DNA from: an uncultured Thermodesulfobacteriota bacterium
Lineage (GTDB): Bacteria; Desulfobacterota; DSWW01; CAZFWM01
Direction: 5' to 3'
NCBI GenBank assembly: GCA_964522545.1
Contig: CAZFWM010000015.1
Location: forward strand, 1-42,147
Length of the DNA stretch: 42,147 nucleotides
Shown: positions 1 through 42,147 of the stretch, in pieces
How positions within the stretch are numbered: position 1 is the stretch's first letter
Layout: each line of letters starts with the position of its first letter
Notes under the pieces: generated by a model
Databases searched by the model: none
What the model was told of the DNA's origin: nothing
The model's input: only the letters and a program-made list of their open reading frames with translations
Program-made: the position numbers and the translations under genes

Positions 1-33
1 TTTCTTTTTTTTAACAAGTACTCTCCGGTCTAT

Positions 34-2016
34 CTACGCTTGATTGAGGCCTAGTATATATAGATTTCCATTGTTAACACCTTGAATAATATTCGCAATA
101 TTTAATACATCAACTTTCGCTGTTCCACTAACCTCTAATTCCTCACTTGGACTCTCTGTCCCAATCCCTACATTGCCACCTGTTATATATAAATTGTTAT
201 CATTAACACCTTGAGTAATATTCGCTATATTTAATACATCAACCTTCGCTGTTCCACTAACCTCTAATTTCTCACTTGGGCTCTCTGTCCCAATCCCTAC
301 ATTGCCACCAGCCTTTTGAAGTACTAACTTATGTGAGGGGGAAATAGTGTGTATATCTAATCCGGCCATCGCCAAATTCCATTGAATTACAGCCTTATCA
401 GCGCCATTACTCTCGCTGAATATAATCTCTGGCATATCATCGGCTCCTGACAACTCAAGTAAACCACTTGGATCGACTGTCCCGATGCCGACTTTGCCTA
501 ACATATTTAAATCTCCTGTGATGTTATCACCTATGACATTCACAAACTCATCTTGTCCTGCAGCGACCGCCTCCAAATCAGTATAGCGAGTATGGTGGGC
601 ATCGACCACGGACGCATGGCCTGCGATGTCAAAATCGATCTCAACCGAAATATCTAAGTAGTGCTTTCCGTCCACTTTGTCTGCATTCTCCGCGTTGAGG
701 ATCGTGATATCATCAGGAATCTGTGCATCTGTTGCAAAATCGGTAAGCTCAGAAAAACTCGTGGTCTTAATGTGGTGGACATCAGACACAGAACCATGGG
801 CCGAAATATCATCATCGATCTCATCCGACTCCTCAAGATCTGTCGCATGAATCCCATCCACCGTATCCGCATCCTCGGCATAAGCCGCTTGATCGATGTA
901 GCCTGCTATGGTTCCGTCTACTAGAACATCACCAGCGACGTGGAGGCTAGCTAGGGGATCTGTTGTCCCGATGCCGACGTGGCCGCTTCCTCCATGTATA
1001 AACATTAAATCGTGTGTGTCAGAAGTATCTGTCTTTATGCCTTGCCACTTGAAATGTCCATGATCATTACTATCTGTACATTTAAACGTAGTCACTGGTG
1101 CGGCTTGTTCATATGGCACATCTATTGTAAGCCCCGCACCAGGAGTTCCGTTATATCTTAATCTAATCTGTCCATCATAAATATCAAGAGAATTCTGTGA
1201 ACTCGTCGTCCCAATTCCAACGTTACCTAATATACTAAGATCTCCTGTAATAATATCGCCTATTTCATTGACAAACTCATCTTGCCCTGCAGCCACGGAT
1301 TCAGCATTAGTATATCTTGTGTGGTGGACTGATGGATCAGAGCCATGAGAGGAGACATCAGCATCGATCTCGGCTGACTCCTCCAAGTCTGCTCCCTCCA
1401 TCCCATCTACCGTGTCTGCGTCGCCAGCTGTCATTGCGTATAAGATCATAATATCATCGGGGATCTGGGCATCGGTGGCAGTGTCTGTCAGATCTGCAAA
1501 ACTCGTAGTCTTGACGTGGTGCGCATCGGTTATGGTTGCATGGGCGGAAATATCAGCATCAATCTCGTCCGACTCCTCAAGGGTAGCGGCCTCAAATCCA
1601 TCCACTGTATCAGCATCTTGTGCCTCAATAGCGAAAAGAGAACTCACGATCCTCTCCCTGGGCACAAAATACTCTCCACCTCCGCCCCCGTCCACGATCA
1701 CTTCCAGCCAGCATGGCCCGTCAATAAGATCCGGAGTAATCGGATTGATCTGGCCGAGAATAACGTTGAATATTCCTCCATCCACCGTCACGGTCACCGG
1801 CCCTTCGGTCCACAATTCCAGTCCGTCTATCTCCTGATCGTAAATGGAGAACCACATCTGGACCTCAGCCGTTGGGTCGATACCGATGGGAATTCCATCT
1901 GGATCAGTGAGATAGCCCTGGTAGTTGAATTGGCCTGGCACTTCCGCTTGAGCCACCGGCAAAGAAAGAAACAGAAACGCCACTGTAACAAAGGTTAAAA
2001 ACTTTCCTCTTCTCAT
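34..2016 (-). CDS. Secreted repeat-rich surface protein (tail-fibre-like); a ~140-aa module with DADTVDG..LEESxEIDxDISxH..HHxKTTSF..TDxATDxQIPDDI motifs is duplicated internally, and the C-terminus carries GNVGIGTESPSExLEVSG repeats
   Basis: 660-aa ORF with N-terminal signal peptide (MRRGKFLTFVTVAFLFLSLPVAQA). The N-terminal ~230 aa are clearly paralogous to ORF 5427..7067. The 3' end holds two tandem ~129-bp DNA repeats. Function not assignable from sequence alone. Confidence 0.6.
   Translation of the reverse strand: MRRGKFLTFVTVAFLFLSLPVAQAEVPGQFNYQGYLTDPDGIPIGIDPTAEVQMWFSIYDQEIDGLELWTEGPVTVTVDGGIFNVILGQINPITPDLIDGPCWLEVIVDGGGGGEYFVPRERIVSSLFAIEAQDADTVDGFEAATLEESDEIDADISAHATITDAHHVKTTSFADLTDTATDAQIPDDIMILYAMTAGDADTVDGMEGADLEESAEIDADVSSHGSDPSVHHTRYTNAESVAAGQDEFVNEIGDIITGDLSILGNVGIGTTSSQNSLDIYDGQIRLRYNGTPGAGLTIDVPYEQAAPVTTFKCTDSNDHGHFKWQGIKTDTSDTHDLMFIHGGSGHVGIGTTDPLASLHVAGDVLVDGTIAGYIDQAAYAEDADTVDGIHATDLEESDEIDDDISAHGSVSDVHHIKTTSFSELTDFATDAQIPDDITILNAENADKVDGKHYLDISVEIDFDIAGHASVVDAHHTRYTDLEAVAAGQDEFVNVIGDNITGDLNMLGKVGIGTVDPSGLLELSGADDMPEIIFSESNGADKAVIQWNLAMAGLDIHTISPSHKLVLQKAGGNVGIGTESPSEKLEVSGTAKVDVLNIANITQGVNDNNLYITGGNVGIGTESPSEELEVSGTAKVDVLNIANIIQGVNNGNLYILGLNQA
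60..312. repeat. Two tandem ~129-bp (43-codon) near-identical coding repeats (…NVGIGTESPSE(E/K)LEVSGTAKVDVLNIANI…)
   Basis: Direct comparison of 70..192 with 199..312 shows the same sequence with a few substitutions (period ~129 nt, measured from the ttaacacc landmark at 74 and 203). Confidence 0.8.
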
Positions 2017-2102
2017 GACTCTTCCTCCTTTGTTCTTTTTCCCTTCGGAAATCAGTGTGAACGGGAAAATTTTCCTCGCTCTGCTTTATTTGAACGTGAC
2101 CA

Positions 2103-2990
2103 TCATGTATTGACCCAAACAAGCTGAAATTCCTCTAACCCACCAGCAGTAAAGAGGCCGGTATAGATTCCAATCAATCCCAAGCTTGGCAGTGGGAATG
2201 AAATCGGAATTTCGATAGGTGGGTATATTTTAGGCAGCGGAATGCTCCAAAGCGGTATGACCTGTACGCTTGGCGAGGTCAGGATCAAATAATTCGCCCA
2301 CGTGGCAGCCTCGATCGTTGCAATCGTATAATTTAGGACAAGATAACTGTACAGGTATTGCGCATCCAAATCCAAAATGAATTCGTAACAGTCTTCGAAA
2401 TCATACCAATCGAGCAAATCATCGCAATCGTCATCAATGCCATTATCGCATTCCTCTACCACACCGGGGTTCACATCTGGATCAGAGTCATCACAATCCG
2501 GGCCTCCGCAAGCCTCGTCTGTGAAGCCATCTCCGTCTTCATCCCAGCATATGCAGTCTGCTTCATCTTCTGCATCGATCAGACCATCACAATCATTGTC
2601 AATACCATCTGTGCAGGTCGGCTCTTGTGGCGGTCCTTCCTGAGCACCTGGATTGATATCAAAGTCTGTATCATCGCAATCGTCTCCCCCGCAGGCCTCA
2701 TCTAAAAAGCGGTCCCCGTCCTGGTCCCAGCACCCCTGAAGGCTTGCCAACTGTGCGATATAACCGGCTCGGATGCGAAAGCTTGAGCTTTGGGAGAATC
2801 CGATGGGTGTGGACTGGCCTATGGCCCCGATGTTCAGATAGCCTGCTGAGGAAGTCTCAGCTCCACCATTATCAAGGACATGTACAGGTACTTCGTAGGA
2901 GGGGCTCGACATGCCTCCAGAGGAGGGCAAGACCCAGGCGAGAGCCAGAAGGATCATACTTAACACCGCTTTGATATTCTTTACTTTCAT
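2103..2990 (-). CDS. Secreted Cys/Asp-rich protein with two MopE-type putative metal-binding repeats (C..D.DCDD.D.D.NPGA.E.C.DGIDNDCDG.ID) and a conserved ~90-aa C-terminal domain shared with ORF 38593..39318
   Basis: ATG at 2990 is preceded by AAAGGAGAT 7 nt upstream; the ORF track's longer start at 3020 is less likely. A signal peptide (MKVKNIKAVLSMILLALAWVLPSSGG) is present. The tandem Cys/Asp repeat motif is visible twice. The C-terminus ATWANYLILTSPSVQVIPLW…GLIGIYTGLFTAGG…LVWVNT aligns with the C-terminus of the tetraheme cytochrome at 38593..39318. Confidence 0.65.
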   Translation of the reverse strand: MKVKNIKAVLSMILLALAWVLPSSGGMSSPSYEVPVHVLDNGGAETSSAGYLNIGAIGQSTPIGFSQSSSFRIRAGYIAQLASLQGCWDQDGDRFLDEACGGDDCDDTDFDINPGAQEGPPQEPTCTDGIDNDCDGLIDAEDEADCICWDEDGDGFTDEACGGPDCDDSDPDVNPGVVEECDNGIDDDCDDLLDWYDFEDCYEFILDLDAQYLYSYLVLNYTIATIEAATWANYLILTSPSVQVIPLWSIPLPKIYPPIEIPISFPLPSLGLIGIYTGLFTAGGLEEFQLVWVNT

Positions 2991-3528
2991 CGCAAATCTC
3001 CTTTCGATATTATTCCTCACGGATCGTTGCGTTTTTCCCTTTAAACGTTAGAGGACGACCGATTGTGAGTGTGTCCACGCTGAAGGTATTGTCAGATCCG
3101 GCTTTGAATATCAGTGTGGCTCCACCGGGCGCTTCAGCAAGTGCCTCTTCTATGCTTTGATAAGGATCATTTGGAGTTCCGTCACCGCCATCAGATGCTC
3201 CGACAAATTTAACTATGCTTTCAGGCGCGATTTCCGTGACCTGGTGTTGGTCAATGGTGTAATCTACACTGTCGCAAGAGTACCAACCGTCATCTGATCC
3301 ACTCCATCCCATGTTCATTTTAAATCGCCTGTCCGGATCATAACCCTTGTCATATCCATAGATAACCCATGTGTGGCCCACCTTTCCTTTCCCATTTACG
3401 TTACTACCTTTAGTGGTTCTATCACCCCTGAAAGCAACAGGACGAAGCCATTGTATCTCTCTGGTTATCTTCTCTATGTCTCTACCTGAATAATATGCAT
3501 CTTGGTCGTATTTAATGAAGTCTGAAAA

Positions 3529-4180
3529 TCCACGTGCTGCGCACGTGGTCAGAGAAAAAGGCTCTGACTAAAACGCGGCTCGGGAATCTCCTATAATCCA
3601 GAGTTGTTCCCGCAACGCTGGAAAGGAGAAAACCATGAGCCGCTTCCGAAAGCTATCACACGCAATATGGCATTGCCAGTATCATCTTGTGTGGGTTCCA
3701 AAGTATCGATACCGCGTCCTTGAGGGCGTGGTGGGTCGAGAAGTGCATAATTGTCTCCGCGTATTTCTTGGGCAGAATGCCTGTGAATGCGTGGAGTTGA
3801 ACGTTCAACCGGATCATATACACCTAATAGCGATGATTCCTCCCAAGAAGTCGATATCGGAGATGGTGGGGATTCTGAAAGGTCGTACAGCAATTCGGGT
3901 GTTCAAGCAGTTTCCGTATCTGAAGAGGAAGCCCTATTGGGGCAACCATTTCTGGGCGCCCGGGTATTGTGTCGATACCGTGGGTCTCAACGAGGAGATG
4001 ATCCGGAAGTACGTGAGGTTTCAAGAGAAAAAAGAGCGTCATCAGGAGCAACTTAACCTCCAGTATTGATAAAATTGCGTTGCGGGACGTGACCGCCTGC
4101 TTGCATCCTTTGGGTGCAAGCACTCAGCCACTCTCTGAGTGGCCTAAGCAAAGCCACGTCCTCTGGGCGTGGCTTTTTTA
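3529..4180 (+). mobile_element. IS200/IS605-family insertion sequence (single tnpA, Y1 HUH transposase) with subterminal hairpins
   Basis: Left-end hairpin CCACGTGC-tgc-GCACGTGG at 3530..3548. Right-end hairpin AAGCCACG-n9-CGTGGCTT at 4151..4176. Together they bound a ~650-bp element carrying one 144-aa IS200-type transposase. The element interrupts the C10 peptidase reading frame. No target duplication is expected for this family. Confidence 0.75.
3635..4069 (+). CDS. tnpA: IS200/IS605 family transposase TnpA (Y1 HUH)
   Basis: 144 aa. HxH motif in HIHLIAMIPPK. Typical IS200 N-terminus MSRFRKLSHAIWHCQYHLVWVPKYR. Conserved C-terminal Tyr region (YVRFQEKKE). RBS GGAGAAAACC lies upstream of the ATG. 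Confidence 0.85.
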   Translation: MSRFRKLSHAIWHCQYHLVWVPKYRYRVLEGVVGREVHNCLRVFLGQNACECVELNVQPDHIHLIAMIPPKKSISEMVGILKGRTAIRVFKQFPYLKRKPYWGNHFWAPGYCVDTVGLNEEMIRKYVRFQEKKERHQEQLNLQY

Positions 4181-4182
4181 CA
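4150..4182 (+). terminator. IS right-end hairpin followed by a T-run (likely also terminates tnpA transcription)
   Basis: aaagccacgTCCTCTGGGcgtggcttttttac: 8-bp stem with a 9-nt loop, followed by TTTTTT. Confidence 0.5.
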
Positions 4183-5426
4183 ATGATCCTCTAGAACATT
4201 ATCGATATCTATCGCACTCGCAGTAGATCCTTTAATACCATAATCCATATTGAGAGCGACTCCCACGTGATAGCAAAACATGGCCATTGCATCGCCCCCC
4301 CCCGGAGGAAGGCTTGACCATTGATCTCTCATGAGACTCCAATGGTATGGCGTGGAGCCAAAATCAACAGAACAGACTACCTCTTCATGTGTAAGATCGT
4401 TCCAAAGATCTTCTAATCTGCTCAGATATTCACCGTCACTACTTAGCGTCTTTGCCTTATCATAGAGGCTTTCATCCCAATATCCGTTCATCTGCAGCCT
4501 GCCCCCTTGTGGCGGAGTATCAATCCAGCGGAGTCGGTCATTCCATGGATATCCTGAAGGTATTACAGGATTTGTCGATAAAGCTTCTTCATCCCAATCA
4601 CTTCTCCATCTATAATTATACTTAGTCTGCCCCGTATTCTCACCTGTCGCAGGCCATTCCCAGTAGTACATTATCTGAGACGTGGCTGTGGCCACGCATC
4701 CGACCACGGTATGCTCATTTGGCGGGTTTAAGACAGGGCATTGAGCATTATAGGTTGCACTCCCAGGCGAAGAGCCTCCTTGATTCCATTTTGATGTCAA
4801 ACTCAGTTCCATCATTATTGGATCGTCCTTAACTTCCCTATTTCTAACAGTTCTATCAGGAATTTGCCCTTGAATAAGGTCGTGCCAAAAAGCAGATCTT
4901 TCTTTCAATGCTTCTTGGTATTCCTGCAATTTGGGATCTTTCTCTTTTAGCCCTTCCTTCAAATGCTTCAATCTTGTACTAATTTCCCAAAGGATATAGT
5001 TCATGTTTGGATCTTTTTGATCATATGTCCCTCTTGGACTATAGAAATAGACCGGCAGAACAAGGTCATCTGCGCCGCAAAGACAGAAGCCATCATCAAT
5101 AAAATGCACGATGTATGCAACTGTCTCTCCTTGTATTTTATGAGGTTTTATCTTTTCGATAACTGCATCCGGTTTCGCATCAGCTGTCACATGGCGTACC
5201 CAGGTTTCGACTGCAATTCGAACATCTTCCTTCACAATCTCTCTGGCGTAAAGAAAAGAAGGAGTCAAAATCAGAGATAATGATAGTAGGAAGCCAAAAG
5301 GTGGGCCAGACAGGAAAAAAATATTTGAAACTCGTCCCATTATTACACCTATTTTCTTTAGTTCTCAGGTGCTGGGCAGATCATTGCCCTTAATTTATAG
5401 AAATGATTTACCCCCTGTCCGCATCC

Positions 5427-7067
5427 TTAGTGCAAAGTAACCAGAACCAGAACTAAACCTTCTCCCTCCTTAAGTTCAGTCATAGCTTTGCCTAAAATCG
5501 CTCCGTGAGACTTTTCATTGTCTGCTGCTTTCATCGCATAGCCAGGGTTTGGAGAGGTTGTAAGGAGATCGCCTGGCTGGATTGAGCCATGGGAAGCGTC
5601 ACATAGGCCAAAGACACGACCAGAGAGAGCGACATTGCTCTTGCTATCAACAGATTCTTCTTGAGTAAGAGTTATGCCAGGGTTGATGCCGCCTGCCCCG
5701 CTGACGATGCCAGCCACGCACCGATCGTAGGGTTTGTCAGAAAGTTTGAGCTTACCAGGATTGTCTGGATCGATTGATAAGACCAGTCCGGGTTTAATTT
5801 TGTCAGGCTCTTTGATATCAAAGGGTTCTGCTATGTCGGATCCGCCGGTTATGGTAAGAACATCTGTGGTCGTTGTCCCAATTACATGAAGTCTGGATGT
5901 TGGACTCGTTGTGCCGATGCCGACATTGCCAGCAACATGATTGACAAAAAATGTGCCAAATCCTACGTTTAAACTTGGTAGTATTCTGACATTTTGAGCT
6001 GCTACTGTATCCAACGTTAATCCATTTTCGTCAGCAGATACTAAACCAACGCCTCCTACATCTAGAGTTGGTAGTATTCTGACATTTTGAGCTGCTACTG
6101 TATCCAACGTTAACCCATTTTCGTCAGCAGATACTAAACCAACGCCTCCTACATCTAGAGTTGGTAGTATTCTGACATTTTGAGCTGCTACTGTATCCAA
6201 CGTTAACCCATTTTCGTCAGCAGATACTAAGCCAACACCGCTTATTTCAATTACCCCAGCAACATTTAGTTCATTTCCTAATATGCTCAAGTCTCCAGTG
6301 ATGATATCGCCAACTTTATTCACAAACTCATCCTGACCTGCAGCCACGGCCTCTATATCAGTATATCGTGCATGGTGTGCTGACGGATCATAAGTGTGTG
6401 ATGAGATATCGGCATCGATCTCGGCAGATTCCTCTAATGCCACACCTTCCATTCCATCTATCGTGTCTGCATCGCCGGCCGTCACCGCATAAGTGACCGT
6501 AATGTCATCTGGGATCTGAGTATCTGTCGCCAGATCGGTAAGCTCAGAAAAACTCGTGGTCTTTGTGTGATGTACATCTGATATGGCTGCATGAGCTGAA
6601 ATATCAACATCGATCTCGGCCGACTCTTCCAAGTCTGCCCCCTCCATCCCATCCACAGTATCTGCATCCTTTGCCTTTATGGCGAATAAGGAGCTCACGA
6701 TCATCTCTCTGGGTACCAAGTACTCGCCTCCTTCACCCCCATCCACGATCACCTCGAGCCAGCAGGGGCCGTCAATGAGATCCGGAGTGATCGGAGTGGT
6801 CTGGCCGAGAATAACGTTGAATATTCCCCCATCTACAGTCACACTCAACGGCCCTTCGGACCACATTTCCGCTCCGTCTGTCTCCTGATCATAGATGGAG
6901 AACCACATCTGAACCTCTGCCGGTGGGTCGATACCGATCGGGATCCCTTCAGGATCAGTGAGGAAGCCCTGGTAGTTGATCTGCCCCGGGACTTCAGCCC
7001 ATGCAGCAGTTGAAAGAATGCCAAAGGCCATTAACATCACAAAGCATTTAATCATCCGGCACTTCAT
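5427..7067 (-). CDS. Secreted repeat-rich surface protein, paralogue of 34..2016, with three tandem 31-aa repeats (DVGGVGLVSADENGLTLDTVAAQNVRILPTL) and a distinct C-terminal domain
   Basis: 546 aa. Signal peptide MKCRMIKCFVMLMAFGILSTAAWA. N-terminal ~230 aa closely resemble ORF 34..2016 (AEVPGQ(F/I)NYQG(Y/F)LTDP…CWLEVIVDGG…DADTVDG…). RBS AAGGAGAC lies upstream of the ATG at 7067. Confidence 0.6.
   Translation of the reverse strand: MKCRMIKCFVMLMAFGILSTAAWAEVPGQINYQGFLTDPEGIPIGIDPPAEVQMWFSIYDQETDGAEMWSEGPLSVTVDGGIFNVILGQTTPITPDLIDGPCWLEVIVDGGEGGEYLVPREMIVSSLFAIKAKDADTVDGMEGADLEESAEIDVDISAHAAISDVHHTKTTSFSELTDLATDTQIPDDITVTYAVTAGDADTIDGMEGVALEESAEIDADISSHTYDPSAHHARYTDIEAVAAGQDEFVNKVGDIITGDLSILGNELNVAGVIEISGVGLVSADENGLTLDTVAAQNVRILPTLDVGGVGLVSADENGLTLDTVAAQNVRILPTLDVGGVGLVSADENGLTLDTVAAQNVRILPSLNVGFGTFFVNHVAGNVGIGTTSPTSRLHVIGTTTTDVLTITGGSDIAEPFDIKEPDKIKPGLVLSIDPDNPGKLKLSDKPYDRCVAGIVSGAGGINPGITLTQEESVDSKSNVALSGRVFGLCDASHGSIQPGDLLTTSPNPGYAMKAADNEKSHGAILGKAMTELKEGEGLVLVLVTLH
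5975..6240. repeat. Tandem 93-bp coding repeats (copies at 5975..6067 and 6068..6160, partial third copy 6161..~6240), almost identical at the DNA level
   Basis: Copies 2 and 3 are identical over their shared length. Copy 1 differs by a single base (ttaatcc vs ttaaccc). Such near-perfect tandem coding repeats can expand or contract. Confidence 0.85.
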
Positions 7068-7734
7068 AATGTCTCCTTCTCTGTTGTTACACGGTATTTG
7101 TTTTAGAAAGTTGACATGCAGCAGATGAAAAAAATAAGCCAGTCCACATTCTAAGCGTGAACTGGCTCAGGAATTTCCCCCTCCCCCATGGTGCCCTCCT
7201 TACCTAGGAATAGACACAATGACTGGCGAACCTTTATAAAATCAAAAAGCTAATCTGCATTCCGGGCGTTCTTCTCGTATTCGTGGTCAGAGATAATGGA
7301 AAAGAGGGTGAAACATTGAAAGTTGAATAGATTGAGATGTGACGAGCTTGGAATGGAAGGACACGTGGGAAACTGAAGATGACTGGCTCACCTTACTTCC
7401 CCCCCTGCAATTAGACCATGGGCATTTTTATCCAAGAATCCCTTATAACTATATTTAATATCACAATAAATCGTACCTGTCAAACATAATCCGTAGATCC
7501 TAACCATGAAGCTTCAAAACTCCCTTACCAGTATCCAGTCAATTTATCTTATGTGAGAATTTCCGTGGAGAATTTCTCACATACGGTTGAGAATGAGCAG
7601 AAATATGGCAAGACGAATCACTCAGAAATGTTATCATTTCCAGTGATTGCTTAATATAGAGGTGGGCCGAAAGGCCTGAGATACGGATTGATAATCCGTA
7701 GGTCTTCCTTGGCATTAGAGTCAAATACTTCCAT

Positions 7735-8373
7735 TCAATCACAACAGCTATCTCCGCGCAGACCCTCCAGACCCTCCCGCACGAGCCAGGGGACCATGAG
7801 AAGGGCTGCGATCGGGTTCGCCCACCACCATCCCACGGCAGCATTTGTGGACAGGCCGAGAAGCAGTGCAAAGGAGAGATAGGAACATGCAAGCGTCTCC
7901 TTCGCCTCGGCCCGTAGCGCTTCACTTCCGATCTCCCGCGCCGCCCTCAGCTTGCCCCAGGAGACGAGGGGCATGATGATGAGGGATGCGCTGGCGAGGA
8001 CGATCCCGATGATGCTTTCCTCAGGGGCTTCCTTTCCCCAGAGGGTCCAGATCGACTGTACCGTAACATACAGGGAGAGGGCGATGAAGGTGCCTCCGAC
8101 AAAACGAAGCACGCGGCGCTCGGTCTGTTCCACCCTCTCCGCCTCGGCGCCCCGTGCTTCCACGTAGAGCCGCCACAACAACACTACGGCCGCGGAACAT
8201 TCGATGATGCTGTCGAGGCCGAAGCCGAGGAGCGCGATGCTGTCGGCCTCGGCGCCGGACCAGATCGCTATGATCGCCTCGATCACGTTGTAGGCCATTG
8301 TTGCCACCACGAGCCAAAGGGCGATGCTCATCCAGTTTCGGCTGCGAGTTTCCTCAGCACGTTCTTCCATCAT
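7735..8373 (-). CDS. Cation-efflux (CDF)-like integral membrane protein, transmembrane domain only
   Basis: 212 aa, ~6 predicted TM helices, charged N-terminus. The family call rests on general resemblance to Cation_efflux TM domains and is weak. Confidence 0.4.
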   Translation of the reverse strand: MMEERAEETRSRNWMSIALWLVVATMAYNVIEAIIAIWSGAEADSIALLGFGLDSIIECSAAVVLLWRLYVEARGAEAERVEQTERRVLRFVGGTFIALSLYVTVQSIWTLWGKEAPEESIIGIVLASASLIIMPLVSWGKLRAAREIGSEALRAEAKETLACSYLSFALLLGLSTNAAVGWWWANPIAALLMVPWLVREGLEGLRGDSCCD

Positions 8374-8414
8374 TCAGATCCCGTTATCGATTAAATGATC
8401 CCCAGCGCCAGGCC

Positions 8415-8999
8415 TTAAGCAATGCTGAAGAGCATCAGAGAGATGATGATCTGTATAGCGCGCATCGTGATCTTCTTGAGCAGCCGGTTTCCGATGAAGG
8501 CGCCCAGAAAAGCGCTGAGGACCGCCGCGATCAGAAGAGGGGAATTGGTCCAGTCGATCACCTGTGAAAGATGAGCGCCGTACCCGATGAGCCGGGAGAT
8601 GTCGACCATGCAGGCGATGACGACGCCGGTCGCCACGAAGCTCTCCTTTGTCAGACCGCACTTGAGAAGAAAGGCGCTGCGCATCGCTCCCTGATGTCCG
8701 GACAGGCCGCCGAAAAAGCCGCTCAGGATTCCCCCCAGGGGAAGATACTTCCTGTCAAAGGCAAGCTTCTCCAGTGACGGTAGCACCTCGAAGAGAGCAA
8801 AGACGACCATCAGGAAAGCGACTACGAGCTTTACGGGCGTGACGTGGAAAACCCGGTTTCCTATCTGATATACATACAACGGCTCCAATCGAGAGAACCA
8901 GAGCAGAACCCAGGCGCCGAGGAAAGCAGAGAGGAAAGCGGGGAACCCGAAACGAAGCAATGCCGAACAGGACAAGCAGCATGATGCCCGTATTGACAT
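8415..8999 (-). CDS. TSUP (TauE/SafE, DUF81) family anion permease, apparently N-terminally truncated
   Basis: LPLGGILSGFFGGLSGHQGAMRSAFLL…FVATGVVIACMVDISRLIGY is the second-repeat signature of the TauE/SafE family. Only ~6 TM helices are present and the first GxxxGxGGG repeat is missing. Confidence 0.5.
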   Translation of the reverse strand: MSIRASCCLSCSALLRFGFPAFLSAFLGAWVLLWFSRLEPLYVYQIGNRVFHVTPVKLVVAFLMVVFALFEVLPSLEKLAFDRKYLPLGGILSGFFGGLSGHQGAMRSAFLLKCGLTKESFVATGVVIACMVDISRLIGYGAHLSQVIDWTNSPLLIAAVLSAFLGAFIGNRLLKKITMRAIQIIISLMLFSIA

Positions 9000-9055
9000 T
9001 ATTCGATTCTTAACCGGCCAGTAGTGATCGCCGATGATCTCTTCGATTCTCTTTC

Positions 9056-10630
9056 TTATATCTGAAATTCGATGCCTTCCTCAGTAAAGTAACGTCTGGA
9101 AAAATCCGGGAACGTTTCGTTGCGACGTCGATTCTCATTGAAGGTTCGTATGAGTGCTTTGATTTCGTCAGCCACTCTTTCGGCCTGACTCCTGGTTCGG
9201 ATTTTAACGCCCTTCGCCGGTTTTCCGCCTACTTTCGTACCCACAATAAAATCGAAGAAGTCGACGTAACTGTCCGCGTCTTTATATTGATTTCCCTGAA
9301 GCCCGAGGTCGGAAGCTTGTGCGTGACCGCAGTCATTCGAGCAGCCGGAAAAAGCGATCTTGATGGGGACGGCCGGTTCGATGCAATCTTTCTCGAGTAG
9401 ATCGACGCAAGAAGCGGCAAGCCCCTTGGTTTCCACATTTGCCTTTTCACAGTACTCGAAGCCCGTGCACGCAAGGGTACCCGTGCGTATTCGGGATGCA
9501 CCTGGCTGGCAAGTGGGAGAGAGGGCCAGACGGTCGCCGGCTTCATCGAGTTCGTCGTCGGGGATGTCGGGAACGAGGAAGTTCTGAAGGGGCGTGAGGC
9601 AGAGGGATCCGGAACCGAACTCTTCGGCCGCGCTGGCCGCAACGAACAGGTCCTCCGGTGAGATGCGCCCGACAGTGGTAACCATTGAAATGTAGTTCAG
9701 GCCCTTCTGTTTTTGCCTGCCGGTGAGAATGGGCTCACGGAAGAATCCGTCCTTCAGGGGGGCATCGACCGCACGGTCAAAATTCTTGCCTAGGATCTTG
9801 ACCAGTTCCTCTCGAAAGCGCGGTGCGGTCCAATCCTTCACCATGAATTTCATTCGTGAGTGTGTGCGCAATTCCCTTGGGCCCTTTTCGGCGAATATCC
9901 AGCACAGCGCCTCGCACGTTTCCGGCACCTTCTCTTCCGGAACGAAGACGTCCAAGGGTACGGCCATTCTGGGATTCGAGCTCAATCCGCCGCCCACAAG
10001 GAGATTGAAACCGCGGACGGCGTTTTTACCCTTCCCCTTTCGCCCCGCGTAGAAGCTTACGTCATGGAGCTGAGGAAGAGTGCACTGCGATCCACAGCCG
10101 CACAGCGAGATCTTGAACTTACGGGGGAGATTCGCATAGAGTCGGTTGCCCCCGAGCCGACGGTGGATCTTTTTCGTCAAAGAGCGGACGTCCGTCAGCT
10201 CCCCCTGCCCTCGCCCGGCCAGAGAGCATGCCACAATGTTCCTCGGGGTATCCCCACAGGCGCCGGTTGTGGAGAGGCTCACCGAATGCAGCCGCCGGAT
10301 CAGCTCGGGAATATCTTTGAGGGGCACCCAGTGAAACTGGATGCCCTGGCGGGTGGTGATGTCCAGGGTGCCACGTGCAAAGTCGCGTCCGGCCTGGGCG
10401 ACACATCGCGCCTGCCTCGCGCTCATCTGGCCGCCGGGAACACGCACACGCACCATGAAATAGCCGCGGCTGGGCCTCTGCTCATAGATCCCGTACCATT
10501 TGAAGAGCTCGAGGTCCGTCGGTTCGATCATTTCGTACCCCGAGATGGCGTACCTCTCGATATCGTGCCAGACATCGTAGCCGCACTTCCGTTTCTTCAG
10601 TTCCTCTAAAGATATTCTTCTCAAAGGCAA
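9056..10630 (-). CDS. Ferredoxin-dependent nitrite/sulfite reductase (siroheme-[4Fe-4S] NirA/Sir family)
   Basis: 524 aa with two nitrite/sulfite-reductase repeats. Cys clusters TGACGDTPRNIVAC…C…C and TGTLACTGFEYC…SGCSNDCGH are typical siroheme-FeS ligands. Nitrite versus sulfite specificity cannot be decided from sequence. Confidence 0.7.
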   Translation of the reverse strand: MPLRRISLEELKKRKCGYDVWHDIERYAISGYEMIEPTDLELFKWYGIYEQRPSRGYFMVRVRVPGGQMSARQARCVAQAGRDFARGTLDITTRQGIQFHWVPLKDIPELIRRLHSVSLSTTGACGDTPRNIVACSLAGRGQGELTDVRSLTKKIHRRLGGNRLYANLPRKFKISLCGCGSQCTLPQLHDVSFYAGRKGKGKNAVRGFNLLVGGGLSSNPRMAVPLDVFVPEEKVPETCEALCWIFAEKGPRELRTHSRMKFMVKDWTAPRFREELVKILGKNFDRAVDAPLKDGFFREPILTGRQKQKGLNYISMVTTVGRISPEDLFVAASAAEEFGSGSLCLTPLQNFLVPDIPDDELDEAGDRLALSPTCQPGASRIRTGTLACTGFEYCEKANVETKGLAASCVDLLEKDCIEPAVPIKIAFSGCSNDCGHAQASDLGLQGNQYKDADSYVDFFDFIVGTKVGGKPAKGVKIRTRSQAERVADEIKALIRTFNENRRRNETFPDFSRRYFTEEGIEFQI

Positions 10631-10675
10631 CTCAAAGATAGAGTACTTTTTGACGATTGAAAGATTCTGCGATTT

Positions 10676-11221
10676 TCACAACAGAGTTCCCATCTCTCTA
10701 ACAAGAATCCTGCCCGCTTCGAAGACATTACCTTCTCCCTTTTCATGTTCCTGTTCAAATGTCTCCAGCAGGGTTTCGTGTTCATCCACAGTGAAGGTCT
10801 CTTCGACCATCGGATAGAAAACGTGATCTTCTCTATGAATGTGCTGTCTGAGCAGGGTTATGTAAGCAGAAAGATTTTCCAGGAGCTTAGTCGAATGGAT
10901 TGCATCTCCTTTTTCGTACCCCTCCAAAGCGCCCGTAATCTCCACCATGAGATTGCGACCTCGCTCGTGCTGGAAACGCAATGTATCGAGTTGGGCGTCG
11001 ATATCGCCGGAGTGCTTCTGGGCGAGACGGACGAACATTACATACTCTTCCTTATGGTGGTGGAAATTCTTGATAAACCTATTGTAGAACTCCACGGCCT
11101 TCTGGAAGAACTCGACAGGGGGGTGTTCTTCAACCACGAGCCGATCGACGGCCAATACCAGATTGTCCAGATATTGACGGATCAGACCATGTTCATCGAC
11201 TAAAATCTCCAGTGCATGCAT
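10676..11221 (-). CDS. Hemerythrin (HHE cation-binding) domain protein
   Basis: 181 aa. H…E…H and LRQHIHREDHVFYPMVEE di-iron ligand motifs. Only 45 nt upstream of the reductase gene, so likely co-transcribed. Confidence 0.7.
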   Translation of the reverse strand: MHALEILVDEHGLIRQYLDNLVLAVDRLVVEEHPPVEFFQKAVEFYNRFIKNFHHHKEEYVMFVRLAQKHSGDIDAQLDTLRFQHERGRNLMVEITGALEGYEKGDAIHSTKLLENLSAYITLLRQHIHREDHVFYPMVEETFTVDEHETLLETFEQEHEKGEGNVFEAGRILVREMGTLL

Positions 11222-11534
11222 TTCGATCCTCCTTTCTAGATAAATGATTTGTTTTCAGCATCCTTTATTTCTCTGACCCTATTTTACAGTGAGCTTTGTA
11301 TTATATGTTGATTCCAGCACTAAAATGCCAAATCAATTTTATTTGTCATAGAAGAGCCATATCGCAATGAACAGAGGCTTGAGAGCCTCAGGACTCAACT
11401 CGATACCCAGTGTAGAATTGTGGGGGAAAAACCCGTGATGTTCGACGAAGATGATCCCGATAGCGCAGTTTTCGATAGGCTTCCTCTACTTGAAAATCCA
11501 ATCTCTATTTTATTATTCGCTTCCAACTGCCTGG

Positions 11535-12101
11535 CTATATCCAGAATTCCGGATATCTCCTGGAACGAGGAATATTGTTGATCAATACCGCAACAACCAG
11601 CATGACGAGAGCACCCAGGCCTGCTGGAACAATGGCATACAGATATCCCAAGTCGTGGATCTTCTCGCTACCGATCACTGCGATCAGGGCCGTGGCACCT
11701 CCCGGCGGATGAAGGGTTTTTGTCAGGTGCATTACCGCGATGGCCGTGGCCACCGCAACAGCGGAGGCTGCACATATGTGGGAGTGGAGGCACTGATAGG
11801 ATAATACCCCGACAAGAGCAGAGAATACGTGCCCGCCAATGAGATTGCGCGGTTGAGCCAGAGGGCTCTTGATAGCTCCATAGATGAGCACGGCCGAAGC
11901 TCCGAACGAGCCGATGATCATAACGAGATCCGTTCCGTCAAGCACATGGAAGTTCAAGCTTGCAACGGCTGCGATCCCGAGAAATGAACCTACCCACGAC
12001 CAAAACACCTCGGAAAAGCTAACCCGGGGAGGGCTCTTGGCGGCCGGAGCCATCTTCCTCGAACAAATCTTTGCTTTTCTCCACGTAGATATCATTTTCA
12101 T
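11535..12101 (-). CDS. HPP-family integral membrane protein (family includes nitrite transporters)
   Basis: Hallmark HPPGGATALIAVIG motif and four TM helices. Confidence 0.7.
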   Translation of the reverse strand: MKMISTWRKAKICSRKMAPAAKSPPRVSFSEVFWSWVGSFLGIAAVASLNFHVLDGTDLVMIIGSFGASAVLIYGAIKSPLAQPRNLIGGHVFSALVGVLSYQCLHSHICAASAVAVATAIAVMHLTKTLHPPGGATALIAVIGSEKIHDLGYLYAIVPAGLGALVMLVVAVLINNIPRSRRYPEFWI

Positions 12102-12158
12102 TTTTTCGTTCTAGAAAATCCGAACAGTCTTTCCTGAGCTCGGGCAGATCTTGTTCAG

Positions 12159-12563
12159 TCATGTCTCAAATGAATCAGGAAATTTTGAGATCTTGGTTTC
12201 TTCGAGGTAATCCCGGACGCATTTATAAGTAGTTTGGAGGAGGTCGCCCATAATGCATTTTTCGTTGCAAGTCGGATTGTGGATGAGGCACGTGTTTGAC
12301 GACAGGGTCCCACTTATCGCCTCGAACACATCGAGAAAGGTAATGTTATCCCGGTCTCTATTTAATGAATATCCACCTTTGGGGCCCCGGCTTGATCGGA
12401 TCAGGCCTGATTTCGCAAGTCGTTGGAGAATCTTCGAGAGGTGTGCTTCGGAGATGTGAAGAACCTTGGCGATCTTGTTTGTCGACAGGCTCATTCCTGG
12501 CTTCTTCGCCAAAAGAACCATGGCGTGAATGCCTATGGACGTTGCTTCGGATATTTTAATCAT
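12159..12563 (-). CDS. Rrf2-family transcriptional regulator (NsrR/IscR-like) with a three-Cys putative Fe-S ligand motif
   Basis: Start taken at ATG 12563..12561 (MIKISEATSIGIHAMVLLAKK…). The 212-aa ORF-track version carries an implausible Arg/Pro-rich N-terminal extension. wHTH is …KIAKVLHISEAHLSKILQRLAKSGLIRSSRGPKGGYSL. Cys motif is CLIHNPTCNEKC. Confidence 0.75.
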   Translation of the reverse strand: MIKISEATSIGIHAMVLLAKKPGMSLSTNKIAKVLHISEAHLSKILQRLAKSGLIRSSRGPKGGYSLNRDRDNITFLDVFEAISGTLSSNTCLIHNPTCNEKCIMGDLLQTTYKCVRDYLEETKISKFPDSFET

Positions 12564-12616
12564 GATTGCTCTATTGCTATTTAATAAGCCTTGTGGTATT
12601 AGAGTACTCAAATAGC

Positions 12617-12637
12617 AAAATGTATTTATTTTGTCAA
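12617..12637. promoter_or_regulatory. Inverted repeat CAAAAT-gtattt-ATTTTG in the Rrf2/porin divergent intergenic region (candidate Rrf2 operator)
   Basis: Seen directly in sequence. A related TTTTATTTGTCA box occurs upstream of the hemerythrin operon (11336..11350). Confidence 0.3.
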
Positions 12638-12685
12638 CAAGTGGGTAACTATCCCCGCTAGACAGCAAAAGGGAGGGAGGCAACC

Positions 12686-13906
12686 ATGCATGACCGATTG
12701 AAGAAGACACCCAAACCATGGCTTTTCCTTGTCCTGCTTTTGGGTGGCGTTGTACTGCCTGTCGGCACGAACGCCTGGGCCGAGGACTCCGGGGCATTCG
12801 AAGATGCCGGAGGAGGCCTTTTCGGAGAGCGGGCCTGGTTCGACAGGTTCACCCTGGGGGGATACGGTGAGGCCCATTTCAACGCGACAATGGAGGAGGG
12901 GGTCAAGGACGGGAAGGAGGTGTTCGACCTCCACCGCATCGTCCTCTACCTCGGCTACGACTTCAACGACTGGATCGTGCTCCACTCGGAGACCGAGCTC
13001 GAGCACGCATTTGTAAATGAAGGGAACGGTGAGGTGAGCCTGGAGCAGTTCTACATCGATTTCCTCCTGTGCGATCACGTCAACATCCGGGCGGGGCGTG
13101 TGTTGGCCCCTCTGGGGATCATCAATAAGTGGCACGAGCCGCCCACCTTTAACGGCGTGGAGCGACCCTCCTTCTCGAAATACATCATCCCGACCACCTG
13201 GAGCCTCGACGGGGTGGGGATCTTCGGAAACATAACCTCCAACCTGAAATACGAGGCGTACGTTTCGAGCAGCCTGGACGGCTCGAAGTTCACCGCCGTG
13301 GACGGCATTCGCAAGGGGCGCATGAAGGAGAGGCCCGGCCTTTCAGAGCCGGGCTTCAGCGCGCGCCTCGATTTCTTCCCCCTGGCCAACCTGGAGCTCG
13401 AGACCTTCCAGGACCTCCGCTTGGGGGCCTCCATGTTCATCGGGGGCCTGGACAACGGGAACAAAGGGGATGATCCCGGGATAGACGGGGATCTGAACCT
13501 CTACTCGGCAGACTTCGAGTACACGATTTCCCGGTTCGATCTGCGAGGGGTCTTCGCCTATGGGAAGATCAGCGGGGCGGCAGATATCGGCAACAACGTG
13601 GCCACCGACATCGTTGGGGGATACGTCGAGGGGGCCTGGCATTTCTGGCCCGAAGGCTGGAAGAGGGGGAAGCTCGATGATTCCGATGCCGTGCTCTTCG
13701 CCCGGTACGAAGACTTCGACACCCAAAACCAAGTGCCTTCGGGCGTGACGAAGAATGAAGCAGGGGATCGGAATGAGGTCACTGTCGGGATCTCATTCTA
13801 TCCGGTACACAACCTGGTGGTCAAAGCGGACTATCAGTTCAAGGACGATGAGACCGACGACGAGGTCAACGACCAGTTCAACCTCGGTATCGGTTGGCAG
13901 TTCTGA
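12686..13906 (+). CDS. Outer-membrane beta-barrel porin (putative)
   Basis: 406 aa. Signal peptide …LPVGTNAWA. Alternating amphipathic beta-strand pattern, Asp/Gly-rich loops, and a C-terminal …LGIGWQF ending in Phe, typical of OMPs. RBS GGGAGGGAGG lies upstream of the ATG. Confidence 0.55.
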   Translation: MHDRLKKTPKPWLFLVLLLGGVVLPVGTNAWAEDSGAFEDAGGGLFGERAWFDRFTLGGYGEAHFNATMEEGVKDGKEVFDLHRIVLYLGYDFNDWIVLHSETELEHAFVNEGNGEVSLEQFYIDFLLCDHVNIRAGRVLAPLGIINKWHEPPTFNGVERPSFSKYIIPTTWSLDGVGIFGNITSNLKYEAYVSSSLDGSKFTAVDGIRKGRMKERPGLSEPGFSARLDFFPLANLELETFQDLRLGASMFIGGLDNGNKGDDPGIDGDLNLYSADFEYTISRFDLRGVFAYGKISGAADIGNNVATDIVGGYVEGAWHFWPEGWKRGKLDDSDAVLFARYEDFDTQNQVPSGVTKNEAGDRNEVTVGISFYPVHNLVVKADYQFKDDETDDEVNDQFNLGIGWQF

Positions 13907-13959
13907 GGTCGGGAAGACGGCCCCTTCACTCTCTGGATAAAGCGGTATGAGGAAGATAG

Positions 13960-14553
13960 TTGATGGGAACAGGAGTGCGTGCGATCTGTTTGATGGTAGT
14001 CATGATTTCACTGCCCACGGGAATCGCCTCGGCCAATGAATACCTCACTTCGGAACAGGCGCTCAAAATCGCGTTCCCCGATGCGGATTCCATTGAGAAG
14101 AAGAGAGTGGCCGTCACGACAGAGCATCGGGAGAAGCTGCGGAATCGATACGGTCTAAAACGAGCATCGCGGACATTTCGCTATTTCGTGGGGGTGAGGA
14201 ACGGCGAGATCATGGGTTATTCTGTTATCGATAATATCTTGGGCGAGCGCAAGCCGTTCACCTTCATGGTGGTGGTCGCCCCGGACGGGACCGTCAAGAG
14301 CGTCGAGATCATGGCCTACCGGGAATCCTATGGCGGCGAGATTCGCCAACCGAGATTTCTGGGTCAATTCAGGGGCAAAAAGGAGAGCGATCCTCTGCGC
14401 CTGAAGACCGATGTTCAATCAGTCAGTGGTGCGACGATCTCCAGCCGTGCCGTCACGAATGGAGTTCGAATAATCCTGGCCTATCTATCCGTCATAGTTC
14501 CTCTCACGTCCGGTCAGCCGGAGGAGGGGAGCGATCAGGATTTGTCCAGGTAA
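13960..14553 (+). CDS. FMN-binding domain protein (NosR/NirI/RnfG-type FMN_bind)
   Basis: 197 aa. N-terminal signal/anchor. SGATISSRAV motif carrying the covalent-FMN Thr/Ser signature. Confidence 0.6.
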   Translation: MMGTGVRAICLMVVMISLPTGIASANEYLTSEQALKIAFPDADSIEKKRVAVTTEHREKLRNRYGLKRASRTFRYFVGVRNGEIMGYSVIDNILGERKPFTFMVVVAPDGTVKSVEIMAYRESYGGEIRQPRFLGQFRGKKESDPLRLKTDVQSVSGATISSRAVTNGVRIILAYLSVIVPLTSGQPEEGSDQDLSR

Positions 14554-14584
14554 GAACGAAATGGGGAAGCTCAAGTTCGCCGTC

Positions 14585-17227
14585 TCAGGAGGGATAGAAG
14601 CGTTCGCTGACTATGGCCTTGAGTGTTTGAGACGCACGTCCAAGGCTGAATGCTCTGTGAAAAATTCTATAGTAGAACTCTTCCCCGGAGACGATCTGGA
14701 AAAGCGCGTGACGAAGTGACCGGTCGTGCTCCGCCAGGGCCAGCACTCCGTCGAGCGTGCCCGTTCTCTGGACGGCACTTGCCAGTCTCTGCAGCAGCCA
14801 CCCGAAGCGCTGATCCGTGAGGATTTCCTGGCAGGAGTCTCGGTAGGTCTGAAACGCCCTGCGAGAGACTCCTCGGTCGAGCATGACCCGTGCCGCCCTT
14901 ATTCCACTGAGACAGGCCGATGTTATCCCCTTCCCTTTAAAAGGCCTCACGAGCCCGGCGGCGTCTCCGACCGCGACGAAACGGTCGGCGAACATCAGGC
15001 CGGCCATCCGGTTCGGGAACCTCCCCTTGTGGCAATTCCCCGGAACATTCTCGATATTGTATCCCGGTGGCAGCTGTTCTGCAACCTTGGGAAGATCGAG
15101 AAACCGCTTCATGGCCTCTGTGGAGACGAGAGGCCCTGCGATGTTGATCGTCAGGTGATTCCGCTTGGGAGTGATCGCACCGAAAACGATTCCGGGCAGG
15201 TTCGGGAGAAAGGCGAAGATCTCCTCCCCGAACCGGGACATCCACTCCTCACCCGGATGGACATTGGTCACGATCGTCTCCAGGGCCTCAGGGACCTGGT
15301 AGGAGACCCACCGCCGGAAAATCTCGGCCGAGCCCGGGTCCAGCCCGAAGGCCCCCACCACCGCGTCCGCACGGATGGAGCCATTTTCACCATAGACGAT
15401 GACCCCGTCTTTTTCATATTCGATGTCCGTTACCCGGCAAGGCATGATTTCGACGCCATGTCGGTGGGCCATCTCCATCATGTACCTGTCCCACAGAATC
15501 CGCCGGACCGCATGGGAAACATGGGTCTTCGAACGCAGCTCCAGCGATCGTTTCTCCCCACAGAGTACGTAAGTCCGGATGTTCCGCTGTACCATTTCAT
15601 GGGGGAACGGTATACCCAGGTCCCTCTCCAGCACCTCCGTGATCGGGGGGGAAAGAACCCCGGCACATTGGTTATAGTGTTGCTCGTCCTCGAATCGCTT
15701 GCCCTCATAAAGAACGACCCGAAGCGAGATTCCCCTTTCCCGCGAGAGTTTCTTCAAGGCGATGCCGCAACCCGCGCCTCCGGGCCCGCCGCCGACAATG
15801 GCCACGGTCTGCCCATCCCGCAGGGGCCCCAGTGGATCGGTCTTTGATGTGAGCACTGTGGGCGCTCTTTTTGATTTCCTGCCGTTCGCACTCTGTATCT
15901 TCGCCTGAGCCGCCGCGATCATCATCCTGGAAAGAAAGGCCGGATTGAGAGACATCATGAGGATCTTTCCGAATTTTTCATGGCCGGTGAATAGGTTCCA
16001 GCTGACCGTGTGGAGTTTATCTGCGATGGATCTACCCGGTTTGTTTTCTACGATGTACATGTGCGACCTGACCCACCACCTCCAGGTCGAGACGACATCG
16101 TTCGCCCTGAAAACTATGCGACCGAATCGATTGTCCCATACAAACTGTTTCTTCACGCGTGCCACATATCCTTTTCTAATGGCATTTCGGGACAGGCCGT
16201 TTTCGAATATCGCGCGGACGGCGGACTCTGCGGAGAAGAAAGCCGAGTCGATCCCGTTCTTCAGATAGCGGTTCATGCAGGCGTCGCCGATCACGACGAG
16301 GCGATGGCTGATAAAATTCTTTGCCTCTCTGACGGGGAAAGGGGGCCTGCAACTGCAGTACTGTGCCGGGAGGTCCCAACCCGGGGGCAGGGTTTGTTTC
16401 ACGATGGAGGATTCAAGAAACCGGATGAGGTGATCGTGCCTGAGGTCCTCCCTCCCGATAAGACACACCGTTGCGAACCTCGCTTTTGGGATGATCGCCC
16501 CGAAGCGGATCCCCTTGAGGCCGATGGAAAAGACATGGATACTGTTGCCGAGGTATTGTTCGATGTTTTCCCGGCCCAGGTCCAGTTCGGCTTGATAAGC
16601 ACGCACGCACCGGGGCGGCCGATAGCCGAATCCAGCGGAAGAGAGCTTCCTGCTGAATCCCGTGGATACGCCACAGGCGACGACCATGAGATCCGCCTCC
16701 AGCTCGCCGTCGGCCCAACGTATTCGTGGCCGTTCCGACGCACTCCCGACCGGTTCGATATCGGTGATTTCTTTCTGAACGACCTTTGCACCCAGGCGGA
16801 CTGCGCGTTCCGCCAGGAACCCGTCGAAGCTGATCGGGCGTTTCTCGGAAGAGAATCGCGGACCGTTCCCGCGGAATACGACCGGTATTGAGCCGTGTCC
16901 CGCCGGGGGCATGACGATGTGGCTACCCTCGATCGTATGAAATGTGTAGTGGAGGATCCGGCGTTGCGCGCGCTCCGGCGGGATCCGGAGTCCCAGAAGC
17001 TCGAGACGCTGCACCAGGCTATGGGAAATGACCCCGGCGCACATATTGCAGCCGGCCGGGCCCTCCTGGAGGAAGCTCTTCGGGTCGAACAGGATGGGAT
17101 GGATCCGGATCCCGAGAGATCTAGCTCTCTCCATGGCCAGAATCGCGAAAAAAGCCCCCGCAGGACCGGACCCGATGACAGCCACGGTCGAACCGTCTCC
17201 CAACTTAGGGGTCTTTGGATCGTTCAC
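14585..17227 (-). CDS. Tandem-duplicated FAD-dependent oxidoreductase (two geranylgeranyl-reductase/FixC-like flavoprotein domains fused)
   Basis: 880 aa. Two Rossmann dinucleotide motifs (VAVIGSGPAGAF and VAIVGGGPGGAG). Each half has a CAGV(I/L)S motif and a GDA(A/C) motif (VVIGDACMNRY; VAVGDAAGLVRPFKGKGI) typical of the GGR/UbiH/FixC flavoprotein superfamily. Confidence 0.5.
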   Translation of the reverse strand: MNDPKTPKLGDGSTVAVIGSGPAGAFFAILAMERARSLGIRIHPILFDPKSFLQEGPAGCNMCAGVISHSLVQRLELLGLRIPPERAQRRILHYTFHTIEGSHIVMPPAGHGSIPVVFRGNGPRFSSEKRPISFDGFLAERAVRLGAKVVQKEITDIEPVGSASERPRIRWADGELEADLMVVACGVSTGFSRKLSSAGFGYRPPRCVRAYQAELDLGRENIEQYLGNSIHVFSIGLKGIRFGAIIPKARFATVCLIGREDLRHDHLIRFLESSIVKQTLPPGWDLPAQYCSCRPPFPVREAKNFISHRLVVIGDACMNRYLKNGIDSAFFSAESAVRAIFENGLSRNAIRKGYVARVKKQFVWDNRFGRIVFRANDVVSTWRWWVRSHMYIVENKPGRSIADKLHTVSWNLFTGHEKFGKILMMSLNPAFLSRMMIAAAQAKIQSANGRKSKRAPTVLTSKTDPLGPLRDGQTVAIVGGGPGGAGCGIALKKLSRERGISLRVVLYEGKRFEDEQHYNQCAGVLSPPITEVLERDLGIPFPHEMVQRNIRTYVLCGEKRSLELRSKTHVSHAVRRILWDRYMMEMAHRHGVEIMPCRVTDIEYEKDGVIVYGENGSIRADAVVGAFGLDPGSAEIFRRWVSYQVPEALETIVTNVHPGEEWMSRFGEEIFAFLPNLPGIVFGAITPKRNHLTINIAGPLVSTEAMKRFLDLPKVAEQLPPGYNIENVPGNCHKGRFPNRMAGLMFADRFVAVGDAAGLVRPFKGKGITSACLSGIRAARVMLDRGVSRRAFQTYRDSCQEILTDQRFGWLLQRLASAVQRTGTLDGVLALAEHDRSLRHALFQIVSGEEFYYRIFHRAFSLGRASQTLKAIVSERFYPS

Positions 17228-17269
17228 GGATCTTTGTACTCCAAGGGTCCGGGAAAGGTGACGAACCCC

Positions 17270-17977
17270 TTATTGGACGGCTTCGAGAACATCGCCTTGC
17301 AGGTGTGTCTGTTGACCTTTGAGAATTTTCCGCCACTCGGACTCGATCTGTTTTTCCGAAATCCCCGAGGCATTCAAGAGACTTCCCCACGAGGCTTTAC
17401 CGGCTGTGACGGCGCGGTACACATCAGACGGGGAGCTCTCTGAGCGTAGAGAAAGAAAAATGGCGGAGATGGTTTCTTTGGTGGTCGCTCCCAGGTCCCG
17501 GGCCTGTTTCACGTCAGCGGGCTTGACGTGCAAGCGTTGGATCAGTAGTTCATCTACGACCGAGGCGGCCAATGTCTCTCTCGAAGCGCCCCGTATGAGC
17601 ACCGCGTGAAATCGAGCCCCTTTTTTGAGAGCTTCGGTCCGGTGGCGCTCGACAACAGGTGGCCAGCTTCCGACACGCTTCTCTTCGGCCAGCAATCCTT
17701 CGGCATCTGCGCTCGTTGAACCCGCCAGATAGTAGGCAATCCAGAGATCATCTCCGTCTACCCCTGACATCTTGGCACGAACGATCTCCTGTTTGCTCAC
17801 TCCGAAAACCGAGGCGAGAAATGAGTTCTGCGTTGTGGCCAGAATATACAGATCGGCTCCGGTCGGATTCTGAGGATCGAAGCTCCGATCTCGAAAGCAG
17901 TGGCACTGAATCGTGGGTGTTGCGTGGGCTGTATTGCTCAAAGACAATACCAGTACGGCTACGGTCAGCAGTCGCAT
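17270..17977 (-). CDS. Secreted protein of unknown function
   Basis: Start chosen at the ATG at 17977 (MRLLTVAVLVLSLSNTAHA signal peptide). The ORF-track start at 18112 adds a non-signal N-terminal extension. Immediately upstream of, and co-oriented with, the tandem flavoprotein gene. Confidence 0.4.
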   Translation of the reverse strand: MRLLTVAVLVLSLSNTAHATPTIQCHCFRDRSFDPQNPTGADLYILATTQNSFLASVFGVSKQEIVRAKMSGVDGDDLWIAYYLAGSTSADAEGLLAEEKRVGSWPPVVERHRTEALKKGARFHAVLIRGASRETLAASVVDELLIQRLHVKPADVKQARDLGATTKETISAIFLSLRSESSPSDVYRAVTAGKASWGSLLNASGISEKQIESEWRKILKGQQTHLQGDVLEAVQ

Positions 17978-18325
17978 GCTTTTTCTTTCAATGCCACAGA
18001 GTGCGATCCGGGCAAGGCTTGTTTTCGCTGGAAAATATTTGACGGGGTTGATCATATTGTCACCTATGACGCCGCAGTCTGTAAAAAAAGAAATTAAAGG
18101 ATTGCAGATCAAATAAGTATTATGATACCCTAATGCAAGAAATAAAAAAATGTCAAGTGATGTCGGTCCACCAATTCACAGACTATGATGCGTCGCACAG
18201 GACACCCTCGGCCCTCGGTCGTGTCCGGTCATGCGAGCCCGGGGCTTGCAAAACATATTACTTTCCTACAAAATTGTAAAAAACGATTTGCCGAAGCATC
18301 CTATCGGAATATGAAAGGCACTTGA

Positions 18326-19867
18326 ATGGAATCGATCTACACGAAACGCCATGGCGAGCTTCTGGCGGAGGTCGCCGATGTCCTCACCCGTTCTCTGGAC
18401 CTGCAGGATACCTGCAAGGAGGTCCTTGGCCTTCTGGACCGGCTGATGGAGATGAACCGCGGCACCATAATGCTCATCGATCAGGATACGGGGGTGCTGT
18501 CGGTGGAGGTGGCCCACGGGCTGTCCGCGAAGTCGAAAAAAAGCAGCATCTACCGGCTTGAAGAGGGGATCATAAACAATGTGGTCAAGACGGGCGGGCC
18601 GGAGGTCATCCCTCAGATCAACAAGGACCCACGATTCCGGAGCCGCACCCGAAGGTCGACCGGGAGAGGCGGAGCCAACCACTCTTTTCTCTGTGTGCCG
18701 ATTCAGGTGGACGACCAAAGCCTGGGGGCCCTCAGTGTCGACAAGATCTACCGGCCCGATGCATCCCTCGACGAGGACGTCCACCTGTTGAGCATCATCG
18801 CGATGATCATTGGCAAGGCCGTCCATCTCAATCAGATGTTGCGGGAAGAAAAGGAGTCTCTCCTCGACGAGAACCTCGCTCTGCGCCGGAAGCTCAAGGG
18901 CCGCTACCACATCGATAACCTGGTGGGCAGCAGCCATCCCATGCAGGAGGTCTATGGGCTCATACGGCAGGTGGCAAAGAGCAACGCCACGGCCCTCATC
19001 CGGGGCGAAAGCGGGACAGGAAAGGAGCTCGTCGCGAACGCCATTCATTACAATAGTCTCCGGGCCCACAAGCCCTTCATCAAGATAAACTGTGCCGCCC
19101 TGCCGGAGAATCTGCTGGAGAGTGAGCTCTTTGGCTATGAGCCGGGGGCCTTTACAGGAGCGAGCCACAGGAAGCTCGGCCGGTTTGAAGTGGCTCATGG
19201 GGGGACCCTCTTCCTAGACGAGATCGGTGATCTCCCCGGCAGTGTCCAGGTGAAACTTCTGCGGGTCTTGCAGGCACGGGAGTTCGAACGGGTGGGCGGA
19301 CTCGAGACGATCAAGGTGAATATCCGGCTATTGGCCGCCACGGGCAAGGACCTGGAAAAGGAACTCCGGCATGGCAGCTTCCGGGAAGACCTCTACTACC
19401 GGATCAATGTCTTTCCCATCTTTCTTCCGCCTCTGCGCGATAGAAAGGAAGACATCATTGCGCTGGCCGATCATTTCCTCGAGAAATACGCCCGTGATAA
19501 CCGGAAGGAGATTCGGAGGATCTCGACGCCGGCCATCAACATGCTCGTGAGCTATCACTGGCCCGGGAATGTGAGAGAGCTGGAGAGCTGCATGGAGCGG
19601 GCCGTCCTGCTGTGCAATGAGAAGGCCATCCGGGCAGAGCACCTGCCGCCCTCACTCCAGATGGCGGAGACGTCGGGCAGCCGGTTTCGCGGCCGGCTCC
19701 CCCAGGCGGTAAGCCGCCTGGAGCAGGAGATGATCATCGAGGCCCTGAAGACGACCCACGGTCACCAGGGAAAGGCGGCCCGGGCACTCGGCGTTACCGA
19801 GCGGATCCTGGGCTACAAGATCCGAAGCTACGGGATCAGTCCAAAGGTCTATTCGGCCTGGAGATAA
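18326..19867 (+). CDS. Sigma-54-dependent transcriptional activator with GAF-AAA+-HTH architecture (NifA-like)
   Basis: 513 aa. N-terminal GAF-like domain. Walker A GESGTGKE. GAFTGA motif (EPGAFTGAS). C-terminal Fis-type HTH (…AARALGVTERILGYKIRSYGI). RBS GAAAGG lies upstream of the ATG. Confidence 0.85.
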   Translation: MESIYTKRHGELLAEVADVLTRSLDLQDTCKEVLGLLDRLMEMNRGTIMLIDQDTGVLSVEVAHGLSAKSKKSSIYRLEEGIINNVVKTGGPEVIPQINKDPRFRSRTRRSTGRGGANHSFLCVPIQVDDQSLGALSVDKIYRPDASLDEDVHLLSIIAMIIGKAVHLNQMLREEKESLLDENLALRRKLKGRYHIDNLVGSSHPMQEVYGLIRQVAKSNATALIRGESGTGKELVANAIHYNSLRAHKPFIKINCAALPENLLESELFGYEPGAFTGASHRKLGRFEVAHGGTLFLDEIGDLPGSVQVKLLRVLQAREFERVGGLETIKVNIRLLAATGKDLEKELRHGSFREDLYYRINVFPIFLPPLRDRKEDIIALADHFLEKYARDNRKEIRRISTPAINMLVSYHWPGNVRELESCMERAVLLCNEKAIRAEHLPPSLQMAETSGSRFRGRLPQAVSRLEQEMIIEALKTTHGHQGKAARALGVTERILGYKIRSYGISPKVYSAWR

Positions 19868-19912
19868 TACAATTTTGTATAAACGACGCGTAGTCCTACA
19901 AAAATGTATGAC
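19868..19912. promoter_or_regulatory. Candidate enhancer (UAS) palindromes ATACAAttTTGTAT and TACAaaaaTGTA, ~90-130 bp upstream of the sigma-54 promoter
   Basis: TACA-N4-TGTA dyads at 19868..19881 and 19896..19907. A third TACAaaatTGTA lies upstream of the activator gene itself (18266..18277). Confidence 0.35.
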
Positions 19913-20000
19913 AAATCACGGCTCTAGGATTTGCCCCTTTCGCCTCTAATCCCGCACAAAGCCTACGTTCTTCACCCTCCCGACCCTCTCCCGAAAAGGC

Positions 20001-20016
20001 TGGCATGGTCATTGCT
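20001..20016 (+). promoter_or_regulatory. Sigma-54 (-24/-12) promoter TGGCAT-N5-TTGCT driving amtB-glnK-glnA
   Basis: Canonical GG and GC elements with exact spacing (GG 20002-3, GC 20014-5), ~88 nt upstream of the amtB start. Confidence 0.75.
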
Positions 20017-20103
20017 AGCTGGGCTTTGACTTATACACCCGTTCAAGCGATCACGAAGGCTATGAAGAACGCGATTCCGACAAAGGGATGAGAGGGAAAT
20101 AGA

Positions 20104-21492
20104 ATGGATCTACTCCAGCGAGAGAAAAAGAGGGGATGCCTCGGGCAGAGGGAATGCCTCGGGCCGGCGGATAGAATTGCCTTTTCTGCATTGGCTCTCT
20201 TCCTGCTCCTTCCCGGATCGGCACTGGCCGATGAACCGGGAGGGGCCGTCGTCTCTCCGGTCGCCCTGAACACGGTGTGGGTCCTCATTACCGCCTTTCT
20301 GGTCTTTCTCATGCAGGCGGGCTTCGGGATGGTGGAGGCGGGCTTTATCCGGGCCAAGAACACTTGCAACATCCTGATGAAGAACTTCCTCGATTTCTGC
20401 ATGGCCTCGCTGGGCTTTTTTATCTTCGGTTATGCCATCATGTTCGGCGACGGGAATGCATTGTTCGGCACTACGGGGTGGTTCCTCGAGGGCGCCGTCT
20501 CAGGAGCGGATATTCCCCTGCATGCCTTCTGGCTGTTCCAGGCGGTCTTCTGCGGCGCCGCAGCCACGATCGTGGCCGGAGGGATGGCCGAGCGCATGAA
20601 GTTCCAGGCCTACCTCATGTATTCTTTTCTCATATCCGCCTTTATCTACCCTATTGTGGGACATTGGATCTGGGGCGGGGGCTGGCTGGCCGAGATGGGT
20701 TTTGCCGACTTCGCCGGGTCTACCGTGGTCCATGCCACGGGCGGCTGGGCGGCATTTATCGGGACCGTGATACTGCGGCCCCGGATCGGAAAGTACCGTT
20801 CGGACGGTTCCATAAGGGCCATTACCGGCCACAATATTCCCCTGGCCTCTCTCGGTGTTTTTCTGCTCTGGTTCGGCTGGTTCGGCTTCAATCCGGGCTC
20901 CACGCTGGGCGTCACCGACGGCGAAACCATCGCCCGGGTCGCCATCAACACGAACCTGGCCGCGGCGGCGGCGGCCATCAGCGCCATGATCGTGGTCTGG
21001 ATCAAGTTTTCCAAGCCCGACCTCTCGATGACCATGAACGGCGCCCTGGCCGGCCTGGTGGCGATAACGGCCCCCTGTGCCTTTGTCTCCCCCATGGCGT
21101 CGATCTTCATCGGAATGGTGGCGGGCTTTCTGGTCGTCTTCGGGGTCCTTGCTCTGGACCGGCTCCATGTGGACGATCCCGTGGGGGCCGTGGCCGTACA
21201 CGGGATCAACGGCATCTGGGGCACCGTCGCATTGGGAATATTCGGGCGGCAGTCTCTGGGGGTGGCCCGGGAGGGATTGCTCCACGGAGGTGGCTTCGCT
21301 CAGCTGGGCGTGCAGGTCCTGGGCACATTTGCGTGTAGCCTTTTCGTCATCGCCTCCATGGCCATGGTATTCAAATTCATCGATTCCATTGTGGGGCTCC
21401 GGGTCTCTCCGACCGAGGAGCTCAAAGGTCTCGACATTGGAGAGCACGGCATGGAGTCTTACAGCGGTTTTCAGATCTTCACGACGGAGTGA
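20104..21492 (+). CDS. amtB: Ammonium transporter (Amt/MEP/Rh family)
   Basis: 462 aa. N-terminal signal peptide and ~11 TM helices. Family signatures include [14 protein letters not shown] and [16 protein letters not shown]. Confidence 0.9.
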
Positions 21493-21497
21493 TCGAG

Positions 21498-21839
21498 ATG
21501 AAGTTGATCGTCGCCATGATTCAGCCCCACATGTTGCCTGCCGTAAAAAAGGCCCTTTTCGACGCCCAGGTGTTCAAGATGACGGTGGCCAATTCCCTCG
21601 GGTGCGGAGAACAATCCGGGTACACCGAGACATACAGAGGGGCGGTCGAAGAGGTGGACCTGTTGAAAAAGGTTCGGATCGAGATCGCCGTGAACGAAGA
21701 TTTTGTGGAGCCGACAATCGAGGCCATCACCGAAGGGGCCCGGACCGGTGAGATCGGGGACGGCAAGATCTTCATCCTGGATCTACATGAATGCGTTCGG
21801 ATTCGCACGGGCGAGCGCGGCAGCAAGGCCATCGGATGA
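21498..21839 (+). CDS. glnK: Nitrogen regulatory protein P-II
   Basis: [10 protein letters not shown]…T-loop…[12 protein letters not shown] at 21498 has GGAG 9 nt upstream. Lies 6 nt after the amtB stop (amtB-linked PII). Confidence 0.85.
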
Positions 21840-21846
21840 ACAGCCA

Positions 21847-23262
21847 ATGAACCTCAAGGAGCTGAGACGGATTTCCAAGGACCAGAGTCTGGAGTTCATC
21901 GATCTCAAGTTCACGGACATTCCGGGCACCTGGCAGCACTTCACGCTTCCCATCAGCGCTCTCGGCGATGATCTCTTCATCGAGGGGATCGGGTTCGACG
22001 GGTCCAGTATTCGAGGCTTTCAGCCTATCCACGAGAGCGACATGGTGATCAAGCCGGACCCGAAGACCGCCTTCATAGATCCGTTTTTCGAGCACCCCAC
22101 GCTGAGCATGGTCTGCAACGTCAAGGACCCTGTGACCATGAAGCTCTACTCCCGGGACCCCCGCCACGTGGCCCAGAAGGCCGAGCGGTATCTATCCGCA
22201 AACGGACTGGCCCAGCAGGCCTTTTTCGGCCCGGAGCCCGAGTTCTACATCTTCAACGATATCCGCTTCGACCAGACTCACAACAGCGGCTTCTACCGGA
22301 TCGATTCCCAGGAGGGGTTCTGGAACTCGGGGGCGGACGAGAGGCCGAATCTCGGATACAAGCCGCGCTATAAAGAAGGCTATTTCCCCGTCCCCCCCAC
22401 GGACAGTCTCCACAACCTGAGGGCCAAGATGGTAAAGGTCATGACCCGGGTCGGCATCGAGGTGGAATTCCATCACCACGAGGTCGCCACGGCCGGCCAG
22501 TCCGAGATCGACGTCAGGTTCAACACCCTGGTGCGGATCGCCGATGATCTCATGAAATACAAATACGTGGTCAAGAATGTTGCACTTGCGGACGGAAAGA
22601 CCGTCACTTTCATGCCCAAGCCGATCTTCATGGACAACGGGTCCGGGATGCACGTCCATCAGAGCCTCTGGAAGAATGGAAAAAATCTATTCTACGACCC
22701 CGAAGGATACGGCGGTCTCAGCCGGATCGGCCGGCATTACATTGGAGGCCTTCTCCATCATGCCGCCTCCCTTCTGGCCTTTTCGGCGCCCACGACGAAC
22801 TCCTACCGGCGACTGGTTCCGGGCTACGAGGCCCCGATCAACCTCATCTACTCCCAGAGGAACCGGAGCGCCTGCGTGCGGATTCCCCTCTATTCTCAAA
22901 GCGAGAAGTCAAAGCGGATCGAGTTCCGGTGCCCCGACCCATCCTGCAATCCCTACCTGGCCCTTGCCTCCATGTTCATGGCGGGCCTGGACGGGATCGA
23001 GAATGAGATCGAGCCGCCCGACCCGATCGACGAGGATCTCTACGAATTAGAGCCGGAGAGGGCGAGGGACATCAAGTCCACGCCGGGCACCCTCTCCGAT
23101 GTCCTGGACTCTCTGGAGAGGGATCACGCCTATCTCCTAAAAGGGGGGGTGTTTACGGAAGATCTCATCGAAGTGTGGATCGATTTCAAGAGAAAGAAAG
23201 AGATCGACCCCATACGGCTGCGCCCCCATCCGCATGAATTCGCCCTCTATTATGACGTATAG
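21847..23262 (+). CDS. glnA: Glutamine synthetase type I
   Basis: Start at ATG 21847 ([33 protein letters not shown]…). The ORF-track start at 21703 overlaps glnK and is rejected. ~471 aa with the GSI beta-grasp and catalytic domains. Confidence 0.85.
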
Positions 23263-23332
23263 GCCGGTACGGGAATATACGAATCGCGATGTTTACGAGA
23301 ATCAATCATAGGAAACAATGGAGGATGCAGGC

Positions 23333-24604
23333 ATGGAGCAGATAATCGGTCTTGCCGTCTTTTTTTGCGCTCTGGCGATAATGGCCATTATCGCTTTCAT
23401 CAAAGCCAACCTGGAGATCTGCGAGCCCAATGAAGTCATGATTTTCTCAGGGAGCAGGTACAAGGACGAGAAAGACAAGGTCGTAGGGTACAGGGTGATC
23501 AAGGGGGGCCGTAGCCTCAGGGTTCCCTTTGTGGAGACCGTGAACCGATTGTCTCTGAACACGATGCCCATCGAAATGGATGTGAAGGGGGCCCTGACGA
23601 ACGGGGTCATTCCGGTGAATGTGAAGGCCATGGCCAATGTCAAGATTGCCGGCCGAGAAGAGCAGGGGCTCGGGAATGCCATCGAGCGGTTTCTCGGGAA
23701 GAAACCCAACGCGATAGCCGGCATTGCCAAGGAGATCCTGGAGGGAACCATGCGGGGGGTCCTGGCCACCATGGCGCCGGAGGAGGCCAATGCGAGCCGG
23801 CTGGCCTTTGCCCGGCAGGTGGCCGAGGAGGCAAGGGTGGACATGGAATGCATGGGGCTTATTCTGGACACGCTCAAGGTCCAGGATATCACCGATGACA
23901 AGGGCTATCTCGAGGCCATTGCCCGGAAAAAGAATGCCGAAGTGCACCGGGATGCCAGGATCGTGGAGGCGGTCTCCAACGCCGAGGCGAGTCGGAAGGA
24001 GGCCGACGCAAAGAGGCTTGCCGAGATCGCGGACATTGAGGCCAGACAATCGGTGGTCGAGACAGAGCAGGCTTTCCGGGTCCAACAGGCGGAATGGACG
24101 ACCCGGGCCAATCAAGCCGAGGAGCGATCCAAGGCGGCGGCGGAGATATCCCGCATGGAGGAGATGAAGGTCCTGGAGGAAAAAAGGGTCGACACCAACA
24201 AGCTGAAGTACGAGGCCGAGGTGGTGATCCCCGCCGAGGCGGAGAAGGAAGCCTCAGTAAAAAAAGCCATTGGAGAAGCAGCCTATACATTCGAGGAAGG
24301 GAAGGCCAAGGCCCAGGCCCTTCAGCTCTTGCGGGAGCAGTGGGAGAGGCAGGACAGTAAAGATCTGTTCATGATCCAGCTGCTGCCCGAGCTTGTCGAT
24401 AAGGTCGCAAAGGTGATCGCCTCCAATCTCACCGTGGAAAGGCTTACCGTGGTGGACTCGGGGAACGGCGGCGGGGTGCCTCATCTGGTAGGAAGTCTGG
24501 CCGGCTCCGTGAACGCTTTCCTCGAACAGCTCAAGACCCTCACCGGCCTGGACCTGGCCAGGATGATGGAAGATCGCCAAAAGCTGACCGGAGAGAAACA
24601 TTGA
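23333..24604 (+). CDS. Flotillin/SPFH (band-7) domain protein
   Basis: N-terminal TM helix, SPFH domain, then a long Ala/Glu-rich coiled-coil repeat region (AEAEKEA…). GGAGG lies 6 nt upstream of the ATG at 23333. An alternative upstream start at 23318 is possible. Confidence 0.7.
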   Translation: MEQIIGLAVFFCALAIMAIIAFIKANLEICEPNEVMIFSGSRYKDEKDKVVGYRVIKGGRSLRVPFVETVNRLSLNTMPIEMDVKGALTNGVIPVNVKAMANVKIAGREEQGLGNAIERFLGKKPNAIAGIAKEILEGTMRGVLATMAPEEANASRLAFARQVAEEARVDMECMGLILDTLKVQDITDDKGYLEAIARKKNAEVHRDARIVEAVSNAEASRKEADAKRLAEIADIEARQSVVETEQAFRVQQAEWTTRANQAEERSKAAAEISRMEEMKVLEEKRVDTNKLKYEAEVVIPAEAEKEASVKKAIGEAAYTFEEGKAKAQALQLLREQWERQDSKDLFMIQLLPELVDKVAKVIASNLTVERLTVVDSGNGGGVPHLVGSLAGSVNAFLEQLKTLTGLDLARMMEDRQKLTGEKH

Positions 24605-24665
24605 GTGTGGGGCTCTACTCGTCATCCCTACAGCCTCCGTTTCCTGATGATTGGGGAAGTATTGA

Positions 24666-26027
24666 ATGAAAGCAAGAAGAACATTTCTTACAGTTAGTTT
24701 GCTTTTGGGTTGCTTTCATCTGTTTTCGCTCACATCGGTTCTGGCCCAGGAGATGGGCTATCCCAATATTGCCCCCAAAAAGCTGGAGATCAAAAGGGGC
24801 TATACCCCTGATGCCTTGAAGTGTATTGAGTGCCATGCCAAAGAGACATCTGGTATCGTAGCGGCTTGGAAGACCAGCCGGATGGCTCATGCAGGAGTTT
24901 CCTGTTATGACTGTCATGTAGTACATAAAGGCTCTTCCATGGCCAGCCAGTGTGATGGGATAAAGGATACCCGGCCGAAAATCCATACCTCTCCGATGGT
25001 GAGCCCTAAGACGTGCGAGAGATGCCACCCTTCCGAGGTAGAGCAGTTTTCCAAGAGCTCTCATGCCCAGCTTGCCGGCGCCCCGGTAATAGAAAAGTCT
25101 GAATTTCATCATCTTATGTATGAGCTGGAAGGCGGCATATTTATGGGTATGCCGGAAGGTGACAAGCGTACCCTCGCTTCCAGGGAATCCGGGTGCCAGA
25201 TGTGCCACGGTACGGAGGTTGAGCTCAAGCCCGATAATAAACCGACGGATGATAGCTGGCCGAGTGGTATCGGCGCTCGCTATCCTGATGGCGGTATAGG
25301 CAATTGTACCTGCTGTCATAATCGGCATGAATTCAAAATTTCCGGAGCCAGGAAACCCGAGGCCTGTGCCAAATGTCATATGGGACCGGACCATCCCGAC
25401 ATTGAAATTTATTACGGAAGTAGTCACGGCCAGCTTTATCTGGCTTCGGGTGATGAGTGGAGGTGGGATAGTGCCCCTGACACCTGGGAGCCTGGTGATT
25501 ATATCGCACCCACTTGTGCCACATGTCACATGAGTGGGATTGGTGATCTGGGCACTACTCACAATGTCAACGAGCGGCTGATGTGGGACCTGGCGCATGT
25601 CAAGAGTGTGGTTCGAAGCGGCGAGCGCGGTAAGGGCGAAAAAGGACGCGAGCTCATGATGAAGGTCTGTAGTAACTGTCACAGCAAGGTTCATATTGAT
25701 AGCCACTTTGCTGGGCTGGCCAGAGCAATTGGACTCTACAATTTTTATATAGATGGAGCTCAGGAGATGATGGACGCTCTCAATGGAAAAGGGCTTCTGA
25801 AGAGCGACAAATGGAACGATCCATTTCAGAAACTCTTTTACTATCTCTGGCACCATTCAGGACGAAGGACCCGTCATGGTGCTGCCATGGCCGGCCCGGA
25901 TTATGCCCATTGGCATGGCTTCTTCCAGATGTTCCAGATGTACAAGGATATGCAGGAAATTTACGACTGGCGAAAACAGAACAATAAGATCGAGGCCCTT
26001 AGCCCGGTTATGCTGACGCTTCCATAG
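24666..26027 (+). CDS. hao: Octaheme cytochrome c of the hydroxylamine oxidoreductase (HAO) family
   Basis: 453 aa with a signal peptide and eight CxxCH motifs (CIECH, CYDCH, CERCH, CQMCH, CTCCH, CAKCH, CATCH, CSNCH). Size and heme spacing fit HAO/epsilon-Hao-type octahemes. Confidence 0.7.
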
Positions 26028-26162
26028 ATATGGATATATAAGTGCGACGATTGTGCACAGGGAGAACAAAGTCTTGAGATACTCAAACAAAAGATCGGGT
26101 TTTCTGGCCTTTGGTGTTGTGGGTCTTGTTATTGTGTCTTATGCAAATTTACAGCCTGGTCC

Positions 26163-26570
26163 TTGGCGTATACCTCTTCTGAAGAATTCTGCACCAACTG
26201 CCATGAGATGATGTACCCTTATAGAGGCTGGAAGGCATCTTCTCACTATGACAACCGGTCCGGAGTGATGGCAAGTTGCGCGGATTGTCATCTGCCTCCG
26301 GATATAGTCTCTATGATCAAGGTAAAGATCATAACAGGCACAAGAGATACATTTGTACATTATCTTGGAAATCCAGAAGGGCTTGATTTCGATGAATTGG
26401 CTAAAAAGGCAAGAAAAAATATTGCAGACGTTTCATGTGTTAAATGTCACAAGAATCTCTTTCCGACCTGTATTACGAAAGGTGGACTCATAGCGCACAG
26501 GGCATGGCAACGGGGTGTAGAGAAAAAATGCGTAGACTGCCATGTAAATCTTGTACATACACAATCGTAG
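26163..26570 (+). CDS. NapC/NirT/NrfH-family tetraheme cytochrome c (heme domain). The predicted N-terminal membrane anchor lies in the -1 frame (about 26053..26160)
   Basis: Four CxxCH motifs (CTNCHE, CADCHL, CVKCHK, CVDCHV). TSSEEFCTNCHEMMYPYRGWKASSHY matches the NapC signature. The TM helix RSGFLAFGVVGLVIVSYANL is encoded in the other frame upstream, giving an apparent -1 frameshift around 26145..26160. Confidence 0.7.
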   Translation: MAYTSSEEFCTNCHEMMYPYRGWKASSHYDNRSGVMASCADCHLPPDIVSMIKVKIITGTRDTFVHYLGNPEGLDFDELAKKARKNIADVSCVKCHKNLFPTCITKGGLIAHRAWQRGVEKKCVDCHVNLVHTQS

Positions 26571-26586
26571 CTCAGCACTTTCTACC

Positions 26587-26636
26587 TTAACGTTGCATAA
26601 AACGCCTGCGGTTTTATGCAACGTTAGGGTTTATTC
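26587..26636 (+). terminator. Rho-independent terminator after the hao-napC pair
   Basis: 16-bp stem TAACGTTGCATAAAAC / GTTTTATGCAACGTTA with loop gcctgcg, followed by GGTTTATTCG. Confidence 0.7.
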
Positions 26637-26649
26637 GATGCTCCCAATC

Positions 26650-26680
26650 TTGACACGGAATCTGATTTGAAGCTATATTT
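26650..26680 (+). promoter_or_regulatory. Sigma-70-like promoter (TTGACA-N17-CTATAT / TATATT) for the GltD-like oxidoreductase gene
   Basis: TTGACA at 26650..26655. TATATT-like -10 at ~26673..26680. Confidence 0.4.
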
Positions 26681-26735
26681 GATAATCAGGTAAACCGATA
26701 ACAGAATACTTAAAGGCTTTTTGTCGAGGTAATAA

Positions 26736-28694
26736 TTGAAGACCACAGGCACCATGGATATGAACACTCAGAACTTCCGTGTCCGGGTCCCGGACAGCAA
26801 CTACTGGCGGGAGATCATTTCCTGCCAGAATGCATGTCCGGTCCATACCGACGCGCGTGGCTACGTACGGGCCATTGCGAGTGAGCAATACGAGCTGGCG
26901 TATCTTATCGCACGGGGGCCGAATCCGCTCGCATCGATCTGCGGCAGGGTGTGCGGAGCGCCATGTGAGCTGGCCTGCCGGCGAAGCCACTGGGACGAAG
27001 CGGTCGCCATTCGAGCGCTGAAGCGGTATGTATGCGAACGATTCGGCCCCGAGGCCCGGAAGGAAGAGGGGGAGGGCCTGATCGAGTTTCTCAAAAGGGC
27101 CTCTCGGAGTTACGGGCCGCGACAGTGTCAGGGCAAGGAGGAGCTCCTGCCACTTCTCCAGTCATTGACCGGCGAGCGGGTTCCGCGTGTTCAAGGAAAA
27201 AACATAGGCATCATCGGCGGCGGGCCGGCAGGATTGGCGGCAGCGCACGATCTGGCTCTTCTCGGATTCTCGATAACGATCTATGAAATGGAGCCTGTAC
27301 TGGGAGGCATGCTCGCGGTCGGTATTCCGGAATACCGCCTCCCTCGTGACATCATCCAGGCCGAAGTGGAGGTGATCCTTGCGTTGGGCGTAAAAGTGGT
27401 CACCAGCTGCTGCGTTGGGCGTGACATCTCGTTCCCTGAGGTAAGAGAACGGCACGACGCTGTGGTCGTCGCCGTGGGGGCGAAGCGATCGCGCGAGATC
27501 TCCCTTCCCGGTGGAGATGCCAAGGGTGTCTTCGGCGGAGTTGAATTCCTTCGGGACGTCTCCCTGGGGAATGCTCCACAACTCGGCCGGCGAATCATAG
27601 TCATCGGCGGAGGGGATGCCGCCATGGATTCGGCCCGCACCGCCCTGCGAGTCGGAGCCGGACATGGCGAACGAGAACAATCAGAACAATACCTCGCCAT
27701 GGACGCCGCTCATACGGCCTCGCGCTTCGGGGGCAGGGAGATCAATGTCGTCTATCGCCGGTCTCTCGTGGAGATGCCTGCCTTGCGGGAGGAAGTCCGC
27801 GGGGCCGAGGAGGAGGGGGTCCGGTTCCATCTCCTGACCAATCCGGACCGTATCGAGAAAGATGAGCATGGTGAAGTACGGGGCATGTGGTGCAGAAAGA
27901 TGAAGCTGGGCGAACCGGACGCGAGCGGTCGCAGGCGGCCCGTCCCCATTGAAGGATCGGATTTCTTCCTGGAGTGCGACAATGTGCTCATCGCGATCGG
28001 CCAGGACTTCGAACTGTCTTTCATAGAGGCCGAGCGCGATGGTCTTCAGGCCAGGGACGGGATCATCTCCTGTGATCCCGAGACCGGAAGCACATCGGCT
28101 CAGGATGTCTTTTTGGCCGGCGACCTGGCCTACGGCGCGAAGTTGTTGATCCATGCGGTAGCTTCGGGGAAGGCGGTCGCCCGCACACTTTATGAAAAGT
28201 TCACGGGCCATCCGATCAAGGCGGAAGATCTGGAGTTGCACTTCCCCCTGCCGTCGTTCGAGCGGGAGAGTGGGTACGAACAGCTATCCCGCCTCGCCCC
28301 GCGCACGGCTTCCGTCGATGAGCGCATCGCCGGCCTCGATAAACCGGTGGAGCTGGGTTTTACGACCGAGCAGGCCCCCTGTGAGGCGAGTCGATGTCTC
28401 GACTGCGGGGTCAACACGATTTTCGACAGCAGGGAGTGCATTCTCTGCGGCGGCTGTGCGGATGTATGTCCGTCCCTGTGCCTCAGGCTGGTATCCCTCG
28501 AACGCCTGGACAAAGAAAATCCGCAGTTGCAGAACACAATCAGGGACCGTTTCCCCGATGCGGAATTGAGCGAGCATTCTTCGATCATCAAGGATGAGGA
28601 CAGGTGTATACGCTGCGGGCTCTGTGAGGAGAGATGCCCGACCGGCGCAATCACAATGGAGAGGTATTTATTTCATGAGGCGGTTGGTGTGTGA
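26736..28694 (+). CDS. NAD(P)H-dependent FAD/Fe-S oxidoreductase of the glutamate-synthase small-subunit (GltD/SudA/NfnB) family with two C-terminal 4Fe-4S ferredoxin motifs
   Basis: 652 aa. N-terminal Cys cluster (CQNACPVHTD…CGRVCGAPCELAC). Two Rossmann motifs (GIIGGGPAGLAAA; IVIGGGDAAMDSA). C-terminal CLDCGVNTIFDSRECILCGGCADVCP and CIRCGLCEERCP. Confidence 0.7.
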   Translation: MKTTGTMDMNTQNFRVRVPDSNYWREIISCQNACPVHTDARGYVRAIASEQYELAYLIARGPNPLASICGRVCGAPCELACRRSHWDEAVAIRALKRYVCERFGPEARKEEGEGLIEFLKRASRSYGPRQCQGKEELLPLLQSLTGERVPRVQGKNIGIIGGGPAGLAAAHDLALLGFSITIYEMEPVLGGMLAVGIPEYRLPRDIIQAEVEVILALGVKVVTSCCVGRDISFPEVRERHDAVVVAVGAKRSREISLPGGDAKGVFGGVEFLRDVSLGNAPQLGRRIIVIGGGDAAMDSARTALRVGAGHGEREQSEQYLAMDAAHTASRFGGREINVVYRRSLVEMPALREEVRGAEEEGVRFHLLTNPDRIEKDEHGEVRGMWCRKMKLGEPDASGRRRPVPIEGSDFFLECDNVLIAIGQDFELSFIEAERDGLQARDGIISCDPETGSTSAQDVFLAGDLAYGAKLLIHAVASGKAVARTLYEKFTGHPIKAEDLELHFPLPSFERESGYEQLSRLAPRTASVDERIAGLDKPVELGFTTEQAPCEASRCLDCGVNTIFDSRECILCGGCADVCPSLCLRLVSLERLDKENPQLQNTIRDRFPDAELSEHSSIIKDEDRCIRCGLCEERCPTGAITMERYLFHEAVGV

Positions 28695-28701
28695 AACGCG
28701 T

Positions 28702-28720
28702 GTGGGCCCATGTGGGCCAC
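28702..28720. terminator. Palindromic hairpin GTGGGCCCA-tg-TGGGCCCAC between convergent genes
   Basis: Perfect 9-bp arms between the stop at 28694 and the stop of the minus-strand gene at 28721. Candidate bidirectional terminator; no clear T-run. Confidence 0.4.
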
Positions 28721-30148
28721 TTAACCGTCACCAACTTCCTTACTTGATAGCGTCCTTATATAAGTAATCAAATCCACGATATTCTGATCCGGCAATCCCA
28801 CGCCCTCCTTGCCAAAAGCCGCCATATGGGTTCCTTCCCTTCCATCGCGCACTGTCACTGCGAGAAAGGCGGGGTCGATCTCCTTTTGCACCAACGGATT
28901 TCTCAGGTTGAGTCCGACGCCTCCCTCCCCCTTCCCGCCGTGGCAACTCACACAGCGAACTCGAAACAACTCTTCACCATACTCCACGTCGCCGTTGTAC
29001 CTTGCGAACTCGAACGCTTCCGGCTTTTCGCCCGCAGGCCTGTCTCTCGTCACATACTCGATGATCTTATCGATGCCTTCATCCGGAATCCCCGCGGCGG
29101 ATGTCTTCCAGGAGGTCATCGGCGTGCCCGCCCTCCCTTCGGATATGAGCATCTTGAGTAAACGGTCATCCGCAGCCTTCAGGAATGAGGGATTCATGAT
29201 TGCGGGGATGGTTCTTTTGAATACCTCGTCATAAATGCTGTCTTTCCCTGTCAAATGACAGGCGACACAGTACATTTTGTACAGGGCCTCACCATCATTC
29301 CAAGTCTCTTCTAAGTCTCGAGCTTCCCTTATGCGTCTGTATTCTCTGGGCGCCTCATCAGACTTCAGCGATAATACGTAGGTTGTCAGGAGATCGGATT
29401 CCTCATCTGAGAGATTCGCCAGCATCTCGCTTTCGAGGACGATATTTCTCGGGTCATCGAAGTGCTCTTTCAACCATGTATAGAGGGTTTTTTCTCCCTC
29501 TATATATTTCATGGGAAAATGGGCGGCCGGTTGAGAGCCGACGCCGTCGAGGGAATCGCCCAGCACGCCTCCGACGCCATCAAGTTTGTGACAGCCTTTG
29601 CACCCGCGATCCCTGAACAGCCGCTCCCCCCTGACGATCTTGTCCACTCCGATGCTCATTAACATTTCGAGGTCATGACAAGACGCACAAGAGCTTTGAA
29701 TGAAATCAAATGGTGTAATCGGCTTATCCCAATGGGTTTCATGGCCGACTCCATGTGCCTCTTTTTTGTTGGTAGCACGACCTTGTCCATTATGGCAGAT
29801 CGTGCACCCATATCGATCCACCGGATGAAATTCGAGATAATCGCCGCTATGTTGTTTGAGAGGCAGCTCGGCCCCGGCCATCAGCGGATTTTCCACGCCC
29901 AGGTGGCAGTTCGTGCAGCGATCCACTCTCTCCAAACTGTCGAGATAGATCTGCTGAATCTCCAGTTTCAGCGTCTTCGCTTTTTCCCGCAATTTGTCGT
30001 CTTTGGTCCTTTCGATCAATTGTTCCTTGTACTCCTTCTGGTACCCCATCCATTCGGGCCGTGCCGATTCATACCCGGCAAACAGGCTATATATCAAAAG
30101 AACCGCCCCGGACAGGAGCATCATCCATGTATAGAATGTTTTATACAT
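28721..30148 (-). CDS. Membrane-anchored hexaheme cytochrome c (last gene of the Rieske/cyt b-Mo-enzyme operon)
   Basis: 475 aa. N-terminal TM helix. Six CxxCH motifs (CTNCH, CTICH, CASCH, CKGCH, CVACH, CVSCH). The last two sit in class-I-like cytochrome c domains. Confidence 0.7.
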   Translation of the reverse strand: MYKTFYTWMMLLSGAVLLIYSLFAGYESARPEWMGYQKEYKEQLIERTKDDKLREKAKTLKLEIQQIYLDSLERVDRCTNCHLGVENPLMAGAELPLKQHSGDYLEFHPVDRYGCTICHNGQGRATNKKEAHGVGHETHWDKPITPFDFIQSSCASCHDLEMLMSIGVDKIVRGERLFRDRGCKGCHKLDGVGGVLGDSLDGVGSQPAAHFPMKYIEGEKTLYTWLKEHFDDPRNIVLESEMLANLSDEESDLLTTYVLSLKSDEAPREYRRIREARDLEETWNDGEALYKMYCVACHLTGKDSIYDEVFKRTIPAIMNPSFLKAADDRLLKMLISEGRAGTPMTSWKTSAAGIPDEGIDKIIEYVTRDRPAGEKPEAFEFARYNGDVEYGEELFRVRCVSCHGGKGEGGVGLNLRNPLVQKEIDPAFLAVTVRDGREGTHMAAFGKEGVGLPDQNIVDLITYIRTLSSKEVGDG

Positions 30149-30181
30149 TTTCCCTCAATCCTGTATTACCCCACCGTTACT

Positions 30182-30865
30182 TCAACAGGTAAGCTCATCC
30201 CCTCTTACGCCGCGGTAAGGGTCACGACTCAGCTCCTTGTTAAAAAGGGAGCTGTCCAAGCCGAATCTCTCACAATCGAGTTTCAAGACCGACTCGAGGA
30301 GTTTTGCTAGTCTCTGATAAAAGCCATCGCCCTCAAGCGCTTGAACCTGGCTACAAAAGAAAAATCCCCATGTTGCAAGGTGTTCCTTGAAAAACTTGAT
30401 TCTTGCATCTCGAACGATCCTTGTATGTTCTTGCTGTCTCTCCAGCCTAGAATACGCCTCTTTCCATTCGAGGATCGCCATGAATTCAAGTTCGACGGAT
30501 ATGTGGTCCAGGGCCTCCTTATTGTTTCTGTCTTCGTCGAGATGAAAGCCGAATGCGCTGTAGAAACCAGCTATGTCAGCGAGTTCAAAAGGTTTTCTCG
30601 ATACCTTTTCTTTCATGTATTCTGTCTCGTATGGGGATATCTCTCTGCCGATGTCAAAAATAGAGAGATATTCGGACTTCACATCGTCAATTCTATGCGC
30701 CTTCTCGAGAAAGTATTCCTTGAAACGCTTCATCTCCGACAACATTTTGTCATCGAAGATAATTTCATCCATCATGAGGAGTTTTTCGAGAATCGCCCAG
30801 TTCTTTTCATCAGGATATGAGAGTCCGAGAGAGAGGATCTTGTAACTGTACAGGAAGTCGATCAT
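30182..30865 (-). CDS. TorD/NarJ-like redox-enzyme maturation chaperone
   Basis: ATG at 30865..30863 overlaps the upstream gene's TAA by 1 nt (TAATG), suggesting translational coupling. ~227 aa all-helical protein with TorD/NarJ/EbdD-like spacing. The ORF-track start at 30943 carries a Gly-rich extension. Confidence 0.5.
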   Translation of the reverse strand: MIDFLYSYKILSLGLSYPDEKNWAILEKLLMMDEIIFDDKMLSEMKRFKEYFLEKAHRIDDVKSEYLSIFDIGREISPYETEYMKEKVSRKPFELADIAGFYSAFGFHLDEDRNNKEALDHISVELEFMAILEWKEAYSRLERQQEHTRIVRDARIKFFKEHLATWGFFFCSQVQALEGDGFYQRLAKLLESVLKLDCERFGLDSSLFNKELSRDPYRGVRGDELTC

Positions 30866-31749
30866 TACTCTTCTACCTCCACCTCCGCCCATGCGGGGCT
30901 CACGGCCTTTCTTCCCCCCGTCTCCATCCGGCTCCCCTCCCAAACAGCGAACGCAATGGGCATTTTTTTCCCCACCTTGAACTGACAGCTCTCCTGATCA
31001 TTCACGCTGAGCGCCCTCCTGAAGATGACCGTCCATTCACCATTCTCCCAGCCGGCTTCACCGGAAGCATTCTCGACCTTCTTTGATTCAATCGTTCCGG
31101 GGCCGGCCGAGGATAATTCCACAACGATGCCTTTCCTGGAAAAGGAGACGGGATTTTTTGCCGCCCTTCCTGGAATGAACAGGTCCTTCTCGGCCTGCGT
31201 TTTTTCAGTCCCCTCCCCCTCAACGACGTAATCAAAAGTATAGAGATCCGATGTCATATTCGGATAGGCGGTCTTGGTCGTCTGAAATCCACTTTCCTTA
31301 TCCCTGCTCCTCCAGGCCTTCCAGTACATTATATAAACGGCTTTGTCCGACTCCCCCATAAAGAATTCCGGAACGGCGTCTTTGCTTACCGGAAACTGAA
31401 TTGAAGCGCCGTCGGAAAAGTTCATGAGCTTGATCTCGTCATCCTTTGTTGCGTCCCTCCATATCAATCTGAACGCGATATACTCACCGTCGTGGATGGA
31501 CTGGACAAGGACCTCTGTAACACCGACCTCGGCGGGCTTGGGTTCCTCGAGAAACTGTTCCTGCAGAATCTGTTTGTAAGGCTTTATCGCGTTCCACACA
31601 TCATCATGGAGGTCCACCGTACGGACATCGAGATCGGCCCGGTATGAAGTGAACTCGACAAACTGTTTTCTCTCCGCCCTGGCCATAGTCGCAACCATCG
31701 CCATACAAAAGGAGAGATATAGTATTTTTTTTAACATAGGCGGCCTCAC
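30865..31749 (-). CDS. Periplasmic gamma subunit of a type II DMSO-reductase-family enzyme (EbdC/NxrC-like putative heme b subunit)
   Basis: 294 aa. Signal peptide MKKILYLSFCMAMVATMARA. Soluble beta-rich protein immediately downstream of the NarH/NxrB-like gene, where NarI would otherwise be. The family assignment is by context and size, not by a recognised motif. Confidence 0.45.
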   Translation of the reverse strand: MRPPMLKKILYLSFCMAMVATMARAERKQFVEFTSYRADLDVRTVDLHDDVWNAIKPYKQILQEQFLEEPKPAEVGVTEVLVQSIHDGEYIAFRLIWRDATKDDEIKLMNFSDGASIQFPVSKDAVPEFFMGESDKAVYIMYWKAWRSRDKESGFQTTKTAYPNMTSDLYTFDYVVEGEGTEKTQAEKDLFIPGRAAKNPVSFSRKGIVVELSSAGPGTIESKKVENASGEAGWENGEWTVIFRRALSVNDQESCQFKVGKKMPIAFAVWEGSRMETGGRKAVSPAWAEVEVEE

Positions 31750-31756
31750 ACTCTGC

Positions 31757-32893
31757 TTACGGTGTATTGTGTCTGTAAGCTACAAGCCTTTCGTCGAAGA
31801 ATTCCCTCTCGATGATCGGCTCTGTTATCGGGACCTTGATGATTTCCCGCCCTTTATCGTCGTAGCCGTATGCGTTTTCCCGATCCACTCGAAACGAATG
31901 AAGGATCCTCTCCATGCTGCCGATGAGTACAAGAAGTCCCTGGAGTATCTGATCGTCCTTGATGTTCTTGTACGTCTCGATGGCGGCCGCTGTCCCGGGT
32001 CCGAACATCTGCTCGAGATAGGGAAGGGGCACGTGAATCGGCGGGATAAAATAAATGTTCGGTTCCAGTCCGAATTGGGGATAAAGCGGGAGAGCGAGCT
32101 TTCTCTCGTGGATCAAGTAGTCCAAGGGATTGTCTTTTCTTGCCCTGTCAGGTGTGCTCACGAAGCCATGGATCCTGATCTTGCCGATGCAGTTCGTCAC
32201 ACACTGAGTCATCTCGCCTTGCTCGATCTTCGGATAGCAGCCGACGCACTTCTCACTGATCCTCGTTTCGACATTGAACATGGACTTCTTATAAGGGCAT
32301 GAACGGACGCACTCCCTGTATCCGCGGCATCGTGCCTGGTCAATGAGAACGACGCCGTCCTCGGGCCTTTTGTAGATGGCCTTTCGCGGGCAGGCCGCAA
32401 GGCAGGCGGGATATGTACAGTGCGCGCATGTCTTCTGGAGGTAAAACATCCATATTCTGTGGGGTAGTGTCGCTATCCAATCGCCCCTGTTGATCAAGCC
32501 GGACACTTCATCCTCCCCGATGTTCGGATAGGCCCAGTCTTCTTCCTCAGCTACGTGCTGGAGTATTTTTTCGTCCTTTTGCGCGGCTTCAAACAGGGTC
32601 TTGCCAACATATTTCTCTCCCTTCCACTCCTGCAGGCCCAGTTTCGATAGAATTCCGAGATCCCAGCCGACGGGATAGCCGCCGTAGGGCTTTGTCTCGA
32701 CATTATTCCAAAACATATATTCCTGGCCCTTGCCCGATGTCCATGTTGTTTTGCATGCCAGTGAGCAGGTCTGGCAGGCTATGCATTTGTTCAGATCAAA
32801 GACGATCGCCCACTGTTTCTTCGGTCGGGTCTGGGGGTACAGGTACGCCACCCGCCTGCCCAATTGCCAGTTATATACTTTTCGCAGCAGCAT
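31757..32893 (-). CDS. Fe-S beta subunit of a Nar/Nxr-type molybdoenzyme (NarH/NxrB-like)
   Basis: 378 aa. N-terminus WAIVFDLNKCIACQTCSLACKTTWTSGKGQEYMFWNNVETKPYGG matches NarH (LDKCIGCHTCSVTCKNVWT…WFNNVETKPG). Further clusters CAHCTYPACLAACP, CRGYRECVRSCPY and CVGCYPK…CVTNC. Confidence 0.8.
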   Translation of the reverse strand: MLLRKVYNWQLGRRVAYLYPQTRPKKQWAIVFDLNKCIACQTCSLACKTTWTSGKGQEYMFWNNVETKPYGGYPVGWDLGILSKLGLQEWKGEKYVGKTLFEAAQKDEKILQHVAEEEDWAYPNIGEDEVSGLINRGDWIATLPHRIWMFYLQKTCAHCTYPACLAACPRKAIYKRPEDGVVLIDQARCRGYRECVRSCPYKKSMFNVETRISEKCVGCYPKIEQGEMTQCVTNCIGKIRIHGFVSTPDRARKDNPLDYLIHERKLALPLYPQFGLEPNIYFIPPIHVPLPYLEQMFGPGTAAAIETYKNIKDDQILQGLLVLIGSMERILHSFRVDRENAYGYDDKGREIIKVPITEPIIEREFFDERLVAYRHNTP

Positions 32894-32909
32894 TTTCCTG
32901 TTCTCTCCC

Positions 32910-35900
32910 TTATTTCTTGACCTTGATGAAGTCGCCTTTCATGAAGGCTTTCATCTTCTCGTCTTCATAGGTCGGCCTGATTTGTTTGGTGACGGGCGTC
33001 CACAGGCCCTTGCCGCCGATCCCACCATCTTCGGCCCTCGCGATTTTCACAAATCCCTCTCTGGGAGCGCCGTTGGCACAATGGATATCCGGCGCAAACC
33101 CTTTTCCGATCGTCTGCCCGAACATATTTTTTCGAATCAGGGAATCCGTCATGAGGGTGGGTCGCAACCATGCCCGCGTGGTGCTTTGATGGCTGCCGTA
33201 TCTGAACATCGACTGGTAGTTCGTCTCCGGATTCTTGGCCAGGCCGTCCTCCCTCGCCTCATGACCTTTCACACTGCCGATCGTGGCAGGGTAACTGTTG
33301 TGCCACATCCGGGTCACACCTCTGGGTGTCCCCGGATAGTACCGAGCCCGGCAAAGGAGCCTTGCAACCTTGTAGTTGCGCTCATCTTCTTTCCACCCTT
33401 TGTAAGGGCGATCGTCGGGGTCGGCATCTATATGGATGTAATCGCCGTCTTCGATCCCCATCTCTCTGGCGTCCAGGGGATTGATGTCCAGGTACATCTC
33501 CATGACAAAGGGCAATCGCCGGTCTCTCCGATAGACATCTCCGAAGGGGCCGAACCATATGGCGACCGCATCCGTATCCGCGGGCGTGGTATGCACTGCG
33601 TGCCGGTATTTCGGCGTGTGCATGATAAACCGGAATCCATCCTCCTTCATCAGGGGGTGTTTCGTCCTGTGCAGTTCATCCACGGACATCTGTATATTCC
33701 TGACCTGCCTTGTCTCTGTGCTCATGTCCTCTGATGAGAAGTTCCAGTCTTCGGGCTTCTTTGGTCGGATCGCCGGATGGCGTTCTCCCACGATTACATT
33801 CGGCTCATAAAACGTCGAATCGATCGCTTCACGATAGACAATCATATTCTCGCCGTGCTCCAGCCATTCCCTCTCGTCCCGGTAGAACTCGAGTCTTCCC
33901 GATTTCGTGTAGTAAGGTTTTCCTTCCTGGGCCTGCTCGAAACTTGAAATGCGCGGATAGGTTCTGTAATTCGCCAGTGCGGGCTTTCCGTTACTGGCAT
34001 CCCTTTCGAGATCCTCGCTCTGATAACCGACCAGGTTGGCTGAAGTGTCAATGATCCGCTGGGTATATACATCGACTCGATTCTCGTGCACGAACTTCCA
34101 GTAGTCATCGTATCGCTTGTCTTTCGTGATCTTTCCAAGGGCATGGCCAATCCCCGCGAGGATCTCGATGTCCGGTTTCGTGTCGAATATTCGCGGCAGG
34201 GGTGTTCTCGGATAGACCTGGACGAAGGGATTGGTGCAGGAGGCCGTAAAATCAAGGTGCTTGAACTCCGCCGGAGCGTCGGCCCCCCATACGATATCGG
34301 AGTACTCGCATGAAGCCGTCCACCAGTAATCCGCCACCGCTATGAACTCGAACTTCGGCAGCGTATTAAAGACGACATCGTAATGGCCCTTCGCGTTTCC
34401 GATCAAGGAGTTGGAGTTTGTGATGAGCATCGCTTTGGAAGGAGTGTTGATGTGCGTCTTGCCCGTGAAAAGATGCCCTCCGACTCTCAGCGGCCTGTCG
34501 CCATAATTGAAATAATGGGCGGATTCATATTTCAAATATTTCTTCTTCGTGATCGCCCCGGTTGGATTCATCTGAATATGAAAAGGGTCCTCGGCCACAT
34601 AATTTCCCATCCCTCCTATGATGGCCGCCCTGTAATTGCCGGCATAGCTCCCTACATTTCCCCCGTAGTATCCAAGGTTCCGTGTCAATGTAGCCAAGAA
34701 TAGGGACGCCCTGTCCTTCAGGTCATTATTGAAATACTGATTGGTGCCCATGCCCATGGCGAAAAGAGTTTGCTCCTTGTTGGCGGCGATCTGTCTCGCC
34801 AGCGATACAATGGCTTCCTTCTGAATCCAGGTAATCTTCGATGCCTGCTCCGGAGTGAAGTTTTTGTCGATATATTCCTTCATGAGATCGAAGACGGGCC
34901 GGACCCGAACCTTTTCCCCTGCTACGGTCGTCACTTCGAATTGCCCTTCCAGGGCGACGTCCTTCGAGAAATCGTCTCCAAAATCATCCCGGCCGACGGC
35001 CATCGGGGCATTCGCCCTGGAATCCCACACGACGTAATCGATCCATTCGTTTGCAATATCCTCCGGAACGAGTTGTTCCGTGTGCTCTTTTGTGGGCAGA
35101 ATTTTTGTTTTTTTCCCGACGATCTTCGTATTGCGATTCGGGACTTTCTTTTTGTATCCCGGCAAGATCTCTTCCGCGCTGAGAAACTTGAGGGTATCCG
35201 TCCTCACAAGAAACGGCAGGTCCGTGTTGCGCTTTGCATGTTCGGCATCGTACAAATTTTCCTTGATGATGACTTGCGACAGACTGAGTGCGAGGGCCGG
35301 ATCGGTTGCCGGCCTGATGACGAGGACCTCGTCCGAATGACAGGCCGTCGACGGATATTCCACGGTGATCGCCACGACCTTGGTCCCCTTGAGCCTCGCT
35401 TCCGTCAACCAGTGTGAATCGGGCATCTTGGTTGAAAGCCAGTTCATCCCCCACAGAAGGATGAGCTTGGCCCTCTCCACGGCGAAAAGCTCGAACTCGT
35501 TGGTCTGCATCCCCGTGACCATGGGGTGTCCCGGGGGAAGGTCCGTATGCCATGTGTAGCTATCCCATCCCCGTCCTCCCAACGCCTTCTCAGGGGGGAC
35601 CCCCCGTATGCTTTGATCCAGCAGAGCGAGCATGTTTGCAAACCTGTAATATCCGAATATCCGTACGGCACCCAAGAAAGCCATTCCGCCCCTGCATTTC
35701 AGGGTCTGGGTGCCCGCTTTGTGGATTGTCTCGACCATCGCAGGGTCGTACCCTTGCCTGTGCAGATACTCGCTCCCTTTGTCTTCCGAATAGGTGACGG
35801 CGATATTGTGAAGAGCCTTTGCCGCCAACGCATAGGCTTCATCCCAGGGAAGCTTCAGCCATTTGTCCTCCCCGCGTCGAAAATATTTCTCCGGGGGCCT

Positions 35901-36464
35901 TGCCGTATTTCGGTCTCTCGGAAAACCATCCTCTACCCACTCTTTGAATCCCTTCCGGACTATGGCCCCTTTTACGCGACGGTCTCCGTAAATCCTCCTG
36001 ACGAGGCCGATGCCCTTCTGGCAGATACGCGGATCCCAGCGGGCGGATGCCCTGTTGCCATATAGGTCGGTTGCTTCGCCGTATCGGTAAGAAGGGCTGA
36101 TCCGAGTTATGACACCGTTTTTGACATGTGCTTTTAGAAGGCAGTTGTGTGTGTCATTGGGCGCACAGAGAAAATGAAACTCCCCGTCGGTTTTATAAAT
36201 GTTCCTGTAAACCTTTTCCCAATCTCTGTCCGGATAGGTCTCGAGGGGATTTTCTGTTTTCGGCTCAAGAAAGGCGAACAGGTCGGGCTCGATCGTCTTC
36301 ATGAGTATTCCCGCACTCGTGCCGGCCGCAAGTGTCAGAAAGGCCCTCCTTGACAGCTGACCCGAGCTCTTATTCGTCCCACCTTCTTTATTGTCCTTTT
36401 CCACAGACAGCTCCTTGTCCTCTAATGAATCGGCCATTGGCTCTTTGACCAGTAGAACTCCCAA
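32910..36464 (-). CDS. Tat-exported molybdopterin catalytic subunit of the type II DMSO reductase family (NarG/NxrA-like periplasmic nitrate reductase or nitrite oxidoreductase alpha subunit)
   Basis: 1184 aa. Twin-arginine signal SRRAFLTLAAGTSAGIL. N-terminal FS0 motif HFLCAPNDTHNC…C (H-x3-C-x3-C-xn-C) characteristic of Nar/Nxr/Ebd-type enzymes. Start may be the internal ATG (MADSLEDK, ~36437). The 5' end overlaps the cyt b gene stop. Confidence 0.75.
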   Translation of the reverse strand: MGVLLVKEPMADSLEDKELSVEKDNKEGGTNKSSGQLSRRAFLTLAAGTSAGILMKTIEPDLFAFLEPKTENPLETYPDRDWEKVYRNIYKTDGEFHFLCAPNDTHNCLLKAHVKNGVITRISPSYRYGEATDLYGNRASARWDPRICQKGIGLVRRIYGDRRVKGAIVRKGFKEWVEDGFPRDRNTARPPEKYFRRGEDKWLKLPWDEAYALAAKALHNIAVTYSEDKGSEYLHRQGYDPAMVETIHKAGTQTLKCRGGMAFLGAVRIFGYYRFANMLALLDQSIRGVPPEKALGGRGWDSYTWHTDLPPGHPMVTGMQTNEFELFAVERAKLILLWGMNWLSTKMPDSHWLTEARLKGTKVVAITVEYPSTACHSDEVLVIRPATDPALALSLSQVIIKENLYDAEHAKRNTDLPFLVRTDTLKFLSAEEILPGYKKKVPNRNTKIVGKKTKILPTKEHTEQLVPEDIANEWIDYVVWDSRANAPMAVGRDDFGDDFSKDVALEGQFEVTTVAGEKVRVRPVFDLMKEYIDKNFTPEQASKITWIQKEAIVSLARQIAANKEQTLFAMGMGTNQYFNNDLKDRASLFLATLTRNLGYYGGNVGSYAGNYRAAIIGGMGNYVAEDPFHIQMNPTGAITKKKYLKYESAHYFNYGDRPLRVGGHLFTGKTHINTPSKAMLITNSNSLIGNAKGHYDVVFNTLPKFEFIAVADYWWTASCEYSDIVWGADAPAEFKHLDFTASCTNPFVQVYPRTPLPRIFDTKPDIEILAGIGHALGKITKDKRYDDYWKFVHENRVDVYTQRIIDTSANLVGYQSEDLERDASNGKPALANYRTYPRISSFEQAQEGKPYYTKSGRLEFYRDEREWLEHGENMIVYREAIDSTFYEPNVIVGERHPAIRPKKPEDWNFSSEDMSTETRQVRNIQMSVDELHRTKHPLMKEDGFRFIMHTPKYRHAVHTTPADTDAVAIWFGPFGDVYRRDRRLPFVMEMYLDINPLDAREMGIEDGDYIHIDADPDDRPYKGWKEDERNYKVARLLCRARYYPGTPRGVTRMWHNSYPATIGSVKGHEAREDGLAKNPETNYQSMFRYGSHQSTTRAWLRPTLMTDSLIRKNMFGQTIGKGFAPDIHCANGAPREGFVKIARAEDGGIGGKGLWTPVTKQIRPTYEDEKMKAFMKGDFIKVKK

Positions 36465-37981
36465 TCCGGCCCTCTCAGCTCTGTGCCGAAGTAAGTGAAT
36501 ATCACATAGCTGAGTAAAAACATGGTAAATACGGCAATGGCCCCCATCCTGGTTGAATCCGTCTTCTTAATGGTCCAGACCGACCAAGCCATCATAAATC
36601 CGACCCAGATCGTTCCCGGATTTACCAGGATAATCAATAATTGAGGGACTTCCGGCCACCAGGTTCTGAGCCAGCCGTAGTTGATGACTATTGCGAGCAG
36701 GCCGATGACGACTGCGGTCCCGACGACAAATGACTTCAGCGCGACGAACCAACCCTGCCGGTTCGAAAACCAGATGCCGACATAGTCTCGCTCTCTGTCG
36801 AGATAGGGAATCAAGGCGAGTCCCAGAAGCGCCAATCCGGGAAGGGCTATGCCGCCCATGAATGCGGAGTAAGACACCAGTTCCTGTAGCCCGAGAAAAT
36901 ACCAAGGGGCCTTTGCTGGATTCTCTGGGATGAGAGGATTGGCGAGCTCCCGAAGTGGTGCGTTGACGTGAAATGCATACACGACCACAGCCGCCAGACA
37001 GAATATGAAGACCGCCGCCTCGGCACGGAGAAGATGGGGCCAGCTCATTACCGTGTTCTCTACATCCTGATCGACTGCAGGGGTTTTGCCATGGGGAAGC
37101 GCCATAAGGCCATAGGTCTTGTGTGTCGAAAATTGCCCTTCCTTCTTTTCAGGGAGCCTTCGATCACCAATGGCCTCGTCCTCCGACTCGAAACCGTCCG
37201 GCCTCGTGAGCCCCCCATCTTTTCTCACTCGCCAGAAATGCACCCCTAAAAGGATGGATATGATGAGCGGAAGAAGCACAATGTGAAGCAAATAGACTCT
37301 GACAAGAGATTCCTGGCCCGGAATCGAGCCTCCGAGAAAAATTTCTTTTGAAGCGCCCCCGACGTCAAAAAAGCCGGTCACCCCAAAAATGTCTGTGATC
37401 TCCTTCGGGGACTGAACGATATTCGCAACAATGACGAACGCCCAGTATGCGAGCTGATCCCATGTCAGCAGATAGCCTGAGAGGTTCAATGCAAAGGTAA
37501 GTACAAGGAGCGCAATCCCGATGAGCCAGTTGAACTCCCTCCCCTTCTTGTATGAGCTGGTGTAAAAGACCCTTGCCATATGGAGTATGACAAAGATGAT
37601 CATCGCCTCCCCGGCCCATTTGTGAATATTTCGCATGAGTCTTCCGGAATAAACAACGTAGCTGATGTCCTTTACGCTGCTGTATGCGTTTTCCACCGAC
37701 GGGTGATAATAGATCATGAGAAGGGCGCCCGAGATGAAAGTGATGATAAGCAGATAGAATGCGATAAGGCCCAGCCCGAGAGTATAGGCCGGCCTTAGTG
37801 TATTCAGATGGGTCCTGACACCCTGGATGTGGAGGAAAAAGTTGTTGACCATAACGGCGGCTCTCGACCTGTCGGATGACGGTCTGCCGCCTCTTAAAAA
37901 AGAGCGTACGAATGATTGCTTAATCGTTTTTATATTTTTTTTGAATGCGTCGATTCCTGACCGGTTCGCCTCAGGCATCAT
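36422..37981 (-). CDS. Cytochrome b of a Rieske/cyt b (bc1/b6f-type) complex, long fused form
   Basis: 519 aa. Helix-B and helix-D bis-His ligands (RNIHKWAGEAMIIFVILHMARVF; YLLHIVLLPLIISILLGVHFWRVR). Additional C-terminal TM helices (subunit-IV-like). Confidence 0.8.
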   Translation of the reverse strand: MMPEANRSGIDAFKKNIKTIKQSFVRSFLRGGRPSSDRSRAAVMVNNFFLHIQGVRTHLNTLRPAYTLGLGLIAFYLLIITFISGALLMIYYHPSVENAYSSVKDISYVVYSGRLMRNIHKWAGEAMIIFVILHMARVFYTSSYKKGREFNWLIGIALLVLTFALNLSGYLLTWDQLAYWAFVIVANIVQSPKEITDIFGVTGFFDVGGASKEIFLGGSIPGQESLVRVYLLHIVLLPLIISILLGVHFWRVRKDGGLTRPDGFESEDEAIGDRRLPEKKEGQFSTHKTYGLMALPHGKTPAVDQDVENTVMSWPHLLRAEAAVFIFCLAAVVVYAFHVNAPLRELANPLIPENPAKAPWYFLGLQELVSYSAFMGGIALPGLALLGLALIPYLDRERDYVGIWFSNRQGWFVALKSFVVGTAVVIGLLAIVINYGWLRTWWPEVPQLLIILVNPGTIWVGFMMAWSVWTIKKTDSTRMGAIAVFTMFLLSYVIFTYFGTELRGPDWEFYWSKSQWPIH

Positions 37982-37987
37982 CTCTCC

Positions 37988-38464
37988 TTATACTGAGACC
38001 TTTAACAGGGTTCCTTGCTTTACTTCCTTGGCCGCATCGACCACCAGGCTGCCATCCACACTCTGACTTATTTCAAGCCATGGCAAGGCTCTCGGTGCAG
38101 GTCCGGCAATAACCTTTCCATCTTGAGTGTATTTCGAGCCGTGACAGGGACACTTGAAACCGGTTTCAGCGATGGCTACTATACAGCCGAGATGTGTGCA
38201 AACACCGGATATGGCGTGGAGCCCGTCACTGTCTGAAAAGATGAAAACCTTTCTGTCGGCGAGTTTTTTCACTGTGCCCACAGGAAAATTCTCGGGTCTG
38301 CCGATCTTGAATTTTCTTGATTTCTCATAAAAAACGTTGGGCTTTGCCATTCTGAGCATCCCGGCTAGAACAGACAGAGATGACAAAATAACGATTCCTA
38401 AAGACGCCAGCCCCAGAACACTTCGTCGTGTCATTCCCGCTTCTTGTTGGGGTTCATCGTTCAT
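37988..38464 (-). CDS. Rieske [2Fe-2S] iron-sulfur protein
   Basis: 158 aa. Tat-like anchor [15 protein letters not shown]. Cluster boxes CTHLGC and CPCHGS. Confidence 0.85.
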
Positions 38465-38592
38465 TGATCCACACTCCCTTGTCGAGTCGCACCGGCAGAG
38501 TCGATGGATGGCTCGGATTCGTCATATTATTTAGATATTTTGTAACGCTGAAACGCTCCCGATACTTTCAATCAGCGCTGGCCTCTACTTGT

Positions 38593-39318
38593 TCATCCGG
38601 TTTCCACCCATGCAAGCTCAACGGCCTGTGGTCCCCCCGTGGTGAACAGGCCGGTGTAAAACCCGATCAGGCCCATTGCCGGGAAGGGGAAGCTTACGGG
38701 CAGATGCAGGGGCGGTTCGATGGCCGGCAGTTGAACGGGCCAGAGCGGGATGATCCGAACCGTCGGGGACGTGAGGATCAGATAGTTCGACCAGGTGGCC
38801 GGCTCCGGCAGGCCCATCGTGAAGTCGAGATGCAGGGATCCGGCCGCATAGGATGCGTCCAGGGAACAGGTGAACACCGCGGTGACGCAGTCCGGATCGT
38901 CCCCGTCGTAGAGGCAGTCCCCGTCGTTGTCGAGAAGATCTTCGCATTCGTCCAGGCAGGCGCTGAGATCGGTCTCCTCGGTGGGAGGGGTCGAGCCGTG
39001 GCATCCGACGCAGGACGTCGGTCCCCCGGCGCACTGGTGATGGCGGGAGAGGCCGCGGTCCTTGTGGCAGTTGTCACAGACTGTCCTCTGCAGGGCCGGG
39101 TTGTACTGGTGGCAGTAGTTGCAGTTGCCCTGGATACAGGTCAGGGGCTCATGGGTCTGGTGCCATGCCTGTCCGGTCGGATGCCCCAGGGCGAACTCAT
39201 GGCAGCCTGAGCAGGAACTGAAGCTCGAATAGGCCATCGCCGAGCCCACAATGGAAAATACGAAGATGAGAGCAAGCAGGGCAATGAACGATTTTCGCGG
39301 TATCATGAATCTCCTCAT
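38593..39318 (-). CDS. Secreted tetraheme cytochrome c with a Cys/Asp-rich motif and the conserved ~90-aa C-terminal domain shared with ORF 2103..2990
   Basis: Signal peptide. Four CxxCH motifs (CSGCH, CNYCH, CDNCH, CVGCH). CLDECEDLLDNDGDCLYDGDDPDC. C-terminus ATWSNYLILTSPTVRIIPLW…GLIGFYTGLFTTGG…LAWVETG. Likely first gene of the Rieske/cyt b operon. The start could be the internal ATG at 39306. Confidence 0.65.
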   Translation of the reverse strand: MRRFMIPRKSFIALLALIFVFSIVGSAMAYSSFSSCSGCHEFALGHPTGQAWHQTHEPLTCIQGNCNYCHQYNPALQRTVCDNCHKDRGLSRHHQCAGGPTSCVGCHGSTPPTEETDLSACLDECEDLLDNDGDCLYDGDDPDCVTAVFTCSLDASYAAGSLHLDFTMGLPEPATWSNYLILTSPTVRIIPLWPVQLPAIEPPLHLPVSFPFPAMGLIGFYTGLFTTGGPQAVELAWVETG

Positions 39319-39449
39319 TTTCCGTGGTCAATGTATTAACCTGACGAGACACACGGTCAGCTAAATCAGTAAAGAATGCATGGGTATTCTGGGATTGAAA
39401 TACTACTATATCAATATATGCTTGTCAAGCATGATATTTGATCCCCCCC

Positions 39450-39502
39450 TTGACGGGAAATCCTCCTCGGGCTATTATTATGTTATTCAATTGATCAATT
39501 GA
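39450..39502 (+). promoter_or_regulatory. Sigma-70-like promoter (TTGACG-N17-TATTAT) followed by a perfect 16-bp palindrome TCAATTGATCAATTGA overlapping the RBS (candidate ArsR-type autoregulatory operator)
   Basis: TTGACG at 39450..39455. TATTAT at 39473..39478. The palindrome at 39487..39502 is its own reverse complement. A second perfect 7-1-7 palindrome ATGCTTGtCAAGCAT lies at 39418..39432. Confidence 0.45.
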
Positions 39503-39513
39503 GGAATAGATGA

Positions 39514-40185
39514 ATGGCCAGCAAAAACCGGATATTCAAAGACGCCATCTACGAGCAGTTCGCCCGGATCGGCAAGGCGGTCTCCAGCCCCAAACGCCTG
39601 GAGCTCCTGGATCTTCTCTGCCAGGGGGAGAGGACGGTCGAAGTCCTCTCTTCTGAAGCGGGCATGCCCGTGGCCAACGCCTCCCAGCACCTCCAGGTTC
39701 TGCGTGCCGCGCGGCTCGTGGAAGCCCGGAAGGAAGGTGTTTTCGTCTCCTACCGCATGGCCGACCAGACGGTCTGCGAGTTCTTCCGCGCCATGCGTGT
39801 GCTCGCCGAGGGTCGATTGGCCGAGGTGGAGCAGATCACCCGCCGATTCCTGGAGGGACGGGAGGGGATGGAGCCGGTCGACCGCGATGTCCTGCTGAAA
39901 CGCGTCAGGAAAGGGACCGTGACCGTGCTCGACGTGCGGCCGGTCGAGGAGTACCGGTCCGGCCACATTGAGGGGGCCATATCCATCCCCCTGAAAGAGC
40001 TCGAGCGCCGCCTCGCCGAGCTGCCACGGGACCAGGAGATCGTGGCCTACTGCCGGGGCCCCCACTGCGTTCTCGCGGTGGAGGCGGTCGAGCTCCTTCA
40101 TGCGAAGGGGTTCCAGGCGATCCGCCTCGAGGATGGCGTGCAGGATTGGCGCGCCCATGGATTCCGGGTGGAAGAGGGGGAGTAG
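39514..40185 (+). CDS. ArsR/SmtB-family transcriptional regulator fused to a rhodanese domain with a CxGxxC active-site motif
   Basis: 223 aa. HTH …LELLDLLCQGERTVEVLSSEAGMPVANASQHLQVLRAARLV. Rhodanese domain with YCRGPHC loop. Confidence 0.75.
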   Translation: MASKNRIFKDAIYEQFARIGKAVSSPKRLELLDLLCQGERTVEVLSSEAGMPVANASQHLQVLRAARLVEARKEGVFVSYRMADQTVCEFFRAMRVLAEGRLAEVEQITRRFLEGREGMEPVDRDVLLKRVRKGTVTVLDVRPVEEYRSGHIEGAISIPLKELERRLAELPRDQEIVAYCRGPHCVLAVEAVELLHAKGFQAIRLEDGVQDWRAHGFRVEEGE

Positions 40186-40227
40186 AAACCGACGCCGGGG
40201 AAAAGCCGGCGATAAGGGAGGTCTTCA

Positions 40228-41970
40228 ATGAATTTTCGGAAAAGGATGACCCTGGCCTTTGCGGCCCTTGTCGTGACGATCGGCCCCCTCTGGCTCGCGA
40301 ACCGTCCTGTGCCCCAGAGAGAAATCACATGGGAGGACGTGGTCACAGAAGCCCGGGATGGGGGATACAGGCTCATTCCCATGGAAGAGCTATGGAAGCA
40401 TTATCAAAAAAACCCGGAAAACCTTCTGCTGGTGGACACACGGCAGGACTGGGAGTTCCGGACGGGGCATATCGAAAGTGCCCTGCACTTTCCGATGGAA
40501 CCGACGCGGTGGGCTCGATGGAGCAGGCAGGGAGCCATGAAGGCAACCCTGGGCCCCGACAAGAATCGATTCATTATCTTCTATTGAGCGGGCCTGGCAT
40601 GAGTCCGCAGTGACTCGGCGGCCCGGGTGGCCGTCACGCTCGGTTATGAAAACGTTTTCCGCTATGCCCGGGGATATCCGGAATGGCAGGCCCACGGCCT
40701 TCCGACAACAAGCGCCCCGGCGGGCGCCTCCGAAACAGCGGCGGAGCCCCCGGCGCCCGGCCCCCTGCACGGATGGGCCATGGTCTTGACTCTTCTGGGG
40801 ATATTCGCCGGGGGCATGGCCCTCAACCTGACACCCTGCGTCTATCCTCTGATTCCCATCACGGTCTCTTACTTCGGCGGCCGGAGCGGCCAGAGCCGGG
40901 GAAGGCTTTTTCTCCATGGCCTGAGCTACATCGGCGGCCTGGCCGTCACCAATTCCGCCCTGGGAGTCGCCGCGGCCCTGACCGGAGGCCTCATGGGGGC
41001 CATGCTCCAGAATCCCGTCGTGCTGCTCGCGGTCGCGGCTGTTCTGGTCCTTTTTGCCTCCAGCCTTTTCGGATTCTGGGAGCTGCGCCTGCCCGACGGC
41101 CTGACCCGCGCGGCCTCGAAATCCTTTGCCGGCTATTTCGGCAGCCTCTTCATGGGGCTGACCCTGGGAGTCGTGGCCGCACCCTGCATCGGACCTTTCG
41201 TTCTGGGGCTGCTCACCTGGGTGGCCGGCGCGGGAAGCCCATGGCTCGGTTTTCTGGTCTTCTTCACCCTGAGCCTGGGCCTGGGCCTGCCGCTTTTCGT
41301 CCTGGCCATCTTCTCGGGAAAGCTGGAGAAACTCCCCCGCTCTGGGGAGTGGATGATATGGGTGCGAAAACTCATGGGCTGGGTCCTGGTCGGCATGGCC
41401 GCCTATTTCGTGCGCCCTCTTTTACCCGGCGGCGCCAGGGCTATTCTACTCGCCGCGGTTATCCTCGCCGCCGGACTGCACATGGGATTGATCGACAGGA
41501 CGCGGGCCGGATTTCGCGCTTTTCAGTGGATAAAAGAAGGGACATGGCTGGCGGGCCTGGTCGCGGCCGCCCTCCTGATAGGATCATGGGCCATGCACGG
41601 CCCCGGGGTGGCCTGGCAGCCTTACTCGGATCAGATCGTGTTGGAGGCCGCAAAATCGGGGAAACCGGTGATCATCGATTTTTCCGCCGCCTGGTGCTCG
41701 CCCTGCCGCAAGCTGGACGAGGTGACCTTCCGCGATCCTGAAATCGTCAGACAGGCGGCGCGCGATTTCATCACGGTGAAAGTCGATCTCACATGCAAGG
41801 GCGGTCAGGACCATGAACGTCTATTGCGAATATATGAGGTTAAAGGTGTTCCGACCGTCCTGTTTTTGGACAGTGCGGGAAGGGAGCGTCAGGACCTTCG
41901 CCTGCTGGATTTTCTGCCGCCCGATCGGTTTTTAATAAGTATGTCCAAGGTAAGGACAACTCGCGACTAA
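40228..41970 (+). CDS. Rhodanese - CcdA/DsbD transmembrane - thioredoxin fusion protein, read through two in-frame TGA codons (40585..40587 and 40600..40602). Candidate selenoprotein with a U-x4-U motif
   Basis: Single frame from ATG 40228 (RBS AAGGGAGG) to the stop at 41970, interrupted only by two TGAs. N-terminal anchor. The rhodanese domain runs across both TGAs (…LLLVDTRQDWEFRTGHIESALHFP…FIIFY-TGA-AGLA-TGA-VRSDSAARVAVTLGYENVFRYARGYPEWQAHGLP). The CcdA/DsbD TM domain has TPCVYPLIP and APCIGPFVLG. The C-terminal thioredoxin fold has WCSPC. In the paralogous rhodanese upstream (YCRGPHCV…), both TGAs align to Cys. Confidence 0.55.
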
Positions 41971-41992
41971 TCCCATAAGGAAGGAGTGCAAA

Positions 41993-42147
41993 ATGATTCG
42001 TGGATTAATAATCGTGCTCGTTTCGATCCTGTTCACCTGCACAATGGCAGGCCCGGCCCGGGCAGGGTTCGAGTTCCAGATCACGGAGCATGCCAAGGGC
42101 GAGATCGGCTTCTGGACGCAGGCCTGGTATCAATATGTGGAGGACGG
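41993..42147 (+). CDS. Secreted protein, 5' partial (continues beyond window end)
   Basis: ATG at 41993 preceded by AAGGAGTG. Signal peptide MIRGLIIVLVSILFTCTMAGPARA. Open to the window edge. Confidence 0.4.
   Translation, partial: MIRGLIIVLVSILFTCTMAGPARAGFEFQITEHAKGEIGFWTQAWYQYVED

Follow-up and report, generated by a model that had tools for sequence, protein, structure and literature searches.

The window, which is the whole stretch of 42,147 nucleotides analyzed here, contains two genes on the minus strand whose products end in the same domain of 93 or 94 residues. Gene 1 (2103..2990) starts at an ATG and encodes a 295-aa protein, and an identical product is called in a public gene collection. 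The longest open reading frame at this locus reaches back to a GTG at 3020, but orthologues of gene 1 share the ATG position. Gene 2 (38593..39318) encodes a 241-aa protein. By inspection, both products carry a plausible Sec-type signal peptide. The features of gene 1 and of the gene that follows it are these:

2913..2990, minus strand: start codon and signal peptide of gene 1, MKVKNIKAVLSMILLALAWVLPSSGG (from the sequence and the public 295-aa gene call)
2733..2912, minus strand: conserved N-terminal module of ~60 aa, MSSPSYEVP...AGYIAQL (phmmer)
2388..2732, minus strand: two MopE-type Cys/Asp repeats, in the two stretches 2553..2732 and 2388..2549 (Pfam PF11617)
2106..2384, minus strand: domain copy 1, 93 aa, EFILDLDAQY...LVWVNT (BLASTP, HMM, AlphaFold)
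2103..2105, minus strand: stop codon of gene 1, directly after copy 1, which is at the extreme C terminus
34..2016, minus strand: 660-aa fiber-like protein, directly downstream of gene 1 (all-against-all BLAST of neighbors)

The match of the gene 1 protein to PF11617 (E = 9.3e-11; 42.2 bits) is above the gathering cutoff of 27, and the repeats are presumed to form an acidic, disulfide-rich stalk that joins the N-terminal module to the shared domain. The N-terminal module is also found by phmmer in three relatives (P0029, P0084, and P0128) and in a 295-aa gene of locus L005; in P0084 it is fused straight to the shared domain. A match of this module to NF058579, the PamT family of CPR pilus tip pilins (described in bioRxiv 10.64898/2026.03.03.709456), was rejected, with E = 0.0011 and 18.5 bits against a cutoff of 240. 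No confident AlphaFold fold was obtained for residues 19 to 202 of the gene 1 protein, N-terminal module included, and the full-length model (mean pLDDT of 48) is uninformative beyond the shared domain. The fiber-like family recurs at 5427..7067 and also follows orthologues of gene 1 elsewhere (BLAST of the window and of the L005 and L014 neighbors). The N termini of these proteins weakly match NF053851 (Bdello_MAT_N, mosaic adhesive trimer fiber), with E values of 8e-6 and 1e-6 that are below the cutoff.

Gene 2 is the first gene of an operon, with the following features:

39232..39318, minus strand: start codon and signal peptide of gene 2, MRRFMIPRKSFIALLALIFVFSIVGSAMA (read from the sequence)
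38998..39213, minus strand: tetraheme cytochrome c module (four CxxCH motifs read from the sequence)
39199..39213, 39109..39123, 39064..39078, and 38998..39012, minus strand: the CxxCH motifs (CSGCH, CNYCH, CDNCH, and CVGCH)
38887..38958, minus strand: single Cys/Asp motif, CLDECEDLLDNDGDCLYDGDDPDC, immediately upstream of copy 2 (read from the sequence)
38596..38877, minus strand: domain copy 2, 94 aa, VFTCSLDASY...LAWVETG (BLASTP, HMM)
38593..38595, minus strand: stop codon of gene 2, directly after copy 2, which is at the extreme C terminus
30865..38464, minus strand: genes downstream of gene 2, given as context outside the domain (Pfam, NCBIfam), as in the next five lines
37988..38464, minus strand: Rieske protein
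36422..37981, minus strand: cytochrome b
32910..36464, minus strand: type II DMSO-reductase-family Mo enzyme, alpha subunit
31757..32893, minus strand: Mo enzyme, beta subunit
30865..31749, minus strand: Mo enzyme, gamma subunit/EB_dh

A sigma-70-like promoter lies ahead of gene 2 (39428->39400), there is no terminator-like site between gene 2 and the Rieske gene, and the order gene 2-Rieske-cytochrome b-Mo enzyme is kept at three other loci (L008, L009, and L010). The tetraheme module has only subthreshold matches to the Pfam models Cytochrome_C7 and MtrC, and CLDECEDLLDNDGDCLYDGDDPDC weakly matches NF033662, an acidic double-disulfide repeat (E = 0.005, below the cutoff). Cytochromes in such operons usually bear a membrane anchor. 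Defining the shared domain as a family would raise a concrete question, namely, how a tetraheme cytochrome that is encoded with Rieske, cytochrome b, and molybdoenzyme genes is kept in position when it lacks a transmembrane anchor.

The products of genes 1 and 2 align by BLASTP at E = 4e-40 with composition-adjusted statistics, and nearly all of this similarity resides in the C-terminal ~93 residues, where an ungapped alignment shows 55% identity. Against an HMM built from relatives, copy 1 scores 152.6 bits and copy 2 scores 154.2 bits. The coding DNA of the two copies is only 58% identical (34% at third codon positions), the same codon is used at just 14 of 50 conserved residues, and the genes differ in GC3 (0.50 in gene 1, 0.78 in gene 2). 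The DNA of the copies is diverged to saturation, and these values indicate that the copies are old and lie in different compositional contexts. The earlier note on this DNA had described a common C-terminal domain in the two open reading frames, and every one of the conserved blocks that it named (ATWxNYLILTSPxV, IPLW, SFPxP, GLIGxYTGLFTxGG, and WVxT) is found. Its further readings of two MopE-type stretches in the gene 1 protein and of four CxxCH motifs plus one Cys/Asp motif in the gene 2 protein are also correct, and the third-position identity and GC3 values bear out its view that the copies are diverged, differ in GC context, and are not the result of a recent duplication.

AlphaFold predicts the shared domain to be a seven-strand Ig/FnIII-like β-sandwich (pLDDT of 97), in agreement with the β-like character noticed previously. 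The model superposes on solved Ig/FnIII domains of the E-set class, but a Foldseek search at E ≤ 1e-3 yields no specific relative; among the structural neighbors are RbmA, a scaffold protein of biofilms, and the curli-associated proteins CsgC/CsgH. The strands are unusually long (9 to 12 residues), and strands 4 and 5 are rich in Pro. The domain has a GRAVY of +0.58, compared with -0.29 for its passengers, and contains 10.4% Pro, 4.2% Trp, and, per domain, 0.85 Lys+Arg and 8.9 Asp+Glu. Mean pairwise identity among 158 domains from unrelated proteins is 52%, and near-invariant residues occupy consecutive strand positions, which indicates that both faces of the sheets are conserved. This degree of conservation is far above what would be expected for a spacer, and strand periodicity together with composition suggests that the domain exposes a hydrophobic surface. 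Such a sequence, hydrophobic, rich in Pro and Trp, nearly devoid of Lys and Arg, and highly conserved, is unusual for an Ig/FnIII-like fold. Because Lys and Arg are nearly absent, the domain would escape standard tryptic proteomics, which is worth knowing before any proteomic look for it.

A profile search of 1.84 billion representatives yielded 550 clusters at E ≤ 1e-3, of which 288 remain when the threshold is tightened to E ≤ 1e-10 and 74 when it is tightened to E ≤ 1e-30; all 550 derive from metagenome assemblies. When 185,579 GTDB species genomes were scanned twice by pattern, the domain was found in none of them; the patterns match 28% of known family members, so a GTDB genome in which the family is expanded should not have been missed. 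There was no match to the domain in IMG/VR, plasmid, or phage searches, and a scan of JGI metagenomes found just three contigs with the domain, each of ~1 kb. Word-index protein searches, which undersample the family and favor truncated open reading frames, returned 6 and 17 unnamed short fragments. Relatives in L001 to L003 and L004 have an in-frame TAA inside the gene; recoding of the stop codon was considered and rejected, as TAA serves as a regular stop both there and on related contigs, and as the word-index search picks short, interrupted open reading frames. No sequence model in Pfam-A (2025), NCBIfam (June 2026), or PDB matches the domain, which had already looked undescribed to the earlier note. 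Even at E ≤ 10, 56 domain sequences match no Pfam family, and a profile made from them matches no PDB sequence. Literature searched by topic, sample accession, and contig prefix contains no description of the domain. The host is a diderm, and the nearest named relatives of the neighboring genes are labeled Deltaproteobacteria, Desulfobacterales, or Nitrospirota. Naming the family would annotate several hundred metagenomic proteins that are now nameless and would provide an exoproteome marker for an unbinned lineage.

We located the domain within its carriers in 162 occurrences. In 137 of them (about 85%), it is C-terminal and ends ≤12 residues from the C terminus, typically with ...WVDTG and a tail that varies in length and sequence. 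Extreme C-terminal placement in 85% of copies would equally be shown by a secretion signal. Another 13 copies begin exactly at the mature N terminus, after a signal peptide ending in ...AKA, and about 12 lie inside the chain, between real domains. The head-MopE-domain order is mirrored in the N-terminal carriers as domain-MopE-head. These N-terminal variants are not monophyletic in a neighbor-joining tree, to which, with a 94-column alignment and little resolution, we give no weight. None of the 162 occurrences is in a protein with tandem copies, and the apparent second copy in one relative (P0128) is a spurious partial match.

The passengers are diverse. Among 106 relatives, PF11617 (MopE) is found in 57 at E ≤ 1e-4, so the recurrence of the domain behind a MopE-type Cys/Asp motif, which the earlier note had seen in two proteins, extends to the family. 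Its description of the carriers as redox or metal-binding proteins fits the pair in the window but does not fit the family, most members of which are adhesin-like or enzymatic rather than redox proteins. The same 106 members include Beta_helix (24), Chlam_PMP (16), and NosD (14) passengers, as well as FG-GAP, Lcl_C, FGE-sulfatase, SBBP, PAD_porph (arginine deiminase), CBM96, cupredoxin, and rhodanese domains; a tetraheme (multiheme) cytochrome is also among the passengers. Carrier genes can be arrayed: in locus L015, 9 of 12 consecutive genes carry the domain, and in L005, 3 to 4 paralogues lie beside genes for Omp85, a heptosyltransferase, a Kdo kinase, and an MsbA-like ABC protein, i.e., genes of LPS and outer-membrane biogenesis. 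No conserved nonfamily gene accompanies the arrays, and the sole recurrent neighbor is the fiber-like family, which is beside one subfamily only. Two nonfamily genes in the L015 array (281 and 307 aa) were considered as receptors and rejected; their products look like ordinary secreted proteins and have no Pfam match.

The presence of the domain on many unrelated exported carriers is a pattern typical of modules for anchoring or docking, and the 13 N-terminal and about 12 internal copies disfavor a secretion signal recognized at the C terminus. Of the sorting, anchoring, or docking role proposed earlier, the anchoring or docking part is supported, while an obligatory C-terminal signal and a short C-terminal sorting tag are not. 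The explanation that we favor, with a probability of roughly 45%, is that the domain is an autonomous, portable, noncatalytic docking or anchoring module that tethers diverse proteins at one site in the envelope. Varied Sec-exported proteins would each bear a single copy at one end, mostly the C-terminal end, and the acidic, disulfide-rich MopE-type repeats would act as a stalk, often between a functional "head" and the domain. We infer that the hydrophobic, aromatic- and Pro-rich, Lys/Arg-free surface kept across unrelated carriers binds one component of the diderm envelope, for which an outer-membrane protein, a surface glycan or LPS, and the membrane surface itself are candidates. A single common target would hold all carriers at the same place. 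With regard to the side of the outer membrane, the adhesin-like passengers suggest the cell surface, while a periplasmic site is suggested by passengers of the NosD-like, cupredoxin, rhodanese, and FGE types and by the operon in which the cytochrome is encoded. In the window, tethering by the domain would apply both to the small protein with an N-terminal domain and MopE repeats that is encoded beside fiber-like adhesins and to the tetraheme cytochrome c encoded by the first gene of the Rieske/cytochrome b/Mo-oxidoreductase operon, in which the domain may take the place of the usual membrane anchor.

A different role for the conserved surface would be homotypic self-association, in which copies of the domain join their carriers into a common proteinaceous layer or matrix or oligomerize each carrier. 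Strong hydrophobicity and conserved residues on both sheet faces are consistent with this, as are the dozens of co-encoded carriers, the presence of RbmA and CsgC/CsgH among the structural neighbors, and the very high conservation of the paralogues, which would be expected if copies must fit one another. However, tandem copies were seen in no protein, the second copy in P0128 being spurious, and strands 4 and 5 are Pro rich. Proline usually discourages edge-to-edge extension of sheets. We consider self-association doubtful.

It is also rather unlikely that the domain acts from the C terminus as a signal for secretion or sorting and so resembles the C-terminal domain (CTD) of the type IX secretion system (T9SS), i.e., a folded sandwich that is recognized by an outer-membrane translocon and removed after export of a cargo that possibly becomes surface attached. 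The ~90-aa seven-strand Ig-like sandwich, the 137 copies near the C terminus with their typical ...WVDTG ending, the arrays of many paralogous cargo genes with very diverse passengers, and the carriers' lone Sec signal peptide in a diderm organism would all suit such a signal. Against it are the copies at the mature N terminus and those with real domains on both sides, the inconstant tail beyond WVDTG, and the fact that no member matches Por_Secre_tail/TIGR04183 or CHU_C, even at E ≤ 10. The T9SS is known from the Bacteroidota-related group, whereas the relatives of the genes neighboring the domain carry the Deltaproteobacteria, Desulfobacterales, or Nitrospirota labels given above. A bolder proposal, which we likewise hold to be improbable, is that the domain is the address label of an unrecognized targeting system with its own receptor or translocon, one that places dozens of adhesins and enzymes, as well as the cytochrome and the cupredoxin, at the cell surface. 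It would be the system of an uncultured lineage that is missing among the GTDB species representatives and for which the nearest named relatives carry the label Deltaproteobacteria. If this were true, the Rieske/cytochrome b/Mo-oxidoreductase module would be physically linked to the cell exterior.

It is less probable still that the domain has no common targeting role and is a structural Ig-like cap or spacer of the ordinary kind, or else a carbohydrate-binding module of a generic type, spread by shuffling in one lineage. Its high Trp/Tyr content would fit sugar binding, and the Foldseek result, with no specific relative at E ≤ 1e-3, is compatible with a generic domain. Yet spacer Ig domains are normally polar and fast diverging, and both a GRAVY of +0.58 and a mean identity of 52% between domains of unrelated proteins are difficult to reconcile with such a role. 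In addition, there is one copy per protein, nearly always terminal and never in tandem runs, and the domain is attached to noncarbohydrate proteins (tetraheme cytochrome, cupredoxin, and rhodanese). That the similarity is itself an artifact of low complexity or composition, of a recent duplication, or of an assembly chimera, as the GC3 of 0.38 to 0.50 in the left 7 kb of the window compared with 0.6 to 0.8 elsewhere could suggest, is refuted by the composition-adjusted pairwise E value, the 34% identity of third codon positions, the hundreds of independent relatives across many samples, the orthologues of both genes found elsewhere (P0029, P0009, and P0157), and the confident predicted fold.

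Among the closest known systems, the domain resembles in form the T9SS type A CTD (PF18962 Por_Secre_tail/TIGR04183), which is also a seven-strand Ig-like sandwich of ~80 to 100 aa, usually last in Sec-exported proteins, on unrelated cargos encoded by numerous and often clustered paralogues. No T9SS model in Pfam or NCBIfam is matched by the two full proteins at E ≤ 1 or by the 56 domain sequences at E ≤ 10. Unlike T9SS CTDs, which are always at the extreme C terminus, about 15% of copies of the domain are N-terminal or internal; the domain is also much more hydrophobic and much more conserved, and its neighboring genes point to a lineage labeled Deltaproteobacteria. PEP-CTERM and PEPxxWA-CTERM (NF035944) tags are likewise C-terminal on many exported proteins. 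The sequence PEPATWA, which in some members occupies residues 24 to 30, in the loop before strand 3, aligns to positions 2 to 8 of the 24 in NF035944, but the best of the matches (in 9 of 56 members) is 14.5 bits against a cutoff of 35, and we consider it a seven-residue coincidence. This sequence is ~65 residues from the C terminus, within a folded domain that has neither a transmembrane helix nor a basic tail and ends in ...LxWVDTG with predicted β strands and 0.85 Lys+Arg per domain, which excludes the PEP-CTERM-like or other short sorting tag suggested earlier.

Other FnIII and Ig-like E-set domains (the GH2 β-sandwich, Vibrio cholerae RbmA, and the FnIII domain of phage lambda J) share the fold with 8 to 13% sequence identity and no HMM relationship, and they differ from the domain in its strands of 9 to 12 residues, GRAVY of +0.58, 10% Pro, and almost complete lack of Lys and Arg. 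None of the 56 members matches a described E-set sequence family (fn3, Big, CARDB, or FlgD_ig) at E ≤ 10, and we conclude that the domain is a new sequence family within the known Ig/FnIII fold class. In its use, the domain is like the dockerin/cohesin and SLH modules, which are small, conserved, present at either end of diverse enzymes and adhesins, often behind a linker, and encoded in multigene families. The resemblance does not extend to fold or sequence, since dockerin is a calcium-binding helical duplication and SLH is helical, while the domain is an all-β sandwich. Dockerin/cohesin and SLH modules attach diverse exoproteins to a shared scaffold or wall polymer, whereas the scaffold or receptor of the domain is postulated. 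With one copy per protein, a terminal position, dozens of arrayed paralogues, and very diverse passengers, the family has the census signature of a terminal address or anchoring module, and the T9SS CTD, PEP-CTERM, dockerin, and SLH each, once recognized, opened a secretion or surface-display system.

The products of gene 1 and gene 2 align with each other at E=4e-40 by BLASTP, with the signal in the final ~93 residues, an ungapped stretch of 55% identity. This bears out the claim in the earlier note that the two proteins have a common C-terminal domain. These genes and two related features are located as follows.

Features of the window
2103..2990, - strand: gene 1 (295 aa from ATG; product identical to the public gene call)
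38593..39318, - strand: gene 2 (241 aa)
34..2016 and 5427..7067, - strand: fibre-like proteins, neighbours of gene 1
28721..39318, - strand: respiratory gene cluster, tetrahaem cytochrome c through multihaem/cbb3-type cytochrome c

The domain-coding DNA of the two genes is 58% identical, with 34% identity at third codon positions, and the same codon is used at 14 of the 50 residues conserved between the two copies. GC3 is 0.50 in gene 1 and 0.78 in gene 2. Together with the BLASTP alignment, these figures indicate that the similarity is real, old and kept at the protein level, and the earlier view that the copies are diverged in DNA and do not stem from a recent duplication therefore stands. 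Both proteins begin with a signal-peptide-like sequence. Their anatomy is also as first described: protein 1 has two stretches of the MopE repeat (Pfam PF11617), and protein 2 combines four CxxCH motifs with a single Cys/Asp motif that immediately precedes the domain.

The domain region of proteins 1 and 2 has no match in Pfam-A or NCBIfam at E≤1. When 56 diverse domain sequences were scanned singly against Pfam and NCBIfam at E≤10, no Pfam family was found, and the segment is thus unannotated there, as the earlier note had thought possible. The sole NCBIfam contact is a seven-residue PEPATWA on positions 2 to 8 of the 24-position PEPxxWA-CTERM model; its score of 14 bits falls short of the cut-off of 35, and we take it to be a coincidence. 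A profile of the 56 sequences finds no PDB sequence at E≤10, and no description of the domain was found in the literature searched by topic.

A word-index search recovers just a handful of short fragments of the family; a profile search run exhaustively over 1.84 billion cluster representatives recovers 550 proteins at E≤1e-3, 288 at E≤1e-10 and 74 at E≤1e-30. All family members that were looked up derive from metagenome assemblies and are proteins without a name. In two pattern scans of 185,579 GTDB species genomes, using patterns that match 28% of known members, no carrier turned up; plasmid, phage and IMG/VR searches for the domain were empty, and scanning JGI contigs yielded three short ones. 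The window makes up the whole of a public contig of 42,147 nt. Its Mo-enzyme beta subunit falls in a 90%-identity cluster that contains MBW2367578.1 ("MAG: dehydrogenase [Deltaproteobacteria bacterium]"), whose contig is syntenic with the window, and remoter named relatives (75 to 84% identity) carry the labels Desulfobacterales, Nitrospirota and Ca. Magnetobacterium. On related contigs the neighbouring genes, among them those for Omp85, heptosyltransferase, Kdo kinase, RND efflux and Mla, show the organism to be diderm. The genes of two relatives would be continuous but for an in-frame TAA: L001 2793..3539 (also on contigs L002 and L003) reads LPTGT*HIVVD within a PPC-like domain, its TAA codon recurring in three samples, and L004 85..1263 reads CDDL*DNDCD within a MopE repeat. 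Since related contigs use TAA as an ordinary stop, both cases resemble nonsense mutations or pseudogenes; their over-representation comes from the preference of the word-index search for short ORFs.

We located 162 occurrences of the domain in 161 proteins. Most (137/162) stop no more than 12 residues short of the C-terminus, usually with ...WVDTG followed by a variable tail of 0 to 9 residues. Another 13 lie directly behind the signal peptide, with the recurring form MKRATKILPVLFIILLTGSVLIQTPLAKA followed at once by DFTLELDASY... About 12 are internal; one of those so counted, P0031, is really N-terminal with a mis-called start upstream, and true internal copies exist in P0144 and P0149 (MopE-domain-Lcl_C). 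The usual order of head-MopE-domain is mirrored in the N-terminal variants as domain-MopE-head, which suggests that the MopE repeats form a stalk and the shared domain a "foot." MopE is present in 57 of 106 members; across these 106, Beta_helix (24), Chlam_PMP (16), NosD (14), FG-GAP, Lcl_C, FGE-sulfatase, SBBP, N_BRCA1_IG, TSP_3, PAD_porph, CBM96, plastocyanin/azurin and rhodanese domains also occur; the tetrahaem cytochrome is one additional carrier type. In an array in L015, which is part of an 83-kb contig, 9 of 12 consecutive genes belong to the family. There (4758..21709), at least nine paralogous beta-helix/NosD-like genes stand in tandem, each ending in the shared domain, interspersed with two paralogous ~300-aa secreted proteins (9110..9955 and 13816..14739) that have no Pfam match. 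Contig L005 has three to four family genes adjoining LPS/outer-membrane biogenesis genes, and L001, L004 and L014 have two each.

The AlphaFold model of the domain (pLDDT 97, pTM 0.83, from just 8 aligned sequences) has seven long strands within 92 residues, and the same strands reappear in an otherwise disordered full-length model. The domain is 10.4% Pro and 4.2% Trp, averages 0.85 Lys+Arg versus 8.9 Asp+Glu, and essentially lacks Cys and His; its GRAVY is +0.58, versus -0.29 for the remainder of the same proteins. Mean pairwise identity among 158 domains from unrelated proteins is 52%. The near-invariant positions (W28, P37, L44, W45, L49, P59, P65, G68, L76, W89 and T92), together with many that are 70 to 90% conserved, are consecutive residues of strands 3 to 7, and both sheet faces therefore hold conserved residues. 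From strand periodicity and composition, we infer that one conserved apolar face would be exposed.

Gene 2 has a sigma-70-like promoter upstream (39428->39400), and no terminator-like site was found between it and the next gene. On the same strand follow Rieske, cytochrome b, type II DMSO-reductase-family alpha and beta subunits, an EB_dh gamma subunit, a NarJ-like chaperone and a further cytochrome c. This order is kept in three other contigs, in which the cytochrome retains the domain. The tetrahaem cytochrome has no transmembrane segment past the signal peptide. In bc-type complexes such subunits commonly carry an anchor, and by analogy the shared domain would sit where that anchor commonly is. 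The cluster as a whole is unusual and is conserved in L008, L009, L010 and L019; its Mo enzyme is a TAT-signal enzyme, and the alpha subunit scores far below the cut-offs of NarG, EbdA and the other equivalogs.

Elsewhere in the window, rhodanese-like and DsbD-like ORFs (40228..41970, +) share one frame across two in-frame TGA codons (40585..40587 and 40600..40602), five codons apart in …IIFY*AGLA*VRS…. Against the NCBIfam selenoprotein model TsoB (rhodanese/DsbD fusion), the downstream part gives E=1e-234, covering profile positions 131 to 571 of 572. The product is probably a selenoprotein whose Sec lies in the active-site loop of the rhodanese. A 453-aa multihaem protein (24666..26570, +) weakly resembles hydrazine dehydrogenase/HAO-type octahaem enzymes (E=2e-18, far below cut-off) and is followed by a small NapC/NirT-like ORF starting ...CTNCHEM....

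Gene 1 lies within a low-GC3 stretch at the left end (1..~7100; GC 0.44-0.49, GC3 0.38-0.50), while most other window genes have a GC3 of 0.6-0.8. Based on this composition, the left end resembles an island of surface-protein genes that has been acquired; the window as a whole contains no tRNA gene and no Rfam match. A ~300-aa N-domain-MopE-domain gene stands next to a fibre-like gene on three contigs (the window, L005 and L014). The fibre-like paralogues (34..2016 and 5427..7067, -; L005 14590..19961; L014 5878..7450) are secreted proteins of 546 to 1020 aa. Their N-terminus has the form AEVPGQxNYQGYLTDP, DADTVDG...HH repeats lie in the interior, and the C-terminus is of GNVGIGT type. None matches Pfam; the N-termini show weak similarity, below cut-off, to NF053851, the model for the Bdellovibrio mosaic-adhesive-trimer fibre. 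The N-terminal module of protein 1 (2733..2912, -; ~60 conserved residues, SSPSYEVPxxVLDxGG...GQxTPIG...RAGYIAQ) has no family match and no confident AlphaFold fold. It recurs, always with the shared domain, in P0029, P0084, P0128 and one L005 gene, and in P0084 it is fused directly to the domain. A peptidase C10 (streptopain-like) gene (3010..5340, -; N-part 4144..5340, C-part about 3010..3500) is interrupted by a ~650-nt insertion (about 3500..4144) with an IS200/IS605-type Y1 transposase (3635..4069, +; Y1_Tnp, E=1.4e-37).

Our tentative reading, to which we give a probability of roughly 0.45, is that the shared domain is a portable tethering module for docking or anchoring. This is based on the single terminal copy per protein, the stalk-like linker, the extreme diversity of passengers, the paralogue arrays, strong conservation independent of the passenger, and an apolar, Lys/Arg-free composition. 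Candidates for the docking partner are an outer-membrane protein, a surface glycan or LPS, and the membrane surface. Homotypic self-assembly of the domain fits the same features, and it is thus a serious rival, if an unlikely one. The C-terminal bias and the fold are also consistent with a secretion signal like that of type IX cargo, but the N-terminal and internal copies, the variable tail, the lack of any model match and the lineage of the organism make this improbable. We consider a passive spacer or generic CBM, to which the fold hits would conform, less probable still, as neither the conservation and hydrophobicity of the domain nor its non-carbohydrate passengers fit. An artefact is excluded by the pairwise E value of 4e-40, the 550 relatives and the 34% third-position identity. 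As for where the domain would act, adhesin-like passengers point outward, to the cell surface; the NosD-like, cupredoxin, rhodanese and FGE passengers and the operon of the cytochrome point to the periplasm. The family itself has no matching model or paper among those searchable, has an unusual chemistry and occurs solely in an unbinned lineage; its fold and modular logic are of known kinds.

Follow-up and report, generated by a model that had tools for sequence, protein, structure and literature searches.

In the window, which is the whole analysed stretch of 42,147 nucleotides, the eight minus-strand open reading frames that a first-pass annotation had read as one operon are all present where it placed them, and their families agree with the gene composition it described. 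The first gene encodes a secreted tetrahaem c-type cytochrome (38593..39318, 241 aa, four CxxCH motifs, Sec signal), for which neither a Pfam family nor a homologue at any related locus was found and which occupies the place held by a GltD-like gene in the relatives. The Rieske and cytochrome b genes, the genes of a molybdoenzyme with its chaperone, and a hexahaem cytochrome c gene follow, so that the Mo-enzyme genes sit inside a Rieske/cytochrome b operon, with cytochrome b on one side and the hexahaem cytochrome on the other. Apart from a gap of 128 nt between the tetrahaem and Rieske genes, the only longer one, the genes are tightly packed: the Rieske and cytochrome b genes are 6 nt apart, cytochrome b and the catalytic alpha gene overlap by 16 nt (given an alpha start at ATG 36437), gaps of 16 and 7 nt separate alpha from beta and beta from gamma, the gamma and chaperone genes overlap at TAATG, and 33 nt lie between the chaperone and hexahaem genes. 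A promoter-like site (TTGACA-17-TAGTAT, 39400..39428, minus strand) lies 5' of the first gene and agrees with the consensus at 10 of 12 positions, as a consensus match only; a divergent one (39450-39478, plus strand) faces an ArsR-rhodanese gene. Terminator-like sites are not in excess, with 19 found as against 16 ± 3.4 expected. Because of the gene overlaps, the lack of a terminator excess and an order that is kept on 10 other contigs, the Rieske/cytochrome b genes are almost certainly coupled in transcription to the Mo-enzyme genes. The linkage that the annotation had claimed is thereby borne out; neither signs of separate transcription of the Rieske/cytochrome b genes nor a catalytic subunit in a non-nitrogen-oxyanion clade, both named there as grounds against its reading, was found.

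The catalytic Mo-bisMGD subunit is a molybdopterin oxidoreductase of the NxrA type (32910..36437, minus strand, 1175 aa). Its open reading frame extends to 36464 as reported, but the start is likely ATG 36437, matching the public call P0001, and not TTG 36464. The twin-arginine motif SRRAFL is present and agrees with the proposed Tat export. The FS0 motif had been misread as H-x3-C-x3-C: HGVNCTGSC of NarG aligns with CAPNDTHNC in the window, which is C-x3-D-x3-C and thus of the 3Cys/1Asp type found in Kuenenia NXR. The subunit is 41% identical to the crystallised Kuenenia NxrA, 58% to NxrA of Nitrospira (N. japonica) and 26-30% to NarG, with bit scores of 927 for NxrA, 184 for PcrA and 109 for NarG; Kuenenia and Nitrospira NxrA share 44% identity, less than the subunit in the window shares with the latter. 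Tree placement, one of the checks suggested with the annotation, groups it in the Nitrospira/anammox-type NXR family and separates it from NarG and pNarG with a bootstrap support of 100%; PcrA and EbdA are distant. By tree, scores and motifs, the alpha subunit is assigned to this periplasmic NXR lineage without NarI, as had been claimed.

The beta subunit (31757..32893, minus strand, 378 aa) is a 4Fe-4S protein of the NxrB type, and among solved structures it matches Kuenenia NxrB best (7b04_A, 372 bits, as opposed to 217 for PcrB and 184 for NarH). The gamma subunit (30865..31749, minus strand) best matches NxrC (103 bits). Its EB_dh family, Sec signal peptide and lack of a TM helix support the earlier description as a soluble periplasmic haem b subunit of the NxrC/EbdC type, and its haem b ligands are kept, with M and K aligned with Met155 and Lys305 of Kuenenia NxrC. 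The cytoplasmic assembly chaperone (30182..30865, minus strand, 227 aa from ATG 30865) was confirmed by family search as NarJ/TorD-type. All three enzyme subunits are homologous over their full length to the NXR of Kuenenia (NxrABC, PDB 7B04) and of Nitrospira and Nitrospina, and the likeness includes the Tat-exported alpha, the Asn next to the FS0 Asp, the Mo-ligand Asp, here in WHTDLPP, and the soluble gamma subunit with its Met/Lys ligands.

An NXR-like sequence could also reflect ancestry, with chlorate or perchlorate, selenate, or an organic or sulfur compound as the substrate. All NCBIfam matches are below the curated cut-offs, close relatives occur in at least 597 species, most of which are not known as nitrifiers, and the best, sub-cut-off NCBIfam match of cytochrome b is ExtP from a selenite/tellurite operon. 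However, the FS0/substrate motif (CAPNDTHNC or CSPNDTHNC) and WHTDLPP each occur in 115 of the 117 sequences of the family and are shared with Nitrospira; PcrA and EbdA are remote, and the gene company is one of nitrogen oxide metabolism and assimilation (NapAB and a nosZ exchange in relatives; HAO-like, NirA-like, Amt and GlnA genes here), which makes a different substrate very unlikely.

The Rieske [2Fe-2S] protein (37988..38464, minus strand) has a Tat-like N-terminal membrane anchor (TRRSVL) and the boxes CTHLGC and CPCHGSKY, the latter with a Ser/Tyr pair. Its best solved-structure match is Kuste4569 from Kuenenia (9rk4, 97 bits), which shares the CPCHGSKY box and the Ser/Tyr pair and has a measured potential of +303 mV; Kustd1480 (9rk3) ranks third. 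Cytochrome b (36422..37981, minus strand) is a fusion of a b6-like N-terminal part with four helices and a SUIV-like C-terminal part with five helices. The four canonical His (H120, H134, H233, H248) are invariant and the haem ci cysteine is absent. H51, H58 and H519 are further conserved His; H51 and H58 are invariant and closely precede helix A at the cytoplasmic face, which is where the Kuenenia models place the His that were proposed as ligands of an additional haem b. The Qo motif is APWY, whose clade is without a characterised member, a point that was counted against nitrate reduction. The best NCBIfam matches of the two halves are Geobacter ExtP and ExtQ (NF040969 and NF040970), with 211 and 49 bits, both under the cut-offs of 290 and 150; unlike the halves in the window, these are separate proteins in a different operon context. 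The hexahaem cytochrome c (28721..30148, minus strand, six CxxCH motifs) has an N-terminal TM anchor, an N-terminal tetrahaem c3/c7-like module and a C-terminal dihaem QcrC/CcoP-like module. From its position and family it is assigned as the cytochrome c subunit of the Rieske/cytochrome b complex; at loci without the Mo-enzyme, its orthologue stands directly after cytochrome b.

The claimed resemblance to the Kuenenia clusters Kuste4569-4574 and Kustd1480-1485 thus holds for the Rieske protein. It also appears to extend to the b6-like cytochrome b, the five-helix SUIV-like part, a multihaem cytochrome c replacing cytochrome f or c1, an associated NAD(P)-oxidoreductase-like Fe-S flavoprotein and an HAO-family octahaem cytochrome nearby. 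In the window, however, one polypeptide combines the b6 and SUIV parts, the operon has taken in an entire NXR-type enzyme with its chaperone, and the genes for the flavoprotein and the HAO-like cytochrome run on the other strand. The other half of the claim, an anammox/Nitrospira-style arrangement in which NXR is encoded together with Rieske/cytochrome b, does not stand, as the NXR genes of Kuenenia, Nitrospira and Nitrospina are not nested in such an operon.

An operon with this gene order is already established in haloarchaea: that of pNar, a proven respiratory nitrate reductase with antimycin-sensitive activity, for which quinol oxidation by Rieske/cytochrome b with a Q cycle has been proposed in the literature. 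In Haloferax mediterranei (pHM300), NarB (Rieske), NarC (cytochrome b), NarG, NarH, the EbdC-like Orf7 and NarJ are encoded in the same order as in the window, and the outward-facing, Tat-exported Mo-enzyme likewise lacks NarI. However, pNar NarG belongs to a different clade (26-30% identical to the window alpha, FS0 H-x3-C-x3-C), its cytochrome b is only 27% identical, and a hexahaem cytochrome c and an NfnB-like flavoprotein are missing; the likeness is therefore one of architecture and not of orthology. Transfer of quinol electrons via multihaem cytochromes c to a periplasmic N-oxide reductase has also been proposed or shown for the Nap-epsilonHao cluster of Caldithrix abyssi, for bc-dependent NosZ respiration and for Rieske/cytochrome b with pentahaem cytochromes in Methanoperedens. 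Their terminal enzymes (NapA, epsilonHao, NosZ, archaeal Nar) differ from that of the window, and none of these systems has a nested NXR-type enzyme or an NfnB-like subunit.

The identical core order was found on 10 other contigs (L001, L002, L004, L005, L085, L086, L090, L093, L094/L095), from Nitrospirota of the Thermodesulfovibrionia type and from Desulfobacterales, both described as anaerobes with a sulfur or nitrate metabolism. In a tree of 37 sequences, the alpha subunits of the sister loci form one clade with a bootstrap support of 99% (nine scored loci); six loci were represented directly, together with the alphas of L090 (P0031) and L094/L095 (P0002), while L093 was fetched later and not placed. 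In eight relatives, the operon starts with the NfnB/GltD-like gene, which overlaps or abuts the Rieske gene. NapAB adjoins the cluster in L086 and L095, where nitrate reduction could already be covered by another enzyme.

Since the module also occurs with other enzymes (nosZ, with Nap nearby) and the linked alpha clade is much smaller than the cytochrome b family, the complex might be a general quinol:cytochrome c oxidoreductase serving HAO-like, Nap or Nos enzymes, with NxrABC using another partner. However, two genes for subunits of the complex enclose the Mo-enzyme genes, with overlapping or nearly abutting frames, this exact nesting recurs on 11 contigs including the window at an alpha identity of 63-82%, and the locus encodes no alternative membrane anchor for the soluble NxrC. 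Independence of the two is therefore extremely unlikely.

The HAO-family, NapC-like and GltD-like neighbours are present and convergent as described, although they do not lie upstream but, in the transcriptional sense, at the 3' end of the operon. The secreted octahaem cytochrome (24666..26027, plus strand) resembles the reductive IhOCC type most closely and is a probable nitrite/hydroxylamine reductase. The gene for the NapC/NirT-type tetrahaem cytochrome (26074..26570, plus strand; open reading frame 26163-26570) is apparently frameshifted in this assembly between the membrane helix and the first haem motif, as the helix lies in another frame (~26080-26160). The NfnB/GltD-like NAD(P)H-binding Fe-S flavoprotein (26736..28694, plus strand) has a C-terminal 2x[4Fe-4S] domain and its own promoter-like site at 26650-26679. 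With the nearby Amt, GlnA and NirA-like nitrite reductase genes, the IhOCC-like octahaem cytochrome and its NapC-like partner would fit nitrate ammonification.

As NXR enzymes are reversible and, in the tree, the clade lies between bona fide nitrite oxidisers (Nitrospira with 58% and Kuenenia with 41% identity), the direction cannot be read from the enzyme's sequence. Information comes from three loci (L084, L091, L092) with an orthologous GltD-Rieske-cytochrome b-hexahaem operon, whose cytochrome b is 70-72% identical to that of the window. These operons lack the Mo-enzyme and are followed by dihaem cytochrome c genes, a nosZ of clade II and nosR/D/F/Y. L093 shares their upstream genes (B12-binding protein, URO-D, GAF kinase, sigma-54 regulator) and carries the NXR cassette in place of the nosZ continuation. 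The route from a bc complex to NosZ is accepted knowledge, and NosZ only reduces; the module at the nosZ loci is therefore an electron donor from quinol to the periplasm, which moves the balance to nitrate reduction over nitrite oxidation or reverse operation.

Conversely, NxrABC might oxidise nitrite under anaerobic or microaerobic conditions, the electrons passing via the gamma haem b, the hexahaem cytochrome c and the Rieske protein to a complex that reduces quinone in reverse, driven by pmf or by NAD(P)H confurcation from the flavoprotein, as in the 'reverse-operating' reading of the annotation. In favour of this, nitrite oxidation in Nitrospira, Nitrospina and anammox bacteria is known only from the family to which the enzyme belongs, its affinity is to Nitrospira NxrA, APWY has been proposed as a mark of reverse-operating complexes, and NapAB in two relatives already supplies a nitrate reductase. 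We nevertheless regard it as unlikely: besides the donor role at the nosZ loci and the metabolism described for the host lineages, no terminal oxidase is encoded within the window, the genes around the operon have reductive or assimilatory roles, and the mean donor potential of nitrite and NAD(P)H, inferred from standard potentials, is above that of the acceptor menaquinone (about -70 to -80 mV). While the NXRs of Kuenenia, Nitrospira and Nitrospina are physiological nitrite oxidases, the context in the window points to nitrate reduction; the Kuenenia enzyme, moreover, builds NXR-T tubules in the anammoxosome.

On balance, the Rieske/cytochrome b complex probably acts as a quinol-oxidising module that feeds a periplasmic NXR-type nitrate reductase, in a membrane-bound supercomplex or an electron-transfer chain. 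From the observed gene content, families, cofactor ligands, predicted topology, synteny and nosZ exchange, we infer that the parts associate physically, that nitrate is the substrate, that the enzyme works reductively, and where the second electron goes. The complex would oxidise (mena)quinol at the APWY Qo site and pass the first electron via the high-potential Rieske cluster to the membrane-anchored hexahaem cytochrome c, from there to the Met/Lys haem b of the soluble gamma subunit, through FS4-FS1 of beta and the 3Cys/1Asp FS0 to the Mo-bisMGD of the Tat-exported alpha, where nitrate would be reduced to nitrite. The second electron would cross the membrane via haems bL and bH and could re-reduce quinone in an energy-conserving Q cycle, as argued for haloarchaeal pNar, to which the operon would be similar in function. 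Where the NfnB/GltD-like flavoprotein is present, the electron could instead enter its Fe-S/FAD chain and reduce NAD(P)+, possibly by electron bifurcation; the contact of the flavoprotein and Rieske genes in eight relatives, the Ser/Tyr pair and the extra His H51/H58 speak for this branch. It is not obligatory, since the flavoprotein gene is outside the operon in the window and, in the closest relative (L094/L095), is lacking from flanks of at least 8 kb each. The operon clade would offer a natural test of the proposed anammox-style electron-bifurcation mechanism.

The operon extends from 39318 to 28721 on the minus strand and comprises eight ORFs of the same orientation, whose coordinates agree exactly with those of the first-pass annotation. 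Gene types were assigned with Pfam and NCBIfam, signals and anchors by motif counts and hydropathy. The first gene (38593-39318, -) encodes a tetrahaem cytochrome with four CxxCH motifs and a signal peptide, which belongs to no Pfam family and is without a homologue among the related loci searched. Its product also contains an acidic, Cys-rich stretch, DNDGDCLYDGDDPDC, and a C-terminal domain of about 90 residues without haem motifs. It is followed on the same strand by a Rieske protein with a Tat-like N-terminal anchor (38464-37988), a cytochrome b with a b6-like N-terminal and an SUIV/ExtQ-like C-terminal half (37981-36422), and the alpha subunit, a molybdopterin oxidoreductase of the type II DMSO reductase family with an SRRAFL twin-arginine motif (36464-32910). 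The 4Fe-4S beta subunit (32893-31757), an EB_dh-type gamma subunit with a cleavable signal peptide and zero membrane helices (31749-30865), a NarJ/TorD-type chaperone (30865-30182) and a hexahaem c-type cytochrome with six CxxCH motifs and an N-terminal membrane helix (30148-28721) complete the operon. The NCBIfam scores of the operon proteins are all below the curated cut-offs, so that these are regarded as diverged representatives of the respective families.

The genes are closely spaced. With the ATG at 36437 as the start of alpha, which is also the start in the public gene call (P0001), cytochrome b overlaps alpha by 16 nt. Scans for terminators and promoters inside the operon yielded nothing above shuffled controls, with 19 terminator-like sites as opposed to 16 ± 3.4 in shuffled sequence, and the best promoter-like site (39428-39400) is located upstream of the first gene. 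As far as can be judged from such sequence scans, separate transcription of the Rieske/cytochrome b genes and the molybdoenzyme genes, which the first-pass annotation had considered to be tied together, is not supported.

In a comparison with all solved structures, alpha matched NxrA of Kuenenia stuttgartiensis (7B04) over its full length with 927 bits, followed by PcrA (184 bits), NarG (109 bits) and EbdA (103 bits). The best structural match of beta is NxrB (7b04_A; 372 bits vs. 217 for PcrB) and that of gamma is NxrC (7b04_C). The Tat signal SRRAFLTLAAG, residues 28-38 of the 1175-aa alpha subunit, aligns with KLTRRAFL of Kuenenia NxrA. An H-x3-C-x3-C motif for the FS0 cluster, as had been claimed initially, is absent from alpha; the corresponding segment is CAPNDTHNC, i.e. 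C-x3-D-x3-C, which stands opposite HGVNCTGSC in Escherichia coli and HSVNCTGSC in Haloferax and aligns with CSPNDTHAC in Kuenenia. In the crystal structure of Kuenenia NXR, FS0 is coordinated by three Cys and one Asp (Cys67, Asp71, Cys75), with Asn70 positioning the substrate, Asp275 of NxrA is the Mo ligand, and Met155 and Lys305 of NxrC are the haem b ligands (PMC8387239). The D of WHTDLPP in alpha aligns with Asp275, and a Met and a Lys of gamma align with the two haem ligands.

A neighbour-joining tree with Kimura distances was constructed from 119 sequences, including alpha from the window, close metagenome proteins, 80 genome loci, Kuenenia NxrA (a partial sequence of 938 residues taken from its structure-search alignment), E. 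coli NarG and Haloferax pNarG. The NXR-type family was split from the latter two NarG sequences, the only outgroups used, in 200 of 200 bootstraps, which bears out the placement of alpha with NxrA, and no clustering with a clade acting on compounds other than nitrogen oxyanions was found. Alpha shares 60% identity with a homologue from a Nitrospinota MAG, 58.5% with Nitrospira japonica NxrA and 41% with Kuenenia NxrA, compared to 30% with Haloferax NarG and 26% with E. coli NarG; the NxrA sequences of Kuenenia and Nitrospira are 44% identical to each other. A canonical NarGHI was ruled out by the lack of a NarI-like ORF, the Tat signal of alpha, the soluble EB_dh-type gamma subunit and the 26% identity to NarG. 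Membership in the haloarchaeal pNar family was likewise rejected on the basis of the phylogeny (100% bootstrap) and the FS0 motif, despite the matching operon architecture. A different haloarchaeal enzyme is encoded on plasmid 2 of Natronococcus occultus (L089, 8001-13302), where an NXR-type alpha with 47% identity to that of the window, distinct from classical haloarchaeal pNarG and without an annotated CDS in the record, precedes beta and a TorD-like chaperone.

The alpha family is large, with 2756 database proteins at E ≤ 1e-50, and its members are encoded in at least 597 GTDB species representatives. Most carriers belong to Myxococcota, Bdellovibrionota, Oligoflexia and other taxa, with 56-62% identity to the window protein, and these relatives share the core of alpha, beta, gamma and chaperone. 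When all ORFs of 76 loci from this identity band were searched with phmmer, Rieske and cytochrome b genes were found only in L082; this set is of a different, bc-type kind and lies some 8 kb upstream, adjoining a bd-like oxidase gene. This result rules out a Rieske/cytochrome b linkage as a general trait of the NXR-like family; it is the property of one clade. The order Rieske, cytochrome b, alpha, beta, gamma, chaperone and hexahaem cytochrome occurs in all close relatives with enough flanking DNA: 'Ca. Magnetominusculus dajiuhuensis' (L001), two Desulfobacterales MAGs (L002, L086), two Nitrospirota MAGs (L004, L005), the locus L085, the basal member L090 with 63% identity, a contig labelled Dissulfurispiraceae (L093), and the closest relative, L094/L095, with 82% identity. 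The alpha subunits of these nested loci form a single clade of 37 sequences with a bootstrap support of 99%, which includes all of the loci listed except L093.

Some of the compared loci show further arrangements. L082 (1425-13438, a Thermodesulfovibrionales MAG) encodes a Nitrospira-like NxrA, and its bc-type pair upstream of alpha is accompanied by a multihaem cytochrome and the gene for a cytochrome bd-like subunit I, which recalls the bd-like genes of the NXR clusters of Nitrospira and Kuenenia. A Desulfurellales MAG (L060, 6152-11982) carries a GltD/NfnB-like gene directly upstream of an NXR-like alpha, without Rieske and cytochrome b, and L080 (3-5572) has a hexahaem-like gene upstream of alpha. 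In L002, the cluster is immediately preceded by a gene of the magnetosome-associated MamS/MamX family (5046-5534), and NorB and an Rrf2 regulator are encoded in the vicinity; the carrier of L001 is a magnetotactic member of the Nitrospirota.

The Rieske protein of the window is most similar to structure 9rk4 (Kuste4569; 97 bits) in the PDB, with 9rk3 (Kustd1480) in third place, as opposed to 52-58 bits for b6f Rieske proteins. Kuste4569 and Kustd1480 are subunits of the two complexes of Kuenenia in which an NAD(P) oxidoreductase is present (PMC12954380). The Rieske box CPCHGSKY is shared unchanged with Kuste4569 and includes the Ser/Tyr pair, which has been linked to a high potential, measured at +303 mV for Kuste4569 (PMC12954380). 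Cytochromes b6 are the best PDB matches of the N-terminal part of cytochrome b, in which all four haem-ligand His are retained and Gly occupies the position of the b6 haem-ci cysteine. This part is followed by five hydrophobic helices; the SUIV-like proteins of Kuenenia likewise have five helices, but b6 and SUIV are fused in the window and separate in Kuenenia (PMC12954380). As in the Kuenenia complexes, a multihaem cytochrome c takes the place of cytochrome f or c1, and at E ≤ 1e-30 the hexahaem protein matched 320 clusters in a search of 50%-identity cluster representatives, many of them 600-970 aa long. The likeness of cytochrome b, cytochrome c and the flavoprotein to Kuste4570-4573 and Kustd1481-1485 is judged from the published descriptions of these subunits. 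Additional His residues of cytochrome b are conserved in 119 family members, namely H51 (100%), H58 (99%) and the C-terminal H519 (97%), of which H51 and H58 immediately precede helix A at the cytoplasmic face of the membrane. In AlphaFold3 models of the Kuenenia complexes, His43 and His62 were proposed as extra haem b ligands towards the NAD(P) reductase (PMC12954380). H51 and H58 are placed like these two residues, a resemblance to modelled positions only, and together with H519 they may be ligands of an additional haem.

The NfnB/GltD-like flavoprotein gene (26736-28694, +) is convergent to the operon and encodes an N-terminal domain with two [4Fe-4S] clusters, an FAD/NAD(P)H domain and a C-terminal ferredoxin domain with another two [4Fe-4S] clusters, and its best solved relatives are NfnB-type proteins. 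In eight of 11 loci, the operon is headed by a gene for a flavoprotein of 600-640 aa, which overlaps the beginning of the Rieske gene or adjoins it. In the window, this place is taken by the unique tetrahaem gene, and the flavoprotein, 56% identical to its L002 orthologue, is found at the opposite end behind the HAO-like and NapC-like genes. No flavoprotein gene was found within 8 kb in L094/L095, and since it is missing from these two closest loci, it is not obligatory.

The direction of electron flow is best addressed by three loci, L084, L091 and L092, which contain the orthologous operon of flavoprotein, Rieske, cytochrome b and hexahaem cytochrome without the molybdoenzyme genes. Their cytochromes b are 70-72% identical to that of the window, as close as those of the NXR-linked loci, and the operon is extended downstream by genes for two dihaem cytochromes c together with a clade II nosZ and nosR/D/F/Y. 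The upstream genes of L093, encoding a B12-binding protein, URO-D, a GAF histidine kinase and a sigma-54 response regulator, are those of the three nosZ loci, and L093 carries the NXR cassette instead of the nosZ cluster (approximately 7600-21500 in each of the four loci). This looks like the exchange of a terminal-reductase cassette at one locus. Since nitrous oxide reductase works only in the reducing direction and is known to receive electrons from a bc complex through cytochromes c, the module acts there as a donor from quinol to the periplasm. The NXR-type enzyme of the same operon would then likewise be a terminal reductase, and the simplest inference from this analogy is that it is a nitrate reductase. 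On plasmid pHM300 of Haloferax mediterranei, the pNar locus (L088) has the same order of Rieske, cytochrome b, Tat-exported alpha, beta, EbdC-like and TorD-like genes, and haloarchaeal pNar is, according to the literature, a respiratory nitrate reductase coupled to its own Rieske/cytochrome b proteins. Rieske/cytochrome b genes are also found within the Nap/epsilonHao cluster of Caldithrix. The carrier lineages Magnetobacteriaceae and Dissulfurispiraceae have been described as anaerobic metabolisers of sulfur and nitrate, in which 'NxrA' has been noted.

Several points count against the reductive reading and would favour nitrite oxidation, with electrons flowing in reverse. The Qo motif APWY of cytochrome b is invariant in 119 family members, and Kao and Hunte described an APWY clade of delta-proteobacterial, Nitrospirales and planctomycete sequences as uncharacterised and speculated that its complexes operate in reverse (PMC4122944). 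NXR itself is reversible in vitro (PMC8387239), and phylogeny cannot give the direction of an enzyme class that works both ways, in a clade with proven nitrite oxidisers on either side of it in the tree. Furthermore, NapA and NapB are encoded directly beside the cluster in L086 (2127-5071) and L095 (10430-15845), in the latter with an NrfC/NrfD-like module, so that these genomes hold two periplasmic nitrate-reductase-type enzymes side by side.

The genes around the operon in the window are reductive or assimilatory and point in the same direction as the nosZ swap, i.e. to nitrate reduction. An octahaem cytochrome of the HAO family (24666-26027, +) with eight CxxCH motifs and a signal peptide is nearest to the reductive IhOCC of Ignicoccus (4qo5; 137 bits) as opposed to 84 bits for Nitrosomonas HAO, which suggests a role in the reduction of nitrite or hydroxylamine to ammonium. 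The NapC-like quinol dehydrogenase proposed beside it is present as a NapC/NirT-like tetrahaem gene (26074-26570, +), but its reading frame is broken between the membrane helix, KRSGFLAFGVVGLVIVSYA, in one frame and the four CxxCH motifs from 26163 onwards in another. This frameshift is either an assembly error or the mark of a pseudogene, and a genuine one would leave the HAO-like protein without the quinol dehydrogenase as its partner. The regions 9056-13906 and 18326-23262 are rich in nitrogen-related genes, encoding a NirA-like ferredoxin-nitrite/sulfite reductase, an ammonium transporter (Amt) and glutamine synthetase (GlnA), together with a weakly matching RIC-like di-iron protein, an Rrf2-family regulator, a porin of the phosphate-selective type and a sigma-54 activator with a GAF domain. 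At the start of the window (1-8000), the GC content is 45-48% compared to 52-62% over most of the remaining bins (49% in the bin at 30-32 kb), and this part, which contains a peptidase C10-like gene, a protein with a MopE-like metal-binding motif and large ORFs without a Pfam family, may be a foreign segment.

The Rieske/cytochrome b/hexahaem complex and the NxrABC-type enzyme very probably belong to a single electron-transfer system with nitrate/nitrite as its redox couple. Transfer from quinol to nitrate is the full explanation that fits the evidence best and is considered moderately probable. For the second electron of the quinol, a Q cycle would be an option, in which case the periplasmic enzyme would be as energy-conserving as NarGHI, an established line of reasoning that has been put forward for pNar. 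Alternatively, it could be transferred to the flavoprotein with NAD(P)H as the product, as proposed for Kuenenia. Menaquinol would be oxidised at the Qo site, and the first electron would pass downhill via the Rieske protein, the hexahaem cytochrome and NxrCBA to periplasmic nitrate, while the second would be driven uphill to NAD(P)+ in the cytoplasm via the haems b, an additional haem with His ligands and the Fe-S clusters of the flavoprotein. For Kuenenia, the energetics were computed with nitrite as the acceptor (PMC12954380). With its potential of about +420 mV, nitrate favours the process even more. That the cluster is a quinol-bifurcating machine with nitrate and NAD(P)+ as acceptors is a tentative and rather doubtful proposal, which is kept alive by the flavoprotein at the operon head (8/11 loci), the high-potential signature of the Rieske protein and the extra conserved His residues. 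For the anammox complexes of Rieske, cytochrome b and NAD(P) oxidoreductase, a bifurcating role has been proposed, with no driving reaction suggested for Kustd1480-1485 (PMC12954380).

The individual components all have precedents, namely NXR-type enzymes, pNar with NarB and NarC, the Kuenenia complexes with an NAD(P) reductase, and Rieske/cytochrome b complexes serving Nap or Nos. Neither the nesting of an NXR-lineage enzyme in an anammox-like Rieske/cytochrome b operon in Nitrospirota and Desulfobacterales nor the alternation of an NXR cassette with nosZ at the same locus was found described in open-access papers or preprints; these two features may be new, absence from open-access text being no proof that they are unpublished. 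In Thermodesulfovibrionia and Desulfobacterales, a module of this kind shares its operon with the enzyme of a defined high-potential reaction. Since it occurs in Dissulfurispiraceae, a family with a cultured member, and other groups, the anammox hypothesis becomes testable beyond anammox enrichments. If bifurcation were true, the cluster would be a natural version of a mechanism hypothesised, and never shown, for the anammox complexes, found in potentially culturable lineages and driven by nitrate as the acceptor, or by N2O in the nosZ variant. The finding touches on two open problems, the link of periplasmic NXR to the quinone pool and the role of 'NXR-like' enzymes outside the nitrifiers. 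For one lineage it offers an answer, in that the enzyme is genetically plugged into a Rieske/cytochrome b complex of its own and the nosZ swap indicates the direction. Matches to nxrA in metagenomes of anoxic sediments and aquifers should not be taken as nitrite oxidation.

Follow-up and report, generated by a model that had tools for sequence, protein, structure and literature searches.

A tsoB gene with two in-frame UGA codons in an uncultured Thermodesulfobacteriota bacterium

The TsoB proteins are rhodanese/DsbD fusion-like selenoproteins, and the family was described and curated in 2025 (Haft & Tolstoy 2025, via PMC13188914). In the family listing of that 2026 review, which cites Haft & Tolstoy 2025, TsoB appears as a UxxxxU family with two selenocysteine (Sec) residues (PMC13188914). 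The Sec-containing rhodaneses known earlier comprise forms 1-4 and, in the Olavius symbiont, a UxU form (PMC13188914, PMC1976440). In Geobacter, the extHIJKLMNOPQS cluster encodes the rhodanese-like ExtH and the porin ExtI and is needed for selenite/tellurite reduction (PMC5877670). Our search of the searchable literature, outside which the founding description lay, revealed no experiments on any TsoB.

In this study we analysed 42,147 nucleotides of contig CAZFWM010000015.1 from an uncultured Thermodesulfobacteriota bacterium (the whole stretch is referred to as the window). We conclude that positions 40228-41970 very probably represent tsoB, coding for one 580-residue inner-membrane protein with selenocysteine inserted at two in-frame UGA codons. 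The initial annotation, made from the sequence alone, considered a U-x4-U pair in such a fusion unusual. This did not stand, because the curated family TsoB (NF045694) is defined by this motif, which is also included in the family listing of PMC13188914. Thus, the U-x4-U rhodanese/DsbD double selenoprotein is already known, its motif being the published hallmark of TsoB, and since the family was described and curated in 2025, the initial reading correctly recognised something that was known. As a discovery the locus adds little; the deduction of a double selenoprotein together with its SECIS from raw sequence alone represents a clean positive control for sequence-only reading.

The reading frame and the encoded protein

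Translation of the forward strand at 40228-41970 gave 581 codons, interrupted solely by TGA at 40585-40587 (codon 120) and TGA at 40600-40602 (codon 125), in agreement with the single frame that had been proposed initially. The frame is terminated by TAA at 41968-41970. The features of the gene and of the related gene preceding it are the following.

39514..40185, forward strand: ArsR/SmtB HTH-rhodanese fusion with the motif CRGPHC, 223 aa (Pfam HTH_5 and Rhodanese), 42 nt upstream of tsoB
40214..40221, forward strand: Shine-Dalgarno-like AAGGGAGG, 6 nt 5' of the tsoB ATG, read from the sequence
40228..41970, forward strand: tsoB coding sequence, 580 aa with two Sec counted (frame, Pfam and NF045694)
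40384..40692, forward strand: rhodanese domain, residues 53-155 (Pfam, hydropathy and charge, alignment to solved rhodaneses)
40585..40587, forward strand: UGA1, predicted Sec120, at the catalytic-Cys position of rhodaneses
40600..40602, forward strand: UGA2, predicted Sec125, the second Sec residue of the U-AGLA-U loop
40783..41421, forward strand: DsbD/CcdA membrane core, residues 186-398 (Pfam DsbD_TM, E = 2.4e-42)
41611..41871, forward strand: thioredoxin-like domain, residues 462-548 (Pfam Thioredoxin_7)

With Cys placed at both TGAs, the 580-aa product consisted of a signal anchor, a rhodanese domain, a DsbD membrane core and a thioredoxin domain. It scored 990.8 bits against the NCBIfam model NF045694 (seleno_TsoB; cut-off 805) and was aligned end to end, residues 6-575 corresponding to model positions 2-571 of 572; the NCBI annotation pipeline would assign the name TsoB to this product. 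As had been suggested initially, one rhodanese domain covers both TGAs: Pfam detected a single one at residues 53-155 (PF00581, 54.1 bits, cut-off 22.2). Hydropathy and charge revealed three K/R residues at the N-terminus followed by hydrophobic residues 7-25, and the rhodanese domain is predicted to be periplasmic, behind an N-terminal signal anchor formed by residues 7-25. UGA1 was aligned with the catalytic Cys of the solved rhodaneses 6mxv and 3d1p; compared to these, the active-site loop of TsoB is two residues longer, and the second Sec is located five residues on. The homology to the rhodanese of the upstream ArsR-rhodanese was confirmed by BLASTP (E = 6e-11), and since this alignment pairs IIFYCAGLACVRS with IVAYCRGPHCVLA, each TGA indeed falls on one Cys of the upstream CxxxxC, as claimed.

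The remainder of the protein had been interpreted as a thiol/disulfide relay, and this was supported by Pfam (DsbD_TM and Thioredoxin_7), by the alignment to DsbD and by the PDB matches to DsbD gamma and CcdA. The membrane core, whose PDB match was CcdA 5vkv, contains Cys204 (40837-40839) and Cys320 (41185-41187), both of them invariant in the homologue alignment. The thioredoxin-like domain carries a WCSPC motif with Cys490 (41695-41697) and Cys493 (41704-41706), and its top PDB matches were DsbD gamma domains, e.g. 4ip1 (E = 1e-15).

To follow the two codons across species, we used the rhodanese-bearing loci of a one-genome-per-species collection. All 60 such orthologues, 54-70% identical to the TsoB product and belonging mainly to Desulfobacterota but also to Nitrospirota and Thermodesulfovibrionales, had TGA at both columns and an intact frame. 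The gene is also carried by a cultured organism, Desulfacinum infernum DSM 9756 (L051). Full-length homologues devoid of TGA were rare and carried Cys at both columns (P0004, P0005, P0072 and P0082); a second, N-terminal homologue search returned nearly exclusively fragments and no further Cys forms. The four codons between the TGAs encode A-G-L-[A/T] throughout, with free variation at the third positions (1.4-1.9 bits), which implies that translation goes on past UGA1. The TGA/TGA pattern is far beyond chance, and the initial view that TGAs on a catalytic pair are hard to ascribe to pseudogenisation was thereby substantiated.

Public copies of the gene are nearly all split in error into a ~119-aa 'SseA/rhodanese' and a ~445-aa 'DsbD'. 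In a protein search, 115 of the best 120 matches were ~445 aa long and began just 3' of UGA2; of the best 120 matches to the N-terminal segment, 118 were N-terminal pieces of 110-125 aa ending at UGA1. Because the copies are annotated as two genes, family-wide analyses built on such gene calls go wrong. The locus in the window could be read in the same way, as a dead or split gene composed of a 119-aa rhodanese remnant and an independent 447-aa DsbD-like gene starting from GTG at 40627; a GTG is present at this position, and the automatic annotation in public data divides tsoB exactly so. However, this GTG is not preceded by a ribosome-binding site, and the division would cut one rhodanese domain in two. 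Moreover, both TGAs and the intact frame are shared by 60 species, in which the codons separating the TGAs and those following them are under purifying selection, and it is not credible that a pair of independent nonsense mutations reached fixation at identical columns in different phyla. We therefore consider a split gene exceedingly improbable. An erroneous TGA in place of TGC or TGT, introduced during sequencing or assembly, was a possibility a priori only, and the chance of it is negligible: both TGAs occur on contigs from three different JGI metagenomes (3300009128, 3300013119 and 3300009008) that show 0-1 mismatches across 2.6-11.9 kb (contig L093 displays identity with the window across 11.9 kb), and both TGAs are also present in relatives at 88% identity (ENA, Logan assemblies). 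The agreement of three separate metagenome assemblies, which gave the same sequence with 0-1 mismatches, argues against an assembly error.

Downstream hairpins and the decoding of two UGA codons

According to the bacterial SECIS model, the apical loop comprises 3-9 nt and the stem 4-16 bp, G occurs in the first two loop positions and is usually followed by G or U, the UGA is 16-37 nt from the apical loop, and the energy is at most -7.5 kcal/mol (PMC13188914). Two conserved, adjacent hairpins are found downstream of UGA1.

40601..40616, forward strand: hairpin 1, GAGUC-CGCAGU-GACUC, 13 nt past UGA1, its stem including the GA of UGA2
40617..40635, forward strand: hairpin 2, GGCGGCC-CGGGU-GGCCGUC, SECIS-like, 7 bp, starting 14 nt past UGA2

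Hairpin 2 was present as described in the initial annotation, with an energy of -11.5 kcal/mol. UGA2 is separated from its loop (40624-40628) by 21 nt and UGA1 by 36 nt, and the hairpin agrees with the SECIS model in loop and stem, in spacing from both UGAs and in energy. Among the 60 sequences, 99.4% of the cells of this hairpin were paired. Two of its pairs are located at third codon positions, where they covary (GC 46, AU 10 and CG 2 for one; CG 56, UA 3 and UG 1 for the other), being paired in 58/60 and 60/60 Sec forms, respectively, with three pair types each. Thus, the SECIS-like character that had been assigned to it was borne out by the fit to the model and by covariation at synonymous sites. 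In the loop, G47 and U50 were invariant and the third position was solely G or U in the 60 Sec forms. In the same genomes, the SECIS of tsoA is organised alike: its spacer measures 13 nt and its loop reads AGGUG.

A stem of 4 bp with a 9-nt loop at 40605-40621, also put forward initially, turned out to be mis-drawn; the conserved element is the 5-bp hairpin 1 at 40601-40616. It was paired in 95% of cells across 60 sequences, three inner pairs were predicted by RNAalifold, and pair 27-34 changed from C-G to G-C in three Nitrospirota. The synonymous constraint on this hairpin was strong (GAC 57/57, GUC 52/58). Its loop is 18 nt from UGA1. Taken alone, hairpin 1 reaches -4.5 kcal/mol, which fails the energy limit of the SECIS model, and its loop CGCAGU, lacking the G[G/U] motif, conforms only to the loose form of the loop rule.

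Other searches for structure gave little. No Rfam family reached its gathering score in the whole window, and a permissive Rfam scan of 40500-40750 gave chance-level matches only, with no bacterial SECIS model among them. A single-sequence fold suggested an alternative helix between alignment columns 10-15 and 25-30, in which the segment separating the two UGAs would pair with the beginning of hairpin 1. It was rejected because it was paired in 81.1% vs 80.4% in shuffles and exhibited no meaningful covariation.

The hairpins might still be a by-product of the amino acid sequence or play another role, e.g. in a translational pause for membrane insertion, with the true SECIS elsewhere. Four of the six hairpin 2 pairs are dictated by the Ala-Ala-Arg-Val-Ala-Val codons, at fixed first or second codon positions. 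The five Cys-form homologues, the only sequences available as a control for SECIS specificity, retain 5-6 of the 6 pairs, so the stem is shared by Sec and Cys forms, and this control has a bearing on the loop and hairpin 1 only. Against shuffled sequence the hairpins gave modest z-scores (-0.65 to -2.1), an unconvincing folding advantage. However, the free third-position pairs of hairpin 2 are kept in the Sec forms, and synonymous entropy falls to 0-1.0 bits only within the stems. Moreover, the third loop position is C in three distant Cys forms, in which hairpin 1 is also missing, and no other helix in the region was supported. Thus, we find it unlikely that the hairpins serve something other than Sec insertion.

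The genes selA, selB and selD and the gene for tRNA-Sec were absent from the 42-kb window and from the 8 kb beyond it in contig L093, which leaves the capacity of the organism for Sec decoding as an inference. The lack of Sec machinery in this region would also suit read-through of the UGAs by a non-Sec route, either by a reassigned code or by near-cognate insertion of Trp or Cys. However, of the 33 ORFs of the window that we regarded as genes, 12 terminate in TGA, amtB (20104-21492) among them, which upholds the initial statement that TGA is otherwise a normal stop here. The homologues have Cys, the usual counterpart of Sec, at the aligned residue. In addition, the codons are followed by a SECIS-type hairpin whose loop and spacing are appropriate, and the TsoB family is curated as a selenoprotein. 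Read-through of this kind is therefore very improbable, and the two in-frame TGAs almost certainly encode two selenocysteines. We also inspected the window for other selenoprotein genes by looking for ORF pairs that share a frame and are separated by one TGA. None was convincing; the candidates were antisense to real genes or were adjacent genes sharing a frame by chance, e.g. 10676/9056.

Relative to either UGA, hairpin 2 (40617-40635) conforms to the bacterial SECIS model, and SelB carrying Sec-tRNA would bind there for Sec insertion at both codons. Hairpin 1 (40601-40616) could have one of two roles, that of an additional, weaker SECIS serving UGA1 or that of a collapsible spacer. When folded, hairpin 1 would bring hairpin 2 to the normal distance of ~13-14 single-stranded nt from UGA1; with the ribosome five codons on and hairpin 1 unwound, hairpin 2 would be at 14-15 nt from UGA2. 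That a single SelB-binding hairpin 2 serves two UGAs 15 nt apart, with hairpin 1 as the collapsible spacer, is a tentative proposal that we would sooner doubt than accept. The decoding of two UGAs five codons apart offers a testable lead on an uncharacterised family.

Gene neighbourhood and a possible periplasmic relay

The gene context departs from the canonical tsoA-tsoB-tsoC operon: tsoB is located after the ArsR-rhodanese gene and before a gene for an ExtI-like porin. Two further features define this neighbourhood.

39470..39519, no strand assigned: imperfect palindrome with the core TCAATTGATCAATTGA and 27-nt arms of 74% complementarity, overlapping the start of the ArsR-rhodanese gene
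41993..42147, forward strand: start of the porin gene, which runs off the window (391 aa at full length in L093)

From its position, the palindrome is a candidate operator. The ArsR-rhodanese, which scored 70 bits with the NCBIfam model HTH_metalloreg (cut-off 55), is likely a regulator, and the same gene is found upstream of tsoB in L001, L003, L009, L021, L028, L030, L042 and L081-83. The full-length porin of L093 scored 151.7 bits with NF040900 (ExtI porin; cut-off 150) and also matched Pfam Porin_O_P. A second ArsR gene and a CzcBA-type efflux pump are located just beyond the operon partners of tsoB. Neither the L*LAxC motif of TsoA and the NEPxGxx* motif of TsoC nor a tblastn match to either gene was found in the window and 8 kb downstream in L093. 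Across 59 related species loci, tblastn detected tsoC in 47 and tsoA in 33.

By analogy with DsbD, cytoplasmic thioredoxin would reduce the membrane Cys pair C204/C320, and this pair would in turn reduce the WCSPC of the periplasmic thioredoxin-like domain, which could then reduce a diselenide in the U120-AGLA-U125 loop of the periplasmic rhodanese. The rhodanese would thus be the working site, in place of the DsbD alpha domain. The substrate is the weakest step of this scheme: it might be an incoming chalcogen or metalloid species (selenite, tellurite, polysulfide) handled in the periplasm, which is suggested by the neighbours, namely the ArsR-rhodanese, the ExtI-like porin, the second ArsR and the CzcBA-type efflux pump. 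In this lineage TsoB may work without TsoA and TsoC and, together with the ExtI-like porin, perhaps form a periplasmic module for selenite, tellurite or similar species. The ArsR-rhodanese/ExtI-like porin/Czc-type efflux context provides a second testable lead, towards periplasmic chalcogen or metalloid handling.

Comparison with known systems

The locus resembles the Geobacter ext cluster in that a rhodanese-bearing protein is encoded beside an ExtI-type porin, the ExtI model being passed narrowly. It differs from this cluster in the nearby cytochrome b, which scored under the cut-offs for ExtP (210.6 vs 290) and ExtQ (48.8 vs 150), and none of the remaining Ext components, ExtH, ExtJ, ExtK and ExtL included, was identified at the tsoB locus. 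We had considered the cytochrome b and Rieske genes as parts of an Ext system; this link was dropped because the scores were under the cut-offs and both genes adjoin an NxrA-like cluster. More likely, the cytochrome b is part of this neighbouring cluster, which encodes an NxrA-like enzyme and is located on the opposite strand.

TsoB shares the rhodanese fold with the rhodanese sulfurtransferases, and with their Sec-containing forms the Sec at the position of the catalytic Cys; unlike the single-domain rhodaneses, it has this fold fused to a membrane electron relay. To E. coli-type DsbD (NF001419) it is similar in the membrane core with two conserved Cys and in the C-terminal thioredoxin-like CxxC. 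Residues 184-575 were aligned with positions 167-572 of 574 of the NCBIfam DsbD model, i.e. with everything after the alpha domain, and the whole protein scored 234 bits, under the cut-off of 330. The alpha domain of E. coli-type DsbD is immunoglobulin-like and has its own Cys pair; in the protein studied here this N-terminal domain is replaced by a rhodanese with two Sec.

The canonical tso operon, the 'three selenoprotein operon', differs from this locus in that tsoB is flanked by tsoA (LULAxC) and tsoC (NEPxGxxU), a neighbourhood that is a feature of context and lies outside the NF045694 HMM definition. In addition, the regulator upstream of tsoB in the window is not TsoR (42.4 bits vs the cut-off of 115). 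With the TsoB family itself, the protein shares the full-length architecture and the U-x4-U motif with two Sec.

Reading frame and family assignment of tsoB

We found that the + strand frame is open from the ATG at 40228 to the TAA at 41968-41970 and that, as the initial annotation had described, its sole interruptions are the TGA codons at 40585-40587 (codon 120, UGA1) and 40600-40602 (codon 125, UGA2). The sequence AAGGGAGG is located 6 nt 5' of the ATG. TGA also serves as an ordinary stop in the window, where it terminates 12 of the 33 ORFs treated as genes, amtB among them. The following domains were detected by a Pfam search of the protein with Cys substituted at both TGAs:

Residues 53-155: rhodanese domain, with both TGAs inside
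Residues 186-398: DsbD_TM core
Residues 462-548: thioredoxin-like domain

The UGA1 column corresponds in the alignment to the catalytic Cys of solved rhodaneses, and the active-site loop, which contains the second Sec, is 2 residues longer than theirs. Moreover, the rhodanese domain of the upstream ArsR-rhodanese gene is related to that of the tsoB product (BLASTP, E = 6e-11), and the alignment of IIFYCAGLACVRS with IVAYCRGPHCVLA assigns each TGA to one of the two Cys in the CxxxxC motif of this paralogue, as had been proposed.

The alignment to the TsoB family model (NF045694) covers 570 of the 572 model positions. PMC13188914, with reference to Haft & Tolstoy 2025, lists TsoB with the motif UxxxxU and two Sec and expands Tso as "three selenoprotein operon". 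The searchable literature yielded no experimental work on TsoB. The finding is real and the interpretation of the locus as a di-selenocysteine gene is right; the gene belongs to a family that has already been described and curated.

Conservation of the TGA pair

A scan in which each species was represented by a single genome yielded 80 related loci. Of these, 59 encode the rhodanese-DsbD architecture, in 60 gene copies, and without exception they have both TGAs and an intact frame; the others encode DsbD relatives whose N-terminal domain is of another kind. The TGA/TGA carriers are mostly Desulfobacterota, with Nitrospirota and Thermodesulfovibrionales also represented, and their usual motif is FY-TGA-[A/D]GL[A/T]-TGA-VRSDSAAR. 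Cys occupied both Sec columns in four rare full-length homologues (P0004, P0005, P0072 and P0082). Between the TGAs, the amino acids of the four codons are conserved but the third positions are free to vary (1.4-1.9 bits), which is direct evidence of translation through UGA1. An assembly error as the source of the TGAs was ruled out by contigs from three different JGI metagenomes, which match the window over 2.6-11.9 kb with 0-1 mismatches and carry both TGAs.

When the full-length protein was the query, 115 of the best 120 matches were about 445 aa long and began right after UGA2, and with the N-terminal segment 118 of the best 120 were 110-125 aa pieces of this segment ending at UGA1. These results indicate that gene callers split the TsoB family almost everywhere. 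Hundreds of its clusters are deposited in public databases as two separate proteins, the ~445-aa pieces under the name 'thiol:disulfide interchange protein DsbD' or 'cytochrome c biogenesis protein CcdA' and the ~119-aa pieces as '3-mercaptopyruvate sulfurtransferase SseA' or 'rhodanese-like'.

At L056:3356-10138 the whole tsoA-tsoB-tsoC unit occurs in two tandem copies with near-identical sequence around the TGAs. In the full-length homologue P0006 (L086:6001-7764), the Sec columns hold GGA (Gly) and CGA (Arg), codons that differ from TGA in the first base only, and both downstream hairpins are intact; its gene adjoins a TsoX-family gene and an ArsR. This looks like a lineage in which both Sec codons turned to sense and the rhodanese active site was lost while the DsbD part was kept.

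Hairpins downstream of the TGA codons

In a gapless RNA alignment of 90 nt around the TGAs (60 sequences: the window and a single copy per locus for the 59 loci), RNAalifold predicted two adjacent hairpins, both supported by pair counting:

40601-40616: hairpin 1, GAGUC-CGCAGU-GACUC, -4.5 kcal/mol, weak
40617-40635: hairpin 2, GGCGGCC-CGGGU-GGCCGUC, -11.5 kcal/mol

Hairpin 2, which had been put forward as a possible SECIS-like element, agrees with the bacterial SECIS model (PMC13188914) in every criterion for both UGAs, the distance to its loop being 36 nt for UGA1 and 21 nt for UGA2. Across the 60 Sec-form sequences 99.4% of its cells are paired, G47 and U50 of the loop are invariant, and the third loop base is solely G or U. 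Covariation is seen in both of the pairs that consist purely of synonymous third positions (GC 46, AU 10, CG 2 and CG 56, UA 3, UG 1). In these genomes the tsoA SECIS is built alike, with a spacer of 13 nt and the loop AGGUG. However, five Cys-form homologues (L084, L085, L087, L088 and L089) keep 5-6 of the 6 pairs, and 4 of the 6 are imposed by the Ala-Ala-Arg-Val-Ala-Val codons; the stem alone is therefore no proof of SECIS function. In Cys forms, where it persists even at about 55% identity with different bases in the synonymous pairs, the stem may be the relic of a SECIS, a by-product of the codons or a structure with another role. The loop in Cys forms changes from CG[G/U]NU to CGC[A/G]U, and position 3 is C in the three distant Cys forms as against G or U in Sec forms.

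Hairpin 1 begins 13 nt 3' of UGA1, includes the GA of UGA2 in its stem and has a loop without the G[G/U] motif. Variation at its synonymous sites is suppressed (GAC for Asp in 57/57, GUC for Val in 52/58), whereas another Asp 50 nt downstream is split between 23 C and 22 T. One C-G pair is replaced by G-C in three Nitrospirota sequences, and only 2-3 of the 5 pairs remain in the three distant Cys forms. The features specific to the Sec form are the third-position covariation, G/U at loop position 3 and hairpin 1. We suggest that SelB would bind hairpin 2, and that hairpin 1 may be either a weak second SECIS serving UGA1 or a collapsible spacer, which would leave about 13-15 single-stranded nt between hairpin 2 and the UGA that occupies the A site.

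Gene context and proposed redox relay

The genes flanking tsoB are as follows:

39514-40185: ArsR HTH fused to rhodanese, upstream of tsoB
41993-42147, continued in the identical contig L093: ExtI-like porin, 391 aa (NF040900, passed narrowly with 151.7 bits, cut-off 150)

By tblastn, tsoC is directly downstream in 47/59 related species loci and tsoA directly upstream in 33/59, and a motif search gave similar results. In contrast to this canonical layout, the window has ArsR-rhodanese, tsoB and the porin; neither tsoA nor tsoC, nor any Sec machinery or tRNA, was found in the window or in the 8.2 kb further downstream (L093). ArsR-rhodanese also precedes tsoB in the loci of seven other species (L001, L003, L009, L021, L028, L030 and L042) and in the close relatives L081-L083. 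The porin was seen only in the window lineage (the window, identical contigs and the 88%-identical L081-83). In Geobacter, the porin ExtI is required to reduce selenite and tellurite (PMC5877670). On L093, where the porin and the genes beyond it occupy 11748-18673, the porin is followed by a second ArsR, a Cys-rich secreted protein of 153 aa and the heavy-metal efflux pair CzcB and CusA/CzcA. Such neighbours hint that the substrate is a chalcogen or metalloid species in the periplasm, which is the weakest link in the argument. An imperfect palindrome at 39470-39519 (core TCAATTGATCAATTGA) overlaps the ArsR-rhodanese start codon and is a plausible autoregulatory operator.

Other genes of the window were:

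3635-4069, + strand: IS200/IS605-family transposase gene (137.6 bits, cut-off 55)
24666-26570, + strand: ORF weakly similar to hydrazine dehydrogenase (66 bits, cut-off 900)
30182-36464, - strand: complete type II DMSO-reductase-family cluster (alpha of 1184 aa; beta, haem-b gamma and chaperone genes)
36422-38464: Rieske and cytochrome b genes, beside this cluster
38593-39318: four-haem cytochrome c, beside this cluster

The alpha subunit matches Kuenenia nitrite oxidoreductase NxrA (7b04_B) over its full length with 927 bits. The Rieske and cytochrome b genes were left out of the TsoB system because they score under the ExtP and ExtQ cut-offs and the NxrA-like cluster adjoins on the other strand. 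The ORF adjoining 24666-26570 matches NrfH/NapC below the threshold (75 bits, cut-off 134), and nirA-like, amtB, glnA and NifA-like genes at 9056-23262 add to a window rich in nitrogen-cycle functions. Low-GC3 ORFs (34-7067), with weak matches to Bdellovibrio-type adhesive fibre proteins, surround the transposase gene, which suggests an inserted or foreign segment.

The residual value of the window tsoB lies in the two-hairpin arrangement and the porin-linked context without tsoA/tsoC, both of which are testable. Since the protein begins with three K/R and then a hydrophobic stretch (residues 7-25), the rhodanese domain should, on this sequence signal, be periplasmic. Electrons would pass from cytoplasmic thioredoxin through C204/C320 and WCSPC to the U120-x4-U125 loop, as homology suggests. 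Residues 184-575 align with everything beyond the alpha domain in the NCBIfam DsbD model; among solved structures, DsbD gamma domains are the best matches of the C-terminal domain, and CcdA matches the core. The rhodanese domain thus stands in place of DsbD alpha, the terminal electron acceptor.
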